A stretch of 64,000 bases of DNA. Source: Alphaproteobacteria bacterium. GTDB taxonomy: Bacteria > Pseudomonadota > Alphaproteobacteria > JASGCL01. Below are positions 1-64,000 of the stretch, piece after piece. The stretch is from positions 80,566 to 144,565 of the forward strand of contig CBDHFN010000001.1 of assembly GCA_965262605.1 (NCBI GenBank), written 5' to 3'. Under the pieces are notes generated by a model. The model saw nothing but the letters and a program-made list of their open reading frames with translations, searched no databases and was not told where the DNA came from. Every line of letters starts with the position of its first letter. The first letter of the stretch is position 1. Made by a program: the position numbers and the translations under genes.

Positions 1-199
1 GCAGAAATTTATTAACAAAAACCGGTGCTGTTGCCCTGTCTGTTAGTTTTATCAATGCAAATCAATCATTTGCTGATGATGCGATATAAAGTGCAATTAA
101 ACCAAAATAATGTTAATTTGTAATTAATTTACATCTTAGCATTAAATTTTGCAATAATTTAGATATTATTATATTAATCGTAAATTTTTAATATTAATA

Positions 200-228
200 T
201 TGACATTATTTTGCAAATAATTTAAATT
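200..228 (+). promoter_or_regulatory. putative sigma70-type promoter of the ABC importer operon
   Basis: TTGACA (200-205), 17-nt spacer, TAAATT (223-228). It lies ~20 nt upstream of the AGGAGG RBS and the ATG at 249. Confidence 0.3.
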
Positions 229-248
229 AAAATTAACAGGAGGATAAA

Positions 249-1775
249 ATGTTAAACCGCAAGCAATTTTTATACAGCTTTTCAAGTTTGGCTTTATTGG
301 CAATGCCGATAAGCGCGATTCAAGCGCAAACAAAGGGCGGGGTTGCGAATCTTGCCATGATTGGTGAACCACAAACGCTTGACCCAATGACAACCACGGC
401 TGACTTAGTTGGCACAATTATGCAGCATATTTACGAACCTTTATACACATTTGATGCCAAATGGAATATCGTGCCAATGTTGGCAAGTTCTATGCCAAAA
501 ATTACCAAAGAATCAGATGGCGGAGTTTCCTATCAAATTGAAATCCGTAAGGGGGTAAAATTACATAATGGGCGCGATTTAAACGCCGATGATGTGATTG
601 CATCGTTGAATCGGTGGATGGAATTATCGCCCCGCGGTAAATCAATTGCCAAAGAATCGGCAAGCCTAACCGCAAATGGCATGGTTATTTCATGGAAATT
701 AAAAGCTCCCAATGCGTCTTTGCTAGCACAATTAGCTTTACCTTCGGGCATGGCGGCGATTATGGCAAAGGAATCAATTAACGCAACTTTAAGTGATTAT
801 GTCGGCACAGGTCCTTATAAATTCAAGGAACGAAAAGCAGACCAATATATCATCATGACACGATTTGATGGTTATTCAGTGCGTAATGATGGCGTCAAGA
901 AAATGGCTTATTTGGACGAATTGCGTTTTATTCCCGTGTCAAATGCGCAAACAAGGCTTGAAGGCGCAATTGCGGGGCAATTTCATTTTGCCGACCAATT
1001 ACCCGTTGATTCCATCGCAAAATTAGAAAAATCTGATGCATCGGTGGCGGTTTTAACCGAAAGTTTTGGCTTTCCTTACATTGTGTTTAATACCAAAGAA
1101 GGTATTTTTGCCAATAAAGCCCTGCGCCAAGCTGTGCAATTGGCAACCAAGGAATCAGAAATGCTTGAAGCGGCTTTTGGGGACAAAAGATTCTATAAAG
1201 TTGAAGCGAATCATTTTCCCAATGGCACGCCGTATTATTCCGATGCAGGCAAAGAAGTTTACGACCAAGGTAATGCAAATAAAGCCAAAGAAATTGCTAA
1301 AAACGCAGGTTATAAGGACGAACCAATTCGCATAATGGCAAGCCGTCAATATGAATTTCATTATAACATGGCGTTAGTTATGGCGGAACAATTGAAAAAT
1401 GCAGGATTTAAGGTTGATATTCAAGTTGTTGATTGGGCGACTTTGGTGCAAAGACGCGCTGACCCTAAATTATATGATTTATATTTCACGCATTCTGGGC
1501 AGTTCCCTGAACCCATGTTGTCCCCTCCGCAATTGGGTGAAGGTGCGCCCGGATGGTGGGATACAGAAGCCAAGAAATCAAGCTTATTGGCGTTTAACCA
1601 TGAAACCGATATTAATAAACGCGGTGCTTTATGGGGTAAAGTCCAAAGCGTGGTTTATGACGAAGTGCCCTATATTAATGTCGGCAAATTTAGTGCTTTA
1701 TCGTCAAAATCTAAAAAGCTTGAAGGATATACCGCGTCAACTTGGCCTTATTTTTGGAATAGCTATTTGAAATAA
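249..1775 (+). CDS. ABC transporter periplasmic substrate-binding protein, family 5 (peptide/nickel/oligosaccharide, DppA/OppA-type)
   Basis: 508-aa ORF with a signal peptide (SSLALLAMPISAIQAQ). Size and architecture fit family-5 SBPs. It is the first gene of a 5-gene SBP-permease-permease-ATPase-ATPase operon, with AGGAGG just upstream. Confidence 0.85.
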   Translation: MLNRKQFLYSFSSLALLAMPISAIQAQTKGGVANLAMIGEPQTLDPMTTTADLVGTIMQHIYEPLYTFDAKWNIVPMLASSMPKITKESDGGVSYQIEIRKGVKLHNGRDLNADDVIASLNRWMELSPRGKSIAKESASLTANGMVISWKLKAPNASLLAQLALPSGMAAIMAKESINATLSDYVGTGPYKFKERKADQYIIMTRFDGYSVRNDGVKKMAYLDELRFIPVSNAQTRLEGAIAGQFHFADQLPVDSIAKLEKSDASVAVLTESFGFPYIVFNTKEGIFANKALRQAVQLATKESEMLEAAFGDKRFYKVEANHFPNGTPYYSDAGKEVYDQGNANKAKEIAKNAGYKDEPIRIMASRQYEFHYNMALVMAEQLKNAGFKVDIQVVDWATLVQRRADPKLYDLYFTHSGQFPEPMLSPPQLGEGAPGWWDTEAKKSSLLAFNHETDINKRGALWGKVQSVVYDEVPYINVGKFSALSSKSKKLEGYTASTWPYFWNSYLK

Positions 1776-1792
1776 TTATTAGCTATATTCAG

Positions 1793-2755
1793 ATGTTTAT
1801 TCAAATTATCAGGCAAATATTTCAAAAATTATTGACCTTGTTAGCTGTGCTTTTGTTGGTTTCGGTATTGGTTTTTATCATTACGCGATTATCGCATGGT
1901 GACCCGATTGCTTTATATTTGGGCGATAGCGCAAGCATGGACGATGTTGCGAAATTGCGCGAAACTTACGGCTTAAATCAACCCGTTCTGATTCAATATT
2001 TTTATTGGTTGGGGCGGGTTGCTGTCGGTGATTTTGGCAATTCAATTTTTTTGGAAGCTCCCGTTTTGCAAATAATCTTATCGCGCCTTGAAATAACATT
2101 TTTATTGGCAATTTTCGCGATAAGTATTGCATCATTGATTGGTATTCCCTTGGGGGTAATTTCGGCGTTGTTTCAAGGAAAAAAATCGGATATTTTGATA
2201 AGATTCTTTGCCATGGGTGGTTCTTGCGTGCCCAGTTTTTGGCTTGGTTTATTATTCATTCAATTTTTTGCCGTATATTTAGGGATTTTTCCCGTATCTG
2301 GTTATAGTGAACCAGACGCAAATTTCCTGCAACGCACCTATCACTTAATTTTGCCTGCTTCGGTTTTAGGCATTTTAAATTCGGCGTTAATTATCAGATT
2401 TACCCGCGCGGCGATGTTGGATATTTTGAACGAGGATTTTATGCGCACTGCAACCGCCAAGGGATTGCCCCAAAGCACGATAATTTTTAAACATGGCTTG
2501 CGTAATTGCTTAATTCCAATAATCACGGTGGTTGGGCTGACTTTTGCGCTTTTAATTGGTGGTGCGGTTGTCACTGAATCGCTTTTTAATTTACCGGGTA
2601 TCGGTAATTTAGTGGTAAAAGCCGTGTTAAGACGCGATTACCCCGTGATTCAAGGGGCTTTATTGGCGATTGCTTTTATTTATGTCGTAATTAATTTTTT
2701 GATTGATTTGATTTATATTGTGATTGACCCGCGAATAAGGTTAGGTAATTCATGA
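1793..2755 (+). CDS. ABC transporter permease (DppB/OppB-like)
   Basis: 320-aa polytopic membrane ORF. It has the typical BPD-transporter inner-membrane component layout and ends in an ATGA overlap with the next permease. Confidence 0.85.
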   Translation: MFIQIIRQIFQKLLTLLAVLLLVSVLVFIITRLSHGDPIALYLGDSASMDDVAKLRETYGLNQPVLIQYFYWLGRVAVGDFGNSIFLEAPVLQIILSRLEITFLLAIFAISIASLIGIPLGVISALFQGKKSDILIRFFAMGGSCVPSFWLGLLFIQFFAVYLGIFPVSGYSEPDANFLQRTYHLILPASVLGILNSALIIRFTRAAMLDILNEDFMRTATAKGLPQSTIIFKHGLRNCLIPIITVVGLTFALLIGGAVVTESLFNLPGIGNLVVKAVLRRDYPVIQGALLAIAFIYVVINFLIDLIYIVIDPRIRLGNS

Positions 2756-3573
2756 AAAAACTCATTTTTAATCATTTTTTTCTGCCCAGCTTTGCCTTGC
2801 TAATGATAATTGTTGCTTCGTTTGGTATCGTTTATATTTTACCATTTACCGCCAATAAAATGCAGGTAAGTAAACGGCTTCACGCCCCAGATTTCACCCA
2901 TTTATTTGGCACCGATGAATTAGGCAGGGATATTTTAGCGCGGGTATTATTGGGCGGGCAATATACGCTTGGCATTGCCTTATCCGTGGCGATTGGCGCG
3001 GTGGTTTTGGGGGCGATTATTGGTGTGTTGGCGGGATATTATCGCCGTTGTGATTATCCCATCATGCGATTATGCGATGCGATGATGGCTTTTCCCGATA
3101 TTTTATTAGGAATTGCCTTAGTTTCATTATTGGGGGCAAAGGCAACGAATGTTGTAATAGCCTTGATTTTAGTTTATATTCCCCGCGTGGCACGGGTTGT
3201 CAGGTCGGCTTGTTTAGTCATTCGCGAACAATATTATATTGATGCGGCGCGCACTATCGGTTTATCGGATTGGCGCATAATTATTAACCATTTAATGCCG
3301 AATTTAGTTTCATCGTTAATGGTGCAATTTTCATTTATTTTCGCTTATTCCATTTTGGCGGAGGCAGGATTATCGTTTTTAGGTATTGGAGTCAGTGCCG
3401 AAACGCCGACTTGGGGCACGATGATTGCTTCGGCGGTGCAATATACTGATAAAGCGATTTGGTGCATTATTTTTCCGGGTTTAGCCATCATTTTTACCGC
3501 ATTATCCTTGCAATTATTGGGTGATGCTTTACGCGATTTTTTAGACCCTAAATTAAAGAAAATATCAAGATAA
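2752..3573 (+). CDS. ABC transporter permease (DppC/OppC-like)
   Basis: 273-aa membrane ORF, translationally coupled on both sides (overlaps at 2752-2755 and at 3573). Confidence 0.85.
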   Translation: MKKLIFNHFFLPSFALLMIIVASFGIVYILPFTANKMQVSKRLHAPDFTHLFGTDELGRDILARVLLGGQYTLGIALSVAIGAVVLGAIIGVLAGYYRRCDYPIMRLCDAMMAFPDILLGIALVSLLGAKATNVVIALILVYIPRVARVVRSACLVIREQYYIDAARTIGLSDWRIIINHLMPNLVSSLMVQFSFIFAYSILAEAGLSFLGIGVSAETPTWGTMIASAVQYTDKAIWCIIFPGLAIIFTALSLQLLGDALRDFLDPKLKKISR

Positions 3574-4568
3574 TGCGTATTCAAGTAAATAATCTTACCA
3601 CATATTATTGCGAAGAAAACCGCAAAACAGCCCTTATTGAAGGGTTAAATTTTACGATAAATCCTTCACAAACGCTGGCTTTGGTGGGTGAATCGGGCAG
3701 TGGTAAATCCATTACCGCTTTCACCATCGCAAGGTTATTGGCGCGTAATTGCAAATGGCAAATTGACGGCGCGATAAATTTTATCCCCAATGATAAAAAC
3801 CTTGATAAAAGCCCCATTGATTTATTAAAATTAAATACCCACGAATTTAATAAATTGCGCGGCACTGAAATTGCGATGATTTTTCAAGAACCTATGAATT
3901 GCTTAAACCCCTTAATGACGATAAGCAATCAAATAGCCGAATCCGTGATTCAACAATGGGGTTATTCGCATGAAAAAGCCCGAACTCGTGCACTTGAAAT
4001 GCTAGATTTAGTGGAAATTCCCCAAGCCAAAAATCGCCTTGACGATTACCCGCATCAATTTTCGGGCGGTATGCGCCAACGGGTGATGATTGCTTTGGCA
4101 ATGGCTTGCCACCCTTCGTTTTTGATTGCTGATGAACCAACGACCGCGCTTGATGTTACTATTCAAGCGCAAATTTTGAATTTAATCGCAAAAATTAAAA
4201 CCGAATTTCAAATGGCAGTTTTATTTATTACCCATAATTTAGGGGTTGTCGCCCAATATGCTGAATCGGTGGCGGTTATGTATGCGGGGCGAATTATTGA
4301 ATATGGCGATGTGCATGATATTTTTAAAAATCCGCGTCATCGCTATACGAATGCCTTATTGCAAAGCCTTCCCAGTAAGCAGATTGGTATGAAAAAATTG
4401 CAAACTATTGAAGGCATAGCCGCCACGCCTTTTGCGCGGGGCAGTGGTTGTGCCTTTGCCCCGCGTTGCGCCCATCAATCAAGCCAATGCACGCAAATTC
4501 CGAATGATATTTTTGAAAATAATCATTTATTTGCTTGCTGGAATCCAATTGAGGCTAATCATGGTTAA
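3573..4568 (+). CDS. ABC transporter ATP-binding protein (DppD/OppD-like)
   Basis: Walker A GESGSGKS, signature FSGGMRQR, Walker [14 protein letters not shown]-terminal oligopeptide-type extension contains Cys residues. Confidence 0.88.
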
Positions 4569-5499
4569 TATTTTAACAATTAAGAAATTATCACATTTTT
4601 TTGATACGAAAAAAGGCAAAATTCAAGTTTTGCACGATATTAATTTAACCATTAATCAAGGTGAAACCATTGCTTTGGTGGGCGAATCTGGTTCGGGTAA
4701 AACCACGATTGCGCGGGCAATTGCGAAATTAATCAATATTGCTAAGGGCGAAATTTATTTTCATGATATTGAATATAGCGGCTTTAATGCCAAAAAAATG
4801 TTGCCTTTGCGCGCCAAAATTCAAATGATTTTCCAAGACCCGCATTCCAGCCTTAACCCCCGAATGCGCATTGATTCCATGTTAAAAGAAGTCTTGAAAA
4901 CGCATAATAAGCCTTATTCCGATGCGGATATTGATAAAATATTGCAAATGGTTGCTATGCCAAGTGCCGTTAAAACCCGTTATCCGCATCAATTTTCGGG
5001 TGGACAAAAACAAAGATTGGCGATTGCCCGTGCCTTAGCACCCAATCCCGACCTTTTAATTGCTGATGAAGCCTTGGCGGCGCTTGACATTTCGGTGCAA
5101 GCCCAAATTTTGAATTTATTAATTGATTTGCGTGATAAATCGCAATTAAGCATCTTGTTTATTTCCCATGATTTAGAAATTGTGCAATTTTTTGCTAACC
5201 GCGTTATTGTGTTATATGCGGGGCATATTGTTGAATCGGCAAAAACCGCGGATATATTTGCAAACCCGCGCCACCCATACACGCAAGCCTTATTGGCGGC
5301 ATCACCGCGCCCCGACCCTGACGAAAAAATACTATCCACGCCATTAAAAGGCGAAGTTCCCGATTTATCGCAAAAAATTATCGGTTGCCCATTCCAAAGC
5401 CGATGCCCGATTGCCACCCAAAAATGTCTTGACATTGCGCCGATATTGGCAAATATCACGGCAAGCCATCTGGTTTCTTGCCATAATATAAAGGAATAA
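4561..5499 (+). CDS. ABC transporter ATP-binding protein (DppF/OppF-like)
   Basis: Walker A GESGSGKT, signature FSGGQKQR, Walker B LIADEALAALD. I chose the start at ATG 4561 (MVNILTIKK...), which forms an ATGGTTAA overlap with the upstream stop. The track ORF start at 4432 overlaps the preceding gene. Confidence 0.85.
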   Translation: MVNILTIKKLSHFFDTKKGKIQVLHDINLTINQGETIALVGESGSGKTTIARAIAKLINIAKGEIYFHDIEYSGFNAKKMLPLRAKIQMIFQDPHSSLNPRMRIDSMLKEVLKTHNKPYSDADIDKILQMVAMPSAVKTRYPHQFSGGQKQRLAIARALAPNPDLLIADEALAALDISVQAQILNLLIDLRDKSQLSILFISHDLEIVQFFANRVIVLYAGHIVESAKTADIFANPRHPYTQALLAASPRPDPDEKILSTPLKGEVPDLSQKIIGCPFQSRCPIATQKCLDIAPILANITASHLVSCHNIKE

Positions 5500-5503
5500 T
5501 CAA

Positions 5504-6718
5504 ATGCCCAAAGCCATTTCCCATTACCAAAAAATCCCCAAAAAAGCCAATATTATGCAAGATTCCGTGGGATTTCCCGCAATGATATTAAAAAATTCGG
5601 TGATTGAGCATAATTTACAAATCATGGCGGATTTAGCGCAAAATACTCATTGCGTGCTTGCCCCGCACGGCAAAACCACTATGTCGCCCGAATTATTAAA
5701 AAAACAATGCGCAAATGGTGCATGGGGCATGACGATTGCGAATGTTAATCAAGCGATTAAAGCGGTGAATTGGGGGGTGAAGAATCTTATTATCGCCAAT
5801 CAAGTTATAAGCAAGATTGATTTATTGGATTTAGCGCAATTGCAATCAGAAAATCCCGAAATTTTTATTGCTTTTTTCGTTGATTGCGTGGAATTAGCCG
5901 AATATATCAGCGCGATTTACCCCGCAAACTCGCCCAAGTTAAAAATCTTCATTGAATTGGGCGTGAAGGGCGGGCGCACGGGATTTCGGGCGATTAATGA
6001 TGCGAAAAAAGCCGCAATAGCGATAGCGAAAAATCCTATTTTTCAAATTATTGGCATTGCAACTTACGAAGGTGTGCTAATTAACAAGCAAAAGCCCGAT
6101 GAAATTACCGCGGTTCGCCAATTAATGCAAGATGTCTTAAAATTAAGCCAAGAATTATTGGCAAATGGTGTTTTTGATGATGGCGAAAAAATCTTGATTA
6201 CCGCGGGTGGTTCAGCCGTTTTTGATATAATAACCGATGATTTTAAAAAATTATTTGGCGCAAGATATTTGCCGATTTTGCGTTCGGGTTGTTATATCAC
6301 CCATGACCATATTTTTTATGAACAACATTTGCAAGCGATTCAAGGGCGCAACGATAAATTATCGTTAAAACCAGCCATTGAAGTTTGGTGCATGGTGCAA
6401 TCTTTGCCCGAAGATGATTTGGCAATTTTAACAATTGGCAAGCGTGATATTGGCTATGACTTGCATTTGCCAAAACCAATTAAATATGTTAATGACAAAA
6501 ATCAAATTGTGCCTTCGCCAGATGATTGGCAATTAACCGCGCTTAACGACCAGCATGGTTTTTTGAAATATGATGCCACGAAAATGCGTTTAAAAATTGG
6601 TATGCGGCTTGCTTTGGGCGTATCGCACCCATGCACAACTTTTGAAAAATGGCAAAATATTTTTTTAGTTGACGATAATTATGAAATATTAGATATAATT
6701 ACCACAGATTTTAGTTAG
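5504..6718 (+). CDS. alanine-racemase-fold PLP enzyme, D-amino-acid / amino-sugar-acid deaminase (D-serine-dehydratase-like, DSD1-type) candidate
   Basis: 404-aa ORF with APHGKT (a candidate PLP-lysine motif) near the N-terminus. Its length fits Ala_racemase_N plus a D-serine-dehydratase-like C-domain. It is linked to D-aminoacylase and RidA. Alternative start at 5552 (MQDSVGF). Confidence 0.5.
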   Translation: MPKAISHYQKIPKKANIMQDSVGFPAMILKNSVIEHNLQIMADLAQNTHCVLAPHGKTTMSPELLKKQCANGAWGMTIANVNQAIKAVNWGVKNLIIANQVISKIDLLDLAQLQSENPEIFIAFFVDCVELAEYISAIYPANSPKLKIFIELGVKGGRTGFRAINDAKKAAIAIAKNPIFQIIGIATYEGVLINKQKPDEITAVRQLMQDVLKLSQELLANGVFDDGEKILITAGGSAVFDIITDDFKKLFGARYLPILRSGCYITHDHIFYEQHLQAIQGRNDKLSLKPAIEVWCMVQSLPEDDLAILTIGKRDIGYDLHLPKPIKYVNDKNQIVPSPDDWQLTALNDQHGFLKYDATKMRLKIGMRLALGVSHPCTTFEKWQNIFLVDDNYEILDIITTDFS

Positions 6719-6723
6719 GATAT

Positions 6724-7629
6724 ATGATGATGTTAACGGAACAATTAAAAACAAACTTGCCGAATTTACCCCGCGCAATGCGCCAAGTAATAGGCGTGTT
6801 GCTTGAAAATCCGTCAACTTGTTTAAATTTACCCGTTGATGAATGGGCAAGGCTTGCCCAAGTTTCCACACCAACGATTTTGCGCACCGCCGAAAGATTT
6901 GGATTTGAAGGCGTGCGCGAATTTCGTCTTGCGCTTGCCAAAGACCAAACTTTTAGCCAAGGGCATTTTCACCGCGCGATAAATGATTCCGATGCGCCCA
7001 ATGATATTATCAAAAAAATTATATCCAGTTCCATTGCAAGCCTGATTGATTTAGAACAACAACTTGATTTAACGACATTAATTCGTGTCGTTGATTTATT
7101 GGTTAATGCTAAACGGGTTGATTGTTATTCGGTTGGTGCGACTTCAAATTTTTTGGCGAATGATTTGCAAACTAAATTATTTCGTTTAGGGTTAAGCGCA
7201 AATTCCTTTGCCGATGCCCATTGGCAATTAGTCTCCGCCGCAAGTCTTGGCAAAAAAGGGGTGGCGGTTGCAATTTCTTATATCGGCAAAATGCCCCATT
7301 TATTAGAAGCCGTATCATTGGCAAAAAGTCAAGGCACGAAAATCATTGGGCTTACCCAGCCTAATACCCCGCTTGCCAAATTATGCGATGAAGTTATCGC
7401 GATAAGCGTGCCCGAAGATGCCATCGCCCCCGTTGGCACGGAATCATATTTATGTTATTTATTGACCATTGAAATTATCATGGTGCTTGCCGCCAAGCAA
7501 ATGGGTAATGAATCCTTGCAACAAATGACAAAATTTAAACTATTATTGGAAAAAAATGGGCTTGACGGCAATAAACACCCGACAATTTCATGGTTATGGT
7601 CCAATAAAGATGCAAAAGGAAGCAATTAA
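6724..7629 (+). CDS. MurR/RpiR-family transcriptional regulator (HTH + SIS domain)
   Basis: N-terminal HTH_6-like segment (VSTPTILRTAERFGFEGVREFRLAL) followed by a SIS-type sugar-phosphate-binding domain. 301 aa. Confidence 0.8.
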   Translation: MMMLTEQLKTNLPNLPRAMRQVIGVLLENPSTCLNLPVDEWARLAQVSTPTILRTAERFGFEGVREFRLALAKDQTFSQGHFHRAINDSDAPNDIIKKIISSSIASLIDLEQQLDLTTLIRVVDLLVNAKRVDCYSVGATSNFLANDLQTKLFRLGLSANSFADAHWQLVSAASLGKKGVAVAISYIGKMPHLLEAVSLAKSQGTKIIGLTQPNTPLAKLCDEVIAISVPEDAIAPVGTESYLCYLLTIEIIMVLAAKQMGNESLQQMTKFKLLLEKNGLDGNKHPTISWLWSNKDAKGSN

Positions 7630-9080
7630 TGGCAATTATATTAAAAAATGGCGCAATTATTGACGGCACTAATCGGGCAGAATATTTCGCCGATGTGCAA
7701 ATTATCGGCGATGTTATTGCCCAAATTGCCCAAGAAATAACCCCCGAGCCAGACGATATTATCATTGATTGCACGGGTAAAAAAATTGCCCCCGGATTTA
7801 TTGATGTGCATACCCATGATGACGAAGCGATTTTTAACCATCAGTTAATGCACCCAAAAATTACCCAAGGCATTACTTCGGTTATTGTTGGCAATTGCGG
7901 TATTTCCATCGTGCCGCTTGATTATAAAATACACGATGCGCCATTTAATTTATTTAGCGGGGAATATTTTAAATTTCGGCAATTAAGCGATTATCGCCAA
8001 GCCATCAGCGAACAAAAGCCTTTGGTTAATGTTGGCGCGTTAATTGGGCATACGGCGTTAAGGTTTAAATATATGCGCGACCCGATGCAAATTGCCAGCG
8101 ATGCGGAAATTAAAAATATGGCAAATGAATTAGAAAATTTAATGCAACAAGGGGCTTTGGGCTTGTCCAGCGGGGTTTATTATCACCCTGCGCGCTCTAC
8201 AACTATCCCTGAAATTCAAGCTTTAAGCGCGGTTTTAGCCCGCCATGGCGGTGTTTATACCACCCATATCCGCGATGAACGGGATAATATTATTGATTCC
8301 ATGGACGAGGCAAGCATAGCCGCAGGCGGGGCAAACCATGCGCCCGTGCCTTTAATCTTATCGCATCATAAATGCGCAGGCAAGGCAAACCACGGGCGCA
8401 GTAATGAAACCTTAAACCATATTTTGAAATTAAATCAAAATCAACCCGTCGCATTTGATGCTTACCCATATGAAGCGGGGTCTACAATCTTGCACGAGGA
8501 TTTTATTGTTGGCACGGAAAAAATTCTGATTAGCTTTTGTGATGCTTATCCCGAAATGGTTGGAAAATATTTAGATGATATTGCAAAAATATGGGGAATA
8601 AGCCGCCATGATGCTTGTTTGCGCTTAAAGCCCGCAGGGGCAATTTATTTTCAAATGCGCGCCGATGATGTTGCCCGCATCATTGCGCATCCGTTGGGTA
8701 TGATTGGGTCTGATGGCTTGCCGCATGATAAAAACCCGCACCCAAGATTATATGGCACATTTCCAAGAGTTATTGGTAAATATTGCCGTGATGAACACCA
8801 TTTAGACTTGCCTTTGGCAATTCACAAAATGACCGGATTATCGGCGAAAAATTTTCAATTAACAAAACGCGGGCAATTAATTAACGGAAATTTTGCCGAT
8901 ATTGTGATTTTTGATTACGAAAATATCAACGATTGCGCCGATTTTCAAAATTCGCGGCAATTATCCGTTGGCATTGAATGGGTAATTGTCAATGGCGAAA
9001 TTGCGGTGCGCCCCAATCAACAAATAACGACCCACGGCAATGGACGATATTTGCAACCTAACCATAACCCCCAAATTTAA
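7629..9080 (+). CDS. N-acyl-D-amino-acid deacylase (D-aminoacylase) family amidohydrolase
   Basis: 483 aa with the metal-binding motif PGFIDVHTHDD. Overall length and the C-terminal beta-domain are typical of D-aminoacylases. Confidence 0.8.
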   Translation: MAIILKNGAIIDGTNRAEYFADVQIIGDVIAQIAQEITPEPDDIIIDCTGKKIAPGFIDVHTHDDEAIFNHQLMHPKITQGITSVIVGNCGISIVPLDYKIHDAPFNLFSGEYFKFRQLSDYRQAISEQKPLVNVGALIGHTALRFKYMRDPMQIASDAEIKNMANELENLMQQGALGLSSGVYYHPARSTTIPEIQALSAVLARHGGVYTTHIRDERDNIIDSMDEASIAAGGANHAPVPLILSHHKCAGKANHGRSNETLNHILKLNQNQPVAFDAYPYEAGSTILHEDFIVGTEKILISFCDAYPEMVGKYLDDIAKIWGISRHDACLRLKPAGAIYFQMRADDVARIIAHPLGMIGSDGLPHDKNPHPRLYGTFPRVIGKYCRDEHHLDLPLAIHKMTGLSAKNFQLTKRGQLINGNFADIVIFDYENINDCADFQNSRQLSVGIEWVIVNGEIAVRPNQQITTHGNGRYLQPNHNPQI

Positions 9081-9089
9081 GGAGAAAAA

Positions 9090-9488
9090 ATGAAAAAAAT
9101 TGAATGTTTAGGCGGTGCGCCCATCGCATCAGATAGATTAGCCCGCCCATTATCCCCCGCTGTGCGCGCGGGCGATTTTATTTTTGTATCTGGACAAGTT
9201 CCTGTTAATGAAAATGGCGAATTAGTCGGTGGCAATGTGGAAAATCAAACCCGCCAAGTATTTAAAAACTTAGAAAAAGCCCTTGCGCTTGCTAATTGCA
9301 CGCTTGAAGATGTTGTCAAGGCGACCGTGTGGCTTGAAGATGCCCGCGATTTTACCGCTTTTAACCGCGTATATATGGAATGTTTTGGCGAACATCGCCC
9401 CGCCCGCGCCACGACCGAGGCAAGATTAATGATTGACGCCAAAGTTGAAATTGAAGTTGTCGCGTATAACCCATCAAAAGCAAATTAA
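9090..9488 (+). CDS. RidA/YjgF-family reactive enamine/imine deaminase
   Basis: 132 aa. It has the typical YjgF/UK114 pattern (FVSGQVP..., C-terminal ARATTEA...VEIEVVA). Confidence 0.85.
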   Translation: MKKIECLGGAPIASDRLARPLSPAVRAGDFIFVSGQVPVNENGELVGGNVENQTRQVFKNLEKALALANCTLEDVVKATVWLEDARDFTAFNRVYMECFGEHRPARATTEARLMIDAKVEIEVVAYNPSKAN

Positions 9489-9491
9489 ATT

Positions 9492-10406
9492 ATGGCTAAA
9501 TTTGATTTATTAGTCATCGGCGAACCTATGGTTGAATTTAACATGCAAACCAATGGTCAAGTGCAATTAGGCATTGGCGGTGATGCCTTGCATGTTGTTG
9601 TTGCGGCGAATCGCGCGGGCATACAATCGGCGTTGGTAAGCCAATTGGGCGATGATGAATTTGGCGCAATGATTGCAGATTTTATGCAAACCGAAGGCTT
9701 GTCCGATGAATTTTGCCCCAAAATTCCCAAAACCGATACGGGAATTTATTTTATTCATAAAAAGCCTGATGGGCATTATTTTTCTTATCGGCGCAAAAAT
9801 TCCGCGGCAAGCCTGATACAGCCTGATTTTATCACGCCTGAATTAATCGCATCGGCAAAAATTATTCACGCCAGCGGTATTGGCTTGGCGATTAGCGATT
9901 CCAGTTTTGCCACGATTAATAAAGCCTTTGACATGGCAAAATTGCAAGGCGTAATGACAAGTTTTGATATTAATTATCGCCCAAGATTATGGGACAAAGC
10001 CACAGCGATACCAAAAATAAGCGAAATTATGGCGAAGGCAGATTACCTTTTTCCCAGTATAGAAGACGGGCATTTATTATGGGGCATTGATGATTTATCG
10101 CAAATTGCCGATAATTTTTTGCAATATAATCCCAAAATTTTGGCTTTAACTTTGGGCAAAGATGGTGTTTTTATGGCAAATGGTCAAGAAAAATTCACAA
10201 TTCGCCCGCCCAAAGTCAAGACAATTGACACAACGGGCGCGGGCGATTGCTTCACGGGCAGTTTTTTAAGTATTTATCAGCAAACCACGGATATTCATTG
10301 CGCCACAGAAATTGCCGTTAAAGCAGCCGCGCGGTCAACAGAATCATGGGGTGGCATTAACTCTTACCCTTTACGCCAAGAATATAAAGGGTTTACTATA
10401 TCGTAA
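9492..10406 (+). CDS. PfkB-family sugar kinase (2-dehydro-3-deoxygluconokinase-like)
   Basis: 304 aa with the C-terminal PfkB signature DTTGAGDCF. The N-terminal pattern LLVIGEPMVEF is typical of KdgK-like kinases. Confidence 0.8.
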   Translation: MAKFDLLVIGEPMVEFNMQTNGQVQLGIGGDALHVVVAANRAGIQSALVSQLGDDEFGAMIADFMQTEGLSDEFCPKIPKTDTGIYFIHKKPDGHYFSYRRKNSAASLIQPDFITPELIASAKIIHASGIGLAISDSSFATINKAFDMAKLQGVMTSFDINYRPRLWDKATAIPKISEIMAKADYLFPSIEDGHLLWGIDDLSQIADNFLQYNPKILALTLGKDGVFMANGQEKFTIRPPKVKTIDTTGAGDCFTGSFLSIYQQTTDIHCATEIAVKAAARSTESWGGINSYPLRQEYKGFTIS

Positions 10407-10537
10407 AAATCCCGAATATATTCATTTAATATGCTTAGGATGCCTACTGGCTTGTCTAAAAGCCTTCAAAGATAATTATTGCTATTTATTTGCGTGTAAA
10501 CTTTATAGATTTCATTGAATGAATAAATGCTGAGAGT

Positions 10538-10552
10538 ATCTGCTTAGCAGAT
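10538..10552 (+). terminator. weak hairpin terminator after the kinase gene
   Basis: ATCTGC-tta-GCAGAT followed by TTTTATTCTT. Confidence 0.25.
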
Positions 10553-10635
10553 TTTATTCTTGGTAAATTTCCGATTACACCCTTAAATTCTTTTATAACT
10601 AATTGGGTGCGTTGTAATTTAAATTAAAAATTTTA

Positions 10636-12522
10636 TTAATCTTGGTTGGCTAAAATTGAAAGACAAACTTTTTTAACAATATCATGAAATTTTTGTGTTT
10701 TGTCGACATTATACTCATCGTAAATTTTACGATTTATTTCAAGCCCGTCTTGGTTTAAAAATTCAATCCATTCTTCAATTGTTAAATTATCTTGAATATT
10801 AAATACAGAAAAATCACGCCCAATTCCATAAAATTCAGAATCATTTATTGGTTTATAATGACAAATTCTAAAACTACTCTTGCTTATAATTGATTGACAA
10901 TAGGACAGGCTAAAATTTTGTTTTGAATTATTAATATTTTCAGAATTTGAACTTAGTTCAGTTTTTTCAAATGAATGATTAAAGATTTTGATGATTTCTT
11001 GTTTATTCTTTTCGTTTACTTCATTTAAATTTATATTTTTTATATCTTGTATATCTTTTAAGATGCTAATCATGGCTTTATTTGCGCTTCTTGCCTCTAA
11101 ACCATGAAGATAATATTTAATATGCCATGTAATTATATGCTTGATGGCAAATATTTTGTTGGTTTCATGAAATTTATCATCACCCAAAATAAATAAAAAT
11201 AAGGGCATAAAAAGTCTTGAATTAAAATTTGTAATTAATAATTTGGCAATTTGCATTTGTTCTAAGACTTCTGGAAAAAAATCAATTGAAATTTCATTTT
11301 TGTTAGGATTGACTAAATATTCATAAATTTCGGCATATTTATTTATTTTATCTAACTCTTCAATTGGATTTTTGTTGCCAAGTATTTTACTATATTCAAT
11401 ATAAGTTTGATTGGTTAAAAAATCATTTGGTTTTTTTATTTGTGATAAAACATATTGACGGAAAAATGCTTCAAAATAAGTGGGCTTAGATCTTTCGTTT
11501 GTTTGCATGCGCCAAAATGATAAGCTTAAACCATCGCCATCAAATTGCCATTTCTCATTATAAATAACATTAACATCTTTTTCATCTTTTTGTCCATGAT
11601 TCACTTGTTGTTCAATTTTAAGAAATATCAAATTACGCAATAAATCAGTTTGAGTTAAAGCCTCACGCTTATCATTAAGTGATTCAAAAATTACTTGCGG
11701 GTCGTCATTTTCTTCTAATTCAATTATAACAAATTTCAATTTATTTAACAAAATATTGTATAATTTTTTTATAAATTCAAAGTTTTCTTTTTTTTCTTTT
11801 GCTTTCTTTTCCAAATATTCATTATCGTTTTTATGTTTTAAAAATTCTATCATTTCATTATCATAATTTATTTCAATATTAAATTGCACTTGATTGCGCG
11901 AAATACCTAAATGATAATTACTATCAATTTTTTCTTTAAAAAAAGAAAATGCATTAAGTATTGGCGGCAAATCCAAATATTTATTTTTACCTATTCTTTT
12001 ACTTTTAGTTAATTCTTTTTTGATTAAATTTATTATAAAATTGCCTTTATTGTGAATGACATTAAAATAAATCATCCGTAAATTTTCTCTATCTTTTGCT
12101 GTGGGGTATAATTTAAAATATTCCTCTGGTATTGCTTCGGCTGATGTATATTTTTGAACATCGGGTAAATATTTATTAAATAAATTATCAGAATCAAAAG
12201 AATTACCATCATGTTGATTGAATTGATGATAAAATACATTGAGTAAAATTTGTATCGTTGTTAATCTTTGCTGGCCATCAATCACATCATAAATTTGTGT
12301 GCCATTAATGCTTGAATCAAATCTTTTGATAATGATAGTGCCCATGAAATGATTAATCGCGGAATTATTTCCCTCTAACTCTAAATAATATAAATTCATT
12401 AAATCATTCCAAAATGAATCTAATCGTTCATCACGCCATTGATATAATCGTTGAAATACAGGAATCTTAAATTGCTTTTTGCCATTTAATATAGTTGATA
12501 AATTTTCTGATGATACTCTCAT
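10636..12522 (-). CDS. DUF262 / ParB-like (GmrSD N-terminal-type) domain protein with an unrecognised C-terminal half
   Basis: 628 aa. The N-terminus carries the DUF262 hallmarks FKIPVFQRLYQWRDE and DGQQRLTT. I could not see a DUF1524/His-Me motif in the C-terminal ~350 aa. The start overlaps the upstream stop (TAATG at 12522). The gene is very AT-rich. Confidence 0.7.
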   Translation of the reverse strand: MRVSSENLSTILNGKKQFKIPVFQRLYQWRDERLDSFWNDLMNLYYLELEGNNSAINHFMGTIIIKRFDSSINGTQIYDVIDGQQRLTTIQILLNVFYHQFNQHDGNSFDSDNLFNKYLPDVQKYTSAEAIPEEYFKLYPTAKDRENLRMIYFNVIHNKGNFIINLIKKELTKSKRIGKNKYLDLPPILNAFSFFKEKIDSNYHLGISRNQVQFNIEINYDNEMIEFLKHKNDNEYLEKKAKEKKENFEFIKKLYNILLNKLKFVIIELEENDDPQVIFESLNDKREALTQTDLLRNLIFLKIEQQVNHGQKDEKDVNVIYNEKWQFDGDGLSLSFWRMQTNERSKPTYFEAFFRQYVLSQIKKPNDFLTNQTYIEYSKILGNKNPIEELDKINKYAEIYEYLVNPNKNEISIDFFPEVLEQMQIAKLLITNFNSRLFMPLFLFILGDDKFHETNKIFAIKHIITWHIKYYLHGLEARSANKAMISILKDIQDIKNINLNEVNEKNKQEIIKIFNHSFEKTELSSNSENINNSKQNFSLSYCQSIISKSSFRICHYKPINDSEFYGIGRDFSVFNIQDNLTIEEWIEFLNQDGLEINRKIYDEYNVDKTQKFHDIVKKVCLSILANQD

Positions 12523-13118
12523 TATGCTCTCTCAATCTTAAATGGCAAATTTAATTCGTTGATTCTTGATGGCGATGAAGCAAAAAATTTGAAATTATTC
12601 TTGAAAAAATTATTATAATTGTTTTTATTGTAAAATTCATTAAATTTCACCCATAAATTTGGTCTGATTTTTGAAGTTCCTATAATATCAAAATTTAAAA
12701 TCATGGTTATTTCTTTACAATTTACAATGTCATTATAAAAATTAAATGGTTTCGTGTTGTTGCGATAAAATAATTTTGCATAAATTAAGCTGTTAATTGT
12801 CCCAACATATTTTGGCATTATTTCATTGTGAAAATCTTTCTCGTCCCAAGCTGTTCCATCTGATTTATTTCCATATTGAGATGATTTGTTTTCAATAAGA
12901 AATAATTTATTTGATATTGCATCATAAACCATGACATCACAAATTTTAAGCGAACCAATATATTTTTTATCTGGATGTTTAAAATTAAGGCAATTTTCAT
13001 TTAACCAAAATTTACGAAACGATGAATCTGCATCATCATGAATAATGGCTTTACAATTATTTGATAACATTGTAAACTTAAAACCACCTTCAATTATTTC
13101 TTGTTTAATAAAAGTCAT
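12522..13118 (-). CDS. hypothetical protein, candidate PD-(D/E)xK-fold nuclease
   Basis: ~198 aa counted from Met at 13118; the track ORF starts at 13199 and overlaps the ATPase by 95 nt. The motif string HPDKK...LKICDVMVYD...KLFLIENKSS fits a D...(D/E)-x-K restriction-endonuclease-like core. There is no other recognisable domain. Confidence 0.4.
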   Translation of the reverse strand: MTFIKQEIIEGGFKFTMLSNNCKAIIHDDADSSFRKFWLNENCLNFKHPDKKYIGSLKICDVMVYDAISNKLFLIENKSSQYGNKSDGTAWDEKDFHNEIMPKYVGTINSLIYAKLFYRNNTKPFNFYNDIVNCKEITMILNFDIIGTSKIRPNLWVKFNEFYNKNNYNNFFKNNFKFFASSPSRINELNLPFKIERA

Positions 13119-14112
13119 ATTCTTTACTGCTTTGCCATTTAATATATCTGTCGGATTGGTCATATTCTTCGCTGAATGCTTTTGGAATTCCCATATCATT
13201 GGCTGTTTTGCCTTGTTGGATATTTACTTGATTATCGGTTAATTCAAAATTAAAAAATCTATTATCAAAGCCTTGATATTTTTTATCGCTTAATAAAATT
13301 TCCAATTCACGCAAGAAAAAAGTATTATGCGAAGTTATAAAAATTTGTTTACCTGACAAACTTAAATCACATATATATTGCACAATGATTCTTAAATTTT
13401 TATTATTTATGAATGTTTCTGGTTCATCCCAAATTATATATTCACAATTATCCAATGTCCCATTTGCTTTCAATAATGCAAATGTTGCAATTTTGCGTTC
13501 GCCATCGGAAAGCATGGCAAGGGGTATTTCAATATCATCTCTAATCAGTATAATTTCATTATTTTCATTTAAGGATATTTTTCCATTTAAAGCATCTGAT
13601 TTAAATTGAAGGATTGTTGATTGGTTTGTGCTTTTATTTAAATTTGTAACTAAATCATATCCAATACCATTATCAATTTTGTTATTAATTAAAATATCAA
13701 TAATATTTTTATTCATATAATCTAAATAATCGGTGGTTGGAATAAATAAAACATTTTTTAAATCATTGTCTACATCAATATCACTCAAAACTTCATCTGA
13801 CTCACTTTCATTTTTACTTTTTATAATGGAGATAAAATTCTGATTATCATTAATTTGGAATTTTAGGTTTAGGGTTGAATTTAAACTTGAATGGGATATT
13901 AATTGCGATTCATTTAGAATGCCAAAATTACTTCTAATTAAAGAATCCAATACGACTCCATTTGAATGCGCCTTAATGATTGTATAAATTAATTTTAAAA
14001 CTGAAGTCTTGGCAGTGCCATTCTCACCATAAATTACATTTAAATTTTTACCAAATTCAAATTTCGTTTTTTCAATTTTTAGAAAATTTTCTAAGATTAA
14101 AGATTGAAACAT
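13105..14112 (-). CDS. ABC/SMC-type (AAA_15/AAA_21-like) ATPase
   Basis: 335 aa. Walker A GENGTAKTS, signature-like LSDGERK, Walker B YIIWDEPE, H-loop ITSHN. It is the first gene of the three-gene minus-strand cassette. Confidence 0.7.
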   Translation of the reverse strand: MFQSLILENFLKIEKTKFEFGKNLNVIYGENGTAKTSVLKLIYTIIKAHSNGVVLDSLIRSNFGILNESQLISHSSLNSTLNLKFQINDNQNFISIIKSKNESESDEVLSDIDVDNDLKNVLFIPTTDYLDYMNKNIIDILINNKIDNGIGYDLVTNLNKSTNQSTILQFKSDALNGKISLNENNEIILIRDDIEIPLAMLSDGERKIATFALLKANGTLDNCEYIIWDEPETFINNKNLRIIVQYICDLSLSGKQIFITSHNTFFLRELEILLSDKKYQGFDNRFFNFELTDNQVNIQQGKTANDMGIPKAFSEEYDQSDRYIKWQSSKEYDFY

Positions 14113-14196
14113 AAATTTCCCTTAATTTTTAGTTTGTTATGGTAAGCGAAATTAGCATAAATTTATTTTGTTGTAAAGATTTTTTTTGTGGCTTAT

Positions 14197-16599
14197 TTAA
14201 TTTTTTCGCAAGTTTTCTTTGTCATATAACGCGGTTAAGTGAATTTGTGCGGGGATAATTTGGTTGGCGACAACTAACTGATAATTGCCTGATAATAAAT
14301 AATCATCATTAATGCCCGATTGATTGCGAATATAACCCATGCCGATGGATTGGTTCAGCGTATAACCATAACCCGCCGAACGACAATAACCGACAATTTC
14401 GCCATTGCGTAATATGGTTTCGCGCCCTGATAAGACTGCATCGCCGCTTGCGCTAAGGCTAACTAATTGGCGAGTTTTAGGTTGCGAAGCAATTTTTTCA
14501 ATGGCATCTTTGCCGATATAATCGCGATTTGTGCCTAAATTAATCGGCAAGCCCGCGGCGATGGGGTCATCGGTGCTGGCTATATCACCACCCCAAGCGC
14601 GATAAGCTTTTTCAAGCCGTAAGGATTCAATCGCGCGATAGCCACATATCGCAATATCATGCGCCATTAAAGCGTGAAAAATATCCGCCATATATTCAAT
14701 GGGGATATGTAATTCATAACCAAGCTCACCGACATAGCTTATTCTTAACGCCAAAAGCGATATGTTTTGAATATTTATATATTCCGCCCGTCCATAATTC
14801 GCGCTTAACGGCGCGTTGGCAAGTTTATTTAAGATATTGCGGCTTTGCGGTCCCATAAGCGATAATACGCCATAATTATGGGTAATATCGGTCAATTGCA
14901 ATTGGAATTTTTTCGTGTTTTCGGCAATCCACGCAAAATCATGGACACGAAATCCCGTGCCTGTGATGATATAAAATTCATCTTCGCTGATTTGCGTGAT
15001 GGCTAAATCACATTCAATTCCACCGCGTTGATTTAATAATTGCCGATAATTAATGCGCATATTTTGGTTGCTTATCGGCATTGCTGATAAGAAATTTAAT
15101 GCTTGAAGTGCATTTTGCCCTTTGATAATAAATTTGGCAAAGCTTGATTGGTCAAAAATGCCGACTTGATTGCGCACGGCGTGATGTTCATTGCCGACTA
15201 ATTCAAACCACGGGGCGCGGTTCATGCTGGGAATTTCATAAAAATCATGGGGTTTTTGGGTTGTATTGACATAATTTACCCGTTCCCACCCTAATTTTGA
15301 CCCAAAAACAGCTCCCTTTGATTTTAATTCATGATAAATTGGCGAAGTTAATATATCGCGCGCTGATAGATATTCGTCATTGGGGTAAGCAATCGTATAA
15401 TGTTTTGCGTAAGCTTCGCAAGTTCTTGGCACTAAATATTGCGTGCTTGATTGAATTTCATGGAATCGCCGAATATCCACCGACCATAAATCGCTGGGGC
15501 TTTCGTCATGGGCAACCCAATAGGCAAGGGCTTGCCCCGCACCGCCGCCGCTGGCGATACCAAAGGCATTAAACCCCGTGCCGACAAAATAATTTTGCCA
15601 ATTGGGAGCTTTGCCCAAAATAAAATTACCATCAGGGGTAAAAGATTCCGCGCCGTGCATCATTTTTTTCACGCCAACTTTGGCTAAATCGGGAATTGCT
15701 TGCATGGCGGCGTTTAACATTGGCTCAAAATGATTAAAATCATCATCAAAAAGATGAAATTCATGCTTGGGAATAATGCCCGTTTCATAAACTTGGGGAT
15801 TAGGTTCATACCCGCCAAACACTAAACCGCCTACTTCTTCTTTGAAATAAGTGCGCAAATCAGGGTCGCGAATTGTTGGCGTATTCGGATTTATGCCATT
15901 TATTTTTTCGGTAATGACATATTGATGCTTAATGGCGACAATGGGAATATGCACGCCCGATTTTTCGCCCAATTGTCTGGACCAAATGCCCGCGCAATTG
16001 ACGATTTTTTCGCATCGCACTTCGCCCTTAGTCGTTTTTACGCCAGTAATTCGCCGTTTTTCGCTTAAAATATCCAAAACTTCGCAATTTTCCATGATGG
16101 TAACGCCGTGCATTTTTGCGCCTTTGGCGATTGCCATGGTAATATCGCTGGGGCTGGCTTGCCCATCTGATGCTAAGAATGATGCGCCGACTAAGCCATT
16201 AATATCCAATAACGGAAATAATTTTTGGGCTTGCTTGGGGGTTAAAATATCCATGTCCAAACCAAAGCTTTTGGCGGTAGTTGCGCTGCGGTTAAATTCA
16301 ATCATTCGTTCGTGGTTGCGCGCTAATCTAAGGCAACCCGTCATGCGCCAGCCTGTGTCAAGCCCTGTTTCTTGGGTGATTGATTCATAAAATTCCACGG
16401 AATAGCGCAATAATTGCGTAATCGCCGCCGAAGAGCGCAATTGCCCAACTAAGCCCGCGGCGTGCCAAGTCGTTCCCGAAGTTAATCGCCCTTGTTCCAA
16501 TAAAAGCACGGATTTTTTGTGATTTTTTGCTAAATGATATGCCGTAGAGCAACCGATAATGCCCCCGCCAATTACAATAACATCATATTCTTGGGTCAT
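14197..16599 (-). CDS. dimethylglycine/sarcosine dehydrogenase-family protein (FAD DAO domain fused to GcvT-like aminomethyltransferase domain)
   Basis: 800 aa. The N-terminal dinucleotide fold is YDVIVIGGGIIGCSTAYHLAK. The C-terminal half has a GcvT-type folate-binding architecture. Confidence 0.8.
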   Translation of the reverse strand: MTQEYDVIVIGGGIIGCSTAYHLAKNHKKSVLLLEQGRLTSGTTWHAAGLVGQLRSSAAITQLLRYSVEFYESITQETGLDTGWRMTGCLRLARNHERMIEFNRSATTAKSFGLDMDILTPKQAQKLFPLLDINGLVGASFLASDGQASPSDITMAIAKGAKMHGVTIMENCEVLDILSEKRRITGVKTTKGEVRCEKIVNCAGIWSRQLGEKSGVHIPIVAIKHQYVITEKINGINPNTPTIRDPDLRTYFKEEVGGLVFGGYEPNPQVYETGIIPKHEFHLFDDDFNHFEPMLNAAMQAIPDLAKVGVKKMMHGAESFTPDGNFILGKAPNWQNYFVGTGFNAFGIASGGGAGQALAYWVAHDESPSDLWSVDIRRFHEIQSSTQYLVPRTCEAYAKHYTIAYPNDEYLSARDILTSPIYHELKSKGAVFGSKLGWERVNYVNTTQKPHDFYEIPSMNRAPWFELVGNEHHAVRNQVGIFDQSSFAKFIIKGQNALQALNFLSAMPISNQNMRINYRQLLNQRGGIECDLAITQISEDEFYIITGTGFRVHDFAWIAENTKKFQLQLTDITHNYGVLSLMGPQSRNILNKLANAPLSANYGRAEYINIQNISLLALRISYVGELGYELHIPIEYMADIFHALMAHDIAICGYRAIESLRLEKAYRAWGGDIASTDDPIAAGLPINLGTNRDYIGKDAIEKIASQPKTRQLVSLSASGDAVLSGRETILRNGEIVGYCRSAGYGYTLNQSIGMGYIRNQSGINDDYLLSGNYQLVVANQIIPAQIHLTALYDKENLRKN

Positions 16600-17522
16600 A
16601 ATATCTCCTTTTCATAAGTAATGGCTTCGTTTAAAACTTCGTTCGCGCGCCCGATATAATCAATTTCTGGTTTTGCGATATATTGGCTGGCAACGACAAA
16701 CCAGATGGCTTCACGCAAATAATTCATTAATTTCATGATTTTAAAATTTTGCCAAATTTCGTCATTTAAATTGCCGTCAAAATAATGATTTAATAATTCT
16801 TGTTCTTGGATTGGATTCAAGGGGGCAAAACATGCAAAGCCGGCTAAATCAAAAAATTTTGTGCCAAACCCCGCATATTCCCAATCTATAACCCATAATT
16901 TTTGCCCATCATCAATAAAATTACCCAATAAACAATCATTATGCCCAAAAATAAGATTTTTATCGGTAAATTTTAATTGGCATTTTTGGGCAATTTCTAA
17001 ACATTTTTGCAAGGGAAATTGTTTTGAATATTCAAATTGCGTGCAATATTCATAATAAAGATTAATTGCGTGCCAAACATTAAATTGATGATTTTTATTT
17101 TTTATAAAATCCCCCATATTATGATGAATTTTATATAATATATTCGCAATTTTTGATAAGTTTTCATCGCAATAACTTAAATCAATGGCGGGGGCGGGAA
17201 TATATTCCATAACTATTAAATATACGCCGTTTTCATGGTATTCATAAATAATTTTTGGGGAAAATTCGGCAATATTTGCTTGGCGGCTAATTTCAATTTC
17301 CTTAATTCTGTTTACCCCTAAAACTGGGTAATCTTGGGCGATTCTAAGGATAAATTTTTTGTCGGCGTATTCTAAAATATAATTGCGGGTGCTATAACCA
17401 GAATTAATAATTTGCGCATTTGCAAAACCAAATTTTTCAATAATATGGCTTAAAAAATATTCGTAATTTATTTCTGGCTGAATCATACTGATTATTTTTA
17501 TCAAAAATTTTAAATAATTCAA
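16596..17522 (-). CDS. choline/ethanolamine kinase-family phosphotransferase (APH fold)
   Basis: Brenner motif HNDCLLGNF and IDWEYAG. ATGA overlap with the dehydrogenase gene. The start may be the internal Met at 17486. Confidence 0.7.
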   Translation of the reverse strand: MNYLKFLIKIISMIQPEINYEYFLSHIIEKFGFANAQIINSGYSTRNYILEYADKKFILRIAQDYPVLGVNRIKEIEISRQANIAEFSPKIIYEYHENGVYLIVMEYIPAPAIDLSYCDENLSKIANILYKIHHNMGDFIKNKNHQFNVWHAINLYYEYCTQFEYSKQFPLQKCLEIAQKCQLKFTDKNLIFGHNDCLLGNFIDDGQKLWVIDWEYAGFGTKFFDLAGFACFAPLNPIQEQELLNHYFDGNLNDEIWQNFKIMKLMNYLREAIWFVVASQYIAKPEIDYIGRANEVLNEAITYEKEIL

Positions 17523-17566
17523 TAAAAAAACTTGATTTACCTAAGAAATCTTAATATGTATATATT

Positions 17567-18601
17567 ATGAATAAAATTTTTAAATATGTATTTAATTTAG
17601 CCATCTGGCTGAGTGTTGTTATTTTAAATCCGAATATATTATATGCGAAACAATTGCTTGTTTATACGGCAATGGAAGTTGAAAAACGAACAAGCTATAA
17701 AGCAGCGTTTGAAAAATTGAACCCAGACATAGAAATTAAATGGATTTACGATACAACGCCCGTCATTACGAAAAAAATTATTAACGAAAATCCTGATATA
17801 AAAGCCGACTTTATTTGGGGATTATCGTTGACTTCATTGTTGGAATTGCGAAAAGCCACGCCGCTTTTGGAATATAAACCGAAAAATTTTGAAAATCTTA
17901 ATTTTAAATTTGTGGATCAAGCTAAAATTCCTACTTGGTATGGCATGAGTGTTTTCAGTAGCGTCCTTTGCTTTAGCCCAAAATTAGCAGAAATTTATGG
18001 CATTGTTAAACCCATTTCATTGGAAGACTTAATCCACCCCAGTAATCGCGGCTTAATAACAATGCCTGCACCGAATTTATCGTCCATTGGATTTAACGCC
18101 ATCATGTCGTGGTTTAAATTATATGGCGAAACGCAAGCATGGGAATTTATGGACGAACTTGATAAAAATATTATGGTTTATACGGCGAATGCCACTAAGT
18201 CTTGTCAATCAGTCGCAATTGGCAATAATATTACGGCGATTGGCTTGGATTTTCGTGCTTTGCAGTTAATAGAATCGGGTGCTGACCTTGTAATTTTAAC
18301 GCTTGGCGAAGGAATTGGCTGGGATTTAGAGGTTGCGGCGATTCTTAAAAGCACAAAAAATCTGCCCGAAGCTCAAAAATTAGCCGATTTTGCGGTAAGC
18401 AATGATGCCAATGAACTTTATAGCCGATTTACCACGATTGCCGTGCATAATAATGTCAAAAAACGAAGCCCATTTTTGCCCAATAACTTTGATAAATCAT
18501 TGGTCAGGCAAAATTATACTTTTACAATGGCGAATAAGGAACGCATCATCGCCGAATGGTTGCGCCGTTATGGTCATAAAGTTGAAAAAATACAGAATTA
18601 A
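17567..18601 (+). CDS. orphan periplasmic solute-binding protein (family-1 SBP, Fe3+/aminoethylphosphonate/polyamine-like)
   Basis: 344 aa with a signal peptide (LAIWLSVVILNPNILYA). It has the two-lobe SBP pattern. No permease or ATPase gene is adjacent. Confidence 0.5.
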   Translation: MNKIFKYVFNLAIWLSVVILNPNILYAKQLLVYTAMEVEKRTSYKAAFEKLNPDIEIKWIYDTTPVITKKIINENPDIKADFIWGLSLTSLLELRKATPLLEYKPKNFENLNFKFVDQAKIPTWYGMSVFSSVLCFSPKLAEIYGIVKPISLEDLIHPSNRGLITMPAPNLSSIGFNAIMSWFKLYGETQAWEFMDELDKNIMVYTANATKSCQSVAIGNNITAIGLDFRALQLIESGADLVILTLGEGIGWDLEVAAILKSTKNLPEAQKLADFAVSNDANELYSRFTTIAVHNNVKKRSPFLPNNFDKSLVRQNYTFTMANKERIIAEWLRRYGHKVEKIQN

Positions 18602-18606
18602 CGCCC

Positions 18607-19872
18607 ATGATACAATTTCGTCCAAGTTTAAGTTATTATTTAGATTCCGTTGAGGATTTAATGCCATGCCCCATTGCGCGCGGGCAATTATCATGCGATG
18701 TTTTGGTTGTCGGTGGTGGTTTTGCGGGCATTTCGGCGGCTTTACAGGTTGCACAATCAGGCTTAAAAGTAATTTTATGCGAATCACAATTCGTTGGTGC
18801 AGGGGGGTCGGGGCAAAATGGCGGGCAAGCTATCATGGGTATGTATGGCTTGTGGCGCGATTATCAAGCCGAATATGGCACTGATATTGCCAATGGAGTA
18901 TGGGATATTGCCAAAGATGCCATGAATTTCTTGCATGAAAGACGGCAAAAAATTGATTGTGATTGGCAATCTGGATATGTTTATATGGCAAATAAACCCG
19001 CGCATTTGCGCGAAATGGACGATTTAATAAGCGATGCAGCGGCGCAAAATCATATTATCACGCCGATTGCGAAAAAAGATATTCATGAATATTTAGAAAC
19101 TGATGTTTATTATGGTGGCGCATTTGACGCGAATTCAGGGCATTTGCATCCCCTTAAATTATTATTAGGCTTGAAAAAACAATTATTGGCGATGGGGGGG
19201 ATAATTTACGAACAATCGCCCGCACGGATAATTGATACAGAAAACACAAAAATTCATACAGATTTTGCGCAAATTCAGGCAAAAAATATGATAATTTGTG
19301 GCGGAGCCACGCTTAATTATAATAAAATACTTTGCGATGAATTATATAAAAAAGTCATGCCCGTAGGGTCGTATATTATTACTACAGAACCTTTGGGTGA
19401 TGCAAACCCGTTTAAAAAATCGGTTGCTGTGTGTGATTTTAACTTTATTTTAGATTATTACCGACCAACGATGGATAAGCGAGTCCTATTCGGTGGCAGA
19501 TGTTCTTATACGACTTTGCAACCAGACAATCTTGAATCGTGGATGTTGCCACGATTATATAAAGTCTTGCCGCAATTAAAAAATGTCAAAATTGATTATG
19601 CTTGGGGTGGCTTAATTGATATTACCCAAAATCGGCAAATCCATATGGGTAAAATTGGCAAAAATACCCTTTTTGTGCAAGGTTTTTCAGGGCATGGCGT
19701 AGTTTTGTCAAGTTATTGCGGCAAGATTCTTGGCGATGCAATTGTGCATACCACGCATAATTTTGATATTTTATCGCAATTTAAGCATGTTGCCTTTCCC
19801 GGCGGTAAAATTCGCACGCCATTATTAGCATTGGCAATGCTGGCTTTTCGCTTACGCGATATTATGCCTTAA
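18607..19872 (+). CDS. FAD-dependent oxidoreductase (PuuB/OrdL gamma-glutamylputrescine-oxidase-like, DAO family)
   Basis: 421 aa with DVLVVGGGFAGISAALQVAQSG preceded by the typical SYY N-terminus. Confidence 0.75.
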   Translation: MIQFRPSLSYYLDSVEDLMPCPIARGQLSCDVLVVGGGFAGISAALQVAQSGLKVILCESQFVGAGGSGQNGGQAIMGMYGLWRDYQAEYGTDIANGVWDIAKDAMNFLHERRQKIDCDWQSGYVYMANKPAHLREMDDLISDAAAQNHIITPIAKKDIHEYLETDVYYGGAFDANSGHLHPLKLLLGLKKQLLAMGGIIYEQSPARIIDTENTKIHTDFAQIQAKNMIICGGATLNYNKILCDELYKKVMPVGSYIITTEPLGDANPFKKSVAVCDFNFILDYYRPTMDKRVLFGGRCSYTTLQPDNLESWMLPRLYKVLPQLKNVKIDYAWGGLIDITQNRQIHMGKIGKNTLFVQGFSGHGVVLSSYCGKILGDAIVHTTHNFDILSQFKHVAFPGGKIRTPLLALAMLAFRLRDIMP

Positions 19873-19876
19873 AAAA

Positions 19877-21202
19877 TTAATTTGTTTGAAAATCCGCGCC
19901 TAAACCCTGCATCATGCTAAGAAAACTTGGGAATGAAGTATTAATCGGTTCGCCGTCATCAATTGCCATCGGTTCAATGCTATTTAAGCCTAAAATTAAA
20001 AACGACATGGCGATGCGATGATCTAAATGGGTAATCGCCGTGCCACCACCTTTTACTTTGCCATTTGTGCCGTCAATTTCCAACCAATCATCGCCGTATC
20101 TTGTGGTGATGCCAGCTTGAGTCAAGCCATTAACCACGGCTAATAATCTGTCGCTTTCTTTGACGCGTAATTCGCCAATGCCTTCAAACCTTGAAGTGCC
20201 TTTGGCATATGCCGCAGCAACCGCCATAATCGGATATTCATCAATCATGCGTGCGGCGCGGTCAGCGGGAATAGTAATTGCGTGTAATTCACCAGATTTT
20301 ACGATAATATCCGCGGTCGGTTCGCCAGAAATATCGCGGTTTGCCGTGATTTTAAGGTTCGCGCCCATTTCTTGCAAGCTTTCAATAATGCCATCGCGCG
20401 TGGCATTAATGCCGATATTTTTTAAATTTATTTCAGAATTGGGCGTGATTAAACCCGCAACCATAACAAAAGCCGCCGAAGAAATATCCGCAGGCACTTG
20501 AATATCACGCGCACTTAGGCGCATTTCGTGGTTAACTTTAATGATTCGTCCATTTGGCGTATTGCTTATTTGCGGGGGCGCACCAAAATGCGCCAACATT
20601 CGTTCGGTATGGTCGCGGGTAATTTCATTTTCCAAGACCGAAGTTTCGCCAATCGCGCTTAATCCCGCCAATAAAATTGCCGATTTTACTTGCGCAGAAG
20701 CCACCTTCATCGTGTGGTTAATCGGTTGCAGGGGTAATTTGCCTTGAAAGCCAAGGGGTAATCTGCCTTTTGAACGGGTGAAAAACTCAACCCCCATTAA
20801 TTTCAAAGGCTCGCAAACTCGCGCCATTGGTCTGCCCGTTAAAGACTTATCGCCCGTCATGAAAATTGGGCATCCTAAACCACTTAACAAACCCATTAAT
20901 AACCGCGTGGAAGTTCCAGAATTACCCATATCCAAAACTTGGCTTGGTTCGCCCAAAGATTCTAATCCCATGCCGTGCACAACCCATGGTTCGCCCTGAT
21001 TTTGTGGTTGTTCAATCCGCGCGCCGCACGCCACCAAAGCATTTTTTGTCGCCGTAGTATCTTCGCTGGCTAAAATATCGCTGATTTTCGTTGTGCCACG
21101 CGCGATTGCGCCAAACATTAAGGATCGGTGCGATATTGATTTATCGCCCGGTATTACCGCATTGCCTTTTAAGCCGTTTATTTTATAAGAAATTATTTTC
21201 AT
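19877..21202 (-). CDS. aroA: 3-phosphoshikimate 1-carboxyvinyltransferase (EPSP synthase)
   Basis: 441 aa with IPGDKSISHRSLMFGA, LDMGNSGTSTRLLMG and the RVKESDR motif. Confidence 0.9.
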   Translation of the reverse strand: MKIISYKINGLKGNAVIPGDKSISHRSLMFGAIARGTTKISDILASEDTTATKNALVACGARIEQPQNQGEPWVVHGMGLESLGEPSQVLDMGNSGTSTRLLMGLLSGLGCPIFMTGDKSLTGRPMARVCEPLKLMGVEFFTRSKGRLPLGFQGKLPLQPINHTMKVASAQVKSAILLAGLSAIGETSVLENEITRDHTERMLAHFGAPPQISNTPNGRIIKVNHEMRLSARDIQVPADISSAAFVMVAGLITPNSEINLKNIGINATRDGIIESLQEMGANLKITANRDISGEPTADIIVKSGELHAITIPADRAARMIDEYPIMAVAAAYAKGTSRFEGIGELRVKESDRLLAVVNGLTQAGITTRYGDDWLEIDGTNGKVKGGGTAITHLDHRIAMSFLILGLNSIEPMAIDDGEPINTSFPSFLSMMQGLGADFQTN

Positions 21203-21296
21203 GCGTTTAGTTTAATATATTCATAATATATTTGTCAAATATAAAAACGGGCATTTCAAAAATTAATTAAGCTTGATTTATGGTATTAATTTGTTA

Positions 21297-21480
21297 AAAT
21301 GTTTTGCATTAAGTTTTTTATTTGCACTAATCGGTTAAAAACACCCTCAAAATGCTCAAATACTTTATGTATTCTGCGCTTTTTCGTATGTTTTTGCCCT
21401 CTATTGCTTTAACCCGAAGCAAATTGCGACTGCAATTTGTGTAGAGAGGCGAAGCCAAAAATTCTTAATGCAACAAAATT
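21297..21480 (+). mobile_element. MITE-like repeat element, copy 1 (184 nt, terminal inverted repeats)
   Basis: The 107-nt core 21304-21410 is 101/107 identical to the reverse complement of 57431-57537. The ends AAATGTTTTGCATTAAG ... CTTAATGCAACAAAATT are inverted repeats. TTTGTTA flanks both ends (21290-21296 and 21481-21487). It carries an extra ~46-nt internal segment with an 8-bp hairpin (CAAATTGC-gact-GCAATTTG) that is absent from copy 2. Confidence 0.6.
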
Positions 21481-21509
21481 TTTGTTATAATATGAAAAAA
21501 AGGGAAAAA

Positions 21510-22790
21510 ATGCACGAATCGCCAAGATTACAAAAATTATTATCGCAAATTGAGCTTTTGCACCCCAAAAAGATTGATTTATCTTTGGATAGGATGCTGG
21601 TTTTATTGGCGAAATTGGACAATCCGCATTATAAAATGCCACCGACAATCCATATTACTGGCACGAATGGCAAGGGGTCAACTCATGCGTTTTGTTTAAG
21701 CCTTTTGACGCATTTAGGCTATAAATGTCATGCCTATACTTCGCCGCATTTGCAACGATTTAATGAACGAATAAGGGTTGCGGGCGAATTAGTCAGCGAT
21801 GAGGCGTTGATTGAGACGCTGGAATATATTTTGAAAATAAATAATGGCGCGGCGATTACTTTTTTTGAATTAACGACTATCGCCGCATTTATGCTTTTTG
21901 CGCAAAATCCCGCTGATTTCTTTATTTGCGAAGTTGGCTTGGGTGGCAGGCTAGATTCCACGAATGTCATTCCCCATAAAGAAGTCGCAATTTTCACGCC
22001 GATTGACAAAGACCATGCCGAATTTTTAGGAAAATCCTTTACCAGTATTGCCACGGAAAAGGCTGGCATTATTACCCAAGTAAATAAGGCTGTTATTAGT
22101 GCCGTGCAAAAACCGATTGTTAAAAAAATTATTCAACAAAGGGCAAACGAGAAAAATATAAAATTAATCGTGCCGAAATATTCTGTTTTGCCCAATGATT
22201 CGTGGCAGATTAAGGGCTTAACCCTTAATGAACCAAGCTTGGCGGGGATTCATCAATATGAAAATGCGGCTTTGGCGGTGAATGCGGTAAGTTTTCTGAC
22301 CCCACTAAAACCACAACAAATTAACCAAGCTCTTAGCAATACAACATGGCAAGCGCGATTGCAAAATTTAACAAAAACGCGGATATTTCACGATTTTACG
22401 CCATGCGCGCAAAGCCTTTGGCTTGATGGTTGCCATAATCCGCATGGGGCAATCGCCGTGGCAAATTGGTTGGCAAAAAAACATGATAAAAATCAAGATT
22501 TAGTCATGTTTGTCGCCTTAATGAACAACCGAAACCCCAATGATTTTTTAAAAAACTTTATGCAGTTTAAGCCGAAAATCATCACCACAAGTTTTGAATT
22601 GGGGCATAATGCCCATGATGCAAAAATCTTGGGGCAAACCGCGCTTGATTGCGGGCTTGAAGTTTTGGGCATGTGCAATGATTATCAGCAAGCTTTGCAA
22701 ATTTTGAAAAATTATCAACCTAAGGGCAGGGTGCTTATCGCTGGTTCGCTTTATCTGTCGGGTTTAATATTGGATTATAATGAAAAATAA
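21510..22790 (+). CDS. folC: bifunctional folylpolyglutamate synthase / dihydrofolate synthase
   Basis: Mur-ligase P-loop HITGTNGKGST. 426 aa from ATG 21510, which is preceded by AGGGA. The track start at 21468 lies inside the repeat element's inverted repeat. Confidence 0.85.
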   Translation: MHESPRLQKLLSQIELLHPKKIDLSLDRMLVLLAKLDNPHYKMPPTIHITGTNGKGSTHAFCLSLLTHLGYKCHAYTSPHLQRFNERIRVAGELVSDEALIETLEYILKINNGAAITFFELTTIAAFMLFAQNPADFFICEVGLGGRLDSTNVIPHKEVAIFTPIDKDHAEFLGKSFTSIATEKAGIITQVNKAVISAVQKPIVKKIIQQRANEKNIKLIVPKYSVLPNDSWQIKGLTLNEPSLAGIHQYENAALAVNAVSFLTPLKPQQINQALSNTTWQARLQNLTKTRIFHDFTPCAQSLWLDGCHNPHGAIAVANWLAKKHDKNQDLVMFVALMNNRNPNDFLKNFMQFKPKIITTSFELGHNAHDAKILGQTALDCGLEVLGMCNDYQQALQILKNYQPKGRVLIAGSLYLSGLILDYNEK

Positions 22791-24033
22791 GGCGAAAATA
22801 ATCGTTGCTGGTGCGGGAATATTAGGGGTTTGCACCGCCGTGCATTTGCAAAACCGCGGATTTCAAGTTATACTTATGGATAAATCTGGCGTTGCAAGGG
22901 AAACTTCATTTGGCAATGCGGGTATTATTGAAACTGATGATATTATCCCAATTAATAATCCGTCTTTATTTGCCAAAATTCCCAGTTTAATCGCAAATTC
23001 AAGTTATGATTTACGATTTAATTGGTTATTTTTAATGCGTAATTTGAGTTTCTTTGCGCAATTTCTTAACCATGCGCGCCCAAAAAACAACCACCGAATC
23101 AGTGAAAATTTGAAATTACTTATGGATAATTCTTTTGACGCGCATCACGAATTAATGGAAATTTGCAAAATTACCGAACATTGCCAAAAAAATGGCTGGT
23201 CTTTTTTTTATCGCATGGATAAATCATTTGATGAATCGCGGGGTTTTATTGCGAAATTATCGGAATTAGGCGTTGATTATTCGGTTTTAAACCAAAATGA
23301 TATTGCCAAGAAAGAACCCCATCTTCATCCAATTTATAAACATGGAATATGGTTTAAATCATCGGCTTCGGTTGATAATCCAAGCCTTATTTGCCAAAGT
23401 TATGCTGATTATTTTGTTAAAAATGGTGGCAAAATCATCATTGAAGCGATTGATGATATTCAAGTTAACCGCGATAAAATCGTAATTAATCATCATCATG
23501 AATCTGATAAATTGGTCGTTGCGCTTGGGGTTTGGGCGAAACCAATATTGGCTAAATTGGGGCTTAATGTGCCGTTAATATCCGAACGCGGTTATCATCG
23601 CCACGCTTTTTTAGCCGAAAATTTTAAGGTTAATCAGCCGTTTCGTGATTGCGATGCAAGCTTTGTCATGGCGCCCATGAATATTGGCAATATCGGCGAA
23701 TGCGTGCGCATTTCATCAGGCGTAGAGCTTAATTTTATTGATGCGCCCGCCAATTATCAGCAAATTAATCATGCCACAACCCGCGCAAACGAAGCCATCG
23801 CCATTGATAAATTGCACGAAGATATTTGGCTGGGAAGGCGACCAACAACCCCTGATTCATTGCCTATGATGGGTGCTTTATCGCGCTTTCCCAATATTTT
23901 TATGGCTTGCGGTAATCAGCATTTAGGCTTTACAACGGGGGCAATTTGCGGGCAGTTAGTTGCCCAACTTATTAATCAAGAAAAAACGACCATTCCAATT
24001 GACGAATTCCTGCCCCAACGATTCGGGTTGTGA
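22780..24033 (+). CDS. FAD-dependent D-amino-acid dehydrogenase/oxidase-family oxidoreductase
   Basis: 417 aa with N-terminal KIIVAGAGILGVCTAVHLQNRG. DAO-family length. Confidence 0.7.
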   Translation: MKNKAKIIVAGAGILGVCTAVHLQNRGFQVILMDKSGVARETSFGNAGIIETDDIIPINNPSLFAKIPSLIANSSYDLRFNWLFLMRNLSFFAQFLNHARPKNNHRISENLKLLMDNSFDAHHELMEICKITEHCQKNGWSFFYRMDKSFDESRGFIAKLSELGVDYSVLNQNDIAKKEPHLHPIYKHGIWFKSSASVDNPSLICQSYADYFVKNGGKIIIEAIDDIQVNRDKIVINHHHESDKLVVALGVWAKPILAKLGLNVPLISERGYHRHAFLAENFKVNQPFRDCDASFVMAPMNIGNIGECVRISSGVELNFIDAPANYQQINHATTRANEAIAIDKLHEDIWLGRRPTTPDSLPMMGALSRFPNIFMACGNQHLGFTTGAICGQLVAQLINQEKTTIPIDEFLPQRFGL

Positions 24034-24194
24034 GTTAGGCGCAATATCATAAAAAAATACTTGACAAAGGCATATTTTTTGCATATTTCGTAACTTTAGG
24101 TATTTTTTGATATTGATTCTAAATTTAAGAATTAAGTTATTTGCTTAATTTCAAGATTTTTTGACAACTCAACATTTAGGTTAAGGTGAATATT

Positions 24195-26243
24195 ATGAAT
24201 GATTATTATTTTTTTGAAAAGTTTACGCCAGATGCACCACAAAGAGCATTTGCCGTAATATGTGAATTTTTATCAGAAACAGAATTAGCAAAAAAATGGT
24301 TTGCAGGAAAATTAAATAAAGTCGGCTATTTTAGGTTTATACGCGCTATTAATCAGAAAATTAATGAAATAAATGCGCATAACAAAAATAAACATGATAA
24401 AAATAATATTGATAATAATGATGAATATTCGCCATTAAATGAAATTAGTTTTTTCACGAATATAACTCCTTCTAACCCCTTAATCGGTGACTTAAATGAA
24501 ATAAAAAATAATAAAAAAACTGGTTTTAAAAAAGAACCTTATGGACATACATCCGAACAAATTGGTTCAGAAGAATATTACATTCACGGTGAATTAAAAT
24601 ACCAACTAATTTATGATAATTATAATAGTATTTTTTATGGTTCGGTTTATTGTGATGACGAGGTGCAAGAATTTTATTGTTTGTCAAAATTATCATTCAA
24701 TGGCTGTTTCTTTTTTAATGATTTTTTATTTAACGAAATAAAAACTTATAATCCAGATACAGCAGAATATTATGAAAAATTATCAGCTGAATATATCAAA
24801 TCATTAGGCACATTAGAGATTAAAAATTCAATTTTTTTCAATCGTTTTGAAATTAATAAATGTAATTTAAAATTTTTTGATTTGAATAATAATTTTTTTC
24901 ACAATAAAGCTAAAATCACCAATAATATTTTCCCCTGTAATGTAATTATTGTGACGCATCCAAATGAAAAATCCCAATTTTTAAATTTCCATAGCACAAA
25001 ATTTGGCGATGAAAAAAAGAAAACGCATAGCAATATGTTTTTTAATATTGCTAATCATGTTGGTATATTCGATCATACGCAATTTAATAATGTAAATTTA
25101 GTTCATTCTGAATTTAAAAAATCTAGTTTTGAAGGCGCAAGTTTTATTAATTGCCGATTAGATTGGGTTAATTTAAGTGGTAATTTCAGTTTTGTTAATT
25201 TCACTAATTCAGAATTTAAAGGAACTAAAATTTTGCCAAATTTAGAAATTAGGTTATTAAAATCTGTTATTTTTTTAATTAATTTGCTTATTGCCTTTAT
25301 TATATATAGGCTTATTTTAAATTTTTCTGAAATTGATTTTGCAAAAAATATTGTTATATCTGTTTTGAATCTCATTACATTTACGATAATTTTATTTATT
25401 TTTATATTTAAATTTAATGAAGATATTTCCACTTATTTTTCAAAAATTCTTAAGTTAAAATTTAAGAAATTTAAAAATCTAGATATGTTTACTGAAAAAT
25501 CAAATTTTAGTAATGCCGATTTTACGGGGGTAAATTATCACAATATTTCATTTGAAAATGCTATAATCACGAATGTTTCCATTGATTTAGAATTAGTGAA
25601 ATTACAAATAAAAAATGCACCACCTGAAATTATTGACGAAATGTTGTTGCAAAATTTTGGCGAAGTGATAAATTTTTGGGATAAAAAGGAAAAAAAGCAT
25701 AATAAGAGCAAAAATATTTATATTGGATATATAATATGTTTAATTTTTGGTTTTGGTTCGGTATTTTGTTATTTAGATTTTGATTTGCTCCCAAATAAAT
25801 TTGATGAACTTAATAAATTAATAACAAAGCTAGAAGAATTTAAAAATACTCTTAATCCTGAAACACTTAAAAATAATCCTATTCTTGAAAAACTTAAAAA
25901 TTATGAAGTTAACATTTTCATTGAATTATTACCATATTTAGCTTCTTCAATTATTTTGGTTTCATTATTTTATTGGTTAATGGGGCATTTAATGAAAAAC
26001 AAAACTGCGCAAAAACATTTGGCGGAGGATGTTGCGCAAAAGAAAATTATTTTAAAATCATTGTTAATGTTGGAACAACGCTCTTTTTTCAATGACGAGA
26101 AAATTGATAATAACAATAAAATCACGGTAAAAAACCCTGTTTATTACGAAATATTATCAAAAGTTTTGGCGCAATCTGCTGATGGTTTAGTAAAAGAAGA
26201 TGGGATTCAAGCACCATTAGAAATATTCACTAAGCTAAAATAA
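24195..26243 (+). CDS. membrane protein with two pentapeptide-repeat blocks
   Basis: Pentapeptide-type runs are present (NLVHSEFKKSSFEGASFINCRLDWVNLSGNFSFVNFTNSEFKG and SNFSNADFTGVNYHNISFENAIITNVS). They are separated and followed by about 4 hydrophobic helices. The ATG at 24195 has AAGG 8 nt upstream; the track uses GTG at 24186. Extremely AT-rich. Confidence 0.55.
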   Translation: MNDYYFFEKFTPDAPQRAFAVICEFLSETELAKKWFAGKLNKVGYFRFIRAINQKINEINAHNKNKHDKNNIDNNDEYSPLNEISFFTNITPSNPLIGDLNEIKNNKKTGFKKEPYGHTSEQIGSEEYYIHGELKYQLIYDNYNSIFYGSVYCDDEVQEFYCLSKLSFNGCFFFNDFLFNEIKTYNPDTAEYYEKLSAEYIKSLGTLEIKNSIFFNRFEINKCNLKFFDLNNNFFHNKAKITNNIFPCNVIIVTHPNEKSQFLNFHSTKFGDEKKKTHSNMFFNIANHVGIFDHTQFNNVNLVHSEFKKSSFEGASFINCRLDWVNLSGNFSFVNFTNSEFKGTKILPNLEIRLLKSVIFLINLLIAFIIYRLILNFSEIDFAKNIVISVLNLITFTIILFIFIFKFNEDISTYFSKILKLKFKKFKNLDMFTEKSNFSNADFTGVNYHNISFENAIITNVSIDLELVKLQIKNAPPEIIDEMLLQNFGEVINFWDKKEKKHNKSKNIYIGYIICLIFGFGSVFCYLDFDLLPNKFDELNKLITKLEEFKNTLNPETLKNNPILEKLKNYEVNIFIELLPYLASSIILVSLFYWLMGHLMKNKTAQKHLAEDVAQKKIILKSLLMLEQRSFFNDEKIDNNNKITVKNPVYYEILSKVLAQSADGLVKEDGIQAPLEIFTKLK

Positions 26244-26326
26244 AATTTATTACTATTTTTCATTCCTGTATTTATTTAAAAGCAAGAGCAAAAGACAAGC
26301 ATTACATTAGGAAATACATAATAATT

Positions 26327-27202
26327 TTACGGATAAATTTCATTATTTAACGATAAATGCGTGGTTATGCGCTTAATTGTGTCTTGCCATGATTCGTTGG
26401 GGTGCTGGCGCATGATTACCATGGATTTATACCACATAGTTTTATGAAATGGCAATTCAACCTTGTCTTGCGCCCATCGCCAATCGGTGCCTTGATTGGG
26501 CAATAATAATATCGTTTGTATGCCAAGCGCCGCGGCAAGGTGAGGCACAGAAGTATCCGTGCTGATGACAATGCTTAAATTTTTTATTAAGCCCGCAGTT
26601 TCATCGTAATTATGCAAATAAGGCGCGGCATTAAATAATTTATCTTGCCAAGATTCTGGGTAAGTTTCTAATTGTTTTTTGCCTTTTTGTAATGAAACAA
26701 AGCCAGCATCAGAAAATTTGGTAAATAAAGGCGCAAAATTCGGTAAATCTGTTGAACGGACGGCATCGCCAAGCCTTGTCGGTTCGCCTTGCCATGCTAA
26801 ACCAATTTTTAATTTCGGCATTGACGCCAACCTTAATTGCCATTTATTTAAACTTGCCTGTGAAGGGGTTAAATAAGGTTCACCATTTAATTCAAGGGTA
26901 ATATTTTGCGCAATATCAAGAATATTCGCGTAAAAATCAGTTTGCACCGTGACTGATTGCGAAAATCCAATGACTTCGTCAAATAAATTGGAATTTTTTG
27001 TTAATTCCACTAATTCATTGGGCAAGACCCCGATTAATTTTCGGCATAATTTGCGTAATTGCACGGCAATTATCATCAAATTTATATTCTCGCCAAATGC
27101 TTCCACGCCAATAATTGTAAGGGTTGAATAGGTTATATTCTCCTTGCAATCCCATTGTCTTGTGGAAATGGGCATGGTGATGTTAAATTCCTTTACCATC
27201 AA
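26327..27202 (-). CDS. glycosyltransferase family 9-like domain protein
   Basis: The C-terminal pattern GLAWQG...RS..L..FAPL...VSLQKG...VISTDTSVPHLAAALGIQTILLL...DWRW is typical of GT9/heptosyltransferase-like domains. Confidence 0.55.
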   Translation of the reverse strand: MMVKEFNITMPISTRQWDCKENITYSTLTIIGVEAFGENINLMIIAVQLRKLCRKLIGVLPNELVELTKNSNLFDEVIGFSQSVTVQTDFYANILDIAQNITLELNGEPYLTPSQASLNKWQLRLASMPKLKIGLAWQGEPTRLGDAVRSTDLPNFAPLFTKFSDAGFVSLQKGKKQLETYPESWQDKLFNAAPYLHNYDETAGLIKNLSIVISTDTSVPHLAAALGIQTILLLPNQGTDWRWAQDKVELPFHKTMWYKSMVIMRQHPNESWQDTIKRITTHLSLNNEIYP

Positions 27203-27690
27203 AATTCCGCGCCTTCATTGGCTAAATCATGGCGAATTCGCCAAATTTTTTGGGCGATTTCATAATTAAAGCCACCCGATTGCATTTTATTGTAAAATTT
27301 TTTATCATCAAAACGCCAAATTTTATGTTTTTTGCCAAATTTTAAGGCGTTATTATATTCTTCTTCGGGATTATATTCGGTGCAATTCGGCAAAGCAAAG
27401 CCCTTTAATTGCATTTTTTCTTGAATTTTGCGAAATGAAAGCCCCATGCGCTGATATTGATTCGTATAGGCAAGGCTTAATTTTTCATCATTAATTAATT
27501 GATTTTTTTGGCAATCTGCAAGTAATTTTTCAATTATTTCATGATATTCATTGAAATCTAAGGCTAAATTTTGCTCAAAATGTGATTTTTGAATGAAATT
27601 TTTAATATATTGCCGTAATTTTTTTTCCGAAGGGGCATATTTGCCAATATACCAAAGGGCGCGGTTGCGAATCTTTGGCTCGCTAAGCAT
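27199..27690 (-). CDS. RecX-like regulatory protein (tentative)
   Basis: 163 aa and helical. It has a RecX-like N-terminal pattern (RNRALWYIGKYAPSEKKLRQYI). The overlaps with both neighbouring genes indicate an operon. Confidence 0.4.
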   Translation of the reverse strand: MLSEPKIRNRALWYIGKYAPSEKKLRQYIKNFIQKSHFEQNLALDFNEYHEIIEKLLADCQKNQLINDEKLSLAYTNQYQRMGLSFRKIQEKMQLKGFALPNCTEYNPEEEYNNALKFGKKHKIWRFDDKKFYNKMQSGGFNYEIAQKIWRIRHDLANEGAEF

Positions 27691-27965
27691 TAGTCGGCAG
27701 CGATAGCAGATTTCACCAACCGCATGGCATAACCATTCACCGAACGAATGGTAATTGATGTAAAGCCTTGCTGTTCTTGGGAATGCGCTTGCGCAACTTT
27801 GGCAACCATTGCGTTAATTTTTTCAGAATTATACCCATCGGCATAAGGGTCAATCTCTAAATCAGTGTAAATAACCAATAAATGCACCCACTTGGAATCG
27901 TGCCACATAAGCTCACGATCAAGTGCAATGACATTGTTTATTTGCATGTTATTTTTGTTCATCAA
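27690..27965 (-). CDS. conserved-looking small hypothetical protein
   Basis: 91-aa ORF with normal composition, translationally coupled to the downstream gene. No motif recognised. Confidence 0.4.
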   Translation of the reverse strand: MMNKNNMQINNVIALDRELMWHDSKWVHLLVIYTDLEIDPYADGYNSEKINAMVAKVAQAHSQEQQGFTSITIRSVNGYAMRLVKSAIAAD

Positions 27966-28066
27966 TTAATCCTAAAATAATTCGTTAGTATCGTCAAGTA
28001 AATAATACATGTTTTTTAGATAAAATAAATAAAATAATTAAATTAGCATAAATTTTAATTTAAATT

Positions 28067-28669
28067 TTAACTAATTTGTGAATTTGAAATCGGTGGTGGC
28101 GGTGTAGTGGAGGGGGCTAAACCATAATCTAATGAAGGGTTTTCAATAAAAAAGGCTAAATTTTCGTCAGATAATAAAAAACCAATATCATTGATGGGAT
28201 TGGCGGTAAAATGCCCGACCATATTTTCAAAAATAGCATCTTCTTTGGTTATTAGGTAATAATCTCCCAGCTTTTTGCCGTCTTTATAACGAATCGCTAA
28301 GCCCTTGGCAAGCCGCAAATCGCAAATTACCACCATATCATGAAATTCTGCTTGATATTTCAAGGCGTAAGCTTGCGGGTGATTCATGCCGTAAAGGGGG
28401 ATATTTAAGCCAAATGCTAAGCCTTGGGCAAAATTATATCCGATTCTTAAAGCTGTAAAAGCACTTGGACCCGTCATGGTATAAATTGCCGTTAAATTGG
28501 ATAATTCGCAATTGTTTTTTTGGCAAAATTGCAAAACTGCATCACAAATTTCTTCGCTTAGCGTGCTTGCCACTAAAAAATTTTCACAAAAAATCGCATC
28601 GCCCACCCGCAACGCAAGATGATAATGATTCGGCATTACCATTATGGCTAAATAAGCGGGCTGGTGCAT
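28067..28669 (-). CDS. tsaB: tRNA threonylcarbamoyladenosine biosynthesis protein TsaB (YeaZ)
   Basis: TGPSAFTALRIGYNFAQGLAFGLNIPL matches the TsaB GPGSFTGLRIG...A.GLA core. 200 aa. Confidence 0.65.
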   Translation of the reverse strand: MHQPAYLAIMVMPNHYHLALRVGDAIFCENFLVASTLSEEICDAVLQFCQKNNCELSNLTAIYTMTGPSAFTALRIGYNFAQGLAFGLNIPLYGMNHPQAYALKYQAEFHDMVVICDLRLAKGLAIRYKDGKKLGDYYLITKEDAIFENMVGHFTANPINDIGFLLSDENLAFFIENPSLDYGLAPSTTPPPPISNSQIS

Positions 28670-29559
28670 TATAATTTTGGACGATTTTCTAAGGCTTTGG
28701 CAACGATTATTTCAATGTTTTTACGCAATTCACCGCTCAAAGCCATTCTGGGCAAGCGCACGCGATCATTGGAATTAATCACTAAGGCTTCCACTAATTT
28801 CAAATTTTGCACTAAATAACTGCTGACATCTAAATCCAATAAGGGACGAAACCAGCGATAAATTTCAAGTGCTTTGCTTAAATTGCCGTTTTGAATATGG
28901 TTGTATATCGCCATAGTCTCCTTAGGGAAGGCGACAACTAAGCCAGCAACCCAGCCTACCGCCCCCATTATCAAAGCCTCATAGGCGAGGTTGTCTACGC
29001 CCGTAAGCACATTATATCTTGTGCCTAAGGCATTAATAATTTCCGTGGTGCGCCGAATTTCATCCGAAGATTCTTTAATTGCCATTATCCGATTATCCAC
29101 GGCGCAATCTTGCATAATTTCAGGTGTTACATCAACTCGGTAAGCTATTCGGTTGGAATATATCATTATTGGTAAATCTGATGCTTGCGCAATTGCCAAT
29201 AAATTTGCCACTGTTTCCTTGTGATTTGTTTTATAAACCAAGCTTGGCACGACCATTAAGCCTTGCACGCCAGCTTTAGCGGCTTCCTTGGCGCGTAAGC
29301 ATGCTGTCCTTGTATCAGCTTCGTTAATTGTCAAAATAACGGGTTTTTTGCCCGCGATTTTTTGGGCGGTTTTGACGACGGCGATTCGTTCTTCTGGGCT
29401 TAACATTGGACCTTCGCCCAATGACCCGCCAATGATTAAGCCATGCACGCCCGCATCAATTTGCAAGCCAAAGCAACGCTCCATTTCTTTGTGATCTAAT
29501 TCATCTTGTTCATTAAATTTTGTTGTTACTGCGGGTAAAACCCCTTGAAATATATTCAT
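28669..29559 (-). CDS. dihydrodipicolinate synthase / N-acetylneuraminate lyase-family class I aldolase
   Basis: 296 aa from MNIFQGVLPAVTTKF... It contains GLIIGGSLGEGPMLSPEER and a Schiff-base Lys context (AIKES). The track ORF's 67-aa N-terminal extension overlaps the upstream gene, so I trimmed it. Confidence 0.75.
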   Translation of the reverse strand: MNIFQGVLPAVTTKFNEQDELDHKEMERCFGLQIDAGVHGLIIGGSLGEGPMLSPEERIAVVKTAQKIAGKKPVILTINEADTRTACLRAKEAAKAGVQGLMVVPSLVYKTNHKETVANLLAIAQASDLPIMIYSNRIAYRVDVTPEIMQDCAVDNRIMAIKESSDEIRRTTEIINALGTRYNVLTGVDNLAYEALIMGAVGWVAGLVVAFPKETMAIYNHIQNGNLSKALEIYRWFRPLLDLDVSSYLVQNLKLVEALVINSNDRVRLPRMALSGELRKNIEIIVAKALENRPKL

Positions 29560-29560
29560 T

Positions 29561-30790
29561 TTAGTTCCTTTGTTGTTTAATTGTTTCGTATAAAGCTTGA
29601 CAAATTTTAAGCCATTTTTCGCCCGATTGCAACATGGCAACGCGCACAAAATCATCGCCAGCTGATAAACCAGTATCTGGATTCGCAAACGCCATATATC
29701 GCGCGGGTAAAATTTTAATGCCATAATTTTGGTAAATAATTTGGGTGAACTTTTCACCATTAGGCACTGATATATTTAAAAATAATCCGCCATCTGGAAT
29801 TCTTAACGCCTGATGATTGCCGAAAACTTGACGGGCAATATTTAGTCGTTCCAGATATTTTTGCCGATTTAATGCAACATGGGCATTATCTGCCCATAAA
29901 AGCTCAGAAACTCCGATAATGGGGGCAGGTGGTATGCACGAAATATGCGACCTTAACTGATTTAAATTTTGAATATGGGGCGTATCGGCAATGACTATGC
30001 CCGAACGCAACCCGGGTGCACCTGACCTTTTAGATAAACTATTTGCAACAATCAATTGATTTAAGGCATTTAATTCTTGCGCAATGGGCAAAGATAATTT
30101 AGGTTCATCGCCAAAATAAATTTCCGAATAACATTCATCGGCAACAATTAAAAAATCATATTTTTTTGCCATATTTATTAAAATTCTGTATTCTTGGGCG
30201 GGCATAATGCGACCGGTTGGGTTGTCTGGCGAACATAAAATCACTTGGGCAACCCGTTTTAAAATTTCTTCGGGTAAATCGGCGACAACTTGGGCTAAAT
30301 TCCCCTCGGCGATTAACGAATCGGTTTGCGTAAAAAATGCCGCACCCTTATAAACATGATAAAATGGATTAAGAAATATAGTTATTGGTTTGATATTGTG
30401 TGATAATTTACTTTGTTTAAGCATAACACAATATGCGCCAATTACAAATAAACCCTCTCTTGTGCCGCTTAAAGGTAAAATATTTGCTTGGGTAATAAAG
30501 CCATCATCAAGACCAAAGCGATTCGTTGCCCAATTGGCAACAATGGCGCGAAACGAATCAGACCCCGTGGGAGTTGGATATTTCGCCCATCCATCATGGG
30601 GTTTTTGCAAATAATCTGCCGCAAATTGCGGAATTGCCCCATCGGGTTCGCCTAAATGCAAATTTACTACTTCGCCAAATTGGCAATTCGGCGTGATAGT
30701 GCTTAATAATTTTGCTAATTTTGCAAATGGTCCATCGCCCATCGCAGCAATGGTATTAACGGGGCAAGGAATGATAAAATATTGATTCAT
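29561..30790 (-). CDS. class I/II PLP-dependent aminotransferase (DapC/AspC-like)
   Basis: 409 aa with the PLP-lysine context NSLSKRSGAPGLRSG. Confidence 0.75.
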   Translation of the reverse strand: MNQYFIIPCPVNTIAAMGDGPFAKLAKLLSTITPNCQFGEVVNLHLGEPDGAIPQFAADYLQKPHDGWAKYPTPTGSDSFRAIVANWATNRFGLDDGFITQANILPLSGTREGLFVIGAYCVMLKQSKLSHNIKPITIFLNPFYHVYKGAAFFTQTDSLIAEGNLAQVVADLPEEILKRVAQVILCSPDNPTGRIMPAQEYRILINMAKKYDFLIVADECYSEIYFGDEPKLSLPIAQELNALNQLIVANSLSKRSGAPGLRSGIVIADTPHIQNLNQLRSHISCIPPAPIIGVSELLWADNAHVALNRQKYLERLNIARQVFGNHQALRIPDGGLFLNISVPNGEKFTQIIYQNYGIKILPARYMAFANPDTGLSAGDDFVRVAMLQSGEKWLKICQALYETIKQQRN

Positions 30791-30901
30791 GCCACTATTT
30801 AATCATAATAAAATATTCGGTGCAATAAAAAAATGCAATATTTGAAAAAAATACCTTGAAAATTAAAATTTATGTGCTATTAAGAAGCGACTTTGAATTT
30901 T

Positions 30902-30976
30902 GTGCGTGTAGCTCAGTGGTAGAGCGACTGACTTTTAATCAGTAGGTCGGGGGTTCGATACCCCCCACGCATACCA
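30902..30976 (+). tRNA. tRNA-Lys (anticodon UUU)
   Basis: Hand-folded cloverleaf. Acceptor GTGCGTG/CACGCAT, D stem GCTC/GAGC, anticodon stem ACTGA/TCAGT with loop CT-TTT-AA, T stem GGGGG/CCCCC with loop TTCGATA, encoded CCA. Confidence 0.85.
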
Positions 30977-31036
30977 AACCTTTATGTATTTAATTGTTTG
31001 AAATATATAAGTTAATTTTAAGAAGTTAATTTTTGG

Positions 31037-31111
31037 GGAAGTTAGCTCAGCGGTAGAGCACTGCGTCGACATCGCAGTGGCCACAGGTTCGATCCCTGTA
31101 CTTCCCACCAA
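31037..31111 (+). tRNA. tRNA-Val (anticodon GAC)
   Basis: Hand-folded cloverleaf. Acceptor GGGAAGT/ACTTCCC, D stem GCTC/GAGC, anticodon stem CTGCG/CGCAG with loop TC-GAC-AT, T stem ACAGG/CCTGT with loop TTCGATC, encoded CCA. Confidence 0.85.
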
Positions 31112-31214
31112 TATACCAAAGAATAAGGGAAAGTAGAGCCTTTTGCAACTTTAAGGAAAGGCTTTACGCGCGATTTTTTCATTAAAAATTAAACGAACCA
31201 TTTAAAAATAAAAA

Positions 31215-31239
31215 CCCCGAAAATTGCTTTTCGAGGGGG
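31215..31239 (-). terminator. hairpin with U-run on the minus strand
   Basis: The stem CCCCGAAAA/TTTTCG(A)GGGG is followed on the minus strand by TTTTTATTTTT. No minus-strand gene lies upstream of it. Confidence 0.4.
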
Positions 31240-31354
31240 TCTTTACATAACTTCAAATTTGTTTTACCCCCAAAAAATGCAAATGTCAAGCACTTTTTTT
31301 AAGTGTTGGGGATTTTTTTAAAATTTTTTAGCTTTTCCTTGCTTTGAGGAAAAC

Positions 31355-32497
31355 ATGCAACAATTTAATCACGCCGATAATTCGGTAATTGTGCCATGCA
31401 ATTTTATTAAAGCATTATCATTATGTATTATAGCTAATGGGGCAAATCGCCCCGTGATGGCTAATTGCGCGATGAATGTTTTAATCATGGTTTATGATGG
31501 ACAGCATAATTTAAGCTATAATGACATTATAGCGCGGGCTAAATGTTCCAAACGCACCGCGATAAACGCCGTTAAAGCTTTAATTGATAATCACCTACTA
31601 AAAGTCTATCATCAATTTAATTTATTTGGTAATCAGATTAATAATATTTACAGCTTGACCGCCAAAGCCGAGCAATTATTGGGTAAATATTATCAAGGTG
31701 AAAATACCCGCGAGGATAATTTAGGGGGGAGTGCAGAGCTTTGCACCCCTTATAAGAGTAAACTAAGTTATAATTATAAATATAATAAAACAATGGAATC
31801 CGAATCGCAAATTTTGGTTGCGGATTCTTCGGTTAATTTTATTGATTTAGCTTTAAAAGAAAATCCCGAACTGGACAAAGCCACCAGTGAAGCAGGCGGA
31901 ATTGATTTAATCATATCCGCGCTTAAAATTAAGCCCAGTGATTTAAGCCGTGCCATAATTCATGATGCCAATAAAACCTTAAATTGCTTGCTAAGCTTGT
32001 TTTATTTTAACAAATTCACGGCACGCAAGATTGAGAACCCGAGCGCATTTTTTGCTTGGCTAAGGTGGAAAGCAACGCTAATTCAAAGGCAGGAGTTTAT
32101 TCATAAGGCTTGGAGTTATTATCAAAACCGCGCCGAACTAAGCCAGCTTGCTATTGACCGCGCTAAAAATGAATTAATCAAATCCACGCAACAGGCAACT
32201 CAAATTCAGGCTAATTTGATTGAAATAATACCAAATTTATCAGAACCAGACGAACGATTGCACCGTAAGCTAAGTAATTTATGGGGTTTGACCGATTTAT
32301 TTGGTGATAATTTTACAACGCGCCAATTGCTTAGAAAAATTAAATTATTAGGCATTCAAGGCGATGATTTAATTTTAAAAACCGACGATAAAAACGCCAT
32401 CTTGATTTTAACTAATCAATACATAAAACCGCGATTTATTAAGGCTTTGCAAGGCGAATTTAATAAAAATATTCGCAATTTTAAATTTAGTATTTAG
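31355..32497 (+). CDS. winged-helix DNA-binding protein, putative replication-initiator/regulator (paralog of 40273..41445)
   Basis: 380 aa with an N-terminal wHTH-like segment (SYNDIIARAKCSKRTAINAVKALIDNHLL). It shares the block NPSAFFAWLRWKA..Q.QEF with the 390-aa paralog. The C-terminal ~60 aa resemble a DnaA_N-like pattern (LILKTDDKNAILILTNQYIKPRFIKAL). GAGGA RBS. Confidence 0.45.
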   Translation: MQQFNHADNSVIVPCNFIKALSLCIIANGANRPVMANCAMNVLIMVYDGQHNLSYNDIIARAKCSKRTAINAVKALIDNHLLKVYHQFNLFGNQINNIYSLTAKAEQLLGKYYQGENTREDNLGGSAELCTPYKSKLSYNYKYNKTMESESQILVADSSVNFIDLALKENPELDKATSEAGGIDLIISALKIKPSDLSRAIIHDANKTLNCLLSLFYFNKFTARKIENPSAFFAWLRWKATLIQRQEFIHKAWSYYQNRAELSQLAIDRAKNELIKSTQQATQIQANLIEIIPNLSEPDERLHRKLSNLWGLTDLFGDNFTTRQLLRKIKLLGIQGDDLILKTDDKNAILILTNQYIKPRFIKALQGEFNKNIRNFKFSI

Positions 32498-32511
32498 TAA
32501 GGATTTAAACC

Positions 32512-33042
32512 ATGTTATCAGAAAATCAAATTATCAATGAAAAATTGATATTAGCCAAAATTTTAGAAATTATCCCCGAAATTGTCAAATCTTTTTTTAA
32601 TGATAATTCCAAATACATAATTGATAGGTTGGATTTTTTAAACGAGATATATTTGGCATGGTTTGAGAATCAGCACGAAACGGACGAGGCTTTGATTAAA
32701 ATCTTTCATCAAAAATCCAATAAGCTTTATAGTATTTATTTTGGTGAATATCATAATTTTGATAGAAGCGCGGATATAAACCAAGAAATTGCCACCGAAG
32801 GAAGTAAGGAACAAGGCAATTTAAGTTTGATATTGGTTGATAATAACGACCCATTAAGCAACTTAATTAAAGCCGAAGCACGCGCGGAACAGGAAGAACC
32901 AGAAAAGCCACTTATTAATATTAGCGAGCTAATAAATGAAGTTGAAACGCACAATTGGCAATCCAACGCGGAGAATGTTTTGGCTAAATTGACCTATTCC
33001 GAATATGTTTTAATGTTTAATAAAAAATATAGGACTTTGTAA
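32512..33042 (+). CDS. hypothetical acidic protein
   Basis: 176-aa ORF directly downstream of the Rep-like gene. No motif recognised. Confidence 0.35.
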   Translation: MLSENQIINEKLILAKILEIIPEIVKSFFNDNSKYIIDRLDFLNEIYLAWFENQHETDEALIKIFHQKSNKLYSIYFGEYHNFDRSADINQEIATEGSKEQGNLSLILVDNNDPLSNLIKAEARAEQEEPEKPLINISELINEVETHNWQSNAENVLAKLTYSEYVLMFNKKYRTL

Positions 33043-33650
33043 ATGTTTAATGAACATGGAATTGACGCGATTAAAGCCTATTTGGATGTGATGGGCTTTA
33101 ATATACCTAAACGGGTTTTAAAGCTAATTCGGCAACTTGCTAAATAAATATGATTATGTCAAAGATTATATTAAAGGATATAAAAAATTGCATATTAAAA
33201 AATGGAGAGAGGTTAATTTTGACAACATAAAAAAATGGCAATGATTCTAATCGTGATATAAGTACTAAAAGAATATAGTAAAAAGATGGCGCGATTCTAA
33301 TCGTGAAAAAGTTAAAAGCAATAGCAGTAAAAAATGGCGCGATGCTAACCCTGAAACAATAAAAGAAAAAGCACTAAAATTTATCAAGTTGGCTAATCCT
33401 GAATAAATTGTAGAAGGAACGCCAAAAAATATGGCGCGAGTCTAATAGTGAAAAAGTTGAAGAAGAATACGATAAAAAAAGGTACGGATGGCTAATCGCT
33501 GAAAAAATTTCAGAACAACGATAAAAATATGGCGCGATTGGCTAATCGTGAAAAAGTTGCAAAGCAATATAGTAAAAAATGGCGCATGGAAAATTCTGAA
33601 CATCGTTGATAAATATATCGCGAGGCTAATAGAAGAAAAGATTATAGGAA
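33043..33650 (+). pseudogene. decayed gene: short N-terminal domain followed by frame-broken ~16-aa K-K-W-R-x-x-N-x-E-K repeats (copy 1)
   Basis: The ORF MFNEHGIDAIKAYLDVMGFNIPKRVLKLIRQLAK stops at 33147. Homology continues in another frame (NKYDYVKDYIKGYKKLHIKKWREVNFDNIKKW). About 8 degenerate ~48-54-nt DNA repeats (AAAAATGGCGCGATTCTAATCGTGAAAAAGTT...) follow, broken by stops and indels. Confidence 0.45.
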
Positions 33651-33692
33651 TATAATAATAAGTTATAATTTAACATAAAAGGAAAAACAATA

Positions 33693-34126
33693 ATGCAATT
33701 TTTTAATGAGTTGGGTATTCACGAAATCAAGGAATATGTAAAAAATATTGGTTATCCTTTGCCGATGAAAATTCGTAGACTTTTAATTCCAATGAGATTT
33801 AAGTATGATTTCATACATGAAATTATTGATTATGATAATAAAGTCAGGCACAAAATACATAATAAAAAATGGTATTAGTAAAAAACTAATACAAGGTAAT
33901 CATAATAAATTATTATGAAGCCAATAAAATCCACGCTTTAAACCAGCAACGAAAATATTATGAATCCAATAAAATCCAAATATTAAACCGACAACGAAAT
34001 TATTATGAAGCTAATAAAATCAAAATAATAGAGCGTGTAAAAAATTACGAAGCAAATAATCGTGAAAAAATTAATGCGCGTAGAAAATTGCGCTATGCTA
34101 AATTAAAATTAAATAAATCCATATAA
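33693..34126 (+). pseudogene. decayed paralog of the preceding gene (copy 2)
   Basis: The 61-aa ORF (MQFFNELGIHEIKEYVKNIGYPLPMKIRRLL...) parallels copy 1 and stops after KKWY. The repeat part continues out of frame (NYYEANKIHALNQQRKYYESNKIQILNRQRNYYEANKIKIIERVKNYEANNREKINARRKL) to the stop at 34124-34126. Confidence 0.45.
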
Positions 34127-34233
34127 AATATTTTTGCCTTTCTCTATCAGAGAATTTTTTATAATAAAGCAAGCCGTTTTTAACGAAGTTGAAAAGGGCA
34201 CGCTTACACGTTTCTTTACAGAAACGATAGCAT

Positions 34234-34299
34234 GGCAGGGAAACCCTGCACCCGTTTTATACTGATTGCACGCAATCAGGCAGGGCAAGCCCCGCACCC
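34234..34299 (+). other. candidate oriT of the MobQ relaxase
   Basis: Two imperfect direct repeats, GGCAGGGAAACCCTGCACCC (34234-34253) and GGCAGGGCAAGCCCCGCACCC (34279-34299), flank a perfect 8-bp-arm inverted repeat CTGATTGC-ac-GCAATCAG (34262-34279). The region lies 20-90 nt upstream of the relaxase start. Confidence 0.4.
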
Positions 34300-34321
34300 C
34301 GATAAAAGACAAAAGGAAATT

Positions 34322-35827
34322 ATGGCAATATATCATCTGAATTTGCGTCATGTATCAAGAGCGACAGGTAAAAGCGCCGTGGCAAAATTTAATTATATTT
34401 GCCGTCTTGATAAATACGAAAATGATAATAAACAGGTTGTAGCAATTGGAAGCGCGAATATGCCTAAATGGGTTAATGCTAATGCTAATGCACCGAAGGA
34501 ATTTTGGGTAAATGCTGAAAAATATGAACGGGCAAACGCGCGCTTATGTTCCGAGCTTGAAATTTCATTACCACGAGAATTTACACCCGAACAGAATTTA
34601 AATTTAATCAATGAATTTATTGAGAAAAACCTTAAAGACATGCCTTTGTCTTGGGCAATTCATAACGGCAAGAATGGTGATAATCCGCATATTCATATTA
34701 TATATTCGCACCGCAAGCTTGATGGTATTGACCGCGAAGCAGAATTATTTTTTAAACGAAGCGATATTAAAAATCCAGCAGAATCAGGAACCCCCAAAGC
34801 ACGCGAGCTTATTAGCAAAAATTTTTTATATAATACACGCGAGCAATGGGCGGAAATGACAAATAAGCATTTAGAGAAAGCAGGTATAAACGAACGAATA
34901 ACGCATGAAAGTTTAATCGCGCAAGAACTAAAAAACTTAAAAGGCGCATATCAAAATCCCATGATGGCAACCGAAGCGATTAAGCACGCGGAGACTTTTA
35001 ACAGAATGCCAAAAGGAAGCTTTAAATATAATTATGGCAAGCCATTATATAAAAAAGTTTATGATAATATCAGGAAAGACCGAGTCGTTGCAAAAACTTC
35101 TTTATATAAAACGCTAATGCTTTGCGCCGTGATGGGTTGGCAAAATTATTTGGCGATGCAAATGCTTTTGAAATTAATCGATTTTACAACTGATTGGTCA
35201 ACATCGATAAATAATACGCGTGAAATTTTTTCGCATAGTTTTAAAGCTATACAGGCATTGAAAGAATTAAATGCAAAACCACTAATTTTCAATAAACAAG
35301 CACAAGATAAACCCGAGGAAAAGAGAATTTATATTAAAGTAAATTATGATGAAGTGCATGAAATTACAGAACTTGGGGGAATATGGGACAAAGAGCTTAA
35401 AAAATATTATATTACCGATAAGGATAAACAAGAATTATTTACAAAATTCACCGGACGGGGGATAATAGACATTGACCAATTAAAGCCCGTTCCAAGTAAA
35501 ATAATTCCCACGGGCGAAAGACTTTATATTAATCATACTTTAAAATCTGAATTAGATGAATTAAAGCAAAACGGCGCACAATTTGACGGCGAATTGAAAA
35601 AATGGTTTATAGATAAAAATAAAACTAGTGGCTTTGAGAAATATATAGCGCGTAATGATGAAGCAACCGAGGAACATAAAGATTTTAAACGCGCCCTACA
35701 AAAAGAATTTTTTATTAATAAATTGCAACTGGTAAAACAAGGGCAAGCAATTTTAACTGACGATAAACCAGTTGAAACAAATAAACAACAGAAATTTACT
35801 CAAATTAAGAAAGGAATGAGTTTATGA
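34322..35827 (+). CDS. MobA/MobL (MOBQ-family) relaxase
   Basis: The N-terminus MAIYHLNLRHVSRATGKSAVAKFNYICR and the histidine motif NPHIHIIYSHR are MobA/MobL hallmarks. I set the start at ATG 34322 (AAGGAAA RBS). The C-terminus carries two copies of a ~35-aa module (RIYIKVNYDEVHEITELGGIWDKELKKYYI and RLYINHTLKSELDELKQNGAQFDGELKKWFI). Confidence 0.8.
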   Translation: MAIYHLNLRHVSRATGKSAVAKFNYICRLDKYENDNKQVVAIGSANMPKWVNANANAPKEFWVNAEKYERANARLCSELEISLPREFTPEQNLNLINEFIEKNLKDMPLSWAIHNGKNGDNPHIHIIYSHRKLDGIDREAELFFKRSDIKNPAESGTPKARELISKNFLYNTREQWAEMTNKHLEKAGINERITHESLIAQELKNLKGAYQNPMMATEAIKHAETFNRMPKGSFKYNYGKPLYKKVYDNIRKDRVVAKTSLYKTLMLCAVMGWQNYLAMQMLLKLIDFTTDWSTSINNTREIFSHSFKAIQALKELNAKPLIFNKQAQDKPEEKRIYIKVNYDEVHEITELGGIWDKELKKYYITDKDKQELFTKFTGRGIIDIDQLKPVPSKIIPTGERLYINHTLKSELDELKQNGAQFDGELKKWFIDKNKTSGFEKYIARNDEATEEHKDFKRALQKEFFINKLQLVKQGQAILTDDKPVETNKQQKFTQIKKGMSL

Positions 35828-36345
35828 CCGAAACATCCAAAATAAACGAAGCGCAAATTGAATTAATACTGCAAAATCACAACGATGCGATAAAAGAAAT
35901 TAATGCAATAATTGAAACATACCAAGAAAAATTAGATGGTTTTTCATCCACGATGCAAAATTCAGTTTTAGGATTAGGTTCAATCACAATTTCAATTGGT
36001 GGTTTGAATAAACATTTTAAAGATTATACTGAATATCATGAACACATCATTAAAGAAATGAAAGACATTACACCGAAATTGCAAGAAATTGATAAAACAG
36101 CCAAAGGCATGATTGAATTAAAGAATATTTTAGTGAAATTTCAAGAATTATATAATGGCATTAATGGTTTAACCAAACATATCGATGGCACATATAAAAG
36201 CTTTGAAGTCAAAATCAAAGAATACGAAGCTATGGAAAAGGCTTTGAAATGGACAAAGCTTACGCAATATTTAGTTAGCACGGCAAGCGTAATAACCATT
36301 ATAAGCTTTGTGGTTATTTTTACGGGTTATATTTTGCATAAATAA
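35824..36345 (+). CDS. coiled-coil protein with C-terminal membrane anchor
   Basis: 173 aa with heptad-rich sequence and a terminal TM helix (SVITIISFVVIFTGYIL). ATGA overlap with the relaxase gene. Confidence 0.4.
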   Translation: MTETSKINEAQIELILQNHNDAIKEINAIIETYQEKLDGFSSTMQNSVLGLGSITISIGGLNKHFKDYTEYHEHIIKEMKDITPKLQEIDKTAKGMIELKNILVKFQELYNGINGLTKHIDGTYKSFEVKIKEYEAMEKALKWTKLTQYLVSTASVITIISFVVIFTGYILHK

Positions 36346-36359
36346 GAAAGGATTCTATC

Positions 36360-36695
36360 ATGAAAACAAGCATTTTAAACATCGATGAAAAAAAGCGCTT
36401 TGAGGATTTAAAGCAAAAGCAAAAGAAAATCATCGAAAGCGCATATGCACGCGCATCGCGCGAAGCGAGCATGGCGCGTAAAGCAGATGCACGCCGTAAA
36501 ATTATATTGGGCGCTTTGCTAGTCAAAGCCTTAAATTCGGATAATGCACGCATTAAGTCCAGTGCAACGACAATTTATAATATTATTTTAGAACAGGTCG
36601 AGGAACGCGATAAGCCCCTGTTCAATGGTATAATTGAACCAGAACCAACCAAAGCCGAACCAACACCCCCAGCAACCACGAATAAAGGAGAATAA
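36360..36695 (+). CDS. TraD-like small conjugal-transfer/mobilization accessory protein (tentative)
   Basis: 111 aa. The motif KADARRKIILGALLVKAL resembles the R-x-x-T/A-R-R-K-I-x-L-G-G/A-L core of Ti-plasmid-type TraD proteins. Confidence 0.4.
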   Translation: MKTSILNIDEKKRFEDLKQKQKKIIESAYARASREASMARKADARRKIILGALLVKALNSDNARIKSSATTIYNIILEQVEERDKPLFNGIIEPEPTKAEPTPPATTNKGE

Positions 36696-36697
36696 AA

Positions 36698-37699
36698 ATG
36701 AAAAATATGCCAGAGATAGATGTATATGAACAATGCGGTTTATGTGAAATCGGCGAAAACTTATTTATTAACATGCAGAATTTTATTGCTAAATTAGGAA
36801 TAGCTTTGAAACCAGATTTTTTAATAATTTATGGAAGCACTTTATCATTATTACTAACATATAAAGCCGTGCATTATGTGATAAAAGGCAATGTTGGCGA
36901 TAATTTATTAACGCATTTATTAAAGTATATGTTAGGTGGGATTTGTTTTACATATCTTGATTCTTTAATGATTGAATCGTATAGTTTTCTTATTACTATT
37001 ATGTCGGGAATTGGCATAACCATAATGTCAATTGGCGGTGTTTCAATTGATGGTTCAGGTATGGGGGCATTATTTCAAGCGATGAATGCAAATTATGGCG
37101 AAAGTTTTACCTTAATTCGCAAAATAACGAATGATATTGGTTGGTTAGATGTAGGGGCGTGGATGCTTATATATACCATTTATATACCATTAATTGCTTC
37201 ATATATAATATTCTTTTGCCAAATTATTATTGCCGTATTTACTTTAATGATTTGTGTTATGTGCATGCCATTTGTTATATGTTTATCAATATTTAAAATG
37301 TGGGAACAAACAATTGCGAGCTTGATTAAAACTGCTTTTGGAAGTATTTTAATTGTATTTGTAAGTTCAGCAATTTTTGCATTTATGTCTTTAGTTTTAA
37401 AATCTTACGAACATGTAGCTACGGACATCCACGCAAGCATATCAATATTGAGTCCTAAATTTATATTTCTTTTAGTCGTTCCAAGCGTGTTTTGCGCGCT
37501 GTTATTGCACGGGGTATCTATCGCAAACTCAATTTTCCAAACACAATTAAGCAATTTATCAACGGCGGCGATGGCGGCAGGAATCGCGGCTCCATATGCA
37601 GTTGGTTTTAAAGGCGTAAAAGGGCTAGCTAAAACAGCAGGTGCAGCGGGAACGACGGCCAGTGCAGACTTAGCGCAACAGTACTTGGCAATGCTATGA
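36698..37699 (+). CDS. polytopic membrane protein (about 6-7 TM), weak TrbL/VirB6-like look
   Basis: 333 aa with multiple long hydrophobic helices and an Ala/Gly-rich C-terminal tail. Assigned from topology only. Confidence 0.35.
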   Translation: MKNMPEIDVYEQCGLCEIGENLFINMQNFIAKLGIALKPDFLIIYGSTLSLLLTYKAVHYVIKGNVGDNLLTHLLKYMLGGICFTYLDSLMIESYSFLITIMSGIGITIMSIGGVSIDGSGMGALFQAMNANYGESFTLIRKITNDIGWLDVGAWMLIYTIYIPLIASYIIFFCQIIIAVFTLMICVMCMPFVICLSIFKMWEQTIASLIKTAFGSILIVFVSSAIFAFMSLVLKSYEHVATDIHASISILSPKFIFLLVVPSVFCALLLHGVSIANSIFQTQLSNLSTAAMAAGIAAPYAVGFKGVKGLAKTAGAAGTTASADLAQQYLAML

Positions 37700-37737
37700 A
37701 AAAAATATCAAAGGTTTAGAAGATATAGCAGGTAGAT

Positions 37738-37968
37738 ATGATTAATTCATTAAAAAACAAATTCACAACCAATCGCAAGCATAAAGCCTATGGTATATTC
37801 ATGATCATTATGGGTATATTGAAATTCTTTTATAAAATCTTAAAATCAATATGGTATTATATTAATCCAATTAATATAATTACCAAAGCCATTATTAAGC
37901 CATGGTGCGATTTATACTTATTATTCGAGAATATATTAAAAATATTAATATATTCCCGAAGTGAGTAA
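37738..37968 (+). CDS. small membrane protein, hypothetical
   Basis: 76-aa ORF with one hydrophobic helix (YGIFMIIMGILKFF). Confidence 0.25.
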   Translation: MINSLKNKFTTNRKHKAYGIFMIIMGILKFFYKILKSIWYYINPINIITKAIIKPWCDLYLLFENILKILIYSRSE

Positions 37969-38021
37969 AATTACTGCTCAACGAATTAAATCAAACCAAA
38001 ATATCTTAGTGAAATTGGTAA

Positions 38022-38210
38022 TTAATATAAAATTTTGCGCTTGGAATATGCTGGATAATAATATAAATCAATGCAATATTTGCCCATACAACCGCAGGAA
38101 TCCAGCCGATAAGTGTAATTTGCAATATCAAGCAAAATAAACCAGCAATAGGGCGATCCTATTGTAAAAAATGATAACCATGGCAATACAAAAGTTAATA
38201 ATCGTCTCAT
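38022..38210 (-). pseudogene. frameshifted small membrane-protein gene
   Basis: Frame 1 gives MRRLLTFVLPWLSFFTIG. After a single extra T, the +1 frame gives RPIAGLFCLILQITLIGWIPAAVVWANIALIYIIIQH. Together these make a coherent two-helix small membrane protein, whereas the annotated continuation (SPYCWFILLDIANYTYRLDSCGCMGKYC) looks non-native. Confidence 0.45.
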
Positions 38211-38269
38211 AATTTTCTCCTAATAATAAGCTAAGATATAAAACTATAATAATTACAATTTATTATTTG

Positions 38270-39856
38270 TCAATTAGTTTTTTCAACCTCTATTAGTTCA
38301 TTTGCGATAGTCCAGAATTTTATATAATCAATTTCTTTTACGCGGACAAATTCAATTATTTCCCCCGTGGTTTTTTCATGATCGGGTAAAGCCTTAACTT
38401 TTTCGATAAAACATTTAAAAATTTCAGTGATTTTGCGCGCATAAATGAATTTATCGAAATTGGCATTTAGAATAATGCTTAATTTATGTATAATTGAATT
38501 AAGCACGATTAAATTATTAATTTTATAGCTTAATAATTTTGTATCGTGATTCAGCTGTATTTTTAATTGATTTTGCTTTATTGATAATTCATTAAATCGT
38601 TCAACAAGCCCAGACTTATCAATTCCTTTTTCCATAAAATCCATCAAATTTATTCGCTTATTATTAATATTTGTTATATCATTATTGAGTTTTTTGATAT
38701 TTGCATCGATGCCATCATAATAATTTTTAACGGCATAATAAAATTCATAATTATCAAGCATGGTGCAATTGATATGATTTAGCACCATGTCGTAAATATT
38801 TTTTGCATTTGTTCCACGGTTATTTTTACACCTGCCTATATATTTTGCGTTTTTACAAACATAAAAACTTTTTGAATGCAAAACCTTTAATGAACCGCAC
38901 TCACAAAATATTAAACTTGTTAATGGTTTTTTATGGTATGTTTTGGATTTCGGCGGGATAATATTATATTTATTTTGATGTAATTTATCTTGCACCCTGT
39001 TAAATAAAGCCTTGTCAATAATCGCCAGTTCGGGCAAATTCACTGATACCCATTCGGCTTCAGGTTTAAGAATATTTTTTGACCGACCCGTCAAAGGATC
39101 GGTTATTAATCGTTTTTTGTTATACACATAAACGCCACTATACAAGGTATTGCTTAATAAGCCATCTAATCGCTTATAGCTACCTAATATCGTATTCGTT
39201 CGCCATATATGCCCCGATGGAGACGGCACGCCTTCTTGATTTAATTTATGGCATATTTGGGACACTGGAATATTATTATCAAATTCAATAAATATCTGTT
39301 TTACAATTTTGGCTTTTTCATGATTGATTTTGCGAAACCCGCGCTCAATCTTACTGCCCTCAACCCTTATATCATTATCATAACCGTAGCATATCCCCGC
39401 GGGAATGCGCCCCTCATGCGCCCGTGCTAATTTGGCGCGTAATGAATGCGCTGAAATATTATCTATCATAAGCGCGTTAGAAGTGCCTTTAAAGCCTATA
39501 TGCAATTTTGTTATTAAGCCATCTTGCACCGAGTAGATTTTAACTTGATTATATTCGCATATATCATAAAACCTTGCCATAAATGCCATGTTCCGACTTA
39601 ACCTATCGATTGACTCGCACAGGACAATTTGATATTTATTCGTATATAAATTTGCTATTAAATCATTTACGCCCGGGCGCGTTCCATCTGTCCCAGATAT
39701 TCCATTATCATAATATTTATCCGCAATATTAAAGCTAAAATGCTTTTTTGCATATTCCATGCAAAGCCTGAATTGGTCGTCAGTGCTTTTTTTATTTTGC
39801 ATATCGGTTGAATACCTTGCATAAATAGCAATGTCATAATTTCTTTTCATGCACAT
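38270..39856 (-). CDS. large serine recombinase
   Basis: The N-terminal resolvase catalytic domain is IAIYARYSTDMQ...SIDRLSR. A recombinase domain and a Cys-rich zinc-ribbon segment (CECGS...CKN...C) follow, then a C-terminal coiled coil. 528 aa. Confidence 0.85.
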   Translation of the reverse strand: MCMKRNYDIAIYARYSTDMQNKKSTDDQFRLCMEYAKKHFSFNIADKYYDNGISGTDGTRPGVNDLIANLYTNKYQIVLCESIDRLSRNMAFMARFYDICEYNQVKIYSVQDGLITKLHIGFKGTSNALMIDNISAHSLRAKLARAHEGRIPAGICYGYDNDIRVEGSKIERGFRKINHEKAKIVKQIFIEFDNNIPVSQICHKLNQEGVPSPSGHIWRTNTILGSYKRLDGLLSNTLYSGVYVYNKKRLITDPLTGRSKNILKPEAEWVSVNLPELAIIDKALFNRVQDKLHQNKYNIIPPKSKTYHKKPLTSLIFCECGSLKVLHSKSFYVCKNAKYIGRCKNNRGTNAKNIYDMVLNHINCTMLDNYEFYYAVKNYYDGIDANIKKLNNDITNINNKRINLMDFMEKGIDKSGLVERFNELSIKQNQLKIQLNHDTKLLSYKINNLIVLNSIIHKLSIILNANFDKFIYARKITEIFKCFIEKVKALPDHEKTTGEIIEFVRVKEIDYIKFWTIANELIEVEKTN

Positions 39857-39898
39857 TTTATATATAATTCCAAATCAAATATCAATAATTTTATATTA

Positions 39899-39921
39899 CA
39901 AGTAAAAAAATTTTTTACTTG
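39899..39921. repeat. 23-nt palindrome upstream of the serine recombinase gene
   Basis: CAAGTAAAAAA-a-TTTTTTACTTG, 43 nt upstream of the recombinase start. The half-site CAAGTAAAAAAA recurs at 43349-43360, 33 nt upstream of the second recombinase gene. Confidence 0.5.
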
Positions 39922-39986
39922 ATTCCATAATAAAAATAATATATCTATTAGGGTATCTTTGGAATAAAATTAGAAATAAAAGGATT

Positions 39987-39998
39987 TACTTCCCACCA
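39987..39998 (+). repeat. direct repeat of the tRNA-Val 3' end (att-like)
   Basis: TACTTCCCACCA is identical to 31100-31111. Confidence 0.5.
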
Positions 39999-40113
39999 TC
40001 TAAACTCGTGATTCATTATAACCTATGGCGGAAAGTAAGTCAACACAATAATTTTGTGAAGGGGTGTTTTTACGATTATTTATTCAAAATCGTTTAATTC
40101 ATAAAAATTTAAA

Positions 40114-40177
40114 ATAAAAAACCCAAGATTGGCGTCTTGGGCTTTTCTGGAATGCTATAAGCAACCCCGTAATTAAT
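40114..40177 (-). ncRNA. candidate ~60-nt small RNA
   Basis: It lies downstream of a consensus minus-strand promoter. It has no ATG-initiated ORF. It ends in the hairpin CCCAAGA-cgccaa-TCTTGGG (40122-40141) followed by TTTTTTATTTT on the minus strand. It is transcribed divergently from the Rep-like gene at 40273. Confidence 0.3.
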
Positions 40178-40183
40178 AAGGGT

Positions 40184-40211
40184 ATTATAGCTAATGGGGA
40201 AGTGTTGTCAA
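40184..40211 (-). promoter_or_regulatory. consensus sigma70 promoter (minus strand)
   Basis: The reverse complement reads TTGACA-acacttccccattagc-TATAAT, with both hexamers perfect and a 16-nt spacer. Confidence 0.5.
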
Positions 40212-40272
40212 GTGTTATTTAATATTTTGCAATATTTTTTTATTACGATTGCCTTTCTCTTAGGAGAATATA

Positions 40273-41445
40273 ATGCCTACTACCCAAGCTAAGCAAGCAG
40301 GCTTAGCAAAATACTATGATATATCAAAGGTCAAGTTCATTTTAATGTCAGATTTAGGGAATGCACAAATATTAGGTTCGGTTAAGCAGTTAACGGCGCT
40401 TGGTTATTTAATGCGGGAAATTTGGCTTAATGGCGGTGAATTAAAGATTGCGCATGAATTTATAGCCATTCATTGTAAAATATCGGTTGCTACGGTAAGA
40501 CGGGCGATAAATTACGCTATTGTCAATAAATTACTGGATATTCACAAGGATTTTATTTGCAATAAACAATCTGCCAATCATTATATTTTGACGAATAAGT
40601 CAACGCAAGTTTTAAATAAATATTATGCTGAAATGGGGGTGCAAGAGCATTCTGCTGCCTGCTCAAATTTGAACAACAGATATAATAGTTTAAAGTATAC
40701 AGATAATAATAAATCAGTAGTATCAGGACAAGGCGATAATACTGATTTTATTATTTCACAAGAAAGATTAATAAAAACCACGATTGACGATTGCCCAGAA
40801 ATTCAAGAAGCAATATTAATCGCGCCGATAGATGAAATGAATAAAATTATATCTATCAAGCAAGCCGACTTAACGCGGGCGATGGTGCATCATCCGAAAT
40901 TATCGTTATTATGCTTGGTTGCGACATATTGGTATAATAAATTTGGCACGCGGGCAATAACGAATCCCAGCGCATTTTTTGCGTGGTTAAGATGGAAAGC
41001 AAGCAAAACCCAGCAACAAGAATTTGTAATCAAAGGCTTTAATTGTTTTAATTTACGCATTGAATTAGCAGAATATAAACAAAATAGTGAATTAAAAGCG
41101 ATAGCAATTAAACATGATAATTGCGATAAAATCAATGATTTAATTGCACCAATTGAAGTGCAAGATTTAATGCAAAAATTTGTAAAAGATTCGCCAATTT
41201 TGGACGCAAGGCTTGAAAAGCAATATAGGATAGTTAAATCCCAAGTGCAACATAATTTAAGTATAGAAAAGTCAAGAAAATTTAATGAAATAAAGCCCTT
41301 GGGCATGGTGAATGGGTGTTTAATTTTACGCGCAAGCTCCGATGAAATTTTAATTTTTTCAAAAATACATCACGAATTTTTGCTTAAATTTCAATCAGAA
41401 AACATGCAAATACAATCTATTAAATTCATTAAGACAGGAGAGTAG
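40273..41445 (+). CDS. winged-helix DNA-binding protein, putative replication-initiator/regulator (paralog of 31355..32497)
   Basis: 390 aa with wHTH-like IAIHCKISVATVRRAINYAIVNKLL. It shares the block NPSAFFAWLRWKASKTQQQEF with the paralog. The C-terminal pattern is DnaA_N-like (GCLILRASSDEILIFSKIHHEFLLKF). AGGAGA RBS. Confidence 0.45.
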   Translation: MPTTQAKQAGLAKYYDISKVKFILMSDLGNAQILGSVKQLTALGYLMREIWLNGGELKIAHEFIAIHCKISVATVRRAINYAIVNKLLDIHKDFICNKQSANHYILTNKSTQVLNKYYAEMGVQEHSAACSNLNNRYNSLKYTDNNKSVVSGQGDNTDFIISQERLIKTTIDDCPEIQEAILIAPIDEMNKIISIKQADLTRAMVHHPKLSLLCLVATYWYNKFGTRAITNPSAFFAWLRWKASKTQQQEFVIKGFNCFNLRIELAEYKQNSELKAIAIKHDNCDKINDLIAPIEVQDLMQKFVKDSPILDARLEKQYRIVKSQVQHNLSIEKSRKFNEIKPLGMVNGCLILRASSDEILIFSKIHHEFLLKFQSENMQIQSIKFIKTGE

Positions 41446-41447
41446 TT

Positions 41448-41729
41448 ATGGCAAAACATAAACCCACTGAAACTCAATTAATGCAATTATTAAAAGCAAG
41501 GCAAGAATTTATAGCATTATCAAAAGAACATGGTTATTTGAATAAATTTTGCGAAGCGCACCAATATAATTATGATTCATTAAAAAATTTAAGGTCTTTA
41601 AAAGTTAGATGCCCTTTTACTTGTGATAAAATTCTTGAAATTAATAAACAAATTATAGAGCATAAAAAAATCCTTAGTTATGAGGCGTATTTTAAAATTG
41701 CGCAGATGGATATTTTAGATTTTTTATAA
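41448..41729 (+). CDS. hypothetical small protein
   Basis: 93-aa ORF starting 2 nt after the Rep-like gene. No motif recognised. Confidence 0.3.
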   Translation: MAKHKPTETQLMQLLKARQEFIALSKEHGYLNKFCEAHQYNYDSLKNLRSLKVRCPFTCDKILEINKQIIEHKKILSYEAYFKIAQMDILDFL

Positions 41730-41732
41730 AAA

Positions 41733-43316
41733 TCAAGCAATTTTTTTAGCCGTCAGATAAAAATCAATATAATTTGGTTTTTCTTTTGGGATAATATTGA
41801 CATGCACGCCAAAATGTTTTTGATGGTCTGGTGTCATGGTAATTTTTTCAATTAAGCATTTAATCATTGAATTTATGGGTTCATGGTGCAAAGAATTATC
41901 ATATTCAAGATGAATTTTTTGTATGGTTTTAATGTATAATTGCTGAAATTCAATAAAATTATTAGGGCAATATACGTGCAATAATTTTTCATTTTCAATT
42001 TTTGCATGTAGTCTTTTATGCAAAAATGATAATTTATTAATTTTATTGATAGTGGTATCAGATTTTTCAAGCCCGCTAGTGATAGCTTCCATAAGATTAT
42101 CCATTTGAATTTGCAAGTTAGATAAGTCTTGCTTCATTTTCATGATATTATTATCAATATCATGAAAATAAGATGCTATGTCATTGAAAATTGCTTTGTG
42201 GTTGCTATGGCAAAAATTAATATGCTCATATATAAGTTCAAAGAAATCACTCTCTTTTTTGCCACGATAATTTTTGCAAGCTTTGGTTACGCGCGCTGTG
42301 CTACAAACATATCTTGATAAATTAGCAATCGTGGCGTGCGCACCGCATTCGGTGCAATAAATTAAATGCGTTAAAGGGCGAGTAGATTCGGTTAATCTCG
42401 GGGCGACTTTTTCGTTTTTTTCTTTGGGGATTCTGTCGGGCTTTTGGAATATCCTGTGTTGCACCCGTTCCCATAAATCTTTTTCTATAATTCTAAGATG
42501 TTCAACATTAATAATATTCCAAACATCCAAAGGTTTAATTTTATGATGGCTTTTGCCAGTTATTGGGTTTACTTTACGATGGGTTCGGTTATATATGTAT
42601 ATCCCATTGTATAATTCGCAACATAAAATTCCTTCACGGCGCACATAATTAACGAATAAATTATTTATTTTCCAAAGTCCACCGCGCGGATTAGGAATAT
42701 TATCGCCATTTAACTTTTGACAAATTGAATAAAGTGATAATCCATTAGCATAATCAGTAAAAATTTTTTTGATAATTTCGGCTTCGTGCGGGACAATGGC
42801 GCGGTAGCCCCTTTGCACGCGCCCTCGTTCATCAATTTTTGGGGCGACAACATAACCATAACGATTGCCAACAATTCTGCCCTCCATTGCCCTTGCAGAA
42901 GAACCGCGCCATGTTTTTTGTTTGATTGTTTTAATTTGCAAGGCGTTCATTGTGCCTTTTAAGCCAACATGCAATTCGTTAATTTCACCCTCATTGACCG
43001 ATTGGATTTTTATGTCATAAAATTCACAAGTTTCATAAAACAATCCCATACTGCTTATGCGTCTTGAAAGCCTGTCAATATCTTCAACAATAACCTTATC
43101 TACCGAATTTTTTTTATCAGAAATAAAATTAATCAAGCTTTTCATGCCTTTTCGGTTATCAGAAGTTCCCGAAATTGCCTCATCAGAAAATTCTTTCGCA
43201 ATGTAAGCATTGGGGTAATTTTTGGTAATATAAGCACGGCAAAGTGCAATTTGGTCTTTGGCTGATTTATCATTTTGTAAATCAGAACTAAATCGGGCGT
43301 AAATAACAATGTTCAT
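41733..43316 (-). CDS. large serine recombinase (paralog of 38270..39856)
   Basis: N-terminal IVIYARFSSDLQ...DIDRLSRR, a recombinase domain, a zinc-ribbon-like CTECGA...C...CKN segment and a C-terminal coiled coil. 527 aa. Confidence 0.85.
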   Translation of the reverse strand: MNIVIYARFSSDLQNDKSAKDQIALCRAYITKNYPNAYIAKEFSDEAISGTSDNRKGMKSLINFISDKKNSVDKVIVEDIDRLSRRISSMGLFYETCEFYDIKIQSVNEGEINELHVGLKGTMNALQIKTIKQKTWRGSSARAMEGRIVGNRYGYVVAPKIDERGRVQRGYRAIVPHEAEIIKKIFTDYANGLSLYSICQKLNGDNIPNPRGGLWKINNLFVNYVRREGILCCELYNGIYIYNRTHRKVNPITGKSHHKIKPLDVWNIINVEHLRIIEKDLWERVQHRIFQKPDRIPKEKNEKVAPRLTESTRPLTHLIYCTECGAHATIANLSRYVCSTARVTKACKNYRGKKESDFFELIYEHINFCHSNHKAIFNDIASYFHDIDNNIMKMKQDLSNLQIQMDNLMEAITSGLEKSDTTINKINKLSFLHKRLHAKIENEKLLHVYCPNNFIEFQQLYIKTIQKIHLEYDNSLHHEPINSMIKCLIEKITMTPDHQKHFGVHVNIIPKEKPNYIDFYLTAKKIA

Positions 43317-43400
43317 AAATATATGAATGCTGAAATTTTGGCATGAGTCAAGTAAAAAAACAATTTAAATATGTATTTTAAATATATGATAAATAATAAT

Positions 43401-44040
43401 ATAACTTAAAATATCCTTAAATAACTTAATATAACTATAAATAGCACAAAATAACTAAAATCAACCAAAAATAACTTTAAACAATTAGAATGCACCAAGC
43501 AATAACTTTTAGTAACCTTGTATATATTTTATTATCCAAAAATAACTGAAAATAACTGAAAATAACTAATAGCTAACTTAAAATAACTTTAAGGGTAATG
43601 CGCACACTGAGCATGGAGAATTTTGACAAAAATTGCGATAATTTATTGATGAAAATCAAAAAATAATAATTTTTATTGACGAATATTTAACTTAAAATAA
43701 CCTTACATAACTTAAATTAACCAAAAATAACATCATGAACCGACCAGCTAACTTTAAATAACCTTGCATAACTTTAAATAACTTTGGTATTTTTTTACTG
43801 AATTTATTAAGATTAACGCGCAAAAATAAAGGCATTTTTTATTAAAAATTGGGTAAATTATTCTTTGTTTTTACCAAAATCTGAAGAATAATTAACTTAA
43901 AATAACCTTGCATAACTTTAATTAACCATTAAGAACCTAATTTAACCTTAATTAACCAAGTAATGATAGTCTATAACCATAAATAACTATTCATAACTTT
44001 TGATAACTTTATCCAAAAATCCCATAACTTTAAATAACCC
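43401..44040 (+). repeat. phased array of ~34 same-orientation (A/T)TAAC(T/C)T motifs in three clusters
   Basis: Examples are AAAATAACTGAAAATAACTGAAAATAACTAAT and the composite TAACTTAAAATAACCTT(A/G)CATAACTT(T)AA, which occurs three times (~43688, ~43750, ~43895). Spacing is mostly 9-12 bp. The region is non-coding, and the only ORF (43971..44225, minus strand) looks spurious. Confidence 0.65.
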
Positions 44041-44312
44041 AAAAAAATTAAGGCAGGATATGTCAAGGTATGCACCTTTACCCTGCCCATTTTGATTATC
44101 AAAATCTTATGCGCATATATGCTTAACGGGGGGATTTTAACATTGCATGGAAATAAAAAAACAAATAATTTATATTCCTTCAAATTATTAATACAATATA
44201 AATCTAATTCATAATTAGTAATCAAATTTTTTTTAATCAGTTTTTTGTAAAAATTATTTATTGAAATTATTTTATACTTCTATAATAATAAAAATAAGGA
44301 ACAAGGAAAATC

Positions 44313-44708
44313 ATGATGAAAGATTTTGATAAATGGAGCAGGCAAAAACAAGCCATTGATGCCAGAAATACTAATAGTTTACCAAAATTTAGCGAACGCG
44401 AGGTTTGGTGGTGCAATGTTGGATTAAATATTGGTTCAGAAATTTATGGCAAAGGCGATTATTTCACCCGCCCAGTATTGATTTTGAGAAAAATAAATGC
44501 CCAGAATTTTATTGGAATACCTACATCAACAAATATGCAAAAAAATATTATATTTTATCCCATCTCGCTTGATGGTCAAGAAACTGATATTTGCTTTAAT
44601 CAAATACGAACTTTTTCAACGAAACGACTATCAAGCAAAATTGAAAAAATTAATGCACAAAAATTTCAAGATATAAAACAAAAATTTGCAGAATATTTGG
44701 GGATTTAA
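44313..44708 (+). CDS. PemK/MazF-like toxin-fold protein without an adjacent antitoxin gene
   Basis: 131 aa. EREVWWCNVGLNIGSEIYGKGDYFTRPVLILRK matches the MazF/PemK pattern (G-D/E-I/V-W-W-x-x-x-G-x-E...RP-x-L-I-L). AAGGAA RBS. No small ORF lies within 90 nt upstream or downstream. Confidence 0.5.
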   Translation: MMKDFDKWSRQKQAIDARNTNSLPKFSEREVWWCNVGLNIGSEIYGKGDYFTRPVLILRKINAQNFIGIPTSTNMQKNIIFYPISLDGQETDICFNQIRTFSTKRLSSKIEKINAQKFQDIKQKFAEYLGI

Positions 44709-44715
44709 AAAATGG

Positions 44716-44743
44716 ACCCCGCTTAGTTTAACCCAAGCGGGGT
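44716..44743. terminator. bidirectional hairpin terminator
   Basis: ACCCCGCTT-agtttaaccc-AAGCGGGGT starts 8 nt after the MazF-like stop. On the minus strand it is followed by CCATTTTTT, about 95 nt downstream of the relaxase stop. Confidence 0.45.
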
Positions 44744-44836
44744 ATCGCCTTTCGGCAAGTTATGATTAACATATAACAACTAACCCCGTAATTGTCAAGG
44801 TAAAATTACGAAAAATTTATTTTTAAAATCTTCCAA

Positions 44837-45928
44837 TCACTCCCCCAGTCCCGCGATAATGGCGATGGATTTTTGGTGAAATTTCATGATGGCAAGGGCG
44901 AGAAGGTCGCCCTCCATGCTCAGATATTGCAGGTAAAGCTTGAATGAATTGGTGAATATGCCCGCTTGTTTAAGTTGCTTGTTTGATACGAATGATGGGC
45001 GTTTCATGGCTTGGAATTTTTGGAAATATTGCGTGGTTTTGGGGTGCTTGGTGATGGGCTTGGCTTCAAATTTTGTGGTATTATCAGAAATGGCAAATAA
45101 TTTATCAGATACCTTAAATCCGCCAAATTGCTTTTCAAGCGCGTTTTTGGCAAATTCACGCCCGCAATCTGATGCTTTAATATGTTTTTTGGAATGCAAA
45201 TCGCCGATGGCTAAACCATTCGCCGATTTTTTAATGGTCAAGCCGACTTTGGCAAAGCCTGTGTGAATTTCTTGCCATGATTGCGCCGTTGCAATGATTT
45301 CTTGCAAAAAAGGCTTGTGTTCTTGGCAATAACTATAAAAGCTTTGTTGCCACGAATGCGCTTCAATATCATTCGCGATATTTTGAATTTTGCTTTTGCG
45401 TTCAGGGGAATCGCTCATGCCATTGTCAATTTGGAATCCATGTTTTAATTCCATGGCGCGTGAAGTTTTTTCAAGATTTAGAAAATCAAAACTCGGCGCA
45501 TGGCATTTAAGCGTTGCCGGATGCACCCGATTTATCGCGACATGAATATGGGTATGAATCGTGTTAATATGGCACGCGACAAGCCTTTGGTGGTCAGCAA
45601 ACCCCAAAGCGCGACAATATTCATTGACTATATCGGTGGTTTGGGCAAAGTTCGGTTGTTCGCGTTCATGAAACGAAATAATTAAATGATAATTTTTATC
45701 GCTTGTTTGCGAATTATTCAGGCTTTGGGTAAAATTTACCTCACTTATCATTGCCTCTAAATTGTCAAGCGCAAAATTGCTATCATGCTCATTTTGGCTT
45801 GCGCTAAGGTTTTGCGAGTATAAAAATTGCAATTTTTCGCCTTTGTCAAGGATATTCGCGATATAACGGGCTAAATTACCAAAGCTTGATTTTATTTCAA
45901 TTTTCTTGGCAATTTTCTTGGCTATCAT
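44837..45928 (-). CDS. relaxase/mobilization nuclease (MOBP, VirD2/TraI-RP4-type)
   Basis: 363 aa with an N-terminal Tyr context (FGNLARYIAN) and the histidine triad CHINTIHTHIHVAINRV. Confidence 0.8.
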   Translation of the reverse strand: MIAKKIAKKIEIKSSFGNLARYIANILDKGEKLQFLYSQNLSASQNEHDSNFALDNLEAMISEVNFTQSLNNSQTSDKNYHLIISFHEREQPNFAQTTDIVNEYCRALGFADHQRLVACHINTIHTHIHVAINRVHPATLKCHAPSFDFLNLEKTSRAMELKHGFQIDNGMSDSPERKSKIQNIANDIEAHSWQQSFYSYCQEHKPFLQEIIATAQSWQEIHTGFAKVGLTIKKSANGLAIGDLHSKKHIKASDCGREFAKNALEKQFGGFKVSDKLFAISDNTTKFEAKPITKHPKTTQYFQKFQAMKRPSFVSNKQLKQAGIFTNSFKLYLQYLSMEGDLLALAIMKFHQKSIAIIAGLGE

Positions 45929-45929
45929 G

Positions 45930-46310
45930 CTATTTCACAATTTTTAAGGCGGTAATATTTTGCACTAATTCTTTAAGTTGCGTGTGATGAATGGCAATAT
46001 CGCGCGAAATTTGCACCAAAGGTTCGGCTTTTTTATGGTCGTCAAGGGCTTCAATCGCCAGCTTGAATAAATTGCCCAAACGGGCAATATCCGCGTTGGT
46101 TTTAAACAAAGCGCGGGCAAAATCGCGATAAACCAGCAAATCCGCGTTGGGCGTTGGCATGTTCGCGCCCAAAAATAACCGCCGAATTAATTCTGCGCGC
46201 GAAATTCGGTATGCCTGTGCCAAGTCCGAAACATGCCCAAATTCGCGTTGGCTTAGCTTGATGGCAAATTTGCGCGATTTCTTTAATTCGTTGCTTAGCA
46301 AGGCTTTCAT
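45930..46310 (-). CDS. mobC: MobC-family relaxosome accessory protein
   Basis: 126 aa, immediately upstream of and coupled to the relaxase gene. The pattern RKFAIKLSQREFGHVSDLAQAYRISRAELIRRL is typical of MobC. Confidence 0.6.
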   Translation of the reverse strand: MKALLSNELKKSRKFAIKLSQREFGHVSDLAQAYRISRAELIRRLFLGANMPTPNADLLVYRDFARALFKTNADIARLGNLFKLAIEALDDHKKAEPLVQISRDIAIHHTQLKELVQNITALKIVK

Positions 46311-47395
46311 TACATTCTTACGCTTAATGGTTTTTCTAAAATATCGGCTATCATCACGATTTTTGGGGTTAAATCGGGCTTGGGCATATTAATAACATTA
46401 AACAAAGGCTCTTGATTGCGGGCTTCAAGACTTGCCACGGCAAGCGGTTCGCGAATGGCTTCGGTATTGCGCACCACGGGCTTTGCCTTTAATTCTAATT
46501 CGGGGCGAAGTTCGGGTTGAATGACCCATTTTGTGATTTTATCGGCATCGCGGACGGCTTCAAAAATTTCTTTGGGCTTGTCTTGCAAGATTTTAATCCA
46601 GCTTTTGATATAGGCTTGATGATTTTCAGGATAATGCCCCAAACCCGTTTTTACGCCGACCATGAACGAAGAAATTTCGGCGCGAAGTTCTTCCTTGGCG
46701 TAAGCAACCGACCCCTTGACGCTGTGCAAAAATGGGCGATTAAGCCGCGATTCATGCCCCGTGGCATGTCCAATTTCATGCAAAGCCGTGGCGTAATATT
46801 CATATTGCGAATGAAATTGTGATTTTTCGGGCAGAATAATTTTATCGCTATGGGGCATATAATACGCGCCTTTGGACGCGATATGCTCAATCGCGATGTT
46901 CGTGTCCGCCATTAATTTTTCAATATTTTCAATGTCGTTAAAGCTTGGCATTTTGGGTTTGGGCGCGATGTAAGCCTCTAATCCCGTTGTTTGTTCGGCA
47001 TTAAATACGCGGTAAATCTTTATCATCGGTTGTCGGAAATTGAAGCGCACGACTTGGTTTGTGCCGTCTTCTTCGGTCATTACCTTGAATCCATGCTCTT
47101 TAAATACGATAATTTGCTCGCTAGTTGCGCCTTTGTTTATCGTTGCGCCTAGTTCTTTGGCTTGGTTAAAAGTCAGCCAGCGCGGGTCTTTATACCCCGC
47201 CCGCAAGGCTTTCATGCTTAGTTTCAGCGAATTCATGCCATTATACGCAACATTTGTTTTGGCATTTTTGGGCAAGTTCGGTGCTTCGCCTGCTTCCCAT
47301 CCTTGCGTCCAAGGTGCTGTATTTTCTTGCAAAGCTTGAATAAAGCTTTGTGCGACTTCGTTCGTGAAGGCTTCGTTTATGGCATTATTCGTCAT
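46310..47395 (-). CDS. ardC: ArdC-type antirestriction protein (ssDNA-binding N-domain + zinc metalloprotease domain)
   Basis: The N-domain pattern is APW...NVAYNGMNSLKL...DPRWLTFNQAKELGA. The protease motif is ALHEIGHATGH. I set the start at ATG 47395 (MTNNAINEAF). Confidence 0.8.
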   Translation of the reverse strand: MTNNAINEAFTNEVAQSFIQALQENTAPWTQGWEAGEAPNLPKNAKTNVAYNGMNSLKLSMKALRAGYKDPRWLTFNQAKELGATINKGATSEQIIVFKEHGFKVMTEEDGTNQVVRFNFRQPMIKIYRVFNAEQTTGLEAYIAPKPKMPSFNDIENIEKLMADTNIAIEHIASKGAYYMPHSDKIILPEKSQFHSQYEYYATALHEIGHATGHESRLNRPFLHSVKGSVAYAKEELRAEISSFMVGVKTGLGHYPENHQAYIKSWIKILQDKPKEIFEAVRDADKITKWVIQPELRPELELKAKPVVRNTEAIREPLAVASLEARNQEPLFNVINMPKPDLTPKIVMIADILEKPLSVRM

Positions 47396-47549
47396 TTTTG
47401 TTGCTTTCAAAATCGGTGAATGCGTCCAAGCCCATATATTCGGCAAGCTCCTTGCTTACGATGATTTCTTGCCCGCAAGGCGCGGTTTGTATGGTTTTAT
47501 CAAGTAATTTTGCTTGGGTTTCTAAAACGGGTAAATACTTATCATTCAT
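47385..47549 (-). CDS. small hypothetical ORF (54 aa), first gene of the ardC-mobC-relaxase operon
   Basis: Hand-translated as MNDKYLPVLETQAKLLDKTIQTAPCGQEIIVSKELAEYMGLDAFTDFESNKNDE. AAGGAA RBS. Its stop overlaps the ardC start. It is below the length cutoff of the ORF track. Confidence 0.3.
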   Translation of the reverse strand: MNDKYLPVLETQAKLLDKTIQTAPCGQEIIVSKELAEYMGLDAFTDFESNKNDE

Positions 47550-47915
47550 GATATTCCTTTGGTTAGGGTAGGGGATTGTTTTTTGGGGGGGAATCTTGAC
47601 GGATTCCTAGATAAAGATTTTGATAAAAATTTGGATAATTGAGAGAAAATTCGGTAAAATAAAACTTAAAAATACGATAAATATAAAATGCTAAAACAAA
47701 ATGAATTTTTACTATGATTGAGTATACGCCTTAATCACAACAAATGCAAGCGGATAATTTTTTAATTTGAATTAATAATTTTACAATATATTGACTCATC
47801 GGTTGCATAATGATAATAATATATTGTAATTTTTAACTTCGCGTGATTCATGATTGGATTATATATGTTTTATGTGAAATTATAATTATAAAGTAATAAT
47901 TTTGAGGATATTGCA

Positions 47916-49649
47916 ATGAAAAACATGAATAAAGTATTTGAACGAAAAATTTGGGGGTTTGTTTTTTCAGTCGCCATAATGCTAGCTGTTTTTTATTTGG
48001 GATTTTATGATTTTTTTTATAATTTCTGGAATTTATGGAATATTGGAGATTATTTAAAGTTTATACTTGGTTGTAGCATAGGCGTATTGACATTGATGTT
48101 TTTCATTAATTTTTGTATTGCGTCATTTGTTTTAGGTAATAATTTGAATGTTAATTTAATTAAAGAAAATAAATATCAATTCAAGCTTGATATTTTAAAC
48201 GATACTTATGCTGAATTTAAAACTTCTTGGCATAATGCCAAGAGTGAAAATGCTGATGGAAGCACAAATTATAAAGAATTTAAAACCGAAACGGCATCAA
48301 ATTACTTCCGATATGATAATTTGATTGGCAATTATTGTCATGCTGATTTTTTTAAACATATACCTGGTGTTTTAACAGGTATGGGGATTATTGGCACTTT
48401 TAACGGTTTAATTCACGGACTACACGCCTTTCAAAAAAATGGTACTAATCAAGATGAATTGCAATCTGGCTTGTTCAAGCTACTTGATGCCGTAAGCGAA
48501 GCATTTATATTATCGGCAATCGCTATTGGCATTGCGATATTAATTACCTTAATTGAAAAAATGGTTGTATCGGTTTTACAAAGAAAATTAGAAAATTTTA
48601 ATTATGAAATTGATAAAAAAATTCATTCCAAAACCAGTGAAGATTACTTGCATGCTTTGGTTGAATCCAACGAAAAATCGCAAACACAATTGACACATTT
48701 AAAAGAAAATTTTATTAATGATTTAAAACCCATTTTTGAGGCGCAAACTCAAGCTTTCGCTCAAATAATAACTGATGGATTTGCTGATGCAATTGGCAAA
48801 ATAGGCAAAATTGATATAAGTAAAGAAGCAGATAGCGCATTACAAGATATTTTGAAAAAGATTGCTGATGCCCAAACTTTAATGTTTGAAAATTTAGAAA
48901 ACACAACCAATAAATTAGGGGGTAATGCAATTGATTTAAGCGATAAATTAACGCAAATTTCCGAATCTCACGATACAAATTACAATGAGTTAAAAGACGC
49001 CTTATTAGCTATCATTATCGCCAATGGTAAAATTCAAGAAAACTTAAATAATAAAGTTGAAGAATTGGGCGCAGGTATTGTGAAATTTTATGAAATTATT
49101 AATGCTATGACGGGCTTAGGAACAGAATTAATCCAATCAAGCGAAAAACTAATTAATGCAAGCACAATTTTTGACCAAGCAGCAATTAATATTAATCAAT
49201 CATCTGAAAATATAGCCAAATCATCTGAGGAAAGCAGTCAATCTTTAGCAACAATGACAAATGACATTAATAATGCACTTGGCGTTATTAGTGAAATTTC
49301 TCAAAGATTTTCTGAAGTGCAAAAAAATTATGATGATTATTTATCAAAAATTAATAATATTTTAATAGATTCCCACCAAACCTATAGCAAACAGCTTAAT
49401 GAAACTATCACGGAAAACAATGCAGTATTAAAAGATTCACTTCAAGATATAGTTAACAAATTTGCCAATTTAAATGAAAATTTGAATGAAGCCATTGAAA
49501 ATTTAATTGATAAATTACCAAATAATGCTTTATTACAAGAATCGCTTGCTGATAATATAGCTAAAAAGTTTGCCAAGATAAATTTAAATGAAAATATTAA
49601 TGACGCTATTAAAAGCATAATTGACAAATTGCCAAACAATAAAAGTTAA
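47916..49649 (+). CDS. zorA: ZorA-like MotA/ExbB-family proton-channel protein with long coiled-coil tail
   Basis: 577 aa with N-terminal TM helices. The MotA/TolQ/ExbB signature is IPGVLTGMGIIGTFNGLIHGL. A ~330-aa helical tail follows. The next gene is MotB-like. Confidence 0.7.
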   Translation: MKNMNKVFERKIWGFVFSVAIMLAVFYLGFYDFFYNFWNLWNIGDYLKFILGCSIGVLTLMFFINFCIASFVLGNNLNVNLIKENKYQFKLDILNDTYAEFKTSWHNAKSENADGSTNYKEFKTETASNYFRYDNLIGNYCHADFFKHIPGVLTGMGIIGTFNGLIHGLHAFQKNGTNQDELQSGLFKLLDAVSEAFILSAIAIGIAILITLIEKMVVSVLQRKLENFNYEIDKKIHSKTSEDYLHALVESNEKSQTQLTHLKENFINDLKPIFEAQTQAFAQIITDGFADAIGKIGKIDISKEADSALQDILKKIADAQTLMFENLENTTNKLGGNAIDLSDKLTQISESHDTNYNELKDALLAIIIANGKIQENLNNKVEELGAGIVKFYEIINAMTGLGTELIQSSEKLINASTIFDQAAININQSSENIAKSSEESSQSLATMTNDINNALGVISEISQRFSEVQKNYDDYLSKINNILIDSHQTYSKQLNETITENNAVLKDSLQDIVNKFANLNENLNEAIENLIDKLPNNALLQESLADNIAKKFAKINLNENINDAIKSIIDKLPNNKS

Positions 49650-49654
49650 AATTA

Positions 49655-50365
49655 ATGCGAAGAAAAAATTCTCAATCCCATATTGACCACGAAGAAAAAC
49701 CATTTTGGATAAGTTTTTCGGATATGATGACGGCAGTCATGGTGCTATTTTTGGTGGTAATGTGCGCTACAATTGCCTTAATTGCCAAACCAAACAAAGA
49801 TGGCGGTAACACCCAAGCGGATAAAGAAGCAAATTTTCTTACATGCGCAGGGGAATTAATTAATATTTATAATGCAAAATTTCCTAATAATGAACAAATT
49901 AAATTAACAAAAAATAAAATTCAATTTGGCACAAAAGCCCAATTTAAGACGAGTGATTTTCAATTAAGCACCGAACAAGCTAGTTATTTAACCAATTTTG
50001 TCAAAGAAGTCATATTTCCGATTCAAACAAAATGCGACAAAGCACAAGAAAAATTATTATCAAAAATCATAAGTGAAGGATATGCAAGCAGAACGGGCGA
50101 TTATTTAACCAATTTAACTTTAAGCCTTAATCGTGGAAAATCCGTAATTTGTGCATTGCTTAACGATGCTAATCTTGACATTAGCCTAGATGAAAAAAAG
50201 CAAGTCGCAAAATATTTTAGTGTTGGCGGTTATTCCTTTAATGATTCAAAAGCATCAGATTATGAATCGCAAAGAGTAGAATTAACACTTGAATTTTATA
50301 AGGAAAACCAGCCAAGAAATAATAATTATGATTATGTAAAGGAAATGTTTGGAAAATGTCAATAG
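49655..50365 (+). CDS. zorB: ZorB-like MotB/OmpA-family stator protein
   Basis: The MotB-type N-terminus is PFWISFSDMMTAVMVLFLVVM, with a conserved Asp at the TM start. The C-terminus is OmpA-like (GYASRTGDYLTNLTLSLNRGKSV). Confidence 0.7.
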   Translation: MRRKNSQSHIDHEEKPFWISFSDMMTAVMVLFLVVMCATIALIAKPNKDGGNTQADKEANFLTCAGELINIYNAKFPNNEQIKLTKNKIQFGTKAQFKTSDFQLSTEQASYLTNFVKEVIFPIQTKCDKAQEKLLSKIISEGYASRTGDYLTNLTLSLNRGKSVICALLNDANLDISLDEKKQVAKYFSVGGYSFNDSKASDYESQRVELTLEFYKENQPRNNNYDYVKEMFGKCQ

Positions 50366-51927
50366 AAAATTTATCACAAGAATTACATAAAATTTCTATT
50401 GCGCCCATTATAATTCCCGCGATTAAGTTAGCAATACCAAAATATTTGAATAATATTGAGAATGTTAAAATTACTACACCCGAAGAAATAAAAAAAATAT
50501 TGAAATTTTTTTTTGATAATGAAGTATTTAAGACGAATAATATGAAAAATATTCGCGTTATTGCCGAAAATTTAGATGATAATGAATTTAATTTATTAGA
50601 AAACGAACAAAAATTACAAAGATATTTTGAAATATCTGATGAATATTTTAAAATGGAAAATAATAATAAAATTCCAAACCGAATTTATATAGGATGGGTT
50701 GCGTGCTTTTTACGGCATACTAAGTATCATCAGTTATTACAGGCGCAATTAAATAAAAAATTTAATTATACGAACATAAAACCTACAACTAGAATGCAGA
50801 ATTTTCAGTCAAATTATCAGATTTTACTTGATTCTAACTCATTTAATAATTTTGATAAAAATACCATTAATAATTTTGAATTTAATGAAATTAAACAAAT
50901 TTGGCGATTACCCAATAATTCGTGGTGGGCTTGTAATTTTATACTTAAATATATTGATTATAATATTTTAAGTAATAATGATACTAAAGAGATTATAGAA
51001 AAATATCTTATATTCAAAGATTTTTTTATTGAAAATAATATATACAAGAAAGGCTTAGAGAAAATTATAATTCGCCTTAGCAAAGAGGCAGATTACCCTA
51101 AATATGAACCATTATTAAAAGACGCAATTCAAGAATTTGGCAATCCAATTTCACCAAAAAATGCGCATTATTGGCAGTTTTCAGACCAAGGAAAAGGGTT
51201 AATCAAAAAATGGTTTATATCCGAAGGCATTCAAAAATTTTTCACCCTACTTGCTGATGATAGTGGCGACCCAAGGCGCGCGAGATTTTGGCAAGAATGG
51301 GTAGATTATATTGATGATATTCAGTTTTTTATGGGTAAAAACACTGCATTGCGTGGTGACTCAGAAATTAAAAGAATAATAAAAGATTATGGTGAATATA
51401 ATTTACGCGACAAAACCAATGCCTTTGCGATGGTAATTGGCAATATTAAAATCATAGAATTTAGTGATTCAGGAAATGCTGCTTATATATATGACAAAAA
51501 TTTTGAAACAACGAATCAAAAATTTTTTAAAATTGATGAATTAAAGCGTAAAGGTGCAGCTAAAGACAGAATATGCCATAATATTGATTGGGAAAAAACA
51601 GCAAACGAAATTATTATAAAATTTACTCAATTAAACGCAAAAAAAACTATAAATATGATTAATGCCAATAAACCAATGCAACCAATTTCACAAAATTTTT
51701 CCTATAATTCAACCCCTCAAATCACCGAATCAAAAATTATTAGCTTAAATAAAATAAATGATTCAGGTGTTGATATTCTTGATAACATTGAAATACCTAA
51801 ACCAATTGAAAATTCAAATTCCCAAAAATCATGGCAATTAATCGAAGCTGATAATGATATTCTTGAAGTTAAAAAGCCACCCCACCAATTGCAAAATATT
51901 TGGCAAAGAATTTGGAGCAAAAATTAA
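50356..51927 (+). CDS. zorC: ZorC-like protein
   Basis: 523 aa. Assigned by position, size and operon context between zorB and the SNF2-nuclease gene. I did not recognise a catalytic motif. Confidence 0.55.
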   Translation: MSIENLSQELHKISIAPIIIPAIKLAIPKYLNNIENVKITTPEEIKKILKFFFDNEVFKTNNMKNIRVIAENLDDNEFNLLENEQKLQRYFEISDEYFKMENNNKIPNRIYIGWVACFLRHTKYHQLLQAQLNKKFNYTNIKPTTRMQNFQSNYQILLDSNSFNNFDKNTINNFEFNEIKQIWRLPNNSWWACNFILKYIDYNILSNNDTKEIIEKYLIFKDFFIENNIYKKGLEKIIIRLSKEADYPKYEPLLKDAIQEFGNPISPKNAHYWQFSDQGKGLIKKWFISEGIQKFFTLLADDSGDPRRARFWQEWVDYIDDIQFFMGKNTALRGDSEIKRIIKDYGEYNLRDKTNAFAMVIGNIKIIEFSDSGNAAYIYDKNFETTNQKFFKIDELKRKGAAKDRICHNIDWEKTANEIIIKFTQLNAKKTINMINANKPMQPISQNFSYNSTPQITESKIISLNKINDSGVDILDNIEIPKPIENSNSQKSWQLIEADNDILEVKKPPHQLQNIWQRIWSKN

Positions 51928-54900
51928 TGATATTATCTTGGATTAAAAAACTTAATGAAAACGAAGAAACCGATATTTTTTGTAAATACGCCAAAAATGG
52001 AATAATTTGGGGCGATTATAATCAAATCGGCAACCATAAATGTATTTTATCAGATATTTCGGGTTTAGCAAAAATATTTGAATTTGATATAATTAATAAA
52101 GATTATAATTGTTCATGGGAAAAATTTTATCAAATATTTAATGAAAATGATAAATTATTTCAAAGCAACCTTGAAAATTTAGGCATTAAATTTTTACCTG
52201 ATTTGAATTGCCGATTATATAGTGATGGATATTTAATTAATTATGATTTAAAATCGGGTCAAAATAATATTAGTTTAAGTGATTTAGATATAAATTTTGT
52301 TAGTTTTAAAGCTTATAATTATATTTTACCTTCAAATATTACCAAGATACTAAAATTAATTAAAAAACAAAGAGAAACACAAGATAATAATTTAATAAAA
52401 GAATTTTTTGGGCAAATTCGCAAAATCGCGCTTGAATCCAATTTAACCATCAGTGATTATATTAAAAACACAATTATTGTAACGCCCGAAAATTTAAATC
52501 TTAAACATACCGAACAAAGCAATGAACGATATGAAATTAAAATTGACATTGATTTTCAAGATTGCCCCGCAAATTTTATGCAAAATTTTGACAAATATCC
52601 CAATGTTGAAAAAAAATATGTCATCGGTGAAAATTCAAAACTTACAGAGGTGATTATTAGTGATTCCGTGCAACCAATTTTGCGTAAAATCAAACAATAT
52701 CCTAAACGCATTTTGAAAGATAATGACGCAATTAAGTTTATAGAAAATCCCAAGGCATTTTTAGATGATAATGAAAATATTATAAACGAAAATAACGAAA
52801 ATTTTACAAGAAAAATGCCAAATTTATTTGAAATTGAATATAATTCATTAAACAAAAAATTATATATTAATATTAATCATAACCAAGAAATTATTGAATT
52901 TAATGATAATGATGAAATAAAAAAATTTCAATCCTTGTTGTCTGGTGCAAATAATAAAAATATTCATTTCGTTGAATGGCATAATTATAAATTATATTTT
53001 GGAGAAAATTTTGAAAAACATAATACCCGTATAAATGAATATTTATCACAAATTAATTCCGATGAATTTTTGAAAGGTTTAAGCGATAGGATTTATGGGA
53101 TTGGTCAACAAAAAAAGGAATTTTCACCCTACATTTCATTATTACAAGAAAAAAAAGGTTGGTTGCCCGAAAATATTGTTAAGCATTTTTCGGTAATAAA
53201 TAATCTAACGGGCGAGATAGAGCAGGTTAAATGTGATGATAAGGCAATTGAACAAATTGAAAATTCTGTAAATAAAGCCCAAGAAAATCAACAGCAAATT
53301 CATGTCAAAATCAATAACAATGATTATGTTATTCCTATTCAAGATGCTAAAACCATGACCGAAGTTTTTAATCAATCAGTGGATAAACTAAAAAAATCAT
53401 TTGAAAAAAATAAAACTCCTAAAAACGAATTGCTATTTTATCAACAAATAATCGCCGAAGATTATATAAAAAATCGTAATGTAGCATTGATGAATAACGA
53501 TATGCCTATAAGATTACCTGATAATCGCAAAGCATATACCGAACTAAAAGACCACCAAATAGACGGAGTGCGATTTTTACAACATTTATATTCTTGTGCG
53601 CCCAAAGATTGCAAAGGGGCATTATTAGCCGATGATATGGGGTTGGGTAAAACTTTACAAACATTAATTTTTATATTTGAATTATTAGAATCACAAAAGG
53701 CTAACAAAATATTGATTGTTGCACCAGTTTCATTATTAGAAAATTGGCAAAATGAAATTGATAAATTTTTTAATTTTTCAAATGATAAAATTTTACAACT
53801 TTATGATAAAAATATTACCCATATTAAAAATAAATTTTCATTGGATATTAATAATTTAAAACAAAAAACTTTAAAAAATGATTGGCATGATGGGTTTGAC
53901 ATCGTATTAACAACATATGAAACAATGCGAGATTATGAATACAGCCTTGCAAAAATTAATTGGTCAGTCATTATTTGCGATGAGGCTCAAAAAATAAAAA
54001 ACCCATCAAGTGGCTTTACAAAATCAATTAAAAAATTAAAATATAAATTTGCCATTGCTTGCACAGGCACGCCAATTGAAAACCATTTAGCCGAATTATG
54101 GTCAATATTTGATTTTATTCAACCTGGTTTATTAGGTTCACTAAATAGCTTTGGCAAAAAATACAAAAGCCCAATAGAAAGAAAAACAGACCAAGAAGAA
54201 AAAGCAATTGAAGAATTGCAAAAAATCATTGAACCCCAATTTTTAAGACGCATGAAAGAAGATGTAGCAAATTTACCAAAGAAAGTTATTGATTTTGAAT
54301 GTCAAGATTTAAAAATTTCAGATAAACAACATAATTTAATCGTTAAAGTTGCCAATCAAATCTCACCCGAACGAATGTTAGAATTTCTACATTATTACAA
54401 AAAAATATGCGCCTTTCCATTTGAATTTAGTTCAAGTTTAATTGAAAATAATATTCACAATGATGATTGGCTGAAAGATTCCCCAAAATTAAAGTGGTTA
54501 TTAGAAAAATTATCAACAATAAAATCAAAGCAAGAAAAAGTCATAATATTTACATCCGAAAAAGATATACAATTAAGACTGCATACTGCTATTACCAAAA
54601 AATTTAGTGATTTGGAAATTAATATTGTTAATGGTGATACTCCTGTTCAAGATGAAATCCATAGCAGGCAAAAGAAAATTGATGATTTTCAAAATAAGCA
54701 TGGTTTTAATGTTATTATATTGTCGCCTCTTTCATGCGGGGCAGGCTTTAATATTCAAAAAGCAAATCATGTTGTGCATTTTACGCGTCATTGGAATCCT
54801 GCCAAGGAAGACCAAGCAACCGATAGGGCTTATAGAATAGGGCAAGATAAAGAGGTTTTTGTATATTACCCACAAATTAAATCTCAATATTTTGATACTT

Positions 54901-55469
54901 TTGATAAAAAATTAAATGATTTGCTGAATGCTAAGCGTGAATTAGCAACAAATATCTATAATGGATATGGCGGTTCAATAAGCGAACAAGATTTTTTGCG
55001 TGGCATTAATGATTTGCTTCCCAAAGAAGTAAATGAAATAAATTGGCAAAATATTGATGAACAATTTCTTAAATCAATTAATTCCAAAGCATTTGTTAAG
55101 TTAATTAAAATAATTATTGAAAAACAAAATCCTAAAAACTTAACGGAATTAAGAGATGGTGCTGGTGATGAAGGTATTGATATTATTTCATTTAACAATC
55201 AAAATTTAGAAATTATTTGTGTTCAATGCAAATCAACAACAAGTCAAAATAAATTAAGTTATGATTCAATTCGTGAGGTTTTTTATGGCGCAGATAATTA
55301 CAAAAAATCGCATCCTGAATATAAATTAAAATTAATTTGCGCAACGAATTTTGAATTTAACCAAAATGCAATTAATGAAGCGCAGAACAAAGATGTAGAG
55401 TTATGGGATTTTGATATTTTGAAAGAATTGATTAAAAAACACAAAGTTAAAGAATATGAATTATTTTAA
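51927..55469 (+). CDS. zorD: ZorD-like SNF2-family helicase with C-terminal Mrr-like nuclease domain
   Basis: SNF2 motifs are LADDMGLGKTLQT, VICDEAQKIKN, CTGTPIENHLAELWSIFDF and HWNPAKEDQATDRAYRIGQ. The C-terminal restriction-endonuclease-like core is GDEGIDIISF...ICVQCKS. I set the start at ATG 51927 (TAATG overlap with zorC). Confidence 0.75.
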   Translation: MILSWIKKLNENEETDIFCKYAKNGIIWGDYNQIGNHKCILSDISGLAKIFEFDIINKDYNCSWEKFYQIFNENDKLFQSNLENLGIKFLPDLNCRLYSDGYLINYDLKSGQNNISLSDLDINFVSFKAYNYILPSNITKILKLIKKQRETQDNNLIKEFFGQIRKIALESNLTISDYIKNTIIVTPENLNLKHTEQSNERYEIKIDIDFQDCPANFMQNFDKYPNVEKKYVIGENSKLTEVIISDSVQPILRKIKQYPKRILKDNDAIKFIENPKAFLDDNENIINENNENFTRKMPNLFEIEYNSLNKKLYININHNQEIIEFNDNDEIKKFQSLLSGANNKNIHFVEWHNYKLYFGENFEKHNTRINEYLSQINSDEFLKGLSDRIYGIGQQKKEFSPYISLLQEKKGWLPENIVKHFSVINNLTGEIEQVKCDDKAIEQIENSVNKAQENQQQIHVKINNNDYVIPIQDAKTMTEVFNQSVDKLKKSFEKNKTPKNELLFYQQIIAEDYIKNRNVALMNNDMPIRLPDNRKAYTELKDHQIDGVRFLQHLYSCAPKDCKGALLADDMGLGKTLQTLIFIFELLESQKANKILIVAPVSLLENWQNEIDKFFNFSNDKILQLYDKNITHIKNKFSLDINNLKQKTLKNDWHDGFDIVLTTYETMRDYEYSLAKINWSVIICDEAQKIKNPSSGFTKSIKKLKYKFAIACTGTPIENHLAELWSIFDFIQPGLLGSLNSFGKKYKSPIERKTDQEEKAIEELQKIIEPQFLRRMKEDVANLPKKVIDFECQDLKISDKQHNLIVKVANQISPERMLEFLHYYKKICAFPFEFSSSLIENNIHNDDWLKDSPKLKWLLEKLSTIKSKQEKVIIFTSEKDIQLRLHTAITKKFSDLEINIVNGDTPVQDEIHSRQKKIDDFQNKHGFNVIILSPLSCGAGFNIQKANHVVHFTRHWNPAKEDQATDRAYRIGQDKEVFVYYPQIKSQYFDTFDKKLNDLLNAKRELATNIYNGYGGSISEQDFLRGINDLLPKEVNEINWQNIDEQFLKSINSKAFVKLIKIIIEKQNPKNLTELRDGAGDEGIDIISFNNQNLEIICVQCKSTTSQNKLSYDSIREVFYGADNYKKSHPEYKLKLICATNFEFNQNAINEAQNKDVELWDFDILKELIKKHKVKEYELF

Positions 55470-57371
55470 AACTATTTCAGATTTTTTTTCATAAAAATTT
55501 CCGTTAAATTCTTGGGCAAGGGCGGGGATTCCGCGGGATTTTGCGTAATCGTTGTAATCGGTTAAGCCTTGAATTAATTCGCTTTTGCCAAAATTTGGGG
55601 TGCGGACTTCGGCATTGATTAATTGCGATGCTTTGGTGGCGCACGCGATACCGACATTTACTTCGCGCTTGTGGTCGTTGTCGGCGGCAATGATGATATG
55701 GGCGGTCGGGAATTGGGCGCGGATATTTTGCGCAACGGGGGCAAGATTCCCCGAATCAAAGGCGACAACGACGGGGATTTTGGTTGCTTCGTAAAGCGAA
55801 ATGGCGGTTGCGATGCCTTCGGCAATGATAATTTGCGGATAATCGCGGTATTTCAGCGCGGTTTTGGTATTTTTATCATCAATAATGGTAAAATTGCCGT
55901 GTTTTTCGCCGTCTTTTAAGAAAATTTTCGTGCCGTTGGGCTTGATAAATTGCACGGAACGCACGATGCCGTCAAGATTAACAATTGGAATAAGCAGATT
56001 TTTATTGTCAATCATGTTGCCGTGTTTGTCTTGATAAGGTGGCTGGACTTTTAAGCCGTGGTTGTGGGTGATGGCTTTGGCGGTTAAATATTCATGGTTG
56101 TGGGCGAAGGTATTTTTGGGATTCGCGATAATGGCAAAGGCTTGTTTGGCGACTTTATCATGAATTATTTGGCGGTTTTGGGATTGTTTAGCTTGCAATT
56201 CGGCGTAATTTGGGTTGATAATTTGCCGTTCGTGCGCGGGCTTTGATTGCCCTGTGGCGATGAATTTTGCATTAATAATGCCAAGCTTGAAATTAGTAAT
56301 TAAGCCATTGACGCGCCCGCCCGAATGAAGCAAATACGCCCCTGATTTTTCACTGCCTTTATCGCCCGCGATGGCGACCCTGTGCCATTGCCCATTATCG
56401 TGTAATTCATTTATATCTAAGCCTTTGGTTTTAGCAAATTCGCGAAATTCTTCAAGTGCTAATTCGGTAATTTCATTGGCGGTTTTGGGGTAATGTTGCG
56501 CAAATCGGCTAAGGGCTATATCGTGATTGTCATTTTGATTGGTTAAGAAATAAGAATTACGCGCCGAATCAAAATTTGCGCCCAAGCTTCTTGCTTCACG
56601 GCGATGTTCAAACGGCACATTTATATAGATTTTCCACGGCGAAACCATGGCAATTTTATCTTCCATCACTTGATCCTTGTCTTTATAGTTTGTTGGTTGT
56701 TCCCAAGCCAAGACGGCATTTTGCCAATGTTTGTCGGTGTAAAGCATGGCTTTGGCAATTAATTTGCCGAAATTATAAAATTTTCGTAAAATTAAGGGAT
56801 TTTTCTTAATTGCGAAGGGTAATTGCGTCAATTTTGGCATGGTGAATGGTTGCTTAAAGACGCGTGCCATACTAAATTGGGCGAGGATTGCCCGAAAATT
56901 TTGCTCTTTGGCTAATTCGGTGCCTGCGATTGATTTTTGGACATGGTCATTATCAAATTTAAGAATTTCTTGCAAAGATGGTATGGGTGTTGTTTGCCAA
57001 GCAGGCGGGGATTGGATATAAGCGTCCAGCCCGATAATATCTTGCCCATTGAAAACATGCCCTAAAATCAAGGTTGGCTTGGCAAGTTTATTGCCGTTTT
57101 TATCAAAAATGCGCCAATATTCCACTTGGACGGGTTCGGCGTTTTCGTTAATACTATAACCTGCTTTAATGGCTTGGGATTGGGTAAGCCAGCGCGGGTC
57201 ATTCATGGTGCGGGCATCCATGCTTAACATAAAATCATTAAAACCAGCATAAGCGTTATTACTAACGGGATTAAAAGGTTGCGGTGGCAGGGTGTCATTA
57301 TGCAGCATGGAATTGCCGTGATTAAATAAATTGACGAAATTTTGCGATTGAGTGGCGATATTTTTAAACAT
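55461..57371 (-). CDS. ArdC-N-like ssDNA-binding domain / Toprim-domain protein (conjugative primase-like)
   Basis: The N-terminus parallels the ArdC N-domain (NNAYAGFNDFMLSMDARTMNDPRWLTQSQAIKAGY). The middle module is KIYINVPFEHRREARSLGANFDSARNSYFL. The C-terminal Toprim motifs are IIIAEGIATAISL and IIIAADNDHK. Confidence 0.65.
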   Translation of the reverse strand: MFKNIATQSQNFVNLFNHGNSMLHNDTLPPQPFNPVSNNAYAGFNDFMLSMDARTMNDPRWLTQSQAIKAGYSINENAEPVQVEYWRIFDKNGNKLAKPTLILGHVFNGQDIIGLDAYIQSPPAWQTTPIPSLQEILKFDNDHVQKSIAGTELAKEQNFRAILAQFSMARVFKQPFTMPKLTQLPFAIKKNPLILRKFYNFGKLIAKAMLYTDKHWQNAVLAWEQPTNYKDKDQVMEDKIAMVSPWKIYINVPFEHRREARSLGANFDSARNSYFLTNQNDNHDIALSRFAQHYPKTANEITELALEEFREFAKTKGLDINELHDNGQWHRVAIAGDKGSEKSGAYLLHSGGRVNGLITNFKLGIINAKFIATGQSKPAHERQIINPNYAELQAKQSQNRQIIHDKVAKQAFAIIANPKNTFAHNHEYLTAKAITHNHGLKVQPPYQDKHGNMIDNKNLLIPIVNLDGIVRSVQFIKPNGTKIFLKDGEKHGNFTIIDDKNTKTALKYRDYPQIIIAEGIATAISLYEATKIPVVVAFDSGNLAPVAQNIRAQFPTAHIIIAADNDHKREVNVGIACATKASQLINAEVRTPNFGKSELIQGLTDYNDYAKSRGIPALAQEFNGNFYEKKSEIVLK

Positions 57372-57405
57372 TTTTTTTGCTTTCGTGGTTAAGATTGAAA
57401 GAGAG

Positions 57406-57544
57406 AAGTTTGTTGCAATAAGAATTTTTCAAAGCAATAGAGAGCAAAAACATACGAAAAAGCGCAGAATACATAGTGTATTTGAGCATTTTGAGTGTGT
57501 TTTTAACCGATTAGTGCAAAGAAAAAGCTTAATGCAACAAACTT
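57406..57544 (-). mobile_element. MITE-like repeat element, copy 2 (139 nt, inverted relative to copy 1)
   Basis: The terminal inverted repeats are AAGTTTGTTGCAATAAG ... CTTAATGCAACAAACTT (16 of 17 positions complementary). GAGAG flanks both ends (57401-57405 and 57545-57549). The core matches copy 1 at 101/107 nt. Confidence 0.6.
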
Positions 57545-57711
57545 GAGAGTTGAATATCTGGATAATCAAGGGCTAGTTCCGCGAAGATTCCGCCCAATTT
57601 ATCGGCAAATTTTAAGGTTATTTCGCATTCTTGCCCTTGGTTAAGATATTCATCTAAGATTTCAGATTCTAAGGTAAAATCATTATTATTGGGTTTTTCT
57701 AAGTTATTCAT
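57529..57711 (-). CDS. small acidic hypothetical protein
   Basis: 60-aa ORF coupled to virD4 (ATGA overlap). Its last five codons and its stop codon are supplied by the repeat element. Confidence 0.3.
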   Translation of the reverse strand: MNNLEKPNNNDFTLESEILDEYLNQGQECEITLKFADKLGGIFAELALDYPDIQLSSLLH

Positions 57712-59453
57712 GGTGTATCCTTGGTTGTGATGGGACAGAGTGGGTGAAAATAAATAGGGATTTTGGAGCGGGCATTGAGGATTTTATTTTTATAAAAAAA
57801 TGGTTGTTTGGCAAGGATAGGCGCGGAGCGGGCAATCATGATAAGCATTTGCCCAAGCGGTAATTGTTGAATTTGCGAAGAATTTTTAAGGGGGACTTTA
57901 TGGGATTGATAAGAGATAGTGTAAGCGGTGCCATTTTTGCTTGTGGAGGAGGATGTATTTTTAAGTTGCACGGTCATATTGCCTAGTCGTTTTTCAATAT
58001 ATTCGGCGGTATTAACGGTGTTGGGTGCAAGCGCAATTTGGATATGGCAATTGGCGGTGATGGATTCGTCTTTGGAATATTTTGCGTATAATTGATTTAA
58101 ATCTTGGCAGATAATATATAATTTCAAGCCATAGCCTGCAACGAAGCTAATTGCATTTTCTAAGACGAGGATTTTGCCAATACTTGGGAATTCGTCCAAG
58201 AGAAGTAATAATTTATATTTATAGGATTTATCTTGTTCGCCCGCTGTAAAATTCATACGGGAGGTTCGTTTGGCAACCAGCATAGTCATGAATATTCTAA
58301 TGAGTGGTTTAAGTCTGTCAATATCAGGCGGAGCAATAATAAGATAGCACGAGACGGGCATATCGCCGTCCATTAATTCATCAATAGTCCAATCGGATGT
58401 GGCGGTATTTTTGGCGATGGTGGGGTCAACGAACAAGCCTAATTTGACGCTTCCCGAAGAATGCACGCCCGAGCGTTCGGCTTCGGCTTTGCTTAATAAC
58501 ACGCCAGCCCCACGGCGAATATTATCATTAATGAAGGGGTTTTTATGGTCAAATTTCATCATATTATTGAGTATTTTGATTAACCCGCCGCCCGATTCAA
58601 GCGAGGAATCGGCATTAATATAATTATAGACATCGGCTAAGGAGGGCATGATATTTTTTTCCAATTGCCAGCGATGGCAACAATGCAAGATGGCGGTAGT
58701 CATCCAAATCCAGCCACTATTAGACCAATAATCATTGCCTAAGCCTTTGCCGTCAGTATCCATAATTATCATGGCGATATTTTGGACATCAGAAAATTCA
58801 TATTCAGTGCCAAAACGAATTTCTGCAAGGGGGTTAAATTTATGGCATTCATTGGGGTTAGTTGGTTCAAATTTAATGATTTTTTGCCCCATTTTTGCGC
58901 GAAATCCCGCGGTTAGATTGTAATTTTCAGCTTTAATATCAAGGACTAAGACGGAGTTTTCAAGCCAAGTCATCAAGGTAGGGATAATCAAGGAGACGCC
59001 TTTACCCATGCGGGTTGGTGCAAAGCAAATTATATGTTCGGCGCCGTTATGGCAGATTAATTGGGTTTTGCTAAAAAAATATTTTTTATAGCCACCAATT
59101 ACCGCGCCGTCAGCTTGATTTTTAAATAATTCATTGGGGTATTTGACAAGATTTAAGCCTGCTTTCATAACATCATTAAAGTTAGCCCAGCGTGAGTCGC
59201 CGTGGACATTTTGATGGTTGATGATATTGGAGTTAAAGGTCATGATAAGGCAATAGGCAAGGGGCAGGAGCAATAAAGCCAAGGGGTATATAATAAAAGC
59301 GGGCAGGTTTTTTTCTTTGGCAAGATAATAAAACAAATAAATAATATTTTTGGGGAATTTAAAATCAAATCCGTAATGCAACCAAATAAAATAAATACAG
59401 ATGAGGGCAAGAAATAAAATGAGGCAAGCGATTAGTTTATGAATATTAGTCAT
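57708..59453 (-). CDS. virD4: type IV secretion coupling protein VirD4/TraG
   Basis: 581 aa with two N-terminal TM helices. Walker A context APTRMGKGVSLIIPT and Walker B context KLLLLLDEFPSIG. Confidence 0.85.
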   Translation of the reverse strand: MTNIHKLIACLILFLALICIYFIWLHYGFDFKFPKNIIYLFYYLAKEKNLPAFIIYPLALLLLPLAYCLIMTFNSNIINHQNVHGDSRWANFNDVMKAGLNLVKYPNELFKNQADGAVIGGYKKYFFSKTQLICHNGAEHIICFAPTRMGKGVSLIIPTLMTWLENSVLVLDIKAENYNLTAGFRAKMGQKIIKFEPTNPNECHKFNPLAEIRFGTEYEFSDVQNIAMIIMDTDGKGLGNDYWSNSGWIWMTTAILHCCHRWQLEKNIMPSLADVYNYINADSSLESGGGLIKILNNMMKFDHKNPFINDNIRRGAGVLLSKAEAERSGVHSSGSVKLGLFVDPTIAKNTATSDWTIDELMDGDMPVSCYLIIAPPDIDRLKPLIRIFMTMLVAKRTSRMNFTAGEQDKSYKYKLLLLLDEFPSIGKILVLENAISFVAGYGLKLYIICQDLNQLYAKYSKDESITANCHIQIALAPNTVNTAEYIEKRLGNMTVQLKNTSSSTSKNGTAYTISYQSHKVPLKNSSQIQQLPLGQMLIMIARSAPILAKQPFFYKNKILNARSKIPIYFHPLCPITTKDTP

Positions 59454-60399
59454 GGAACACGCCGTTTTGCATAATATATTGTTGGGTTTTGGGGTTAAAT
59501 AAATCGCTTATTTGTCTAAATCCATTATCATTGCGTTTAATTTGAATGATTAAATCGGTTAATTGGTTAATATTTTGGGCGATATTATCAATTTTATGTT
59601 CGCCCCATTGTAGATTCATGGCGAATTTAAGGGGGACTTGTTTAGGGGATTCGGCGTGAATAGTGCACATAAAGCCTTTATTTCCAGCGTTTAAGGAGTT
59701 AATGGCGCAAAAACTATTGGCAGTGCTGATTTCACCAAATATGATATTATCGGGGGTAATGCGGTTAATATGGTTGCTTAAAACTTCCCAAGATAGTAAG
59801 CCGTTATGATGAAATTGTGCGCCACGCCCAGCGATTAAGCCTGTGCCATTCCAAAATCTTGTAATATCTACTTCGGGGGTGTCTTCAACGGATACGACAC
59901 GGCGTGAATCGGGTAATAACGATAATAATTTATTAAGCAAGGTGGTTTTGCCCGTGTTGGTTGCGCCAGCAATAACGATATTATCTTGGGCTTGAATGCG
60001 GGTGGTGATAAATGCTTGGGTTTTGGGGTTAATGCCTAATTCTTGCCAAGATGGTTCAAATTTATGTTTGCATCTGATAGCAAGGCTTATGCCATGCACG
60101 GCGGACGCGCCGAAGGCGGCTTCAAAGCGATGGTTGTAAAATGGCAAGACGCAAGAAATTTGCGGTGATTCATTATTAAAAATTAAACCATTCATATTGC
60201 TTAAAATTTTGCATAAATTTTTAAGATTATCAATGGACAGGTTTTTGTCTTGAATTTCCAATAATCCCGACCCGCGCGTATCTGTAATAACAATAAAAGG
60301 TTTATTAATGCGAAATTCGGTAATTTGCACATTAGAAATATATTGAAATAAATCGTTAAGGCGAATGCGCAAGATGGGATTTAAGGAATCGTAAGACAT
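59446..60399 (-). CDS. virB11: type IV secretion ATPase VirB11
   Basis: Walker A is GATNTGKTTLLN. Length is typical of VirB11/TrbB. I set the start at ATG 60399 (MSYDSLNPIL), one nt after the upstream stop. The track start at 60432 overlaps the upstream gene. Confidence 0.85.
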   Translation of the reverse strand: MSYDSLNPILRIRLNDLFQYISNVQITEFRINKPFIVITDTRGSGLLEIQDKNLSIDNLKNLCKILSNMNGLIFNNESPQISCVLPFYNHRFEAAFGASAVHGISLAIRCKHKFEPSWQELGINPKTQAFITTRIQAQDNIVIAGATNTGKTTLLNKLLSLLPDSRRVVSVEDTPEVDITRFWNGTGLIAGRGAQFHHNGLLSWEVLSNHINRITPDNIIFGEISTANSFCAINSLNAGNKGFMCTIHAESPKQVPLKFAMNLQWGEHKIDNIAQNINQLTDLIIQIKRNDNGFRQISDLFNPKTQQYIMQNGVFHD

Positions 60400-60400
60400 G

Positions 60401-63133
60401 TTAAAAGCCGTAAATAACTTGATTATCATCACGAAGCCACGCTTGCCCCAAGGTAATAGAGTAGGTATAAGGATTCATGCTTGGAGTTTGCGCACTATTA
60501 CAAGCGGCATATGTTGCCGAAGTGCCGTAAGCCCCATTACCATTGCTATCGCCACAACCCCAAGCAATGCCCCAATTGCTACCTATAGTAAATTTAGTCA
60601 AGGCGTTAATTGGAGATGATGCGATGGTTTGCCCCGATTTAACATAATTAAATTGGAATTTGCGATAAACCGAAGAGCCACTTGGCAATAAATCGGCACC
60701 CGAATTATTATTTGTCAAACTAACAATACCATTTTGCGAATTATAGCTTGCCGTGCCGTAAGGGTTGCTAACACTAATATTTTGGGAAATACACGCATAA
60801 ACAGAACGATTCGTGCCGTTGGTAATACCGCCCGCGACAAATTGCGAATTATCCCCGCGCTTATAGGTGGTTTGGACAAGTTGCGGGATATTTTTCGTGC
60901 AACCTTGGTAAGAATGGGTATTATTGGGCGCATCAATAATTTTTGCGGATATAATTTGATATGGTTGGGCAATCGCGCCCGACAATAAGAAATTATCTTT
61001 AATATTATACCGAATGCCATTTACTAAAATATAAACTTTATATAAGGGATAATTATTTAAGCTGGAATCTTGGAATTGCCATGATTGCAATTCATAATTA
61101 TGGTTATAGGTAATTTTATCATCGGCACAAGAGGTTAAATATTTAGGTTGATTATCAATTAAGAAATAAGTTCTGGTGCGCCCCGTGCTGAAGGAGCTAT
61201 TGAAATTATGAAGCCAAAGATTCATATCAATGCACCCGTCCATTGTGGATTGAATCATGGAATCAGTATCACTTGCCACGCATTGCGTAATATATTTTCG
61301 TGCGCCATTAAGCATATAGCCGTTGCGATAAAATACAATCACGGCATCGCCCAAGACATTTTTAGACACGGGGCATAATAAATTGCCCGAATCATTAAAT
61401 TTATATTGTTCGTGATTCCAAGCAAGCGTGGTATTTTGACACCCGCGCGCCACGAATTTTTGCCCATTAAAAATATACGATAAAGCTTCTTGTTGGAATG
61501 ATTTTTTTTGCGTGAAATCATCATAAACCGAACAAGGTTCGGTATCTTTGGTAATGGCAATATTCGGCGCGCTTGCGCTTATTTGGCAGGCTTGTAAATC
61601 ATGGCGGTTTCCGTCTAAATCAATATAATAAGTGGCGGATTTACGCCGAACGACATTAGCGTCATAATCCACCAGCACGGCGCAATTGGTAAAATCTTCA
61701 ACAATATTATATTTAATTTCGGTATCTTCGGCGCAAACATCGTTAATATTAGTTTTTTCGTTATTATTCGCCAAATAAAAATTTTTATATTTAGGAATGA
61801 TAAAATGATTAATATTATCGGTTTTAACGGCGCAATCGCTATAAGATTTATATATTTGATATTGAATTAAGGGGTCAGTATCGGCGCAAGGGGTTTGAGA
61901 AATAACTTTATTTTCAACTAATGCCCTTTTAGTGCTTTGTTTAATGGCTTGATTATTAATTAAATCAATACGAACGGCACAATTTGCGCTTACCTCATCA
62001 TAATTAATAATCGGGCAAGGCGCATAAACAAATTCTGCGCCTTGATAAGAATAGGTTTTTTTAAACCCGATGGCTTGACTTGGCGCAATAAAGCCCGCAT
62101 TAATAGCGCAAGCGGTGCTTGTCATTGGCACGGATTGCGCTGATTTAGCGCAAGGGGATATTTCAATCGGATTGCCGTTAATATCATTATAGTTTTTTTT
62201 GGATTTTATCCAAACTTTATTAAGGGCAATATCAATTTCAACCCCGCAAGCATTAAAATCTTCGGTGATTTTAAATGTTTTTTCATTGTCAATCGTACAT
62301 TCACCAACATCAATAAAAATACCCGCGCTGTTTAAATATCGCATTCTAAATCGCGCATTCGCGCCCGTGCCATTAAAAACATCCGAACAACTAATATAAT
62401 TTTTGCTAAGGGGATAAGAGACTTCGGAGTCTTTGCATGGTTCAACGCTAACTTCTTGGGCATCTTCAAGCGTGATTAATTTAGTTTGCACGATGGCTTT
62501 ATTTTGCGCAAAATCAATGCGGGTAATGCACCCGTCCGTTGTTTGTTTATAGGTCGTTTTTTTGGCTTGGCTAAGATTAATGGGGTCAAGAGGTTTAAAT
62601 TGCATGTCTTTATTGGGAGTATCAAGCCCGAATTCGCTTATTTTGCTATTTATTTGGGGTAAATCCGATTTTAAGCTTGCTTTGGCATCAGGGTTTAATA
62701 ATTCATTAATGATATTTTCAATTACAACCTTGGAAAATGGCAGTTTCACCGGCGAATTTTGGGTAAAATTCGTTTGTGAAACTTCACCCATTAAGGCATA
62801 ACCGCTTAAATCTTTGGCTTTATTGCTGGATTTCATGGAATTAAGGGTAATTTCAGATTTATTACCATCAATTTGCTTGATGGACGCATTAATTACCACT
62901 TTATCGCCGTTATTGATTTTATTTTTGATTTTTAAGTCAATGTTTTTAATATCTTTAGTAATGGGAACATCGCCAATGACTGGTGCAACTTCAATATTAT
63001 CATTATTATATTCTGCATTATTATCAGGGTTTAAATTTTGTGCATAGCTTATATTGTCTAAATTGTTTAAATAAAATAAGCCTATAAAGGCTAATGGCAA
63101 TATGATTGAAAATTTTAAGTATGTTTTTGGCAT
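60401..63133 (-). CDS. secreted 910-aa protein with at least 10 Cys-bounded ~30-35-aa repeat modules; unknown function, embedded in the T4SS operon
   Basis: Signal peptide FSIILPLAFIGLFYL...SYAQ with an AGGAAT RBS. Ten modules follow the pattern C-x(29-34)-C, for example CITRIDFAQNKAIVQTKLITLEDAQEVSVEPC, CAVRIDLINNQAIKQSTKRALVENKVISQTPC and CAVLVDYDANVVRRKSATYYIDLDGNRHDLQAC. The C-terminus ends ...VIYGF. Confidence 0.6.
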   Translation of the reverse strand: MPKTYLKFSIILPLAFIGLFYLNNLDNISYAQNLNPDNNAEYNNDNIEVAPVIGDVPITKDIKNIDLKIKNKINNGDKVVINASIKQIDGNKSEITLNSMKSSNKAKDLSGYALMGEVSQTNFTQNSPVKLPFSKVVIENIINELLNPDAKASLKSDLPQINSKISEFGLDTPNKDMQFKPLDPINLSQAKKTTYKQTTDGCITRIDFAQNKAIVQTKLITLEDAQEVSVEPCKDSEVSYPLSKNYISCSDVFNGTGANARFRMRYLNSAGIFIDVGECTIDNEKTFKITEDFNACGVEIDIALNKVWIKSKKNYNDINGNPIEISPCAKSAQSVPMTSTACAINAGFIAPSQAIGFKKTYSYQGAEFVYAPCPIINYDEVSANCAVRIDLINNQAIKQSTKRALVENKVISQTPCADTDPLIQYQIYKSYSDCAVKTDNINHFIIPKYKNFYLANNNEKTNINDVCAEDTEIKYNIVEDFTNCAVLVDYDANVVRRKSATYYIDLDGNRHDLQACQISASAPNIAITKDTEPCSVYDDFTQKKSFQQEALSYIFNGQKFVARGCQNTTLAWNHEQYKFNDSGNLLCPVSKNVLGDAVIVFYRNGYMLNGARKYITQCVASDTDSMIQSTMDGCIDMNLWLHNFNSSFSTGRTRTYFLIDNQPKYLTSCADDKITYNHNYELQSWQFQDSSLNNYPLYKVYILVNGIRYNIKDNFLLSGAIAQPYQIISAKIIDAPNNTHSYQGCTKNIPQLVQTTYKRGDNSQFVAGGITNGTNRSVYACISQNISVSNPYGTASYNSQNGIVSLTNNNSGADLLPSGSSVYRKFQFNYVKSGQTIASSPINALTKFTIGSNWGIAWGCGDSNGNGAYGTSATYAACNSAQTPSMNPYTYSITLGQAWLRDDNQVIYGF

Positions 63134-63164
63134 GGGATTCCTAGTTTTAATGGGGTTATTTGGG

Positions 63165-64000
63165 TTAATTAAGTGTGGATATAATCCAGTCTTTAGCTGG
63201 ACGAATTTGAATGCGCGTGCCTTTGGTTACGCGAATAATGGGTTTAATAGAAAGGCTTTCTTGCAAGGATTGCGCGGAAATTTCGCCGAATTTTTGCGAT
63301 AATTCCTTTGCGCCTTCGTCAAAAGCTTGATTAAGCGGGTTAGTTTGATTGCTTTGGTTGTTATTATTGGTAATGGTGGATTTATTGGCAATCGTAGCCG
63401 TGCCAATTCTTGTGCCAACGGATACGCCCGCTAATAAAAAAGCAAGCCCGTATTTTTCATAAAATCGGTTATCAACTTCGCCTGCAATGCCAACTGTGCC
63501 TTGGACATCGCCAACGACACTTTTAATTTGATTAATTTCGGCGCGGGTTTCACCCATTAAAATGCGGTTGCATTTTGATTCAAGGCGCGAAATGCCTTGC
63601 CCACCTGCAACTTCATATTCACAAATCATGCGCGATCCCTTAGGGATTAAGATATTGCGCCCGTGATAGCCATAAATATTTTGGGGTATTTGAATGATTA
63701 TCGTTCCCGCAATTTGGCTATTAATATTATTTTCTAAAATTCCCATGATATAGCGGTCTTGGGCAATGATATTATCGTTTGGCACAGGGGGGCTTGATAT
63801 ATCACTGGGCGCGGAATATTTAGCAGGCTTTAATATGGGTGCAACAGGCAAGGAATTATGGTTATTATCGGATTTTTGCACCATATCATCTTGCCATAAT
63901 TCAATATTTGCCAATCGTTCGGCGTAATAATTGGGTAAAATAACCTCAGGTTTATTGGGATAAACTTCAACAAGCCGTTCAATTTCACGGATTATTTCAA
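63165..64000 (-). CDS. virB10: VirB10/TrbI-family T4SS protein (5' end outside the window)
   Basis: The C-terminal TrbI/VirB10 domain contains IPKGSRMICEY and GDVQGTVGIAGEVDNRF, preceded by a Pro-rich segment. The reading frame stays open upstream of the TTG at 63914 to the window edge, so the gene is partial. Confidence 0.75.
   Translation of the reverse strand, partial: EIIREIERLVEVYPNKPEVILPNYYAERLANIELWQDDMVQKSDNNHNSLPVAPILKPAKYSAPSDISSPPVPNDNIIAQDRYIMGILENNINSQIAGTIIIQIPQNIYGYHGRNILIPKGSRMICEYEVAGGQGISRLESKCNRILMGETRAEINQIKSVVGDVQGTVGIAGEVDNRFYEKYGLAFLLAGVSVGTRIGTATIANKSTITNNNNQSNQTNPLNQAFDEGAKELSQKFGEISAQSLQESLSIKPIIRVTKGTRIQIRPAKDWIISTLN

Follow-up and report, generated by a model that had tools for sequence, protein, structure and literature searches.

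Do three packed genes in an AT-rich island of an alphaproteobacterial contig form a new defence system, or do they bring together modules that are already known? A preliminary description of the 64,000-nucleotide stretch of DNA analysed here (the window) had noted an AT-rich block with three packed minus-strand genes (Table 1) and had proposed it as a defence cassette that could not be placed in a named system. The open reading frames were exactly as described there, all quoted motifs were present, and the homology of the parts supports a probable role in defence. The lack of a named relative did not hold, since genes 1 and 2 form a divergent HEC-02 pair and gene 3 falls in the GmrSD/HEC-06/Orf5/mREase_IV lineage. 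We consider it moderately probable that the cassette was acquired horizontally and is a small, co-transcribed defence island built from two known kinds of module: a highly divergent HEC-02-type pair and, expressed along with it, a GmrSD derivative that lacks its nuclease.

Table 1. Features of the cassette and its island (window coordinates)
Feature	Position	Strand	Basis
AT-rich island (GC ~0.25)	10420..14196	.	composition and boundary sequence
Gene 1, ABC/SMC-type ATPase assigned to the HEC-02 ATPase family, 335 aa	13105..14112	-	ORF, Pfam, PADLOC
Gene 2, putative, very divergent HEC-02 small subunit (NERD-like PD-(D/E)xK)	12522..13118	-	profile of partners
Gene 3, 628 aa	10636..12522	-	ORF
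Gene 3 residues 1-300, ParB-like DUF262/GmrSD_N NTPase-sensor domain	11623..12522	-	PF03235, E 9e-30, residues 8-300
Gene 3 residues 301-504, alpha-helical middle domain	11011..11622	-	family HMM, AF2, Foldseek
Gene 3 residues 505-628 and stop, tail in place of DUF1524 His-Me nuclease	10636..11010	-	profile, AF2
Predicted RNA hairpin, 12-bp stem, arms 12535-12549 and 12478-12492	12478..12549	-	inverted repeat
Third copy of the 15-nt motif TTTGCCATTTAAKAT, gene 1/gene 2 junction, just upstream of gene 2 start	13131..13145	-	

The island adjoins metabolic genes on both sides, a plus-strand sugar-kinase gene that ends at 10406 on the left and a minus-strand dimethylglycine-dehydrogenase-like gene with its stop at 14197 on the right. 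In 400-nt windows, GC content was 0.22-0.29 over 10.4-14.2 kb, compared to 0.38-0.46 in the flanks; the contrast first reported (17-25% versus 40-58%) was right in direction and slightly overstated at both ends. Each cassette gene has a GC content of 0.25 and a GC3 of 0.18-0.20, versus 0.42 and ~0.40 in the flanking genes, and composition is even across the three genes and foreign relative to the flanks. As first noted, the block contains no recombinase. Neither a recombinase nor a tRNA gene adjoins the cassette, the nearest in the window lying at 38-43 kb and ~31 kb, respectively; a repeat search found no convincing direct repeats flanking the island, and no promoter or terminator could be assigned to the cassette with any confidence. 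Other AT-rich patches occur at 24-26, 33-44 and 48-55 kb of the window, and low GC is not peculiar to this island. The window also holds a complete Zorya I system and mobile-element genes, suggesting that this genome collects AT-rich defence islands.

Gene 1 was correctly recognised as an ABC-type ATPase. It has a Walker A motif (GENGTAKTS, G29-S37), the signature LSDGE (201-205, within LSDGERK, 201-207), a Walker B motif (WDEPE 228-232, within YIIWDEPE, 225-232) and an H-loop (H262 in TSHN, 260-263), and it matched Pfam AAA_21, SMC_N and AAA_15 above cut-offs. HEC-02 ATPase models were matched over the full length of the protein (PADLOC PDLC04146, E 2.6e-45, residues 1-326 on profile positions 1-342 of 344; PDLC04213, E 4e-42). 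A word-indexed search returned one relative (32% identity), and 160 full-length relatives with 23-40% identity were retrieved in all. On these matches gene 1 is placed as a full-length member of the HEC-02 ATPase family. HEC-02 (Hma-embedded candidate 02; PADLOC-DB v2) consists of an ABC ATPase and a NERD nuclease, its B subunit being NERD-like, and phage defence by the one representative tested experimentally required both genes (Payne et al., bioRxiv 10.1101/2024.01.29.577857).

The loci of the gene 1 relatives, 80 genomic and 80 metagenomic, place gene 2 as well. About 66 of the 80 genomic loci had the ATPase followed by an ORF of 165-200 aa, in most cases overlapping it by 4 nt. Of these 66 ORFs, 65 belonged to one family, whose profile also recovered the small subunit from 56 of the 80 metagenomic loci. 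These downstream partners are PADLOC HEC-02 small-subunit proteins (E down to 3.5e-84). The longest ORF of gene 2 (12522-13199, 225 aa) has internal starts at 13163 and 13118, the last of which is probably the true one, giving 198 aa; the N-terminus of the partner family aligns to M28 of the longer ORF. Sequence searches of 5.8 billion and of 1.84 billion proteins returned no homolog of gene 2, and its single-sequence AF2 model had a pLDDT of 34. Gene 2 fell below all PADLOC, Pfam and phmmer thresholds and was missed by the PADLOC small-subunit HMMs, so that PADLOC would not call a system here. Against a profile built from the 65 positional partners, gene 2 scored 17.3-18 bits (none of 5,000 shuffles exceeded 10.3) and was the best of 224 frames of the window, with the runner-up at 5.1; hhalign to the partner family gave E 3.4e-5. 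The alignment runs end to end from M28 and retains the invariant F, D, E-x-K and K. The D...E-x-K string from which a PD-(D/E)xK nuclease had first been suggested (CDVMVYD 87-93 and LFLIENK 99-105 of the 225-aa ORF) thus lies on invariant columns, and the catalytic candidates are D61, E76, K78 and K103 (D88, E103, K105 and K130 in the longer ORF). On this basis we assign gene 2 to the HEC-02 small-subunit family, in which it is very divergent. The two genes share with HEC-02 the order of a ~350-aa ABC ATPase followed by an overlapping ~170-200-aa NERD-like PD-(D/E)xK gene. However, the identity of gene 1 to its relatives is low, gene 2 is sub-threshold, the pair is not embedded in an Hma system, and a third, translationally coupled DUF262 gene follows.

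This third gene had been described as a DUF262 protein, in agreement with its Pfam match (Table 1). Motifs I (FQRLYQW, 23-29), II (DGQQR, in DGQQRLTT, 82-89) and III (FESLN) are intact, invariant columns are kept, and AF2 modelled residues 1-300 with pLDDT mostly 80-96. The C-terminal ~350 aa, initially left unassigned, can now be divided: the helical middle domain (pLDDT 70-94) corresponds to the DNA-binding domain known as 'ParBDB' in GmrSD, SspE and NsnA, and the last 124 residues form a tail where the DUF1524 nuclease would lie. A family HMM from 65 homologs aligned with residues 1-504 only, on positions 1-437 of 608 (244 bits). The closest folds found by Foldseek were DndI (9jfl, E 2e-9, TM 0.47) and SspE (6jiv/7drs), both at E ~1e-9. 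Nearly all of 2,272 homologs of gene 3 are ~620 aa long with PF03235 and PF07510, and the homologs match Orf5, mREase_IV and HEC-06 models end to end. With the GmrSD family (GmrSD, BrxU/HEC-05, HEC-06, Orf5 and mREase_IV), gene 3 shares the DUF262 motifs QRxxxW, DGQQR and FxxxN and the helical ParBDB; it differs by an insertion of ~45 aa at residues ~205-250. By the shared features it is a member of the GmrSD/HEC-06/Orf5/mREase_IV type IV restriction lineage.

What sets gene 3 apart is its C-terminus. The GmrSD family keeps a DUF1524 His-Me nuclease, the basis of its restriction activity (114 of the best 120 of the 2,272 homologs), whereas none is detectable in gene 3. The preliminary description had not seen this half in gene 3, and its absence is confirmed here by profile, structure prediction and frame search. 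A profile of the DUF1524 part gave -0.2 bits against the tail, with shuffles reaching 10, while held-out homologs as divergent as gene 3 scored 90-117 bits, which indicates that the loss is specific and does not reflect general divergence. DUF1524 was absent from every frame of the window, and AF2 predicted no beta-beta-alpha element in the tail (pLDDT 33-49 at residues 522-585). The tail may be a dead vestige of the nuclease. However, its 124-codon frame is still open (P ~4e-6) with a coding-like GC1>GC2>GC3. This is evidence against simple decay, and the tail may yet have a function or contain a cryptic nuclease.

The genes are closely joined. The gene 1 stop (13105-13107) overlaps gene 2 by 14 nt from the start at 13118 (59 or 95 nt from the other starts), and gene 2 and gene 3 share TAATG, a 1-nt overlap. 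The hairpin at this junction encloses the gene 2 stop, a GAGAGAG ribosome-binding site and the gene 3 ATG, with its 5' arm within the last codons of gene 2; its MFE is -16.9 kcal/mol (z = -2.6), and 3 of 200 shuffles folded equally well. The motif TTTGCCATTTAAKAT has three copies in the window, all within the cassette (0.26 expected; three reached in 0 of 100 shuffles), and the copy upstream of gene 2 could serve as an alternative pairing partner of the arm at 12535-12549.

These junctions bear on the strongest alternative, that the cassette is one integrated three-component system with a logic like that of Menshen but different parts: gene 3 would sense modified or foreign DNA and act through the gene 1 ATPase to activate the gene 2 nuclease, its DUF1524 loss marking recruitment as a dedicated sensor. 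In Menshen (NsnABC; Li et al., NAR 2025, PMC12065111; Millman et al. 2022), one operon encodes a DUF262 protein that has no DUF1524, an ABC ATPase and a separate nuclease (proposed sensor, proposed transducer and effector, respectively), and the architecture of gene 3, DUF262 and ParBDB without DUF1524, is exactly of the NsnA type (PMC12065111). The intact DUF262 motifs, the specific nuclease loss and the open tail fit such a sensor. The TAATG overlap, with the 12-bp stem that encloses the start of gene 3, implies translationally coupled expression and a fixed stoichiometry; it counts in favour of integration, as does a 15-nt motif found only at the gene junctions of the cassette. Two independent neighbours would explain the 1-nt overlap and the hairpin less well than a single integrated system would. 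Both of the closest gene 3 relatives are likewise located directly downstream of ABC-ATPase modules. Against integration, the triad is a single instance. The preliminary description had made its proposal depend on recurrence of the triad in other genomes; a DUF262 gene occurred within about 5-6 kb of gene 1 relatives in 0 of 160 loci, and an HEC-02 pair in 0 of 8 contexts of gene 3 relatives, making the combination unique to this cassette among the loci examined. Relatives of gene 3 stand alone in defence islands of varied make-up and act as stand-alone enzymes (HEC-06), HEC-02 works as a two-gene system, and no ATPase gene adjoins the few other gene 3 relatives that lack DUF1524. We regard integration as possible, though on the whole unlikely.

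A parallel in organisation is an array in Hma-type islands (loci L001-L004), in which HEC-01 is followed by a GmrSD-like gene: the genes for a 374-aa ABC ATPase, a small effector of 199 aa and a GmrSD-like protein of 615 aa are tightly packed on one strand, and the last is the closest relative of gene 3 (27-28% identity). There, however, the pair is HEC-01 (ATPase and DUF4276/Toprim) and not HEC-02, the GmrSD-like protein keeps DUF1524, its gene follows after an 18-nt gap rather than overlapping, and the array comes after a PLD-SNF2 helicase and a type IIG methyltransferase.

In a second alternative, gene 3 would have remained an autonomous type IV enzyme of the GmrSD type, with a His-Me nuclease that AT-driven amino-acid drift has taken beyond the reach of profiles and AF2; two complete, independent systems would then lie side by side. 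MAFFT placed H555/P558, N579-L-T and N597 of the tail (in the strings ICH555YKP, DN579LT and IN597) on invariant family columns, a collinear pattern found in only 13 of 200,000 shuffles, albeit in a post hoc test; the length of 628 aa is typical of the family, and the tail is maintained as an ORF. However, a Cys replaces the acidic residue preceding the catalytic His, and the asparagine segment 'LLTxxLNxSxSN' is deleted. In BrxU (D+H) and HEC-06 (E471A/H472A), activity was abolished by double alanine substitutions of the acidic residue and the His together. Considered with the profile score far below that of equally divergent homologs and the poorly modelled tail, these changes make an autonomous enzyme doubtful.

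Still less probable is that the cassette is a decaying, non-functional defence-island remnant under AT mutational pressure, e.g., of an Hma-type island that has lost its helicase and methylase. Extreme divergence (gene 2 an ORFan to sequence search, gene 1 with its one word-indexed relative), the missing nuclease domain of gene 3 and the absence of an Hma core, in which HEC-02 and HEC-06 types are typically embedded, would fit decay. However, at the composition of the cassette a stop is expected every ~10.5 codons, and the chance of an open frame is ~3e-9 for 198 codons and ~8e-28 for 628 codons, yet three long ORFs are intact, as are all catalytic motifs of the ATPase, the PD-(D/E)xK nuclease and DUF262 and the overlapping starts and stops.

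Membership in Menshen itself or in another named ABC-ATPase system (PARIS, Gabija, Septu, AbiL or OLD), suggested by an equal coarse inventory and by weak partial PADLOC matches of gene 1 to NsnB (1.2e-11), AriA, GajA, PtuA and AbiLi, is already largely refuted, as full-length HEC-02 models fit gene 1 ~34 orders of magnitude better, gene 1 has no detected DUF3696 tail and a canonical Walker B DE instead of the EN of NsnB, gene 3 matches no NsnA model at E <= 1 and falls in the GmrSD/Orf5/HEC-06 lineage, gene 2 matches no NsnC model and groups with HEC-02 small subunits, the 15 NsnC effector families exclude PD-(D/E)xK (PMC12065111), and the cassette has no TOPRIM, DUF4435 or HNH partner. Compared to Menshen, none of the three proteins belongs to an Nsn family, gene 2 is of the PD-(D/E)xK type and lacks an inPIN domain, the order is ATPase-nuclease-DUF262 rather than A-B-C, and the triad lacks conservation elsewhere.

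Under the preferred explanation, an HEC-02-type pair beside a GmrSD derivative, the gene 1 ATPase would act as infection sensor and regulator, by analogy with PARIS, Septu and Gabija, and would license the gene 2 nuclease (D61/E76/K78) to cut nucleic acid. Gene 3 would descend from a single-protein GmrSD/HEC-06-type restriction enzyme, having kept the DUF262 NTPase/sensor and the helical DNA-binding domain while the His-Me nuclease degenerated; alone, it could probably still bind DNA and hydrolyse NTP, but would no longer cleave DNA. It would be expressed from the transcript of the pair, with its translation coupled to that of gene 2. The cassette would then consist largely of known parts; the chance that it represents a new three-part system is modest.

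We interpret the cassette, with moderate confidence, as a horizontally acquired operon in which a divergent HEC-02 pair is joined by a protein of the GmrSD lineage that has lost its nuclease. The homologies, the domain loss, the operon structure and the uniqueness of the triad were established here, and the defence function and the part that each protein plays in it are inferred. The preliminary description had reported three co-oriented minus-strand genes with overlapping ends, and these were present as described, as were all of the sequence motifs that it quoted. The stop of gene 1 (ABC ATPase) overlaps the start of gene 2 (candidate nuclease), and a TAATG is common to the gene 2 stop and the start of gene 3 (DUF262 protein), giving a 1-nt overlap. 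The AT-rich character of the block was also borne out: GC content was 0.22-0.29 over ~10.4-14.2 kb versus 0.38-0.46 on either side. Within genes 1-3, GC was uniform at 0.25 and GC3 was 0.18-0.20, compared with 0.42 and ~0.40 in the flanking kinase, aminoacylase and dehydrogenase genes. Low GC is not peculiar to the cassette, however, because the window has several further AT-rich patches. A stop codon is expected approximately every 10.5 codons at the cassette composition, so that frames as long as those observed would hardly occur by chance: P is 3e-9 for an open run of 198 codons and 8e-28 for one of 628. The immediate neighbors are metabolic genes, and no flanking direct repeats, tRNA or integrase/recombinase genes were found at the cassette. 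A promoter/terminator scan was uninformative in such AT-rich DNA (33 sites versus 32 expected). Each of the window proteins that were looked up was a singleton cluster at 90% identity among ~15 billion proteins, and the genome lacks close relatives in that collection with which an empty site could be compared.

Cassette genes, junction motifs and other features located in the window
Feature	Position	Strand	Remarks
Gene 3	10636-12522	-	628-aa ORF
15-nt motif, copy 1	12478-12492		
15-nt motif, copy 2	12535-12549		
Gene 2	12522-13199	-	Maximal ORF 225 aa; internal ATGs at 13163 and 13118
15-nt motif, copy 3	13131-13145		
Gene 1	13105-14112	-	335-aa ORF
Choline/ethanolamine-kinase-like gene	16596-17522	-	GC 0.30, GC3 0.28
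Pentapeptide-repeat protein	24186-26243	+	685 aa; GC 0.22-0.26
tRNA-Lys and tRNA-Val	30902-31110		
MobA/MobL relaxase with DUF5710	34232-35827		
Large serine recombinase	38270-39856	-	Paralog of the next
Large serine recombinase	41733-43316	-	Paralog of the preceding
ZorA	47916-49649	+	PADLOC
ZorB	49655-50365	+	PADLOC
ZorC (EH signature)	50356-51927	+	PADLOC, E 9e-35
ZorD (SNF2 helicase and Mrr nuclease)	51900-55469	+	PADLOC, E 2.6e-271

HEC-02 (for Hma-embedded candidate) pairs an ABC ATPase with a NERD-type PD-(D/E)xK protein and defends against phage only when both genes are present (Payne et al., bioRxiv 10.1101/2024.01.29.577857, Fig. S3). Gene 1 is homologous to the ATPase subunit over its full length: residues 1-326 aligned with positions 1-342 of the 344-position PADLOC profile PDLC04146 (E 2.6e-45), and a second HEC-02 ATPase model, PDLC04213, was matched at E 4e-42. 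Pfam matches were AAA_21, SMC_N and AAA_15, and the protein has a canonical Walker B (WDEPE) and signature (LSDGE). Other PADLOC matches were partial and much weaker, involving AriA, GajA, PtuA and AbiLi (1e-14 to 1e-6) as well as NsnB (E 1.2e-11, residues 220-317). PADLOC-DB reverses the A and B labels of the paper for this HEC-02 subtype: the ATPase model, PDLC04146, is labeled HEC-02B, and the 170-position small-subunit model, PDLC04145, is labeled HEC-02A. A word-indexed protein search returned only one relative of gene 1 (P0003, 32% identity), and pattern scans yielded full-length relatives with 23-40% identity at 80 loci from genomes and 80 from metagenomes. P0003, the closest relative of gene 1, carries an extra N-terminal domain of ~125 residues (1-125), for which Pfam gave no match and in which the string '...PMLVYEVKN...' resembles the E-x-K motif of PD-(D/E)xK nucleases; this protein may represent a HEC-02 variant in which nuclease and ATPase are fused.

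Gene 2 had no match in Pfam, PADLOC (E <= 1), NCBIfam, PHROGs or PDB sequences and no homologs in the word-indexed search (5.8-billion), and an exhaustive phmmer search of 1.84 billion representatives retrieved only gene 2 itself and one low-complexity match. Its single-sequence AF2 model had a pLDDT of 34 and was not used for fold search. The relatives of gene 1 provided a profile of positional partners. In ~66 of the 80 loci from genomes, the gene after the ATPase is an ORF of 165-200 aa that typically overlaps it by 4 nt. Of these 66 ORFs, 65 belong to a single family, identified by PADLOC as the HEC-02 small subunit (E down to 3.5e-84). The profile of this family (n = 65) scored 17.3-18 bits on residues 35-168 of gene 2, and none of 5,000 shuffles exceeded 10.3 bits. 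Among 224 reading-frame segments of the window gene 2 ranked first, followed by a segment with 5.1 bits, and hhalign of gene 2 against the family gave E 3.4e-5 with a probability of 72%. The family segment 'VDf...lwLiEvKd' aligned onto 'CDVMVYD...LFLIENKS' of gene 2. Five residues that were invariant across 16 aligned sequences (F15, D61, E76, K78 and K103) are kept in gene 2. The alignment runs end to end from M28 of the 225-aa ORF, and since the family N-terminus corresponds to this residue, translation likely starts at nt 13118, giving a predicted protein of 198 aa. Pfam matches of the family members were all sub-threshold and nearly all to PD-(D/E)xK families (NERD, pPIWI_RE_REase, TnsA-like and DUF234), and the family profile had no meaningful match among PDB sequences; for gene 2 itself we infer a nuclease fold. 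P0003 is also followed by an overlapping gene, beginning MTVLQDENKRLSFIFAEE..., whose start looks like the small-subunit N-terminus.

Judged by these similarities, genes 1 and 2 are a pair of the HEC-02 type, but one so divergent that it would escape standard tools. Gene 2 lies immediately downstream of the ATPase, as do members of the small-subunit family, and retains the invariant D61/E76/K78/K103 with the (D/E/Q)xK motif of that family, but differs in being undetected by the curated small-subunit HMMs that PADLOC needs for a system call. In the proposed defence function, the gene 1 ATPase would act as sensor and regulator of the pair and the NERD-like gene 2 nuclease as its effector.

Gene 3 shares with the GmrSD family (HEC-06, BrxU and Orf5/mREase_IV) an N-terminal DUF262 domain with the DGQQR nucleotide-hydrolysis motif and a helical middle/linker (ParBDB) domain, but lacks a detectable C-terminal DUF1524 His-Me/HNH nuclease with the (D/E)H...N...N motif. 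In Pfam it matched GmrSD_N/DUF262 (PF03235, E 9e-30) and not GmrSD_C (PF07510); the motifs FQRLYQW, DGQQR and FESLN were located at residues 23-29, 82-86 and 279-283. All 23 PADLOC families matched at E <= 1 were Orf5, HEC-06, mREase_IV or SspE. Almost all of its 2,272 homologs are ~620 aa long with both PF03235 and PF07510, the nearest of them match Orf5, mREase_IV and HEC-06 models end to end, and DUF1524 is present in 114 of the 120 best homologs. A 65-homolog profile aligned residues 1-504 of gene 3 to positions 1-437 of 608 (244 bits) and then stopped. The last 124 residues scored -0.2 bits on the portion of the family profile that represents DUF1524, whereas shuffles reached 10 bits, and the hhalign probability was 0.6%. 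This loss is not a matter of general divergence, because held-out homologs with an equal score on the N-terminal and middle domains (247-290 bits) still scored 90-117 bits on the DUF1524 part. No DUF1524-like segment, including frameshifted or split forms, was found in any frame of the window. An AF2 model built from a 66-sequence alignment was confident for residues 1-520, covering DUF262 and the helical domain, with pLDDT of 33-49 and no predicted beta-beta-alpha element in residues 522-585. The preliminary description, which had seen no DUF1524 half in this protein, was right on this point. Foldseek placed the model closest to DndI (9jfl, E 2e-9, TM 0.47) and SspE, with BrxU weak. Likeness to SspE/DndI is limited to this fold similarity, a sequence comparison with SspE giving only E 0.32; gene 3 differs in having no detectable DUF1524 nickase, and the immediate neighbors of the cassette are metabolic. 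Gene 3 keeps NTPase/sensor and DNA-binding domains, the nuclease being lost.

The main alternative, conceivable if rather unlikely, is that gene 3 shed its His-Me nuclease and was recruited as a DNA-modification sensor of the HEC-02 pair, producing a convergent Menshen-like sensor-transducer-effector system from unrelated parts, in which translational coupling via a junction hairpin would enforce stoichiometry. The 1-nt overlap of genes 2 and 3 is in favor of such recruitment, as is a 15-nt motif, TTTGCCATTTAAKAT, which has exactly three copies in the 64-kb window, all in the cassette at junctions (0.26 expected; 0 of 100 shuffles reached three). The peptide 'ILNGK' is encoded by the two copies on the same strand, once near the gene 3 N-terminus and once in the 5' extension of gene 2. 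Alternative RNA structures are hinted at, since the inverted copy could base-pair with one same-strand copy 42 nt away or with the other at a distance of 581 nt. Two copies form a 12-bp stem (MFE -16.9 kcal/mol, z = -2.6), between the arms of which lie the stop of gene 2, the ribosome-binding site and the ATG of gene 3. Because its 5' arm falls in the final gene 2 codons, ribosomes completing gene 2 would open the stem; the predicted structure has a classical translational-coupling layout. Furthermore, an ABC-ATPase module immediately precedes each of the two closest relatives of gene 3 (27-28% identity), and in one case the arrangement, an ATPase-DUF4276-GmrSD array, has the same layout as the cassette.

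On the other hand, the triad did not recur. Neither phmmer nor two profile HMMs detected a DUF262 protein within ~5-6 kb of gene 1 relatives (0 of 160 loci), and this absence counts against the three-gene unit proposed in the preliminary description, which had looked to co-occurrence in other genomes. Relatives of gene 3 are stand-alone genes in varied defence islands, with neighbors such as Hma-like helicase/methylase plus HEC-01, CBASS, type III R-M, Wadjet and AbiE. Two other apparently complete DUF1524-less relatives (P0034 and P0109) might have pointed to a recurrent ATPase-linked subtype, but no ATPase was found beside either of them. In addition, HEC-02 and HEC-06 each work alone (bioRxiv 10.1101/2024.01.29.577857). 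The arrays beside the closest gene 3 relatives also suggested that gene 2 is a DUF4276/Toprim protein and gene 1 a HEC-01-type ATPase; both assignments were rejected (BLASTP E 54 for the former and only weak local similarity for the latter). Four JGI metagenomic loci of gene 3 relatives (L001-L004; e.g., L001, 1-7848) share a conserved order of PLD-SNF2 helicase, type IIG methyltransferase, HEC-01 (ABC ATPase and DUF4276/Toprim) and GmrSD-like enzyme, followed by an integrase. These loci represent an Hma-type island, whose two embedded modules are separated by no more than 18 nt.

That gene 3 retains an active but cryptic nuclease is a doubtful alternative, and the sequence of the tail bears on it. 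MAFFT set ICH555YKP, DN579LT and IN597 on invariant family columns, and this collinear H/N pattern arose in 13 of 200,000 shuffles (a post hoc test). Since the pattern is rare in shuffles, the tail may be a vestige of DUF1524; the alignment had no HMMER or hhalign support, and we retain it only as a possible dead vestige. If it is one, it has Cys where an acidic residue would precede the His, and it has lost the 'LLTxxLNxSxSN' segment with its Asn residues. Defence by BrxU and by HEC-06 is abolished in double mutants altered at both the acidic residue and the His (bioRxiv 10.1101/2024.01.29.577857). A Pfam match of the tail to RNase A (21.0 and 19.4 bits, with a cut-off of 23.1; partial model) was dismissed as compositional, as it falls in an S/N/K-rich stretch and omits the catalytic His/Lys/His regions. 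The 124-codon tail is still open (P ~4e-6) with coding-like GC1>GC2>GC3. A further reading, very unlikely, is that the cassette is a decaying remnant.

Membership in Menshen or another named system is hardly credible. In Menshen, NsnA (DUF262 and ParBDB without DUF1524) is the proposed sensor, NsnB (ABC ATPase and DUF3696, with the atypical motifs Walker B EN and GxG) the proposed transducer, and NsnC an N-terminal inPIN with a C-terminal nuclease effector (BECR, Toprim, PLD and others) (PMC12065111). The cassette resembles Menshen in its logic and, coarsely, in its inventory of parts, and gene 3 is NsnA-type by architecture, but every sequence-level character compared was different. No NsnA model occurred among the gene 3 PADLOC matches at E <= 1; gene 1 has canonical motifs and no DUF3696 in Pfam, and its HEC-02 match is ~34 orders of magnitude better than that to NsnB; gene 2 is a HEC-02 small subunit with a single domain and no NsnC match, and the effector families of NsnC do not include PD-(D/E)xK. 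The cassette order is ATPase-nuclease-DUF262 versus nsnA-nsnB-nsnC, and no conservation of the triad was found among the 160 loci. PARIS, Gabija, Septu, OLD and AbiL were rejected as well: gene 1 gave only partial matches, and none of the three proteins has a TOPRIM or HNH domain.

Additional AT-rich patches of the window contained other accessory genes. One of them (GC 0.23-0.30) encodes a complete type I Zorya system, with PADLOC E-values spanning those of ZorC and ZorD. Another is the stretch 34232-43316, which carries mobile-element genes and may be an integrated mobilisable element because tRNA-Lys and tRNA-Val lie just upstream. The pentapeptide-repeat protein, which had no PADLOC match, occupies the most AT-rich kilobases of the window. 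The choline/ethanolamine-kinase-like gene, adjoining the dimethylglycine-dehydrogenase-like gene, has a composition between backbone and islands; its exact product was not found in the protein collection, which suggests that it is annotated with a different start.

The view that the cassette is an undescribed system that cannot be placed was only partly upheld: the triad was absent elsewhere, but its parts are of known kinds, genes 1 and 2 being HEC-02-type and gene 3 of the GmrSD lineage. What distinguishes the locus is a nuclease-less gene 3 with a predicted translational coupling, and a defence system hidden by AT-driven drift. Extreme divergence of this sort conceals a HEC-02-type system from PADLOC, Pfam and exhaustive phmmer, gene 2 being recovered only by the positional-partner profile; therefore, inventories of defence systems in AT-rich or fast-evolving lineages are underestimates. 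The main biological interest lies in gene 3, in which the nuclease is specifically lost, the sensor motifs are intact and the tail frame is open, and translation is apparently coupled to that of a distinct ATPase-nuclease pair. Should the three proteins not cooperate, the locus would amount to an ordinary defence islet of two modules, one of its genes being crippled. If gene 3 was indeed recruited as a sensor, it would be a natural 'intermediate' in the recombination of single-protein type IV restriction enzymes with ABC-ATPase/nuclease pairs to give three-component systems. If the three proteins cooperate, the locus would illustrate a route, module recombination, by which Menshen-like three-component systems can arise, and would offer a tractable case for studying signaling from a DUF262 sensor to an ABC ATPase.

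Follow-up and report, generated by a model that had tools for sequence, protein, structure and literature searches.

A Cys-pair-repeat protein encoded between virB10 and virB11 at P-type type IV secretion loci

Donor-side proteins that contact the recipient cell are known from several kinds of conjugation system, namely TraN in F-type, PilV in I-type and PrgB in Gram-positive systems. To our knowledge, descriptions of P-type (VirB-like) conjugation systems usually include no dedicated contact protein. Long repeat arrays occur in other settings: CagY, which takes the place of VirB10 in an effector translocator, joins a VirB10-type domain to an array of variable repeat number with regularly spaced Cys, and its repeats are described as helical. 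SasG and Aap are surface rods built from G5 domains, which carry no Cys staples. For F-type TraN, the excerpts of PMC9246713 used here give 22 conserved Cys, every one of them in a predicted disulfide, and a compact N-terminal beta domain with a beta-sandwich tip and a C-terminal domain folding back; they report no VirB10-like domain.

Here we describe P0001, a protein of 910 aa encoded in a transfer operon within the window, the whole stretch of 64,000 nt that was analysed. Both TraN and P0001 are large, Cys-rich (24 Cys in P0001) and signal-peptide-bearing, and P0001 shows the features that those excerpts suggest as TraN-like (at least 20 Cys and a signal-peptide-like N-terminus, encoded in a transfer operon; PMC9246713). 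In TraN, as far as the excerpts go, recipient specificity depends on a variable part of an otherwise conserved body, and P0001 has a variable, recombining tail on a conserved core. However, TraN belongs to an MPF_F system and P0001 to MPF_T, and in the same excerpts TraN is not a variable-length modular rod of the kind proposed for P0001. Homology to TraN (PF06986) was rejected, as there was no Pfam match at E<=0.1 and the family profile, aligned with F-plasmid TraN by hhalign, reached a probability of 0.9%.

P0001 recalls CagY in that a domain of predicted VirB10-like fold is joined to a long Cys-repeat array of variable number, but the domain order is opposite, with the VirB10-like domain first and the repeats after it, and the repeats are predicted to be beta. 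Furthermore, P0001 adds to VirB10 instead of replacing it, and it belongs to conjugative elements. Match scores to G5-domain rods (IgA1 protease G5, HP0197-G5) were at noise level, with no Pfam match in P0001; G5 rods belong to Gram-positive surface proteins, and envelope type and anchoring differ. By analogy, the function proposed for P0001 would resemble that of F-type TraN or of the CagY repeat region; by descent P0001 is not a relative of TraN.

The locus and the protein family

The P0001 gene, with its stop codon, occupies 60401..63133 on the minus strand, as do all features given below. This corrects the earlier note as to strand; the plus strand of this interval is packed with stops. 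The start codon is the ATG at 63133, and a Shine-Dalgarno-like AGGA (63139..63142) can be read from the sequence 5 nt upstream of it. The virB10 stop codon TAA lies at 63165-63167 and is followed by a 31-nt gap to P0001, whose own TAA is at 60401-60403; 1 nt further on, the ATG at 60399 opens the VirB11 frame (MSYDS...), for which an in-frame GTG at 60432 is an upstream alternative start. The tight packing that had been claimed for the 910-aa ORF, with gaps of 31 nt to virB10 and 1 nt to the virB11 ATG, was thus borne out. The upstream neighbour is virB10/trbI (63165..64000; PF03743, E 1.5e-37), which extends beyond the window and encodes a complete protein of 363 aa. Downstream follow a virB11-type ATPase gene (59446..60399 when taken from the ATG; T2SSE E 3.3e-16, TIGR02788 E 2e-38, under the TIGR02788 cut-off) and, after it, the virD4/traG coupling protein gene (57708..59453; PF02534, E 1.5e-93). 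A relaxase, ArdC and a primase-like gene are also encoded in the window, along with the coupling protein. The host genome measures 2.6 Mb and the window has 35% GC.

An exhaustive HMMER search at E<=0.001 recovered 331 representative clusters, of which 228 also pass a threshold of 1e-10 and 81 one of 1e-30, whereas a word-indexed search of 5.8 billion proteins returned only the three paralogues of the own genome. The repeat part of P0001 matches all 160 stored family proteins. As the earlier note had supposed, no named family is involved: there is no Pfam or NCBIfam model for the family, and every named member is a "hypothetical protein". The sole Pfam/NCBIfam row for P0001 was a UvrC match (E 0.078, 11 bits), which we rejected as noise. 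Pfam found no family in 24 of 25 members scanned, and P0008 gave two matches under the cut-offs. No catalytic or toxin domain was found in P0001 or in any of these 25.

The survey of virB10-virB11 intergenic content proposed earlier gave a uniform result. The order virB10-gene-virB11 was found at 10/10 external loci, on alpha- and gammaproteobacterial plasmids that include those of Magnetospirillum, Roseibium and Thalassospira; two of these loci end at a contig edge with only one side visible, and the gene lies between virB10 and virB11 at 3/3 TrbI/VirB10 loci of the own genome. Together with the tight packing, this synteny upholds the claim of a dedicated part of a P-type operon. The gene had also been called inserted; it does lie between the two genes, but it is neither a one-off insertion nor an addition to a canonical operon. 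In a sample of 400 genomes, 2 of the 108 that were TrbI-positive carry the gene. TrbI scores at five gene-bearing loci (the three own loci, G313 and G433) were 129-147 bits, and elsewhere mostly 160-239 bits, with several others near 129-132 bits. Sequence comparison indicates a minority subtype of P-type (MPF_T) systems, distinct and diverged, in which the gene is conserved.

The openly available full-text literature yielded no description of a comparable gene between virB10 and virB11. The phrase 'between virB10 and virB11' itself led only to papers that are unrelated by title and abstract, and in a 2025 T4SS nomenclature review, searched by term, 'cysteine' and 'between virB10' occur 0 times. 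A conserved and wholly unannotated family sits at a fixed site in one branch of P-type systems, carried by plasmids whose hosts are marine, freshwater and symbiotic Proteobacteria. It merits a name and a profile model, which would end the 'hypothetical protein' labels; in the ESM Atlas, only an unnamed 'hypothetical protein' cluster was found (0.82 and 0.86).

Cys modules and terminal domains

Successive Cys of P0001 are 31, 16, 30, 17, 32, 14, 31, 12, 31, 18, 33, 17, 32, 18, 31, 22, 31, 16 and 35 residues apart, then 76, 36, 79 and 18. The earlier note had counted at least ten modules bounded by Cys pairs with 29-34 residues between them; ten such C-x(29-34)-C modules joined by short linkers were found, and the further C-terminal pairs it mentioned are two, 745/781 and 860/878. 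Cys spacing, module alignment and an all-beta model delimit a run of ten modules at residues 196-679 (61097..62548), which measure about 47 aa apiece and are each shut by one Cys pair. The proposed C-A/I-V-x-x-D module start held in part, with D five residues past the first Cys in six modules (CITRID, CGVEID, CAVRID, CAVKTD, CAVLVD and CSVYDD, read from the alignment). In our reading of the alignments, the ten modules appear arranged as a 4-module super-repeat. Because mean pairwise identity among the modules is 19% and Tandem Repeats Finder detected no module-period DNA repeat in the gene, the repeats are diverged and not a recent amplification, as had been claimed.

In the family, Cys-Cys spacing (152 representatives, 3,267 gaps) falls into two sharp peaks, one at 16-18 and the other at 31-32, and given this histogram the regular spacing exceeds chance. 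Proteins lengthen by 46.9 aa with each Cys pair (r=0.95) over a range of 4-36 pairs, and representatives run from about 560 to 2143 aa. The same mode of growth is seen in the host: the paralogue P0002 has a 187-aa insertion with 8 more Cys, equal to 4 extra modules, and the three co-resident systems have 10, 10 and 14 modules.

Residues 1-31 (63041..63133) form a signal-peptide-like N-terminus with a hydrophobic core (best 12-residue Kyte-Doolittle mean 2.46), in agreement with the signal peptide noted before; 'SYA' before Q32 is the putative cleavage site, there is no lipobox Cys, and the first Cys of the protein is residue 202. Among 130 long representatives, 122 have a hydrophobic N-terminus and 3 a lipobox-like motif, and in 113 the number of Cys is even. 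One DsbB match and 2 DSBA-family matches were found in the host genome. The signal-peptide-like N-terminus, the even Cys count and the host DsbB/DsbA-family genes support the view that P0001 is an extracytoplasmic protein. Neither an outer-membrane barrel nor a lipid anchor is evident in it.

Models were predicted for P0001 (mean pLDDT 71.5) and for P0076 (87.3), and both are all-beta; in P0001 pLDDT exceeds 90 at residues 195-300 and 495-680 and is low at 304-378. Behind the signal peptide, residues 43-150 (62684..63007) are modelled as a compact beta domain with one helix (135-146), whose predicted fold resembles the C-terminal domain of VirB10, CagY and ComB10. In the fold comparison of this N-domain, seven VirB10-family chains took ranks 1-7 of 48,161 in both models, which are not fully independent because their alignments are partly common to both. 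The chains are 7okn_A, 3jqo_A (TraF of pKM101), 6gyb_c (Xanthomonas VirB10), 7o3j_A (TrwE of R388), 2bhv_A (ComB10), and 6odi_b and 8cb2_DDD from CagY. The P0001 domain differs from these VirB10/TrbI relatives in size, about 110 aa versus about 190 aa, and in position: it is N-terminal behind a cleavable-looking signal peptide, whereas VirB10 has an inner-membrane anchor, a proline-rich spacer and a C-terminal barrel. It is also additional to a complete, separate VirB10 at the same locus.

Other searches gave no VirB10 relation, neither Foldseek nor sequence profiles. Alignment of N-domain profiles with nine VirB10 C-terminal domains by hhalign gave probabilities of 0.2-0.3%, the TrbI domain had no match in P0001 (Pfam, NCBIfam) or in 25/25 scanned family members, and searches of PDB sequence profiles with the whole family or a 10-module profile returned nothing under E 0.3. 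With either model, Foldseek against the PDB returned nothing but WD40/propeller matches (TM 0.03-0.08, rmsd 42-65 Å), and VirB10 was absent from the first 50 rows. We take these matches as noise produced by many beta meanders. A complex prediction of the N-domain with the C-terminal parts of VirB9 and VirB10 scored 0.00, which is no answer and counts neither way.

Residues 151-195 (62549..62683; pLDDT about 30-40) are probably a flexible linker between the N-domain and the modules, and P0076 has a matching low-confidence stretch at residues 165-211. Beyond the modules lies a conserved C-proximal beta domain with Cys745-Cys781 (residues 680-781, 60791..61096; pLDDT >90), present in 113/160 stored proteins; near-invariant positions in and near it, over 109 sequences, are H678, D689, Y725, C745, R759 and C781. 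The remaining residues 782-910 (60404..60790) form a lineage-specific tail that consists to 60% of G/S/N/T/Y/A, contains Cys860/Cys878 and is modelled at pLDDT <50. It ends in ...VIYGF, so the C-terminal aromatic residue claimed earlier is present. Among the 160 stored proteins, one spurious match aside, the tail matches none but the three paralogues of the own genome, and hhalign against the usual family tail gave a probability of 0.6%.

Possible modes of action

We consider it a serious possibility, if somewhat short of probable, that P0001 is a dedicated Sec-exported T4SS accessory, a disulfide-stapled fibre docked on the machine with an exchangeable distal domain that contacts the recipient cell; this reading draws on sequence and predicted models. 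The gene is closely packed for translation with virB10 and virB11 and would be transcribed along with them, and the product would be exported by Sec, after which oxidation of the Cys pairs would clamp each module of about 47 aa with one disulfide. The VirB10-CTD-like N-domain may then dock P0001 onto or into the outer-membrane core complex, while the flexible linker and ten stapled modules (4-36 in the family) would make a stiff rod whose module number sets its reach. At its far end, the C-proximal domain and tail might touch the recipient surface or another envelope partner and so assist in mating-pair formation or stabilisation, and co-resident elements might exchange the tail by recombination. 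The adhesin or mating-pair role is one that we infer. Against the fibre, a disulfide-folded rod would have to cross the outer membrane.

In a bolder version, which we regard as possible but doubtful, a mimic of the VirB10 barrel plugs into the core, the freely evolving module number gives reach and the recombining tail gives partner choice. P0001 would then be the first MPF_T mating-pair contact or stabilisation factor described, and would parallel the CagY design in free-standing form. If core docking and partner reach were true, the family would offer a handle on recipient choice by these elements, a natural length-tunable, disulfide-stapled beta rod, and a second independent use of the CagY-type combination of a VirB10-type domain with a Cys repeat array.

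P0001 might instead be a purely periplasmic structural subunit that adds a ring or stalk to the core complex through its VirB10-like domain, with the Cys modules as a rigid spacer and no cell-cell contact. The predicted N-domain fold, the occurrence of the gene at every examined locus of the subtype (10/10 and 3/3), the lack of an evident barrel or lipid anchor, and a strongly constrained core, with Cys and a few other residues invariant in 109 sequences, all agree with such a subunit. Yet a range of 4-36 modules, or about 560 to 2143 aa, is a poor match for a periplasm of fixed width, as are 10, 10 and 14 modules in three co-resident systems, and a lineage-specific, recombining tail would be unusual in an internal structural part; on balance we find this reading rather unlikely. 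Pertussis toxin, which is released by Ptl, is the model for another possibility, that P0001 is a disulfide-folded cargo exported by Sec, leaving through the T4SS outer-membrane channel and acting on other cells or a eukaryotic host. Its Sec-type N-terminus and many disulfide-capable Cys would suit a cargo, as would the small AT-rich host genome and the presence of family members on amoeba-symbiont plasmids. But the loci are conjugative, as judged from the relaxase, coupling protein, ArdC and primase-like gene of the window, free-living marine and freshwater bacteria also carry family members on their plasmids, neither P0001 nor 25/25 members contain a catalytic or toxin domain, and the predicted VirB10-like docking domain favours a machine part, which together make the cargo improbable.

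The tail bears on a further alternative, named in the earlier note, that P0001 is a surface-exclusion or barrier factor blocking mating between cells already holding the element. Its sequence is homogenised across three co-resident elements, and such uniformity could help elements to recognise 'self'. The exclusion proteins known so far, namely TraT, TraS and the Eex/TrbK lipoproteins, are small, whereas P0001 has 910 aa and no lipobox; because the protein is so large and family length varies five-fold, exclusion is a weak option that we hold to be very improbable. For the fibre reading too, near-identity of the tails among the paralogues could equally mean a shared host-side partner and not a recipient receptor. 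The last 150 codons (60404..60853) form a tract common to the three paralogous loci, which is a candidate for recombination or gene conversion. In blocks of 30 codons over this tract, the window copy C1 shows 96-100% nucleotide identity to C2 and 90-99% to C3, versus 52-77% between C1 and its paralogues over the preceding 180 codons. The sharp jump is seen only in C1; C2 and C3 are 89-100% identical over the whole 3' third.

The Cys-repeat gene in its operon and its family

A frame of 910 codons spans 60401-63133 and is open on the minus strand alone. The TrbI/VirB10 gene ends 31 nt ahead of it, with AGGA in this gap 5 nt before the ATG, and its TAA is followed, after 1 base, by the ATG of a VirB11-type ATPase gene and then by the VirD4/TraG gene. 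Together, these data show that the gene for the encoded protein, P0001, is a tightly packed member of a T4SS operon. The earlier note had described packing, Cys pairs and diverged repeats correctly in every element and had given no strand, which is minus.

The N-terminus of P0001 is hydrophobic and the first of its 24 Cys does not occur before residue 202. Cys spacing then alternates between 30-35 and 12-22 residues ten times, and the ten modules are followed by two further Cys pairs, 745/781 and 860/878. Mean pairwise identity among the modules is 19% and Tandem Repeats Finder detected no DNA repeat of module period in the gene, which bears out the proposal that the repeats are diverged, with no recent DNA-level amplification.

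The source genome (2.6 Mb, 3 contigs) holds three full paralogues, 65-66% identical over the alignment, one of which carries a 187-aa insertion corresponding to four added modules. It has exactly three TrbI/VirB10 genes, each adjoining one paralogue. A word-indexed protein search with P0001 matched only these three paralogues; searching 1.84 billion representatives exhaustively with HMMER returned 331 proteins at E<=0.001, 228 at <=1e-10 and 81 at <=1e-30. Of 25 family matches scanned, none had a Pfam family above cut-off, and the sole name found for members was 'hypothetical protein', as in Cohaesibacter celericrescens. In the ESM Atlas, P0001 and P0076, another member, neighbour the same unnamed cluster. 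Using tblastn against PLSDB, we found the family gene on 13 plasmids (Roseibium 5, Candidatus Paracaedimonas 3, Thalassospira 2, Magnetospirillum 1, Magnetospira 1, Microbulbifer 1).

The earlier note had viewed the gene as inserted between virB10 and virB11. Instead, it belongs to a conserved family that occupies this same position in 10/10 external loci examined, namely six annotated plasmids and four genome contigs, two of which end at a contig edge with a single neighbour visible in each. Of 400 genomes sampled from the phylum, 108 had a TrbI match and only 2 had a Cys-repeat protein (E<=1e-10), which was also present in 2/40 closer relatives; the T4SS subtype carrying the gene is rare. 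One sampled genome of the same class, very small (0.9 Mb, 100% complete), also has the virB9, virB10, Cys-repeat arrangement at a contig end. Full-text searching of the main texts of openly available papers retrieved no description of the family, and a term search of a 2025 T4SS review did not find it. We conclude that this is a real, conserved, unannotated T4SS accessory family of unusual architecture. Its putative function would make it a new form of an already known kind, the accessory or contact proteins on the donor side of conjugation systems.

Architecture, predicted fold and possible role

Among 130 family representatives of at least 600 aa, taken without the three paralogues, a hydrophobic N-terminal stretch was found in 122, a lipobox-like motif in 3, an even Cys count in 113 and an aromatic last residue in 58. 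The source genome encodes DsbB and DsbA-family genes. The Cys-repeat proteins thus carry predicted features for export and oxidation. Cys-Cys gaps in 152 representatives peak at 16-18 and 31-32. When the paralogues were included (n=133), Cys pairs ranged from 4 to 36 with a mode of 7-8, and protein length was approximately linear in their number (r=0.95, 46.9 aa per pair, intercept 413 aa).

The AlphaFold2 model of P0001 (109-row alignment, mean pLDDT 71.5) is all-beta except for a helix at 135-146, with block means mostly >90 at 45-150, 195-300 and 495-780 and low values at 151-193, 304-378 and in the tail, 783-910. The typical member P0076 (713 aa, 83 rows) was much better modelled (mean 87.3), weak only around the signal peptide and in a linker at 165-211. 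These results show a modular beta architecture in which module number varies freely across the family.

The repeat region of P0001 matched 160/160 stored proteins and domain 670-790 matched 113/160, while residues 1-200 matched just 4/160 and residues 785-910 only the three paralogues, plus one spurious protein. Profile comparison of the N-terminal domain with the usual family N-domain gave a probability of 82% (E 1.1e-5, 146 columns), which shows it to be a diverged homologue. The 129-residue tail (60% G/S/N/T/Y/A, 7% charged) gave a probability of 0.6% against the usual family tail, to which it is unrelated.

When both models were compared with 48,161 PDB representatives by VIA-align, the same seven chains occupied ranks 1-7, all of them VirB10-family C-terminal domains or from T4SS core-complex entries: 7okn_A (F-type core complex, inner ring), 3jqo_A (pKM101 outer-membrane complex), 6gyb_c (Xanthomonas core complex), 6odi_b (CagY), 7o3j_A (R388 O-layer), 2bhv_A (ComB10) and 8cb2_DDD (CagX-CagY complex). 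Because Foldseek with the two models returned propeller noise only, Pfam, NCBIfam and hhalign gave no VirB10 sequence relation for the N-domain, and the models partly share alignments, we regard this domain as probably VirB10-CTD-like in fold, which is not proven, and did not assign P0001 to the VirB10 family.

As in CagY, a VirB10-type domain would be combined with a Cys-repeat array; P0001 differs in that the domain comes before the repeats, the opposite of CagY, that the repeats have a predicted beta structure, and that its system has a complete VirB10 besides. P0001 likewise resembles F-type TraN in being Cys-rich and operon-encoded with a variable part, which in TraN determines specificity (PMC9246713). 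Identity with TraN was ruled out by Pfam, which gave no match, and by hhalign.

P0001 could work as follows: the VirB10-like N-domain would dock it onto the outer-membrane core complex, the disulfide-stapled modules would build a rod, and the distal domains would touch the partner cell. The main weakness of such a surface fibre is that no route across the outer membrane has been demonstrated. The length variation across the family is the main argument against a purely periplasmic role.

Near-identical 3' ends and their probable recombination

The three transfer loci are ~64-89% identical in DNA. Per 30-codon block, the final 150 codons of the window copy share 96-100% identity with C2 and 90-99% with C3, the other two copies, whereas the 180 codons upstream share just 52-77%. 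Identity switches at residue 761, close to where the lineage-specific tail begins (782). C2 and C3 are 89-100% identical through the whole 3' third, so the sharp step is visible only in comparisons with the window copy. We read the near-identical tails as gene conversion or exchange between co-resident elements; the alignments show a lineage-specific and apparently recombining tail.

A 50-residue match to modules 349-398 (G000:C2:466287-466433, 53% identity, internal TAA) stands alone, away from all three T4SS loci, and is probably the remnant of a fourth copy. At the other two loci, virB10 and the Cys-repeat gene are separated by an additional small ORF (L007 12431-12805, minus strand, 124 aa; L008 8633-8962, plus strand, 109 aa), which the window's locus lacks; the sole match of these ORFs was a sub-threshold NDC80_loop.

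The surrounding element

VirB6 (E 0.0016), VirB2 (E 0.00025) and VirB3 (E 0.0035) of the window's T4SS were weakly recognized, and operon genes of 85, 136, 157, 138, 263 and 149 aa in the same locus (L006 9541-12781 and 15815-16264, minus strand) had no Pfam or NCBIfam family. The system as a whole is a diverged subtype.

A four-gene cargo cluster (47916-55469, plus strand) separates the relaxase module from the T4SS genes. It encodes MotA_ExbB (577 aa), MotB_plug (236 aa) and EH_Signature (523 aa) proteins and a 1189-aa protein that joins SNF2 helicase and Mrr_cat nuclease, a make-up that we take to be that of a type I Zorya defence system. At 38270-39856 (minus), 41733-43316 (minus) and 44313-47446 are genes for two large serine recombinases, composed of Resolvase + Recombinase + Zn_ribbon_recom, a toxin of the PemK/MazF type, a MobA/VirD2 relaxase that includes a TraI_middle domain, a NikA-like protein and a complete ArdC (ArdcN + zincin peptidase). 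Taken with a second ArdcN/DUF5710/Toprim protein (636 aa, 55461-57371) and the T4SS, these genes resemble a single conjugative element, either integrative or carried on a plasmid. A 1,346-bp direct repeat (98.3% identity) brackets the whole transfer region, one copy at 40096-41440 and the other outside the window, ~34 kb further on along G000:C1 (L006 18147-19492). Each copy contains a 390-aa ORF for which Pfam gave no family, and the repeats may mark the element ends or a duplicated replication/regulatory gene.
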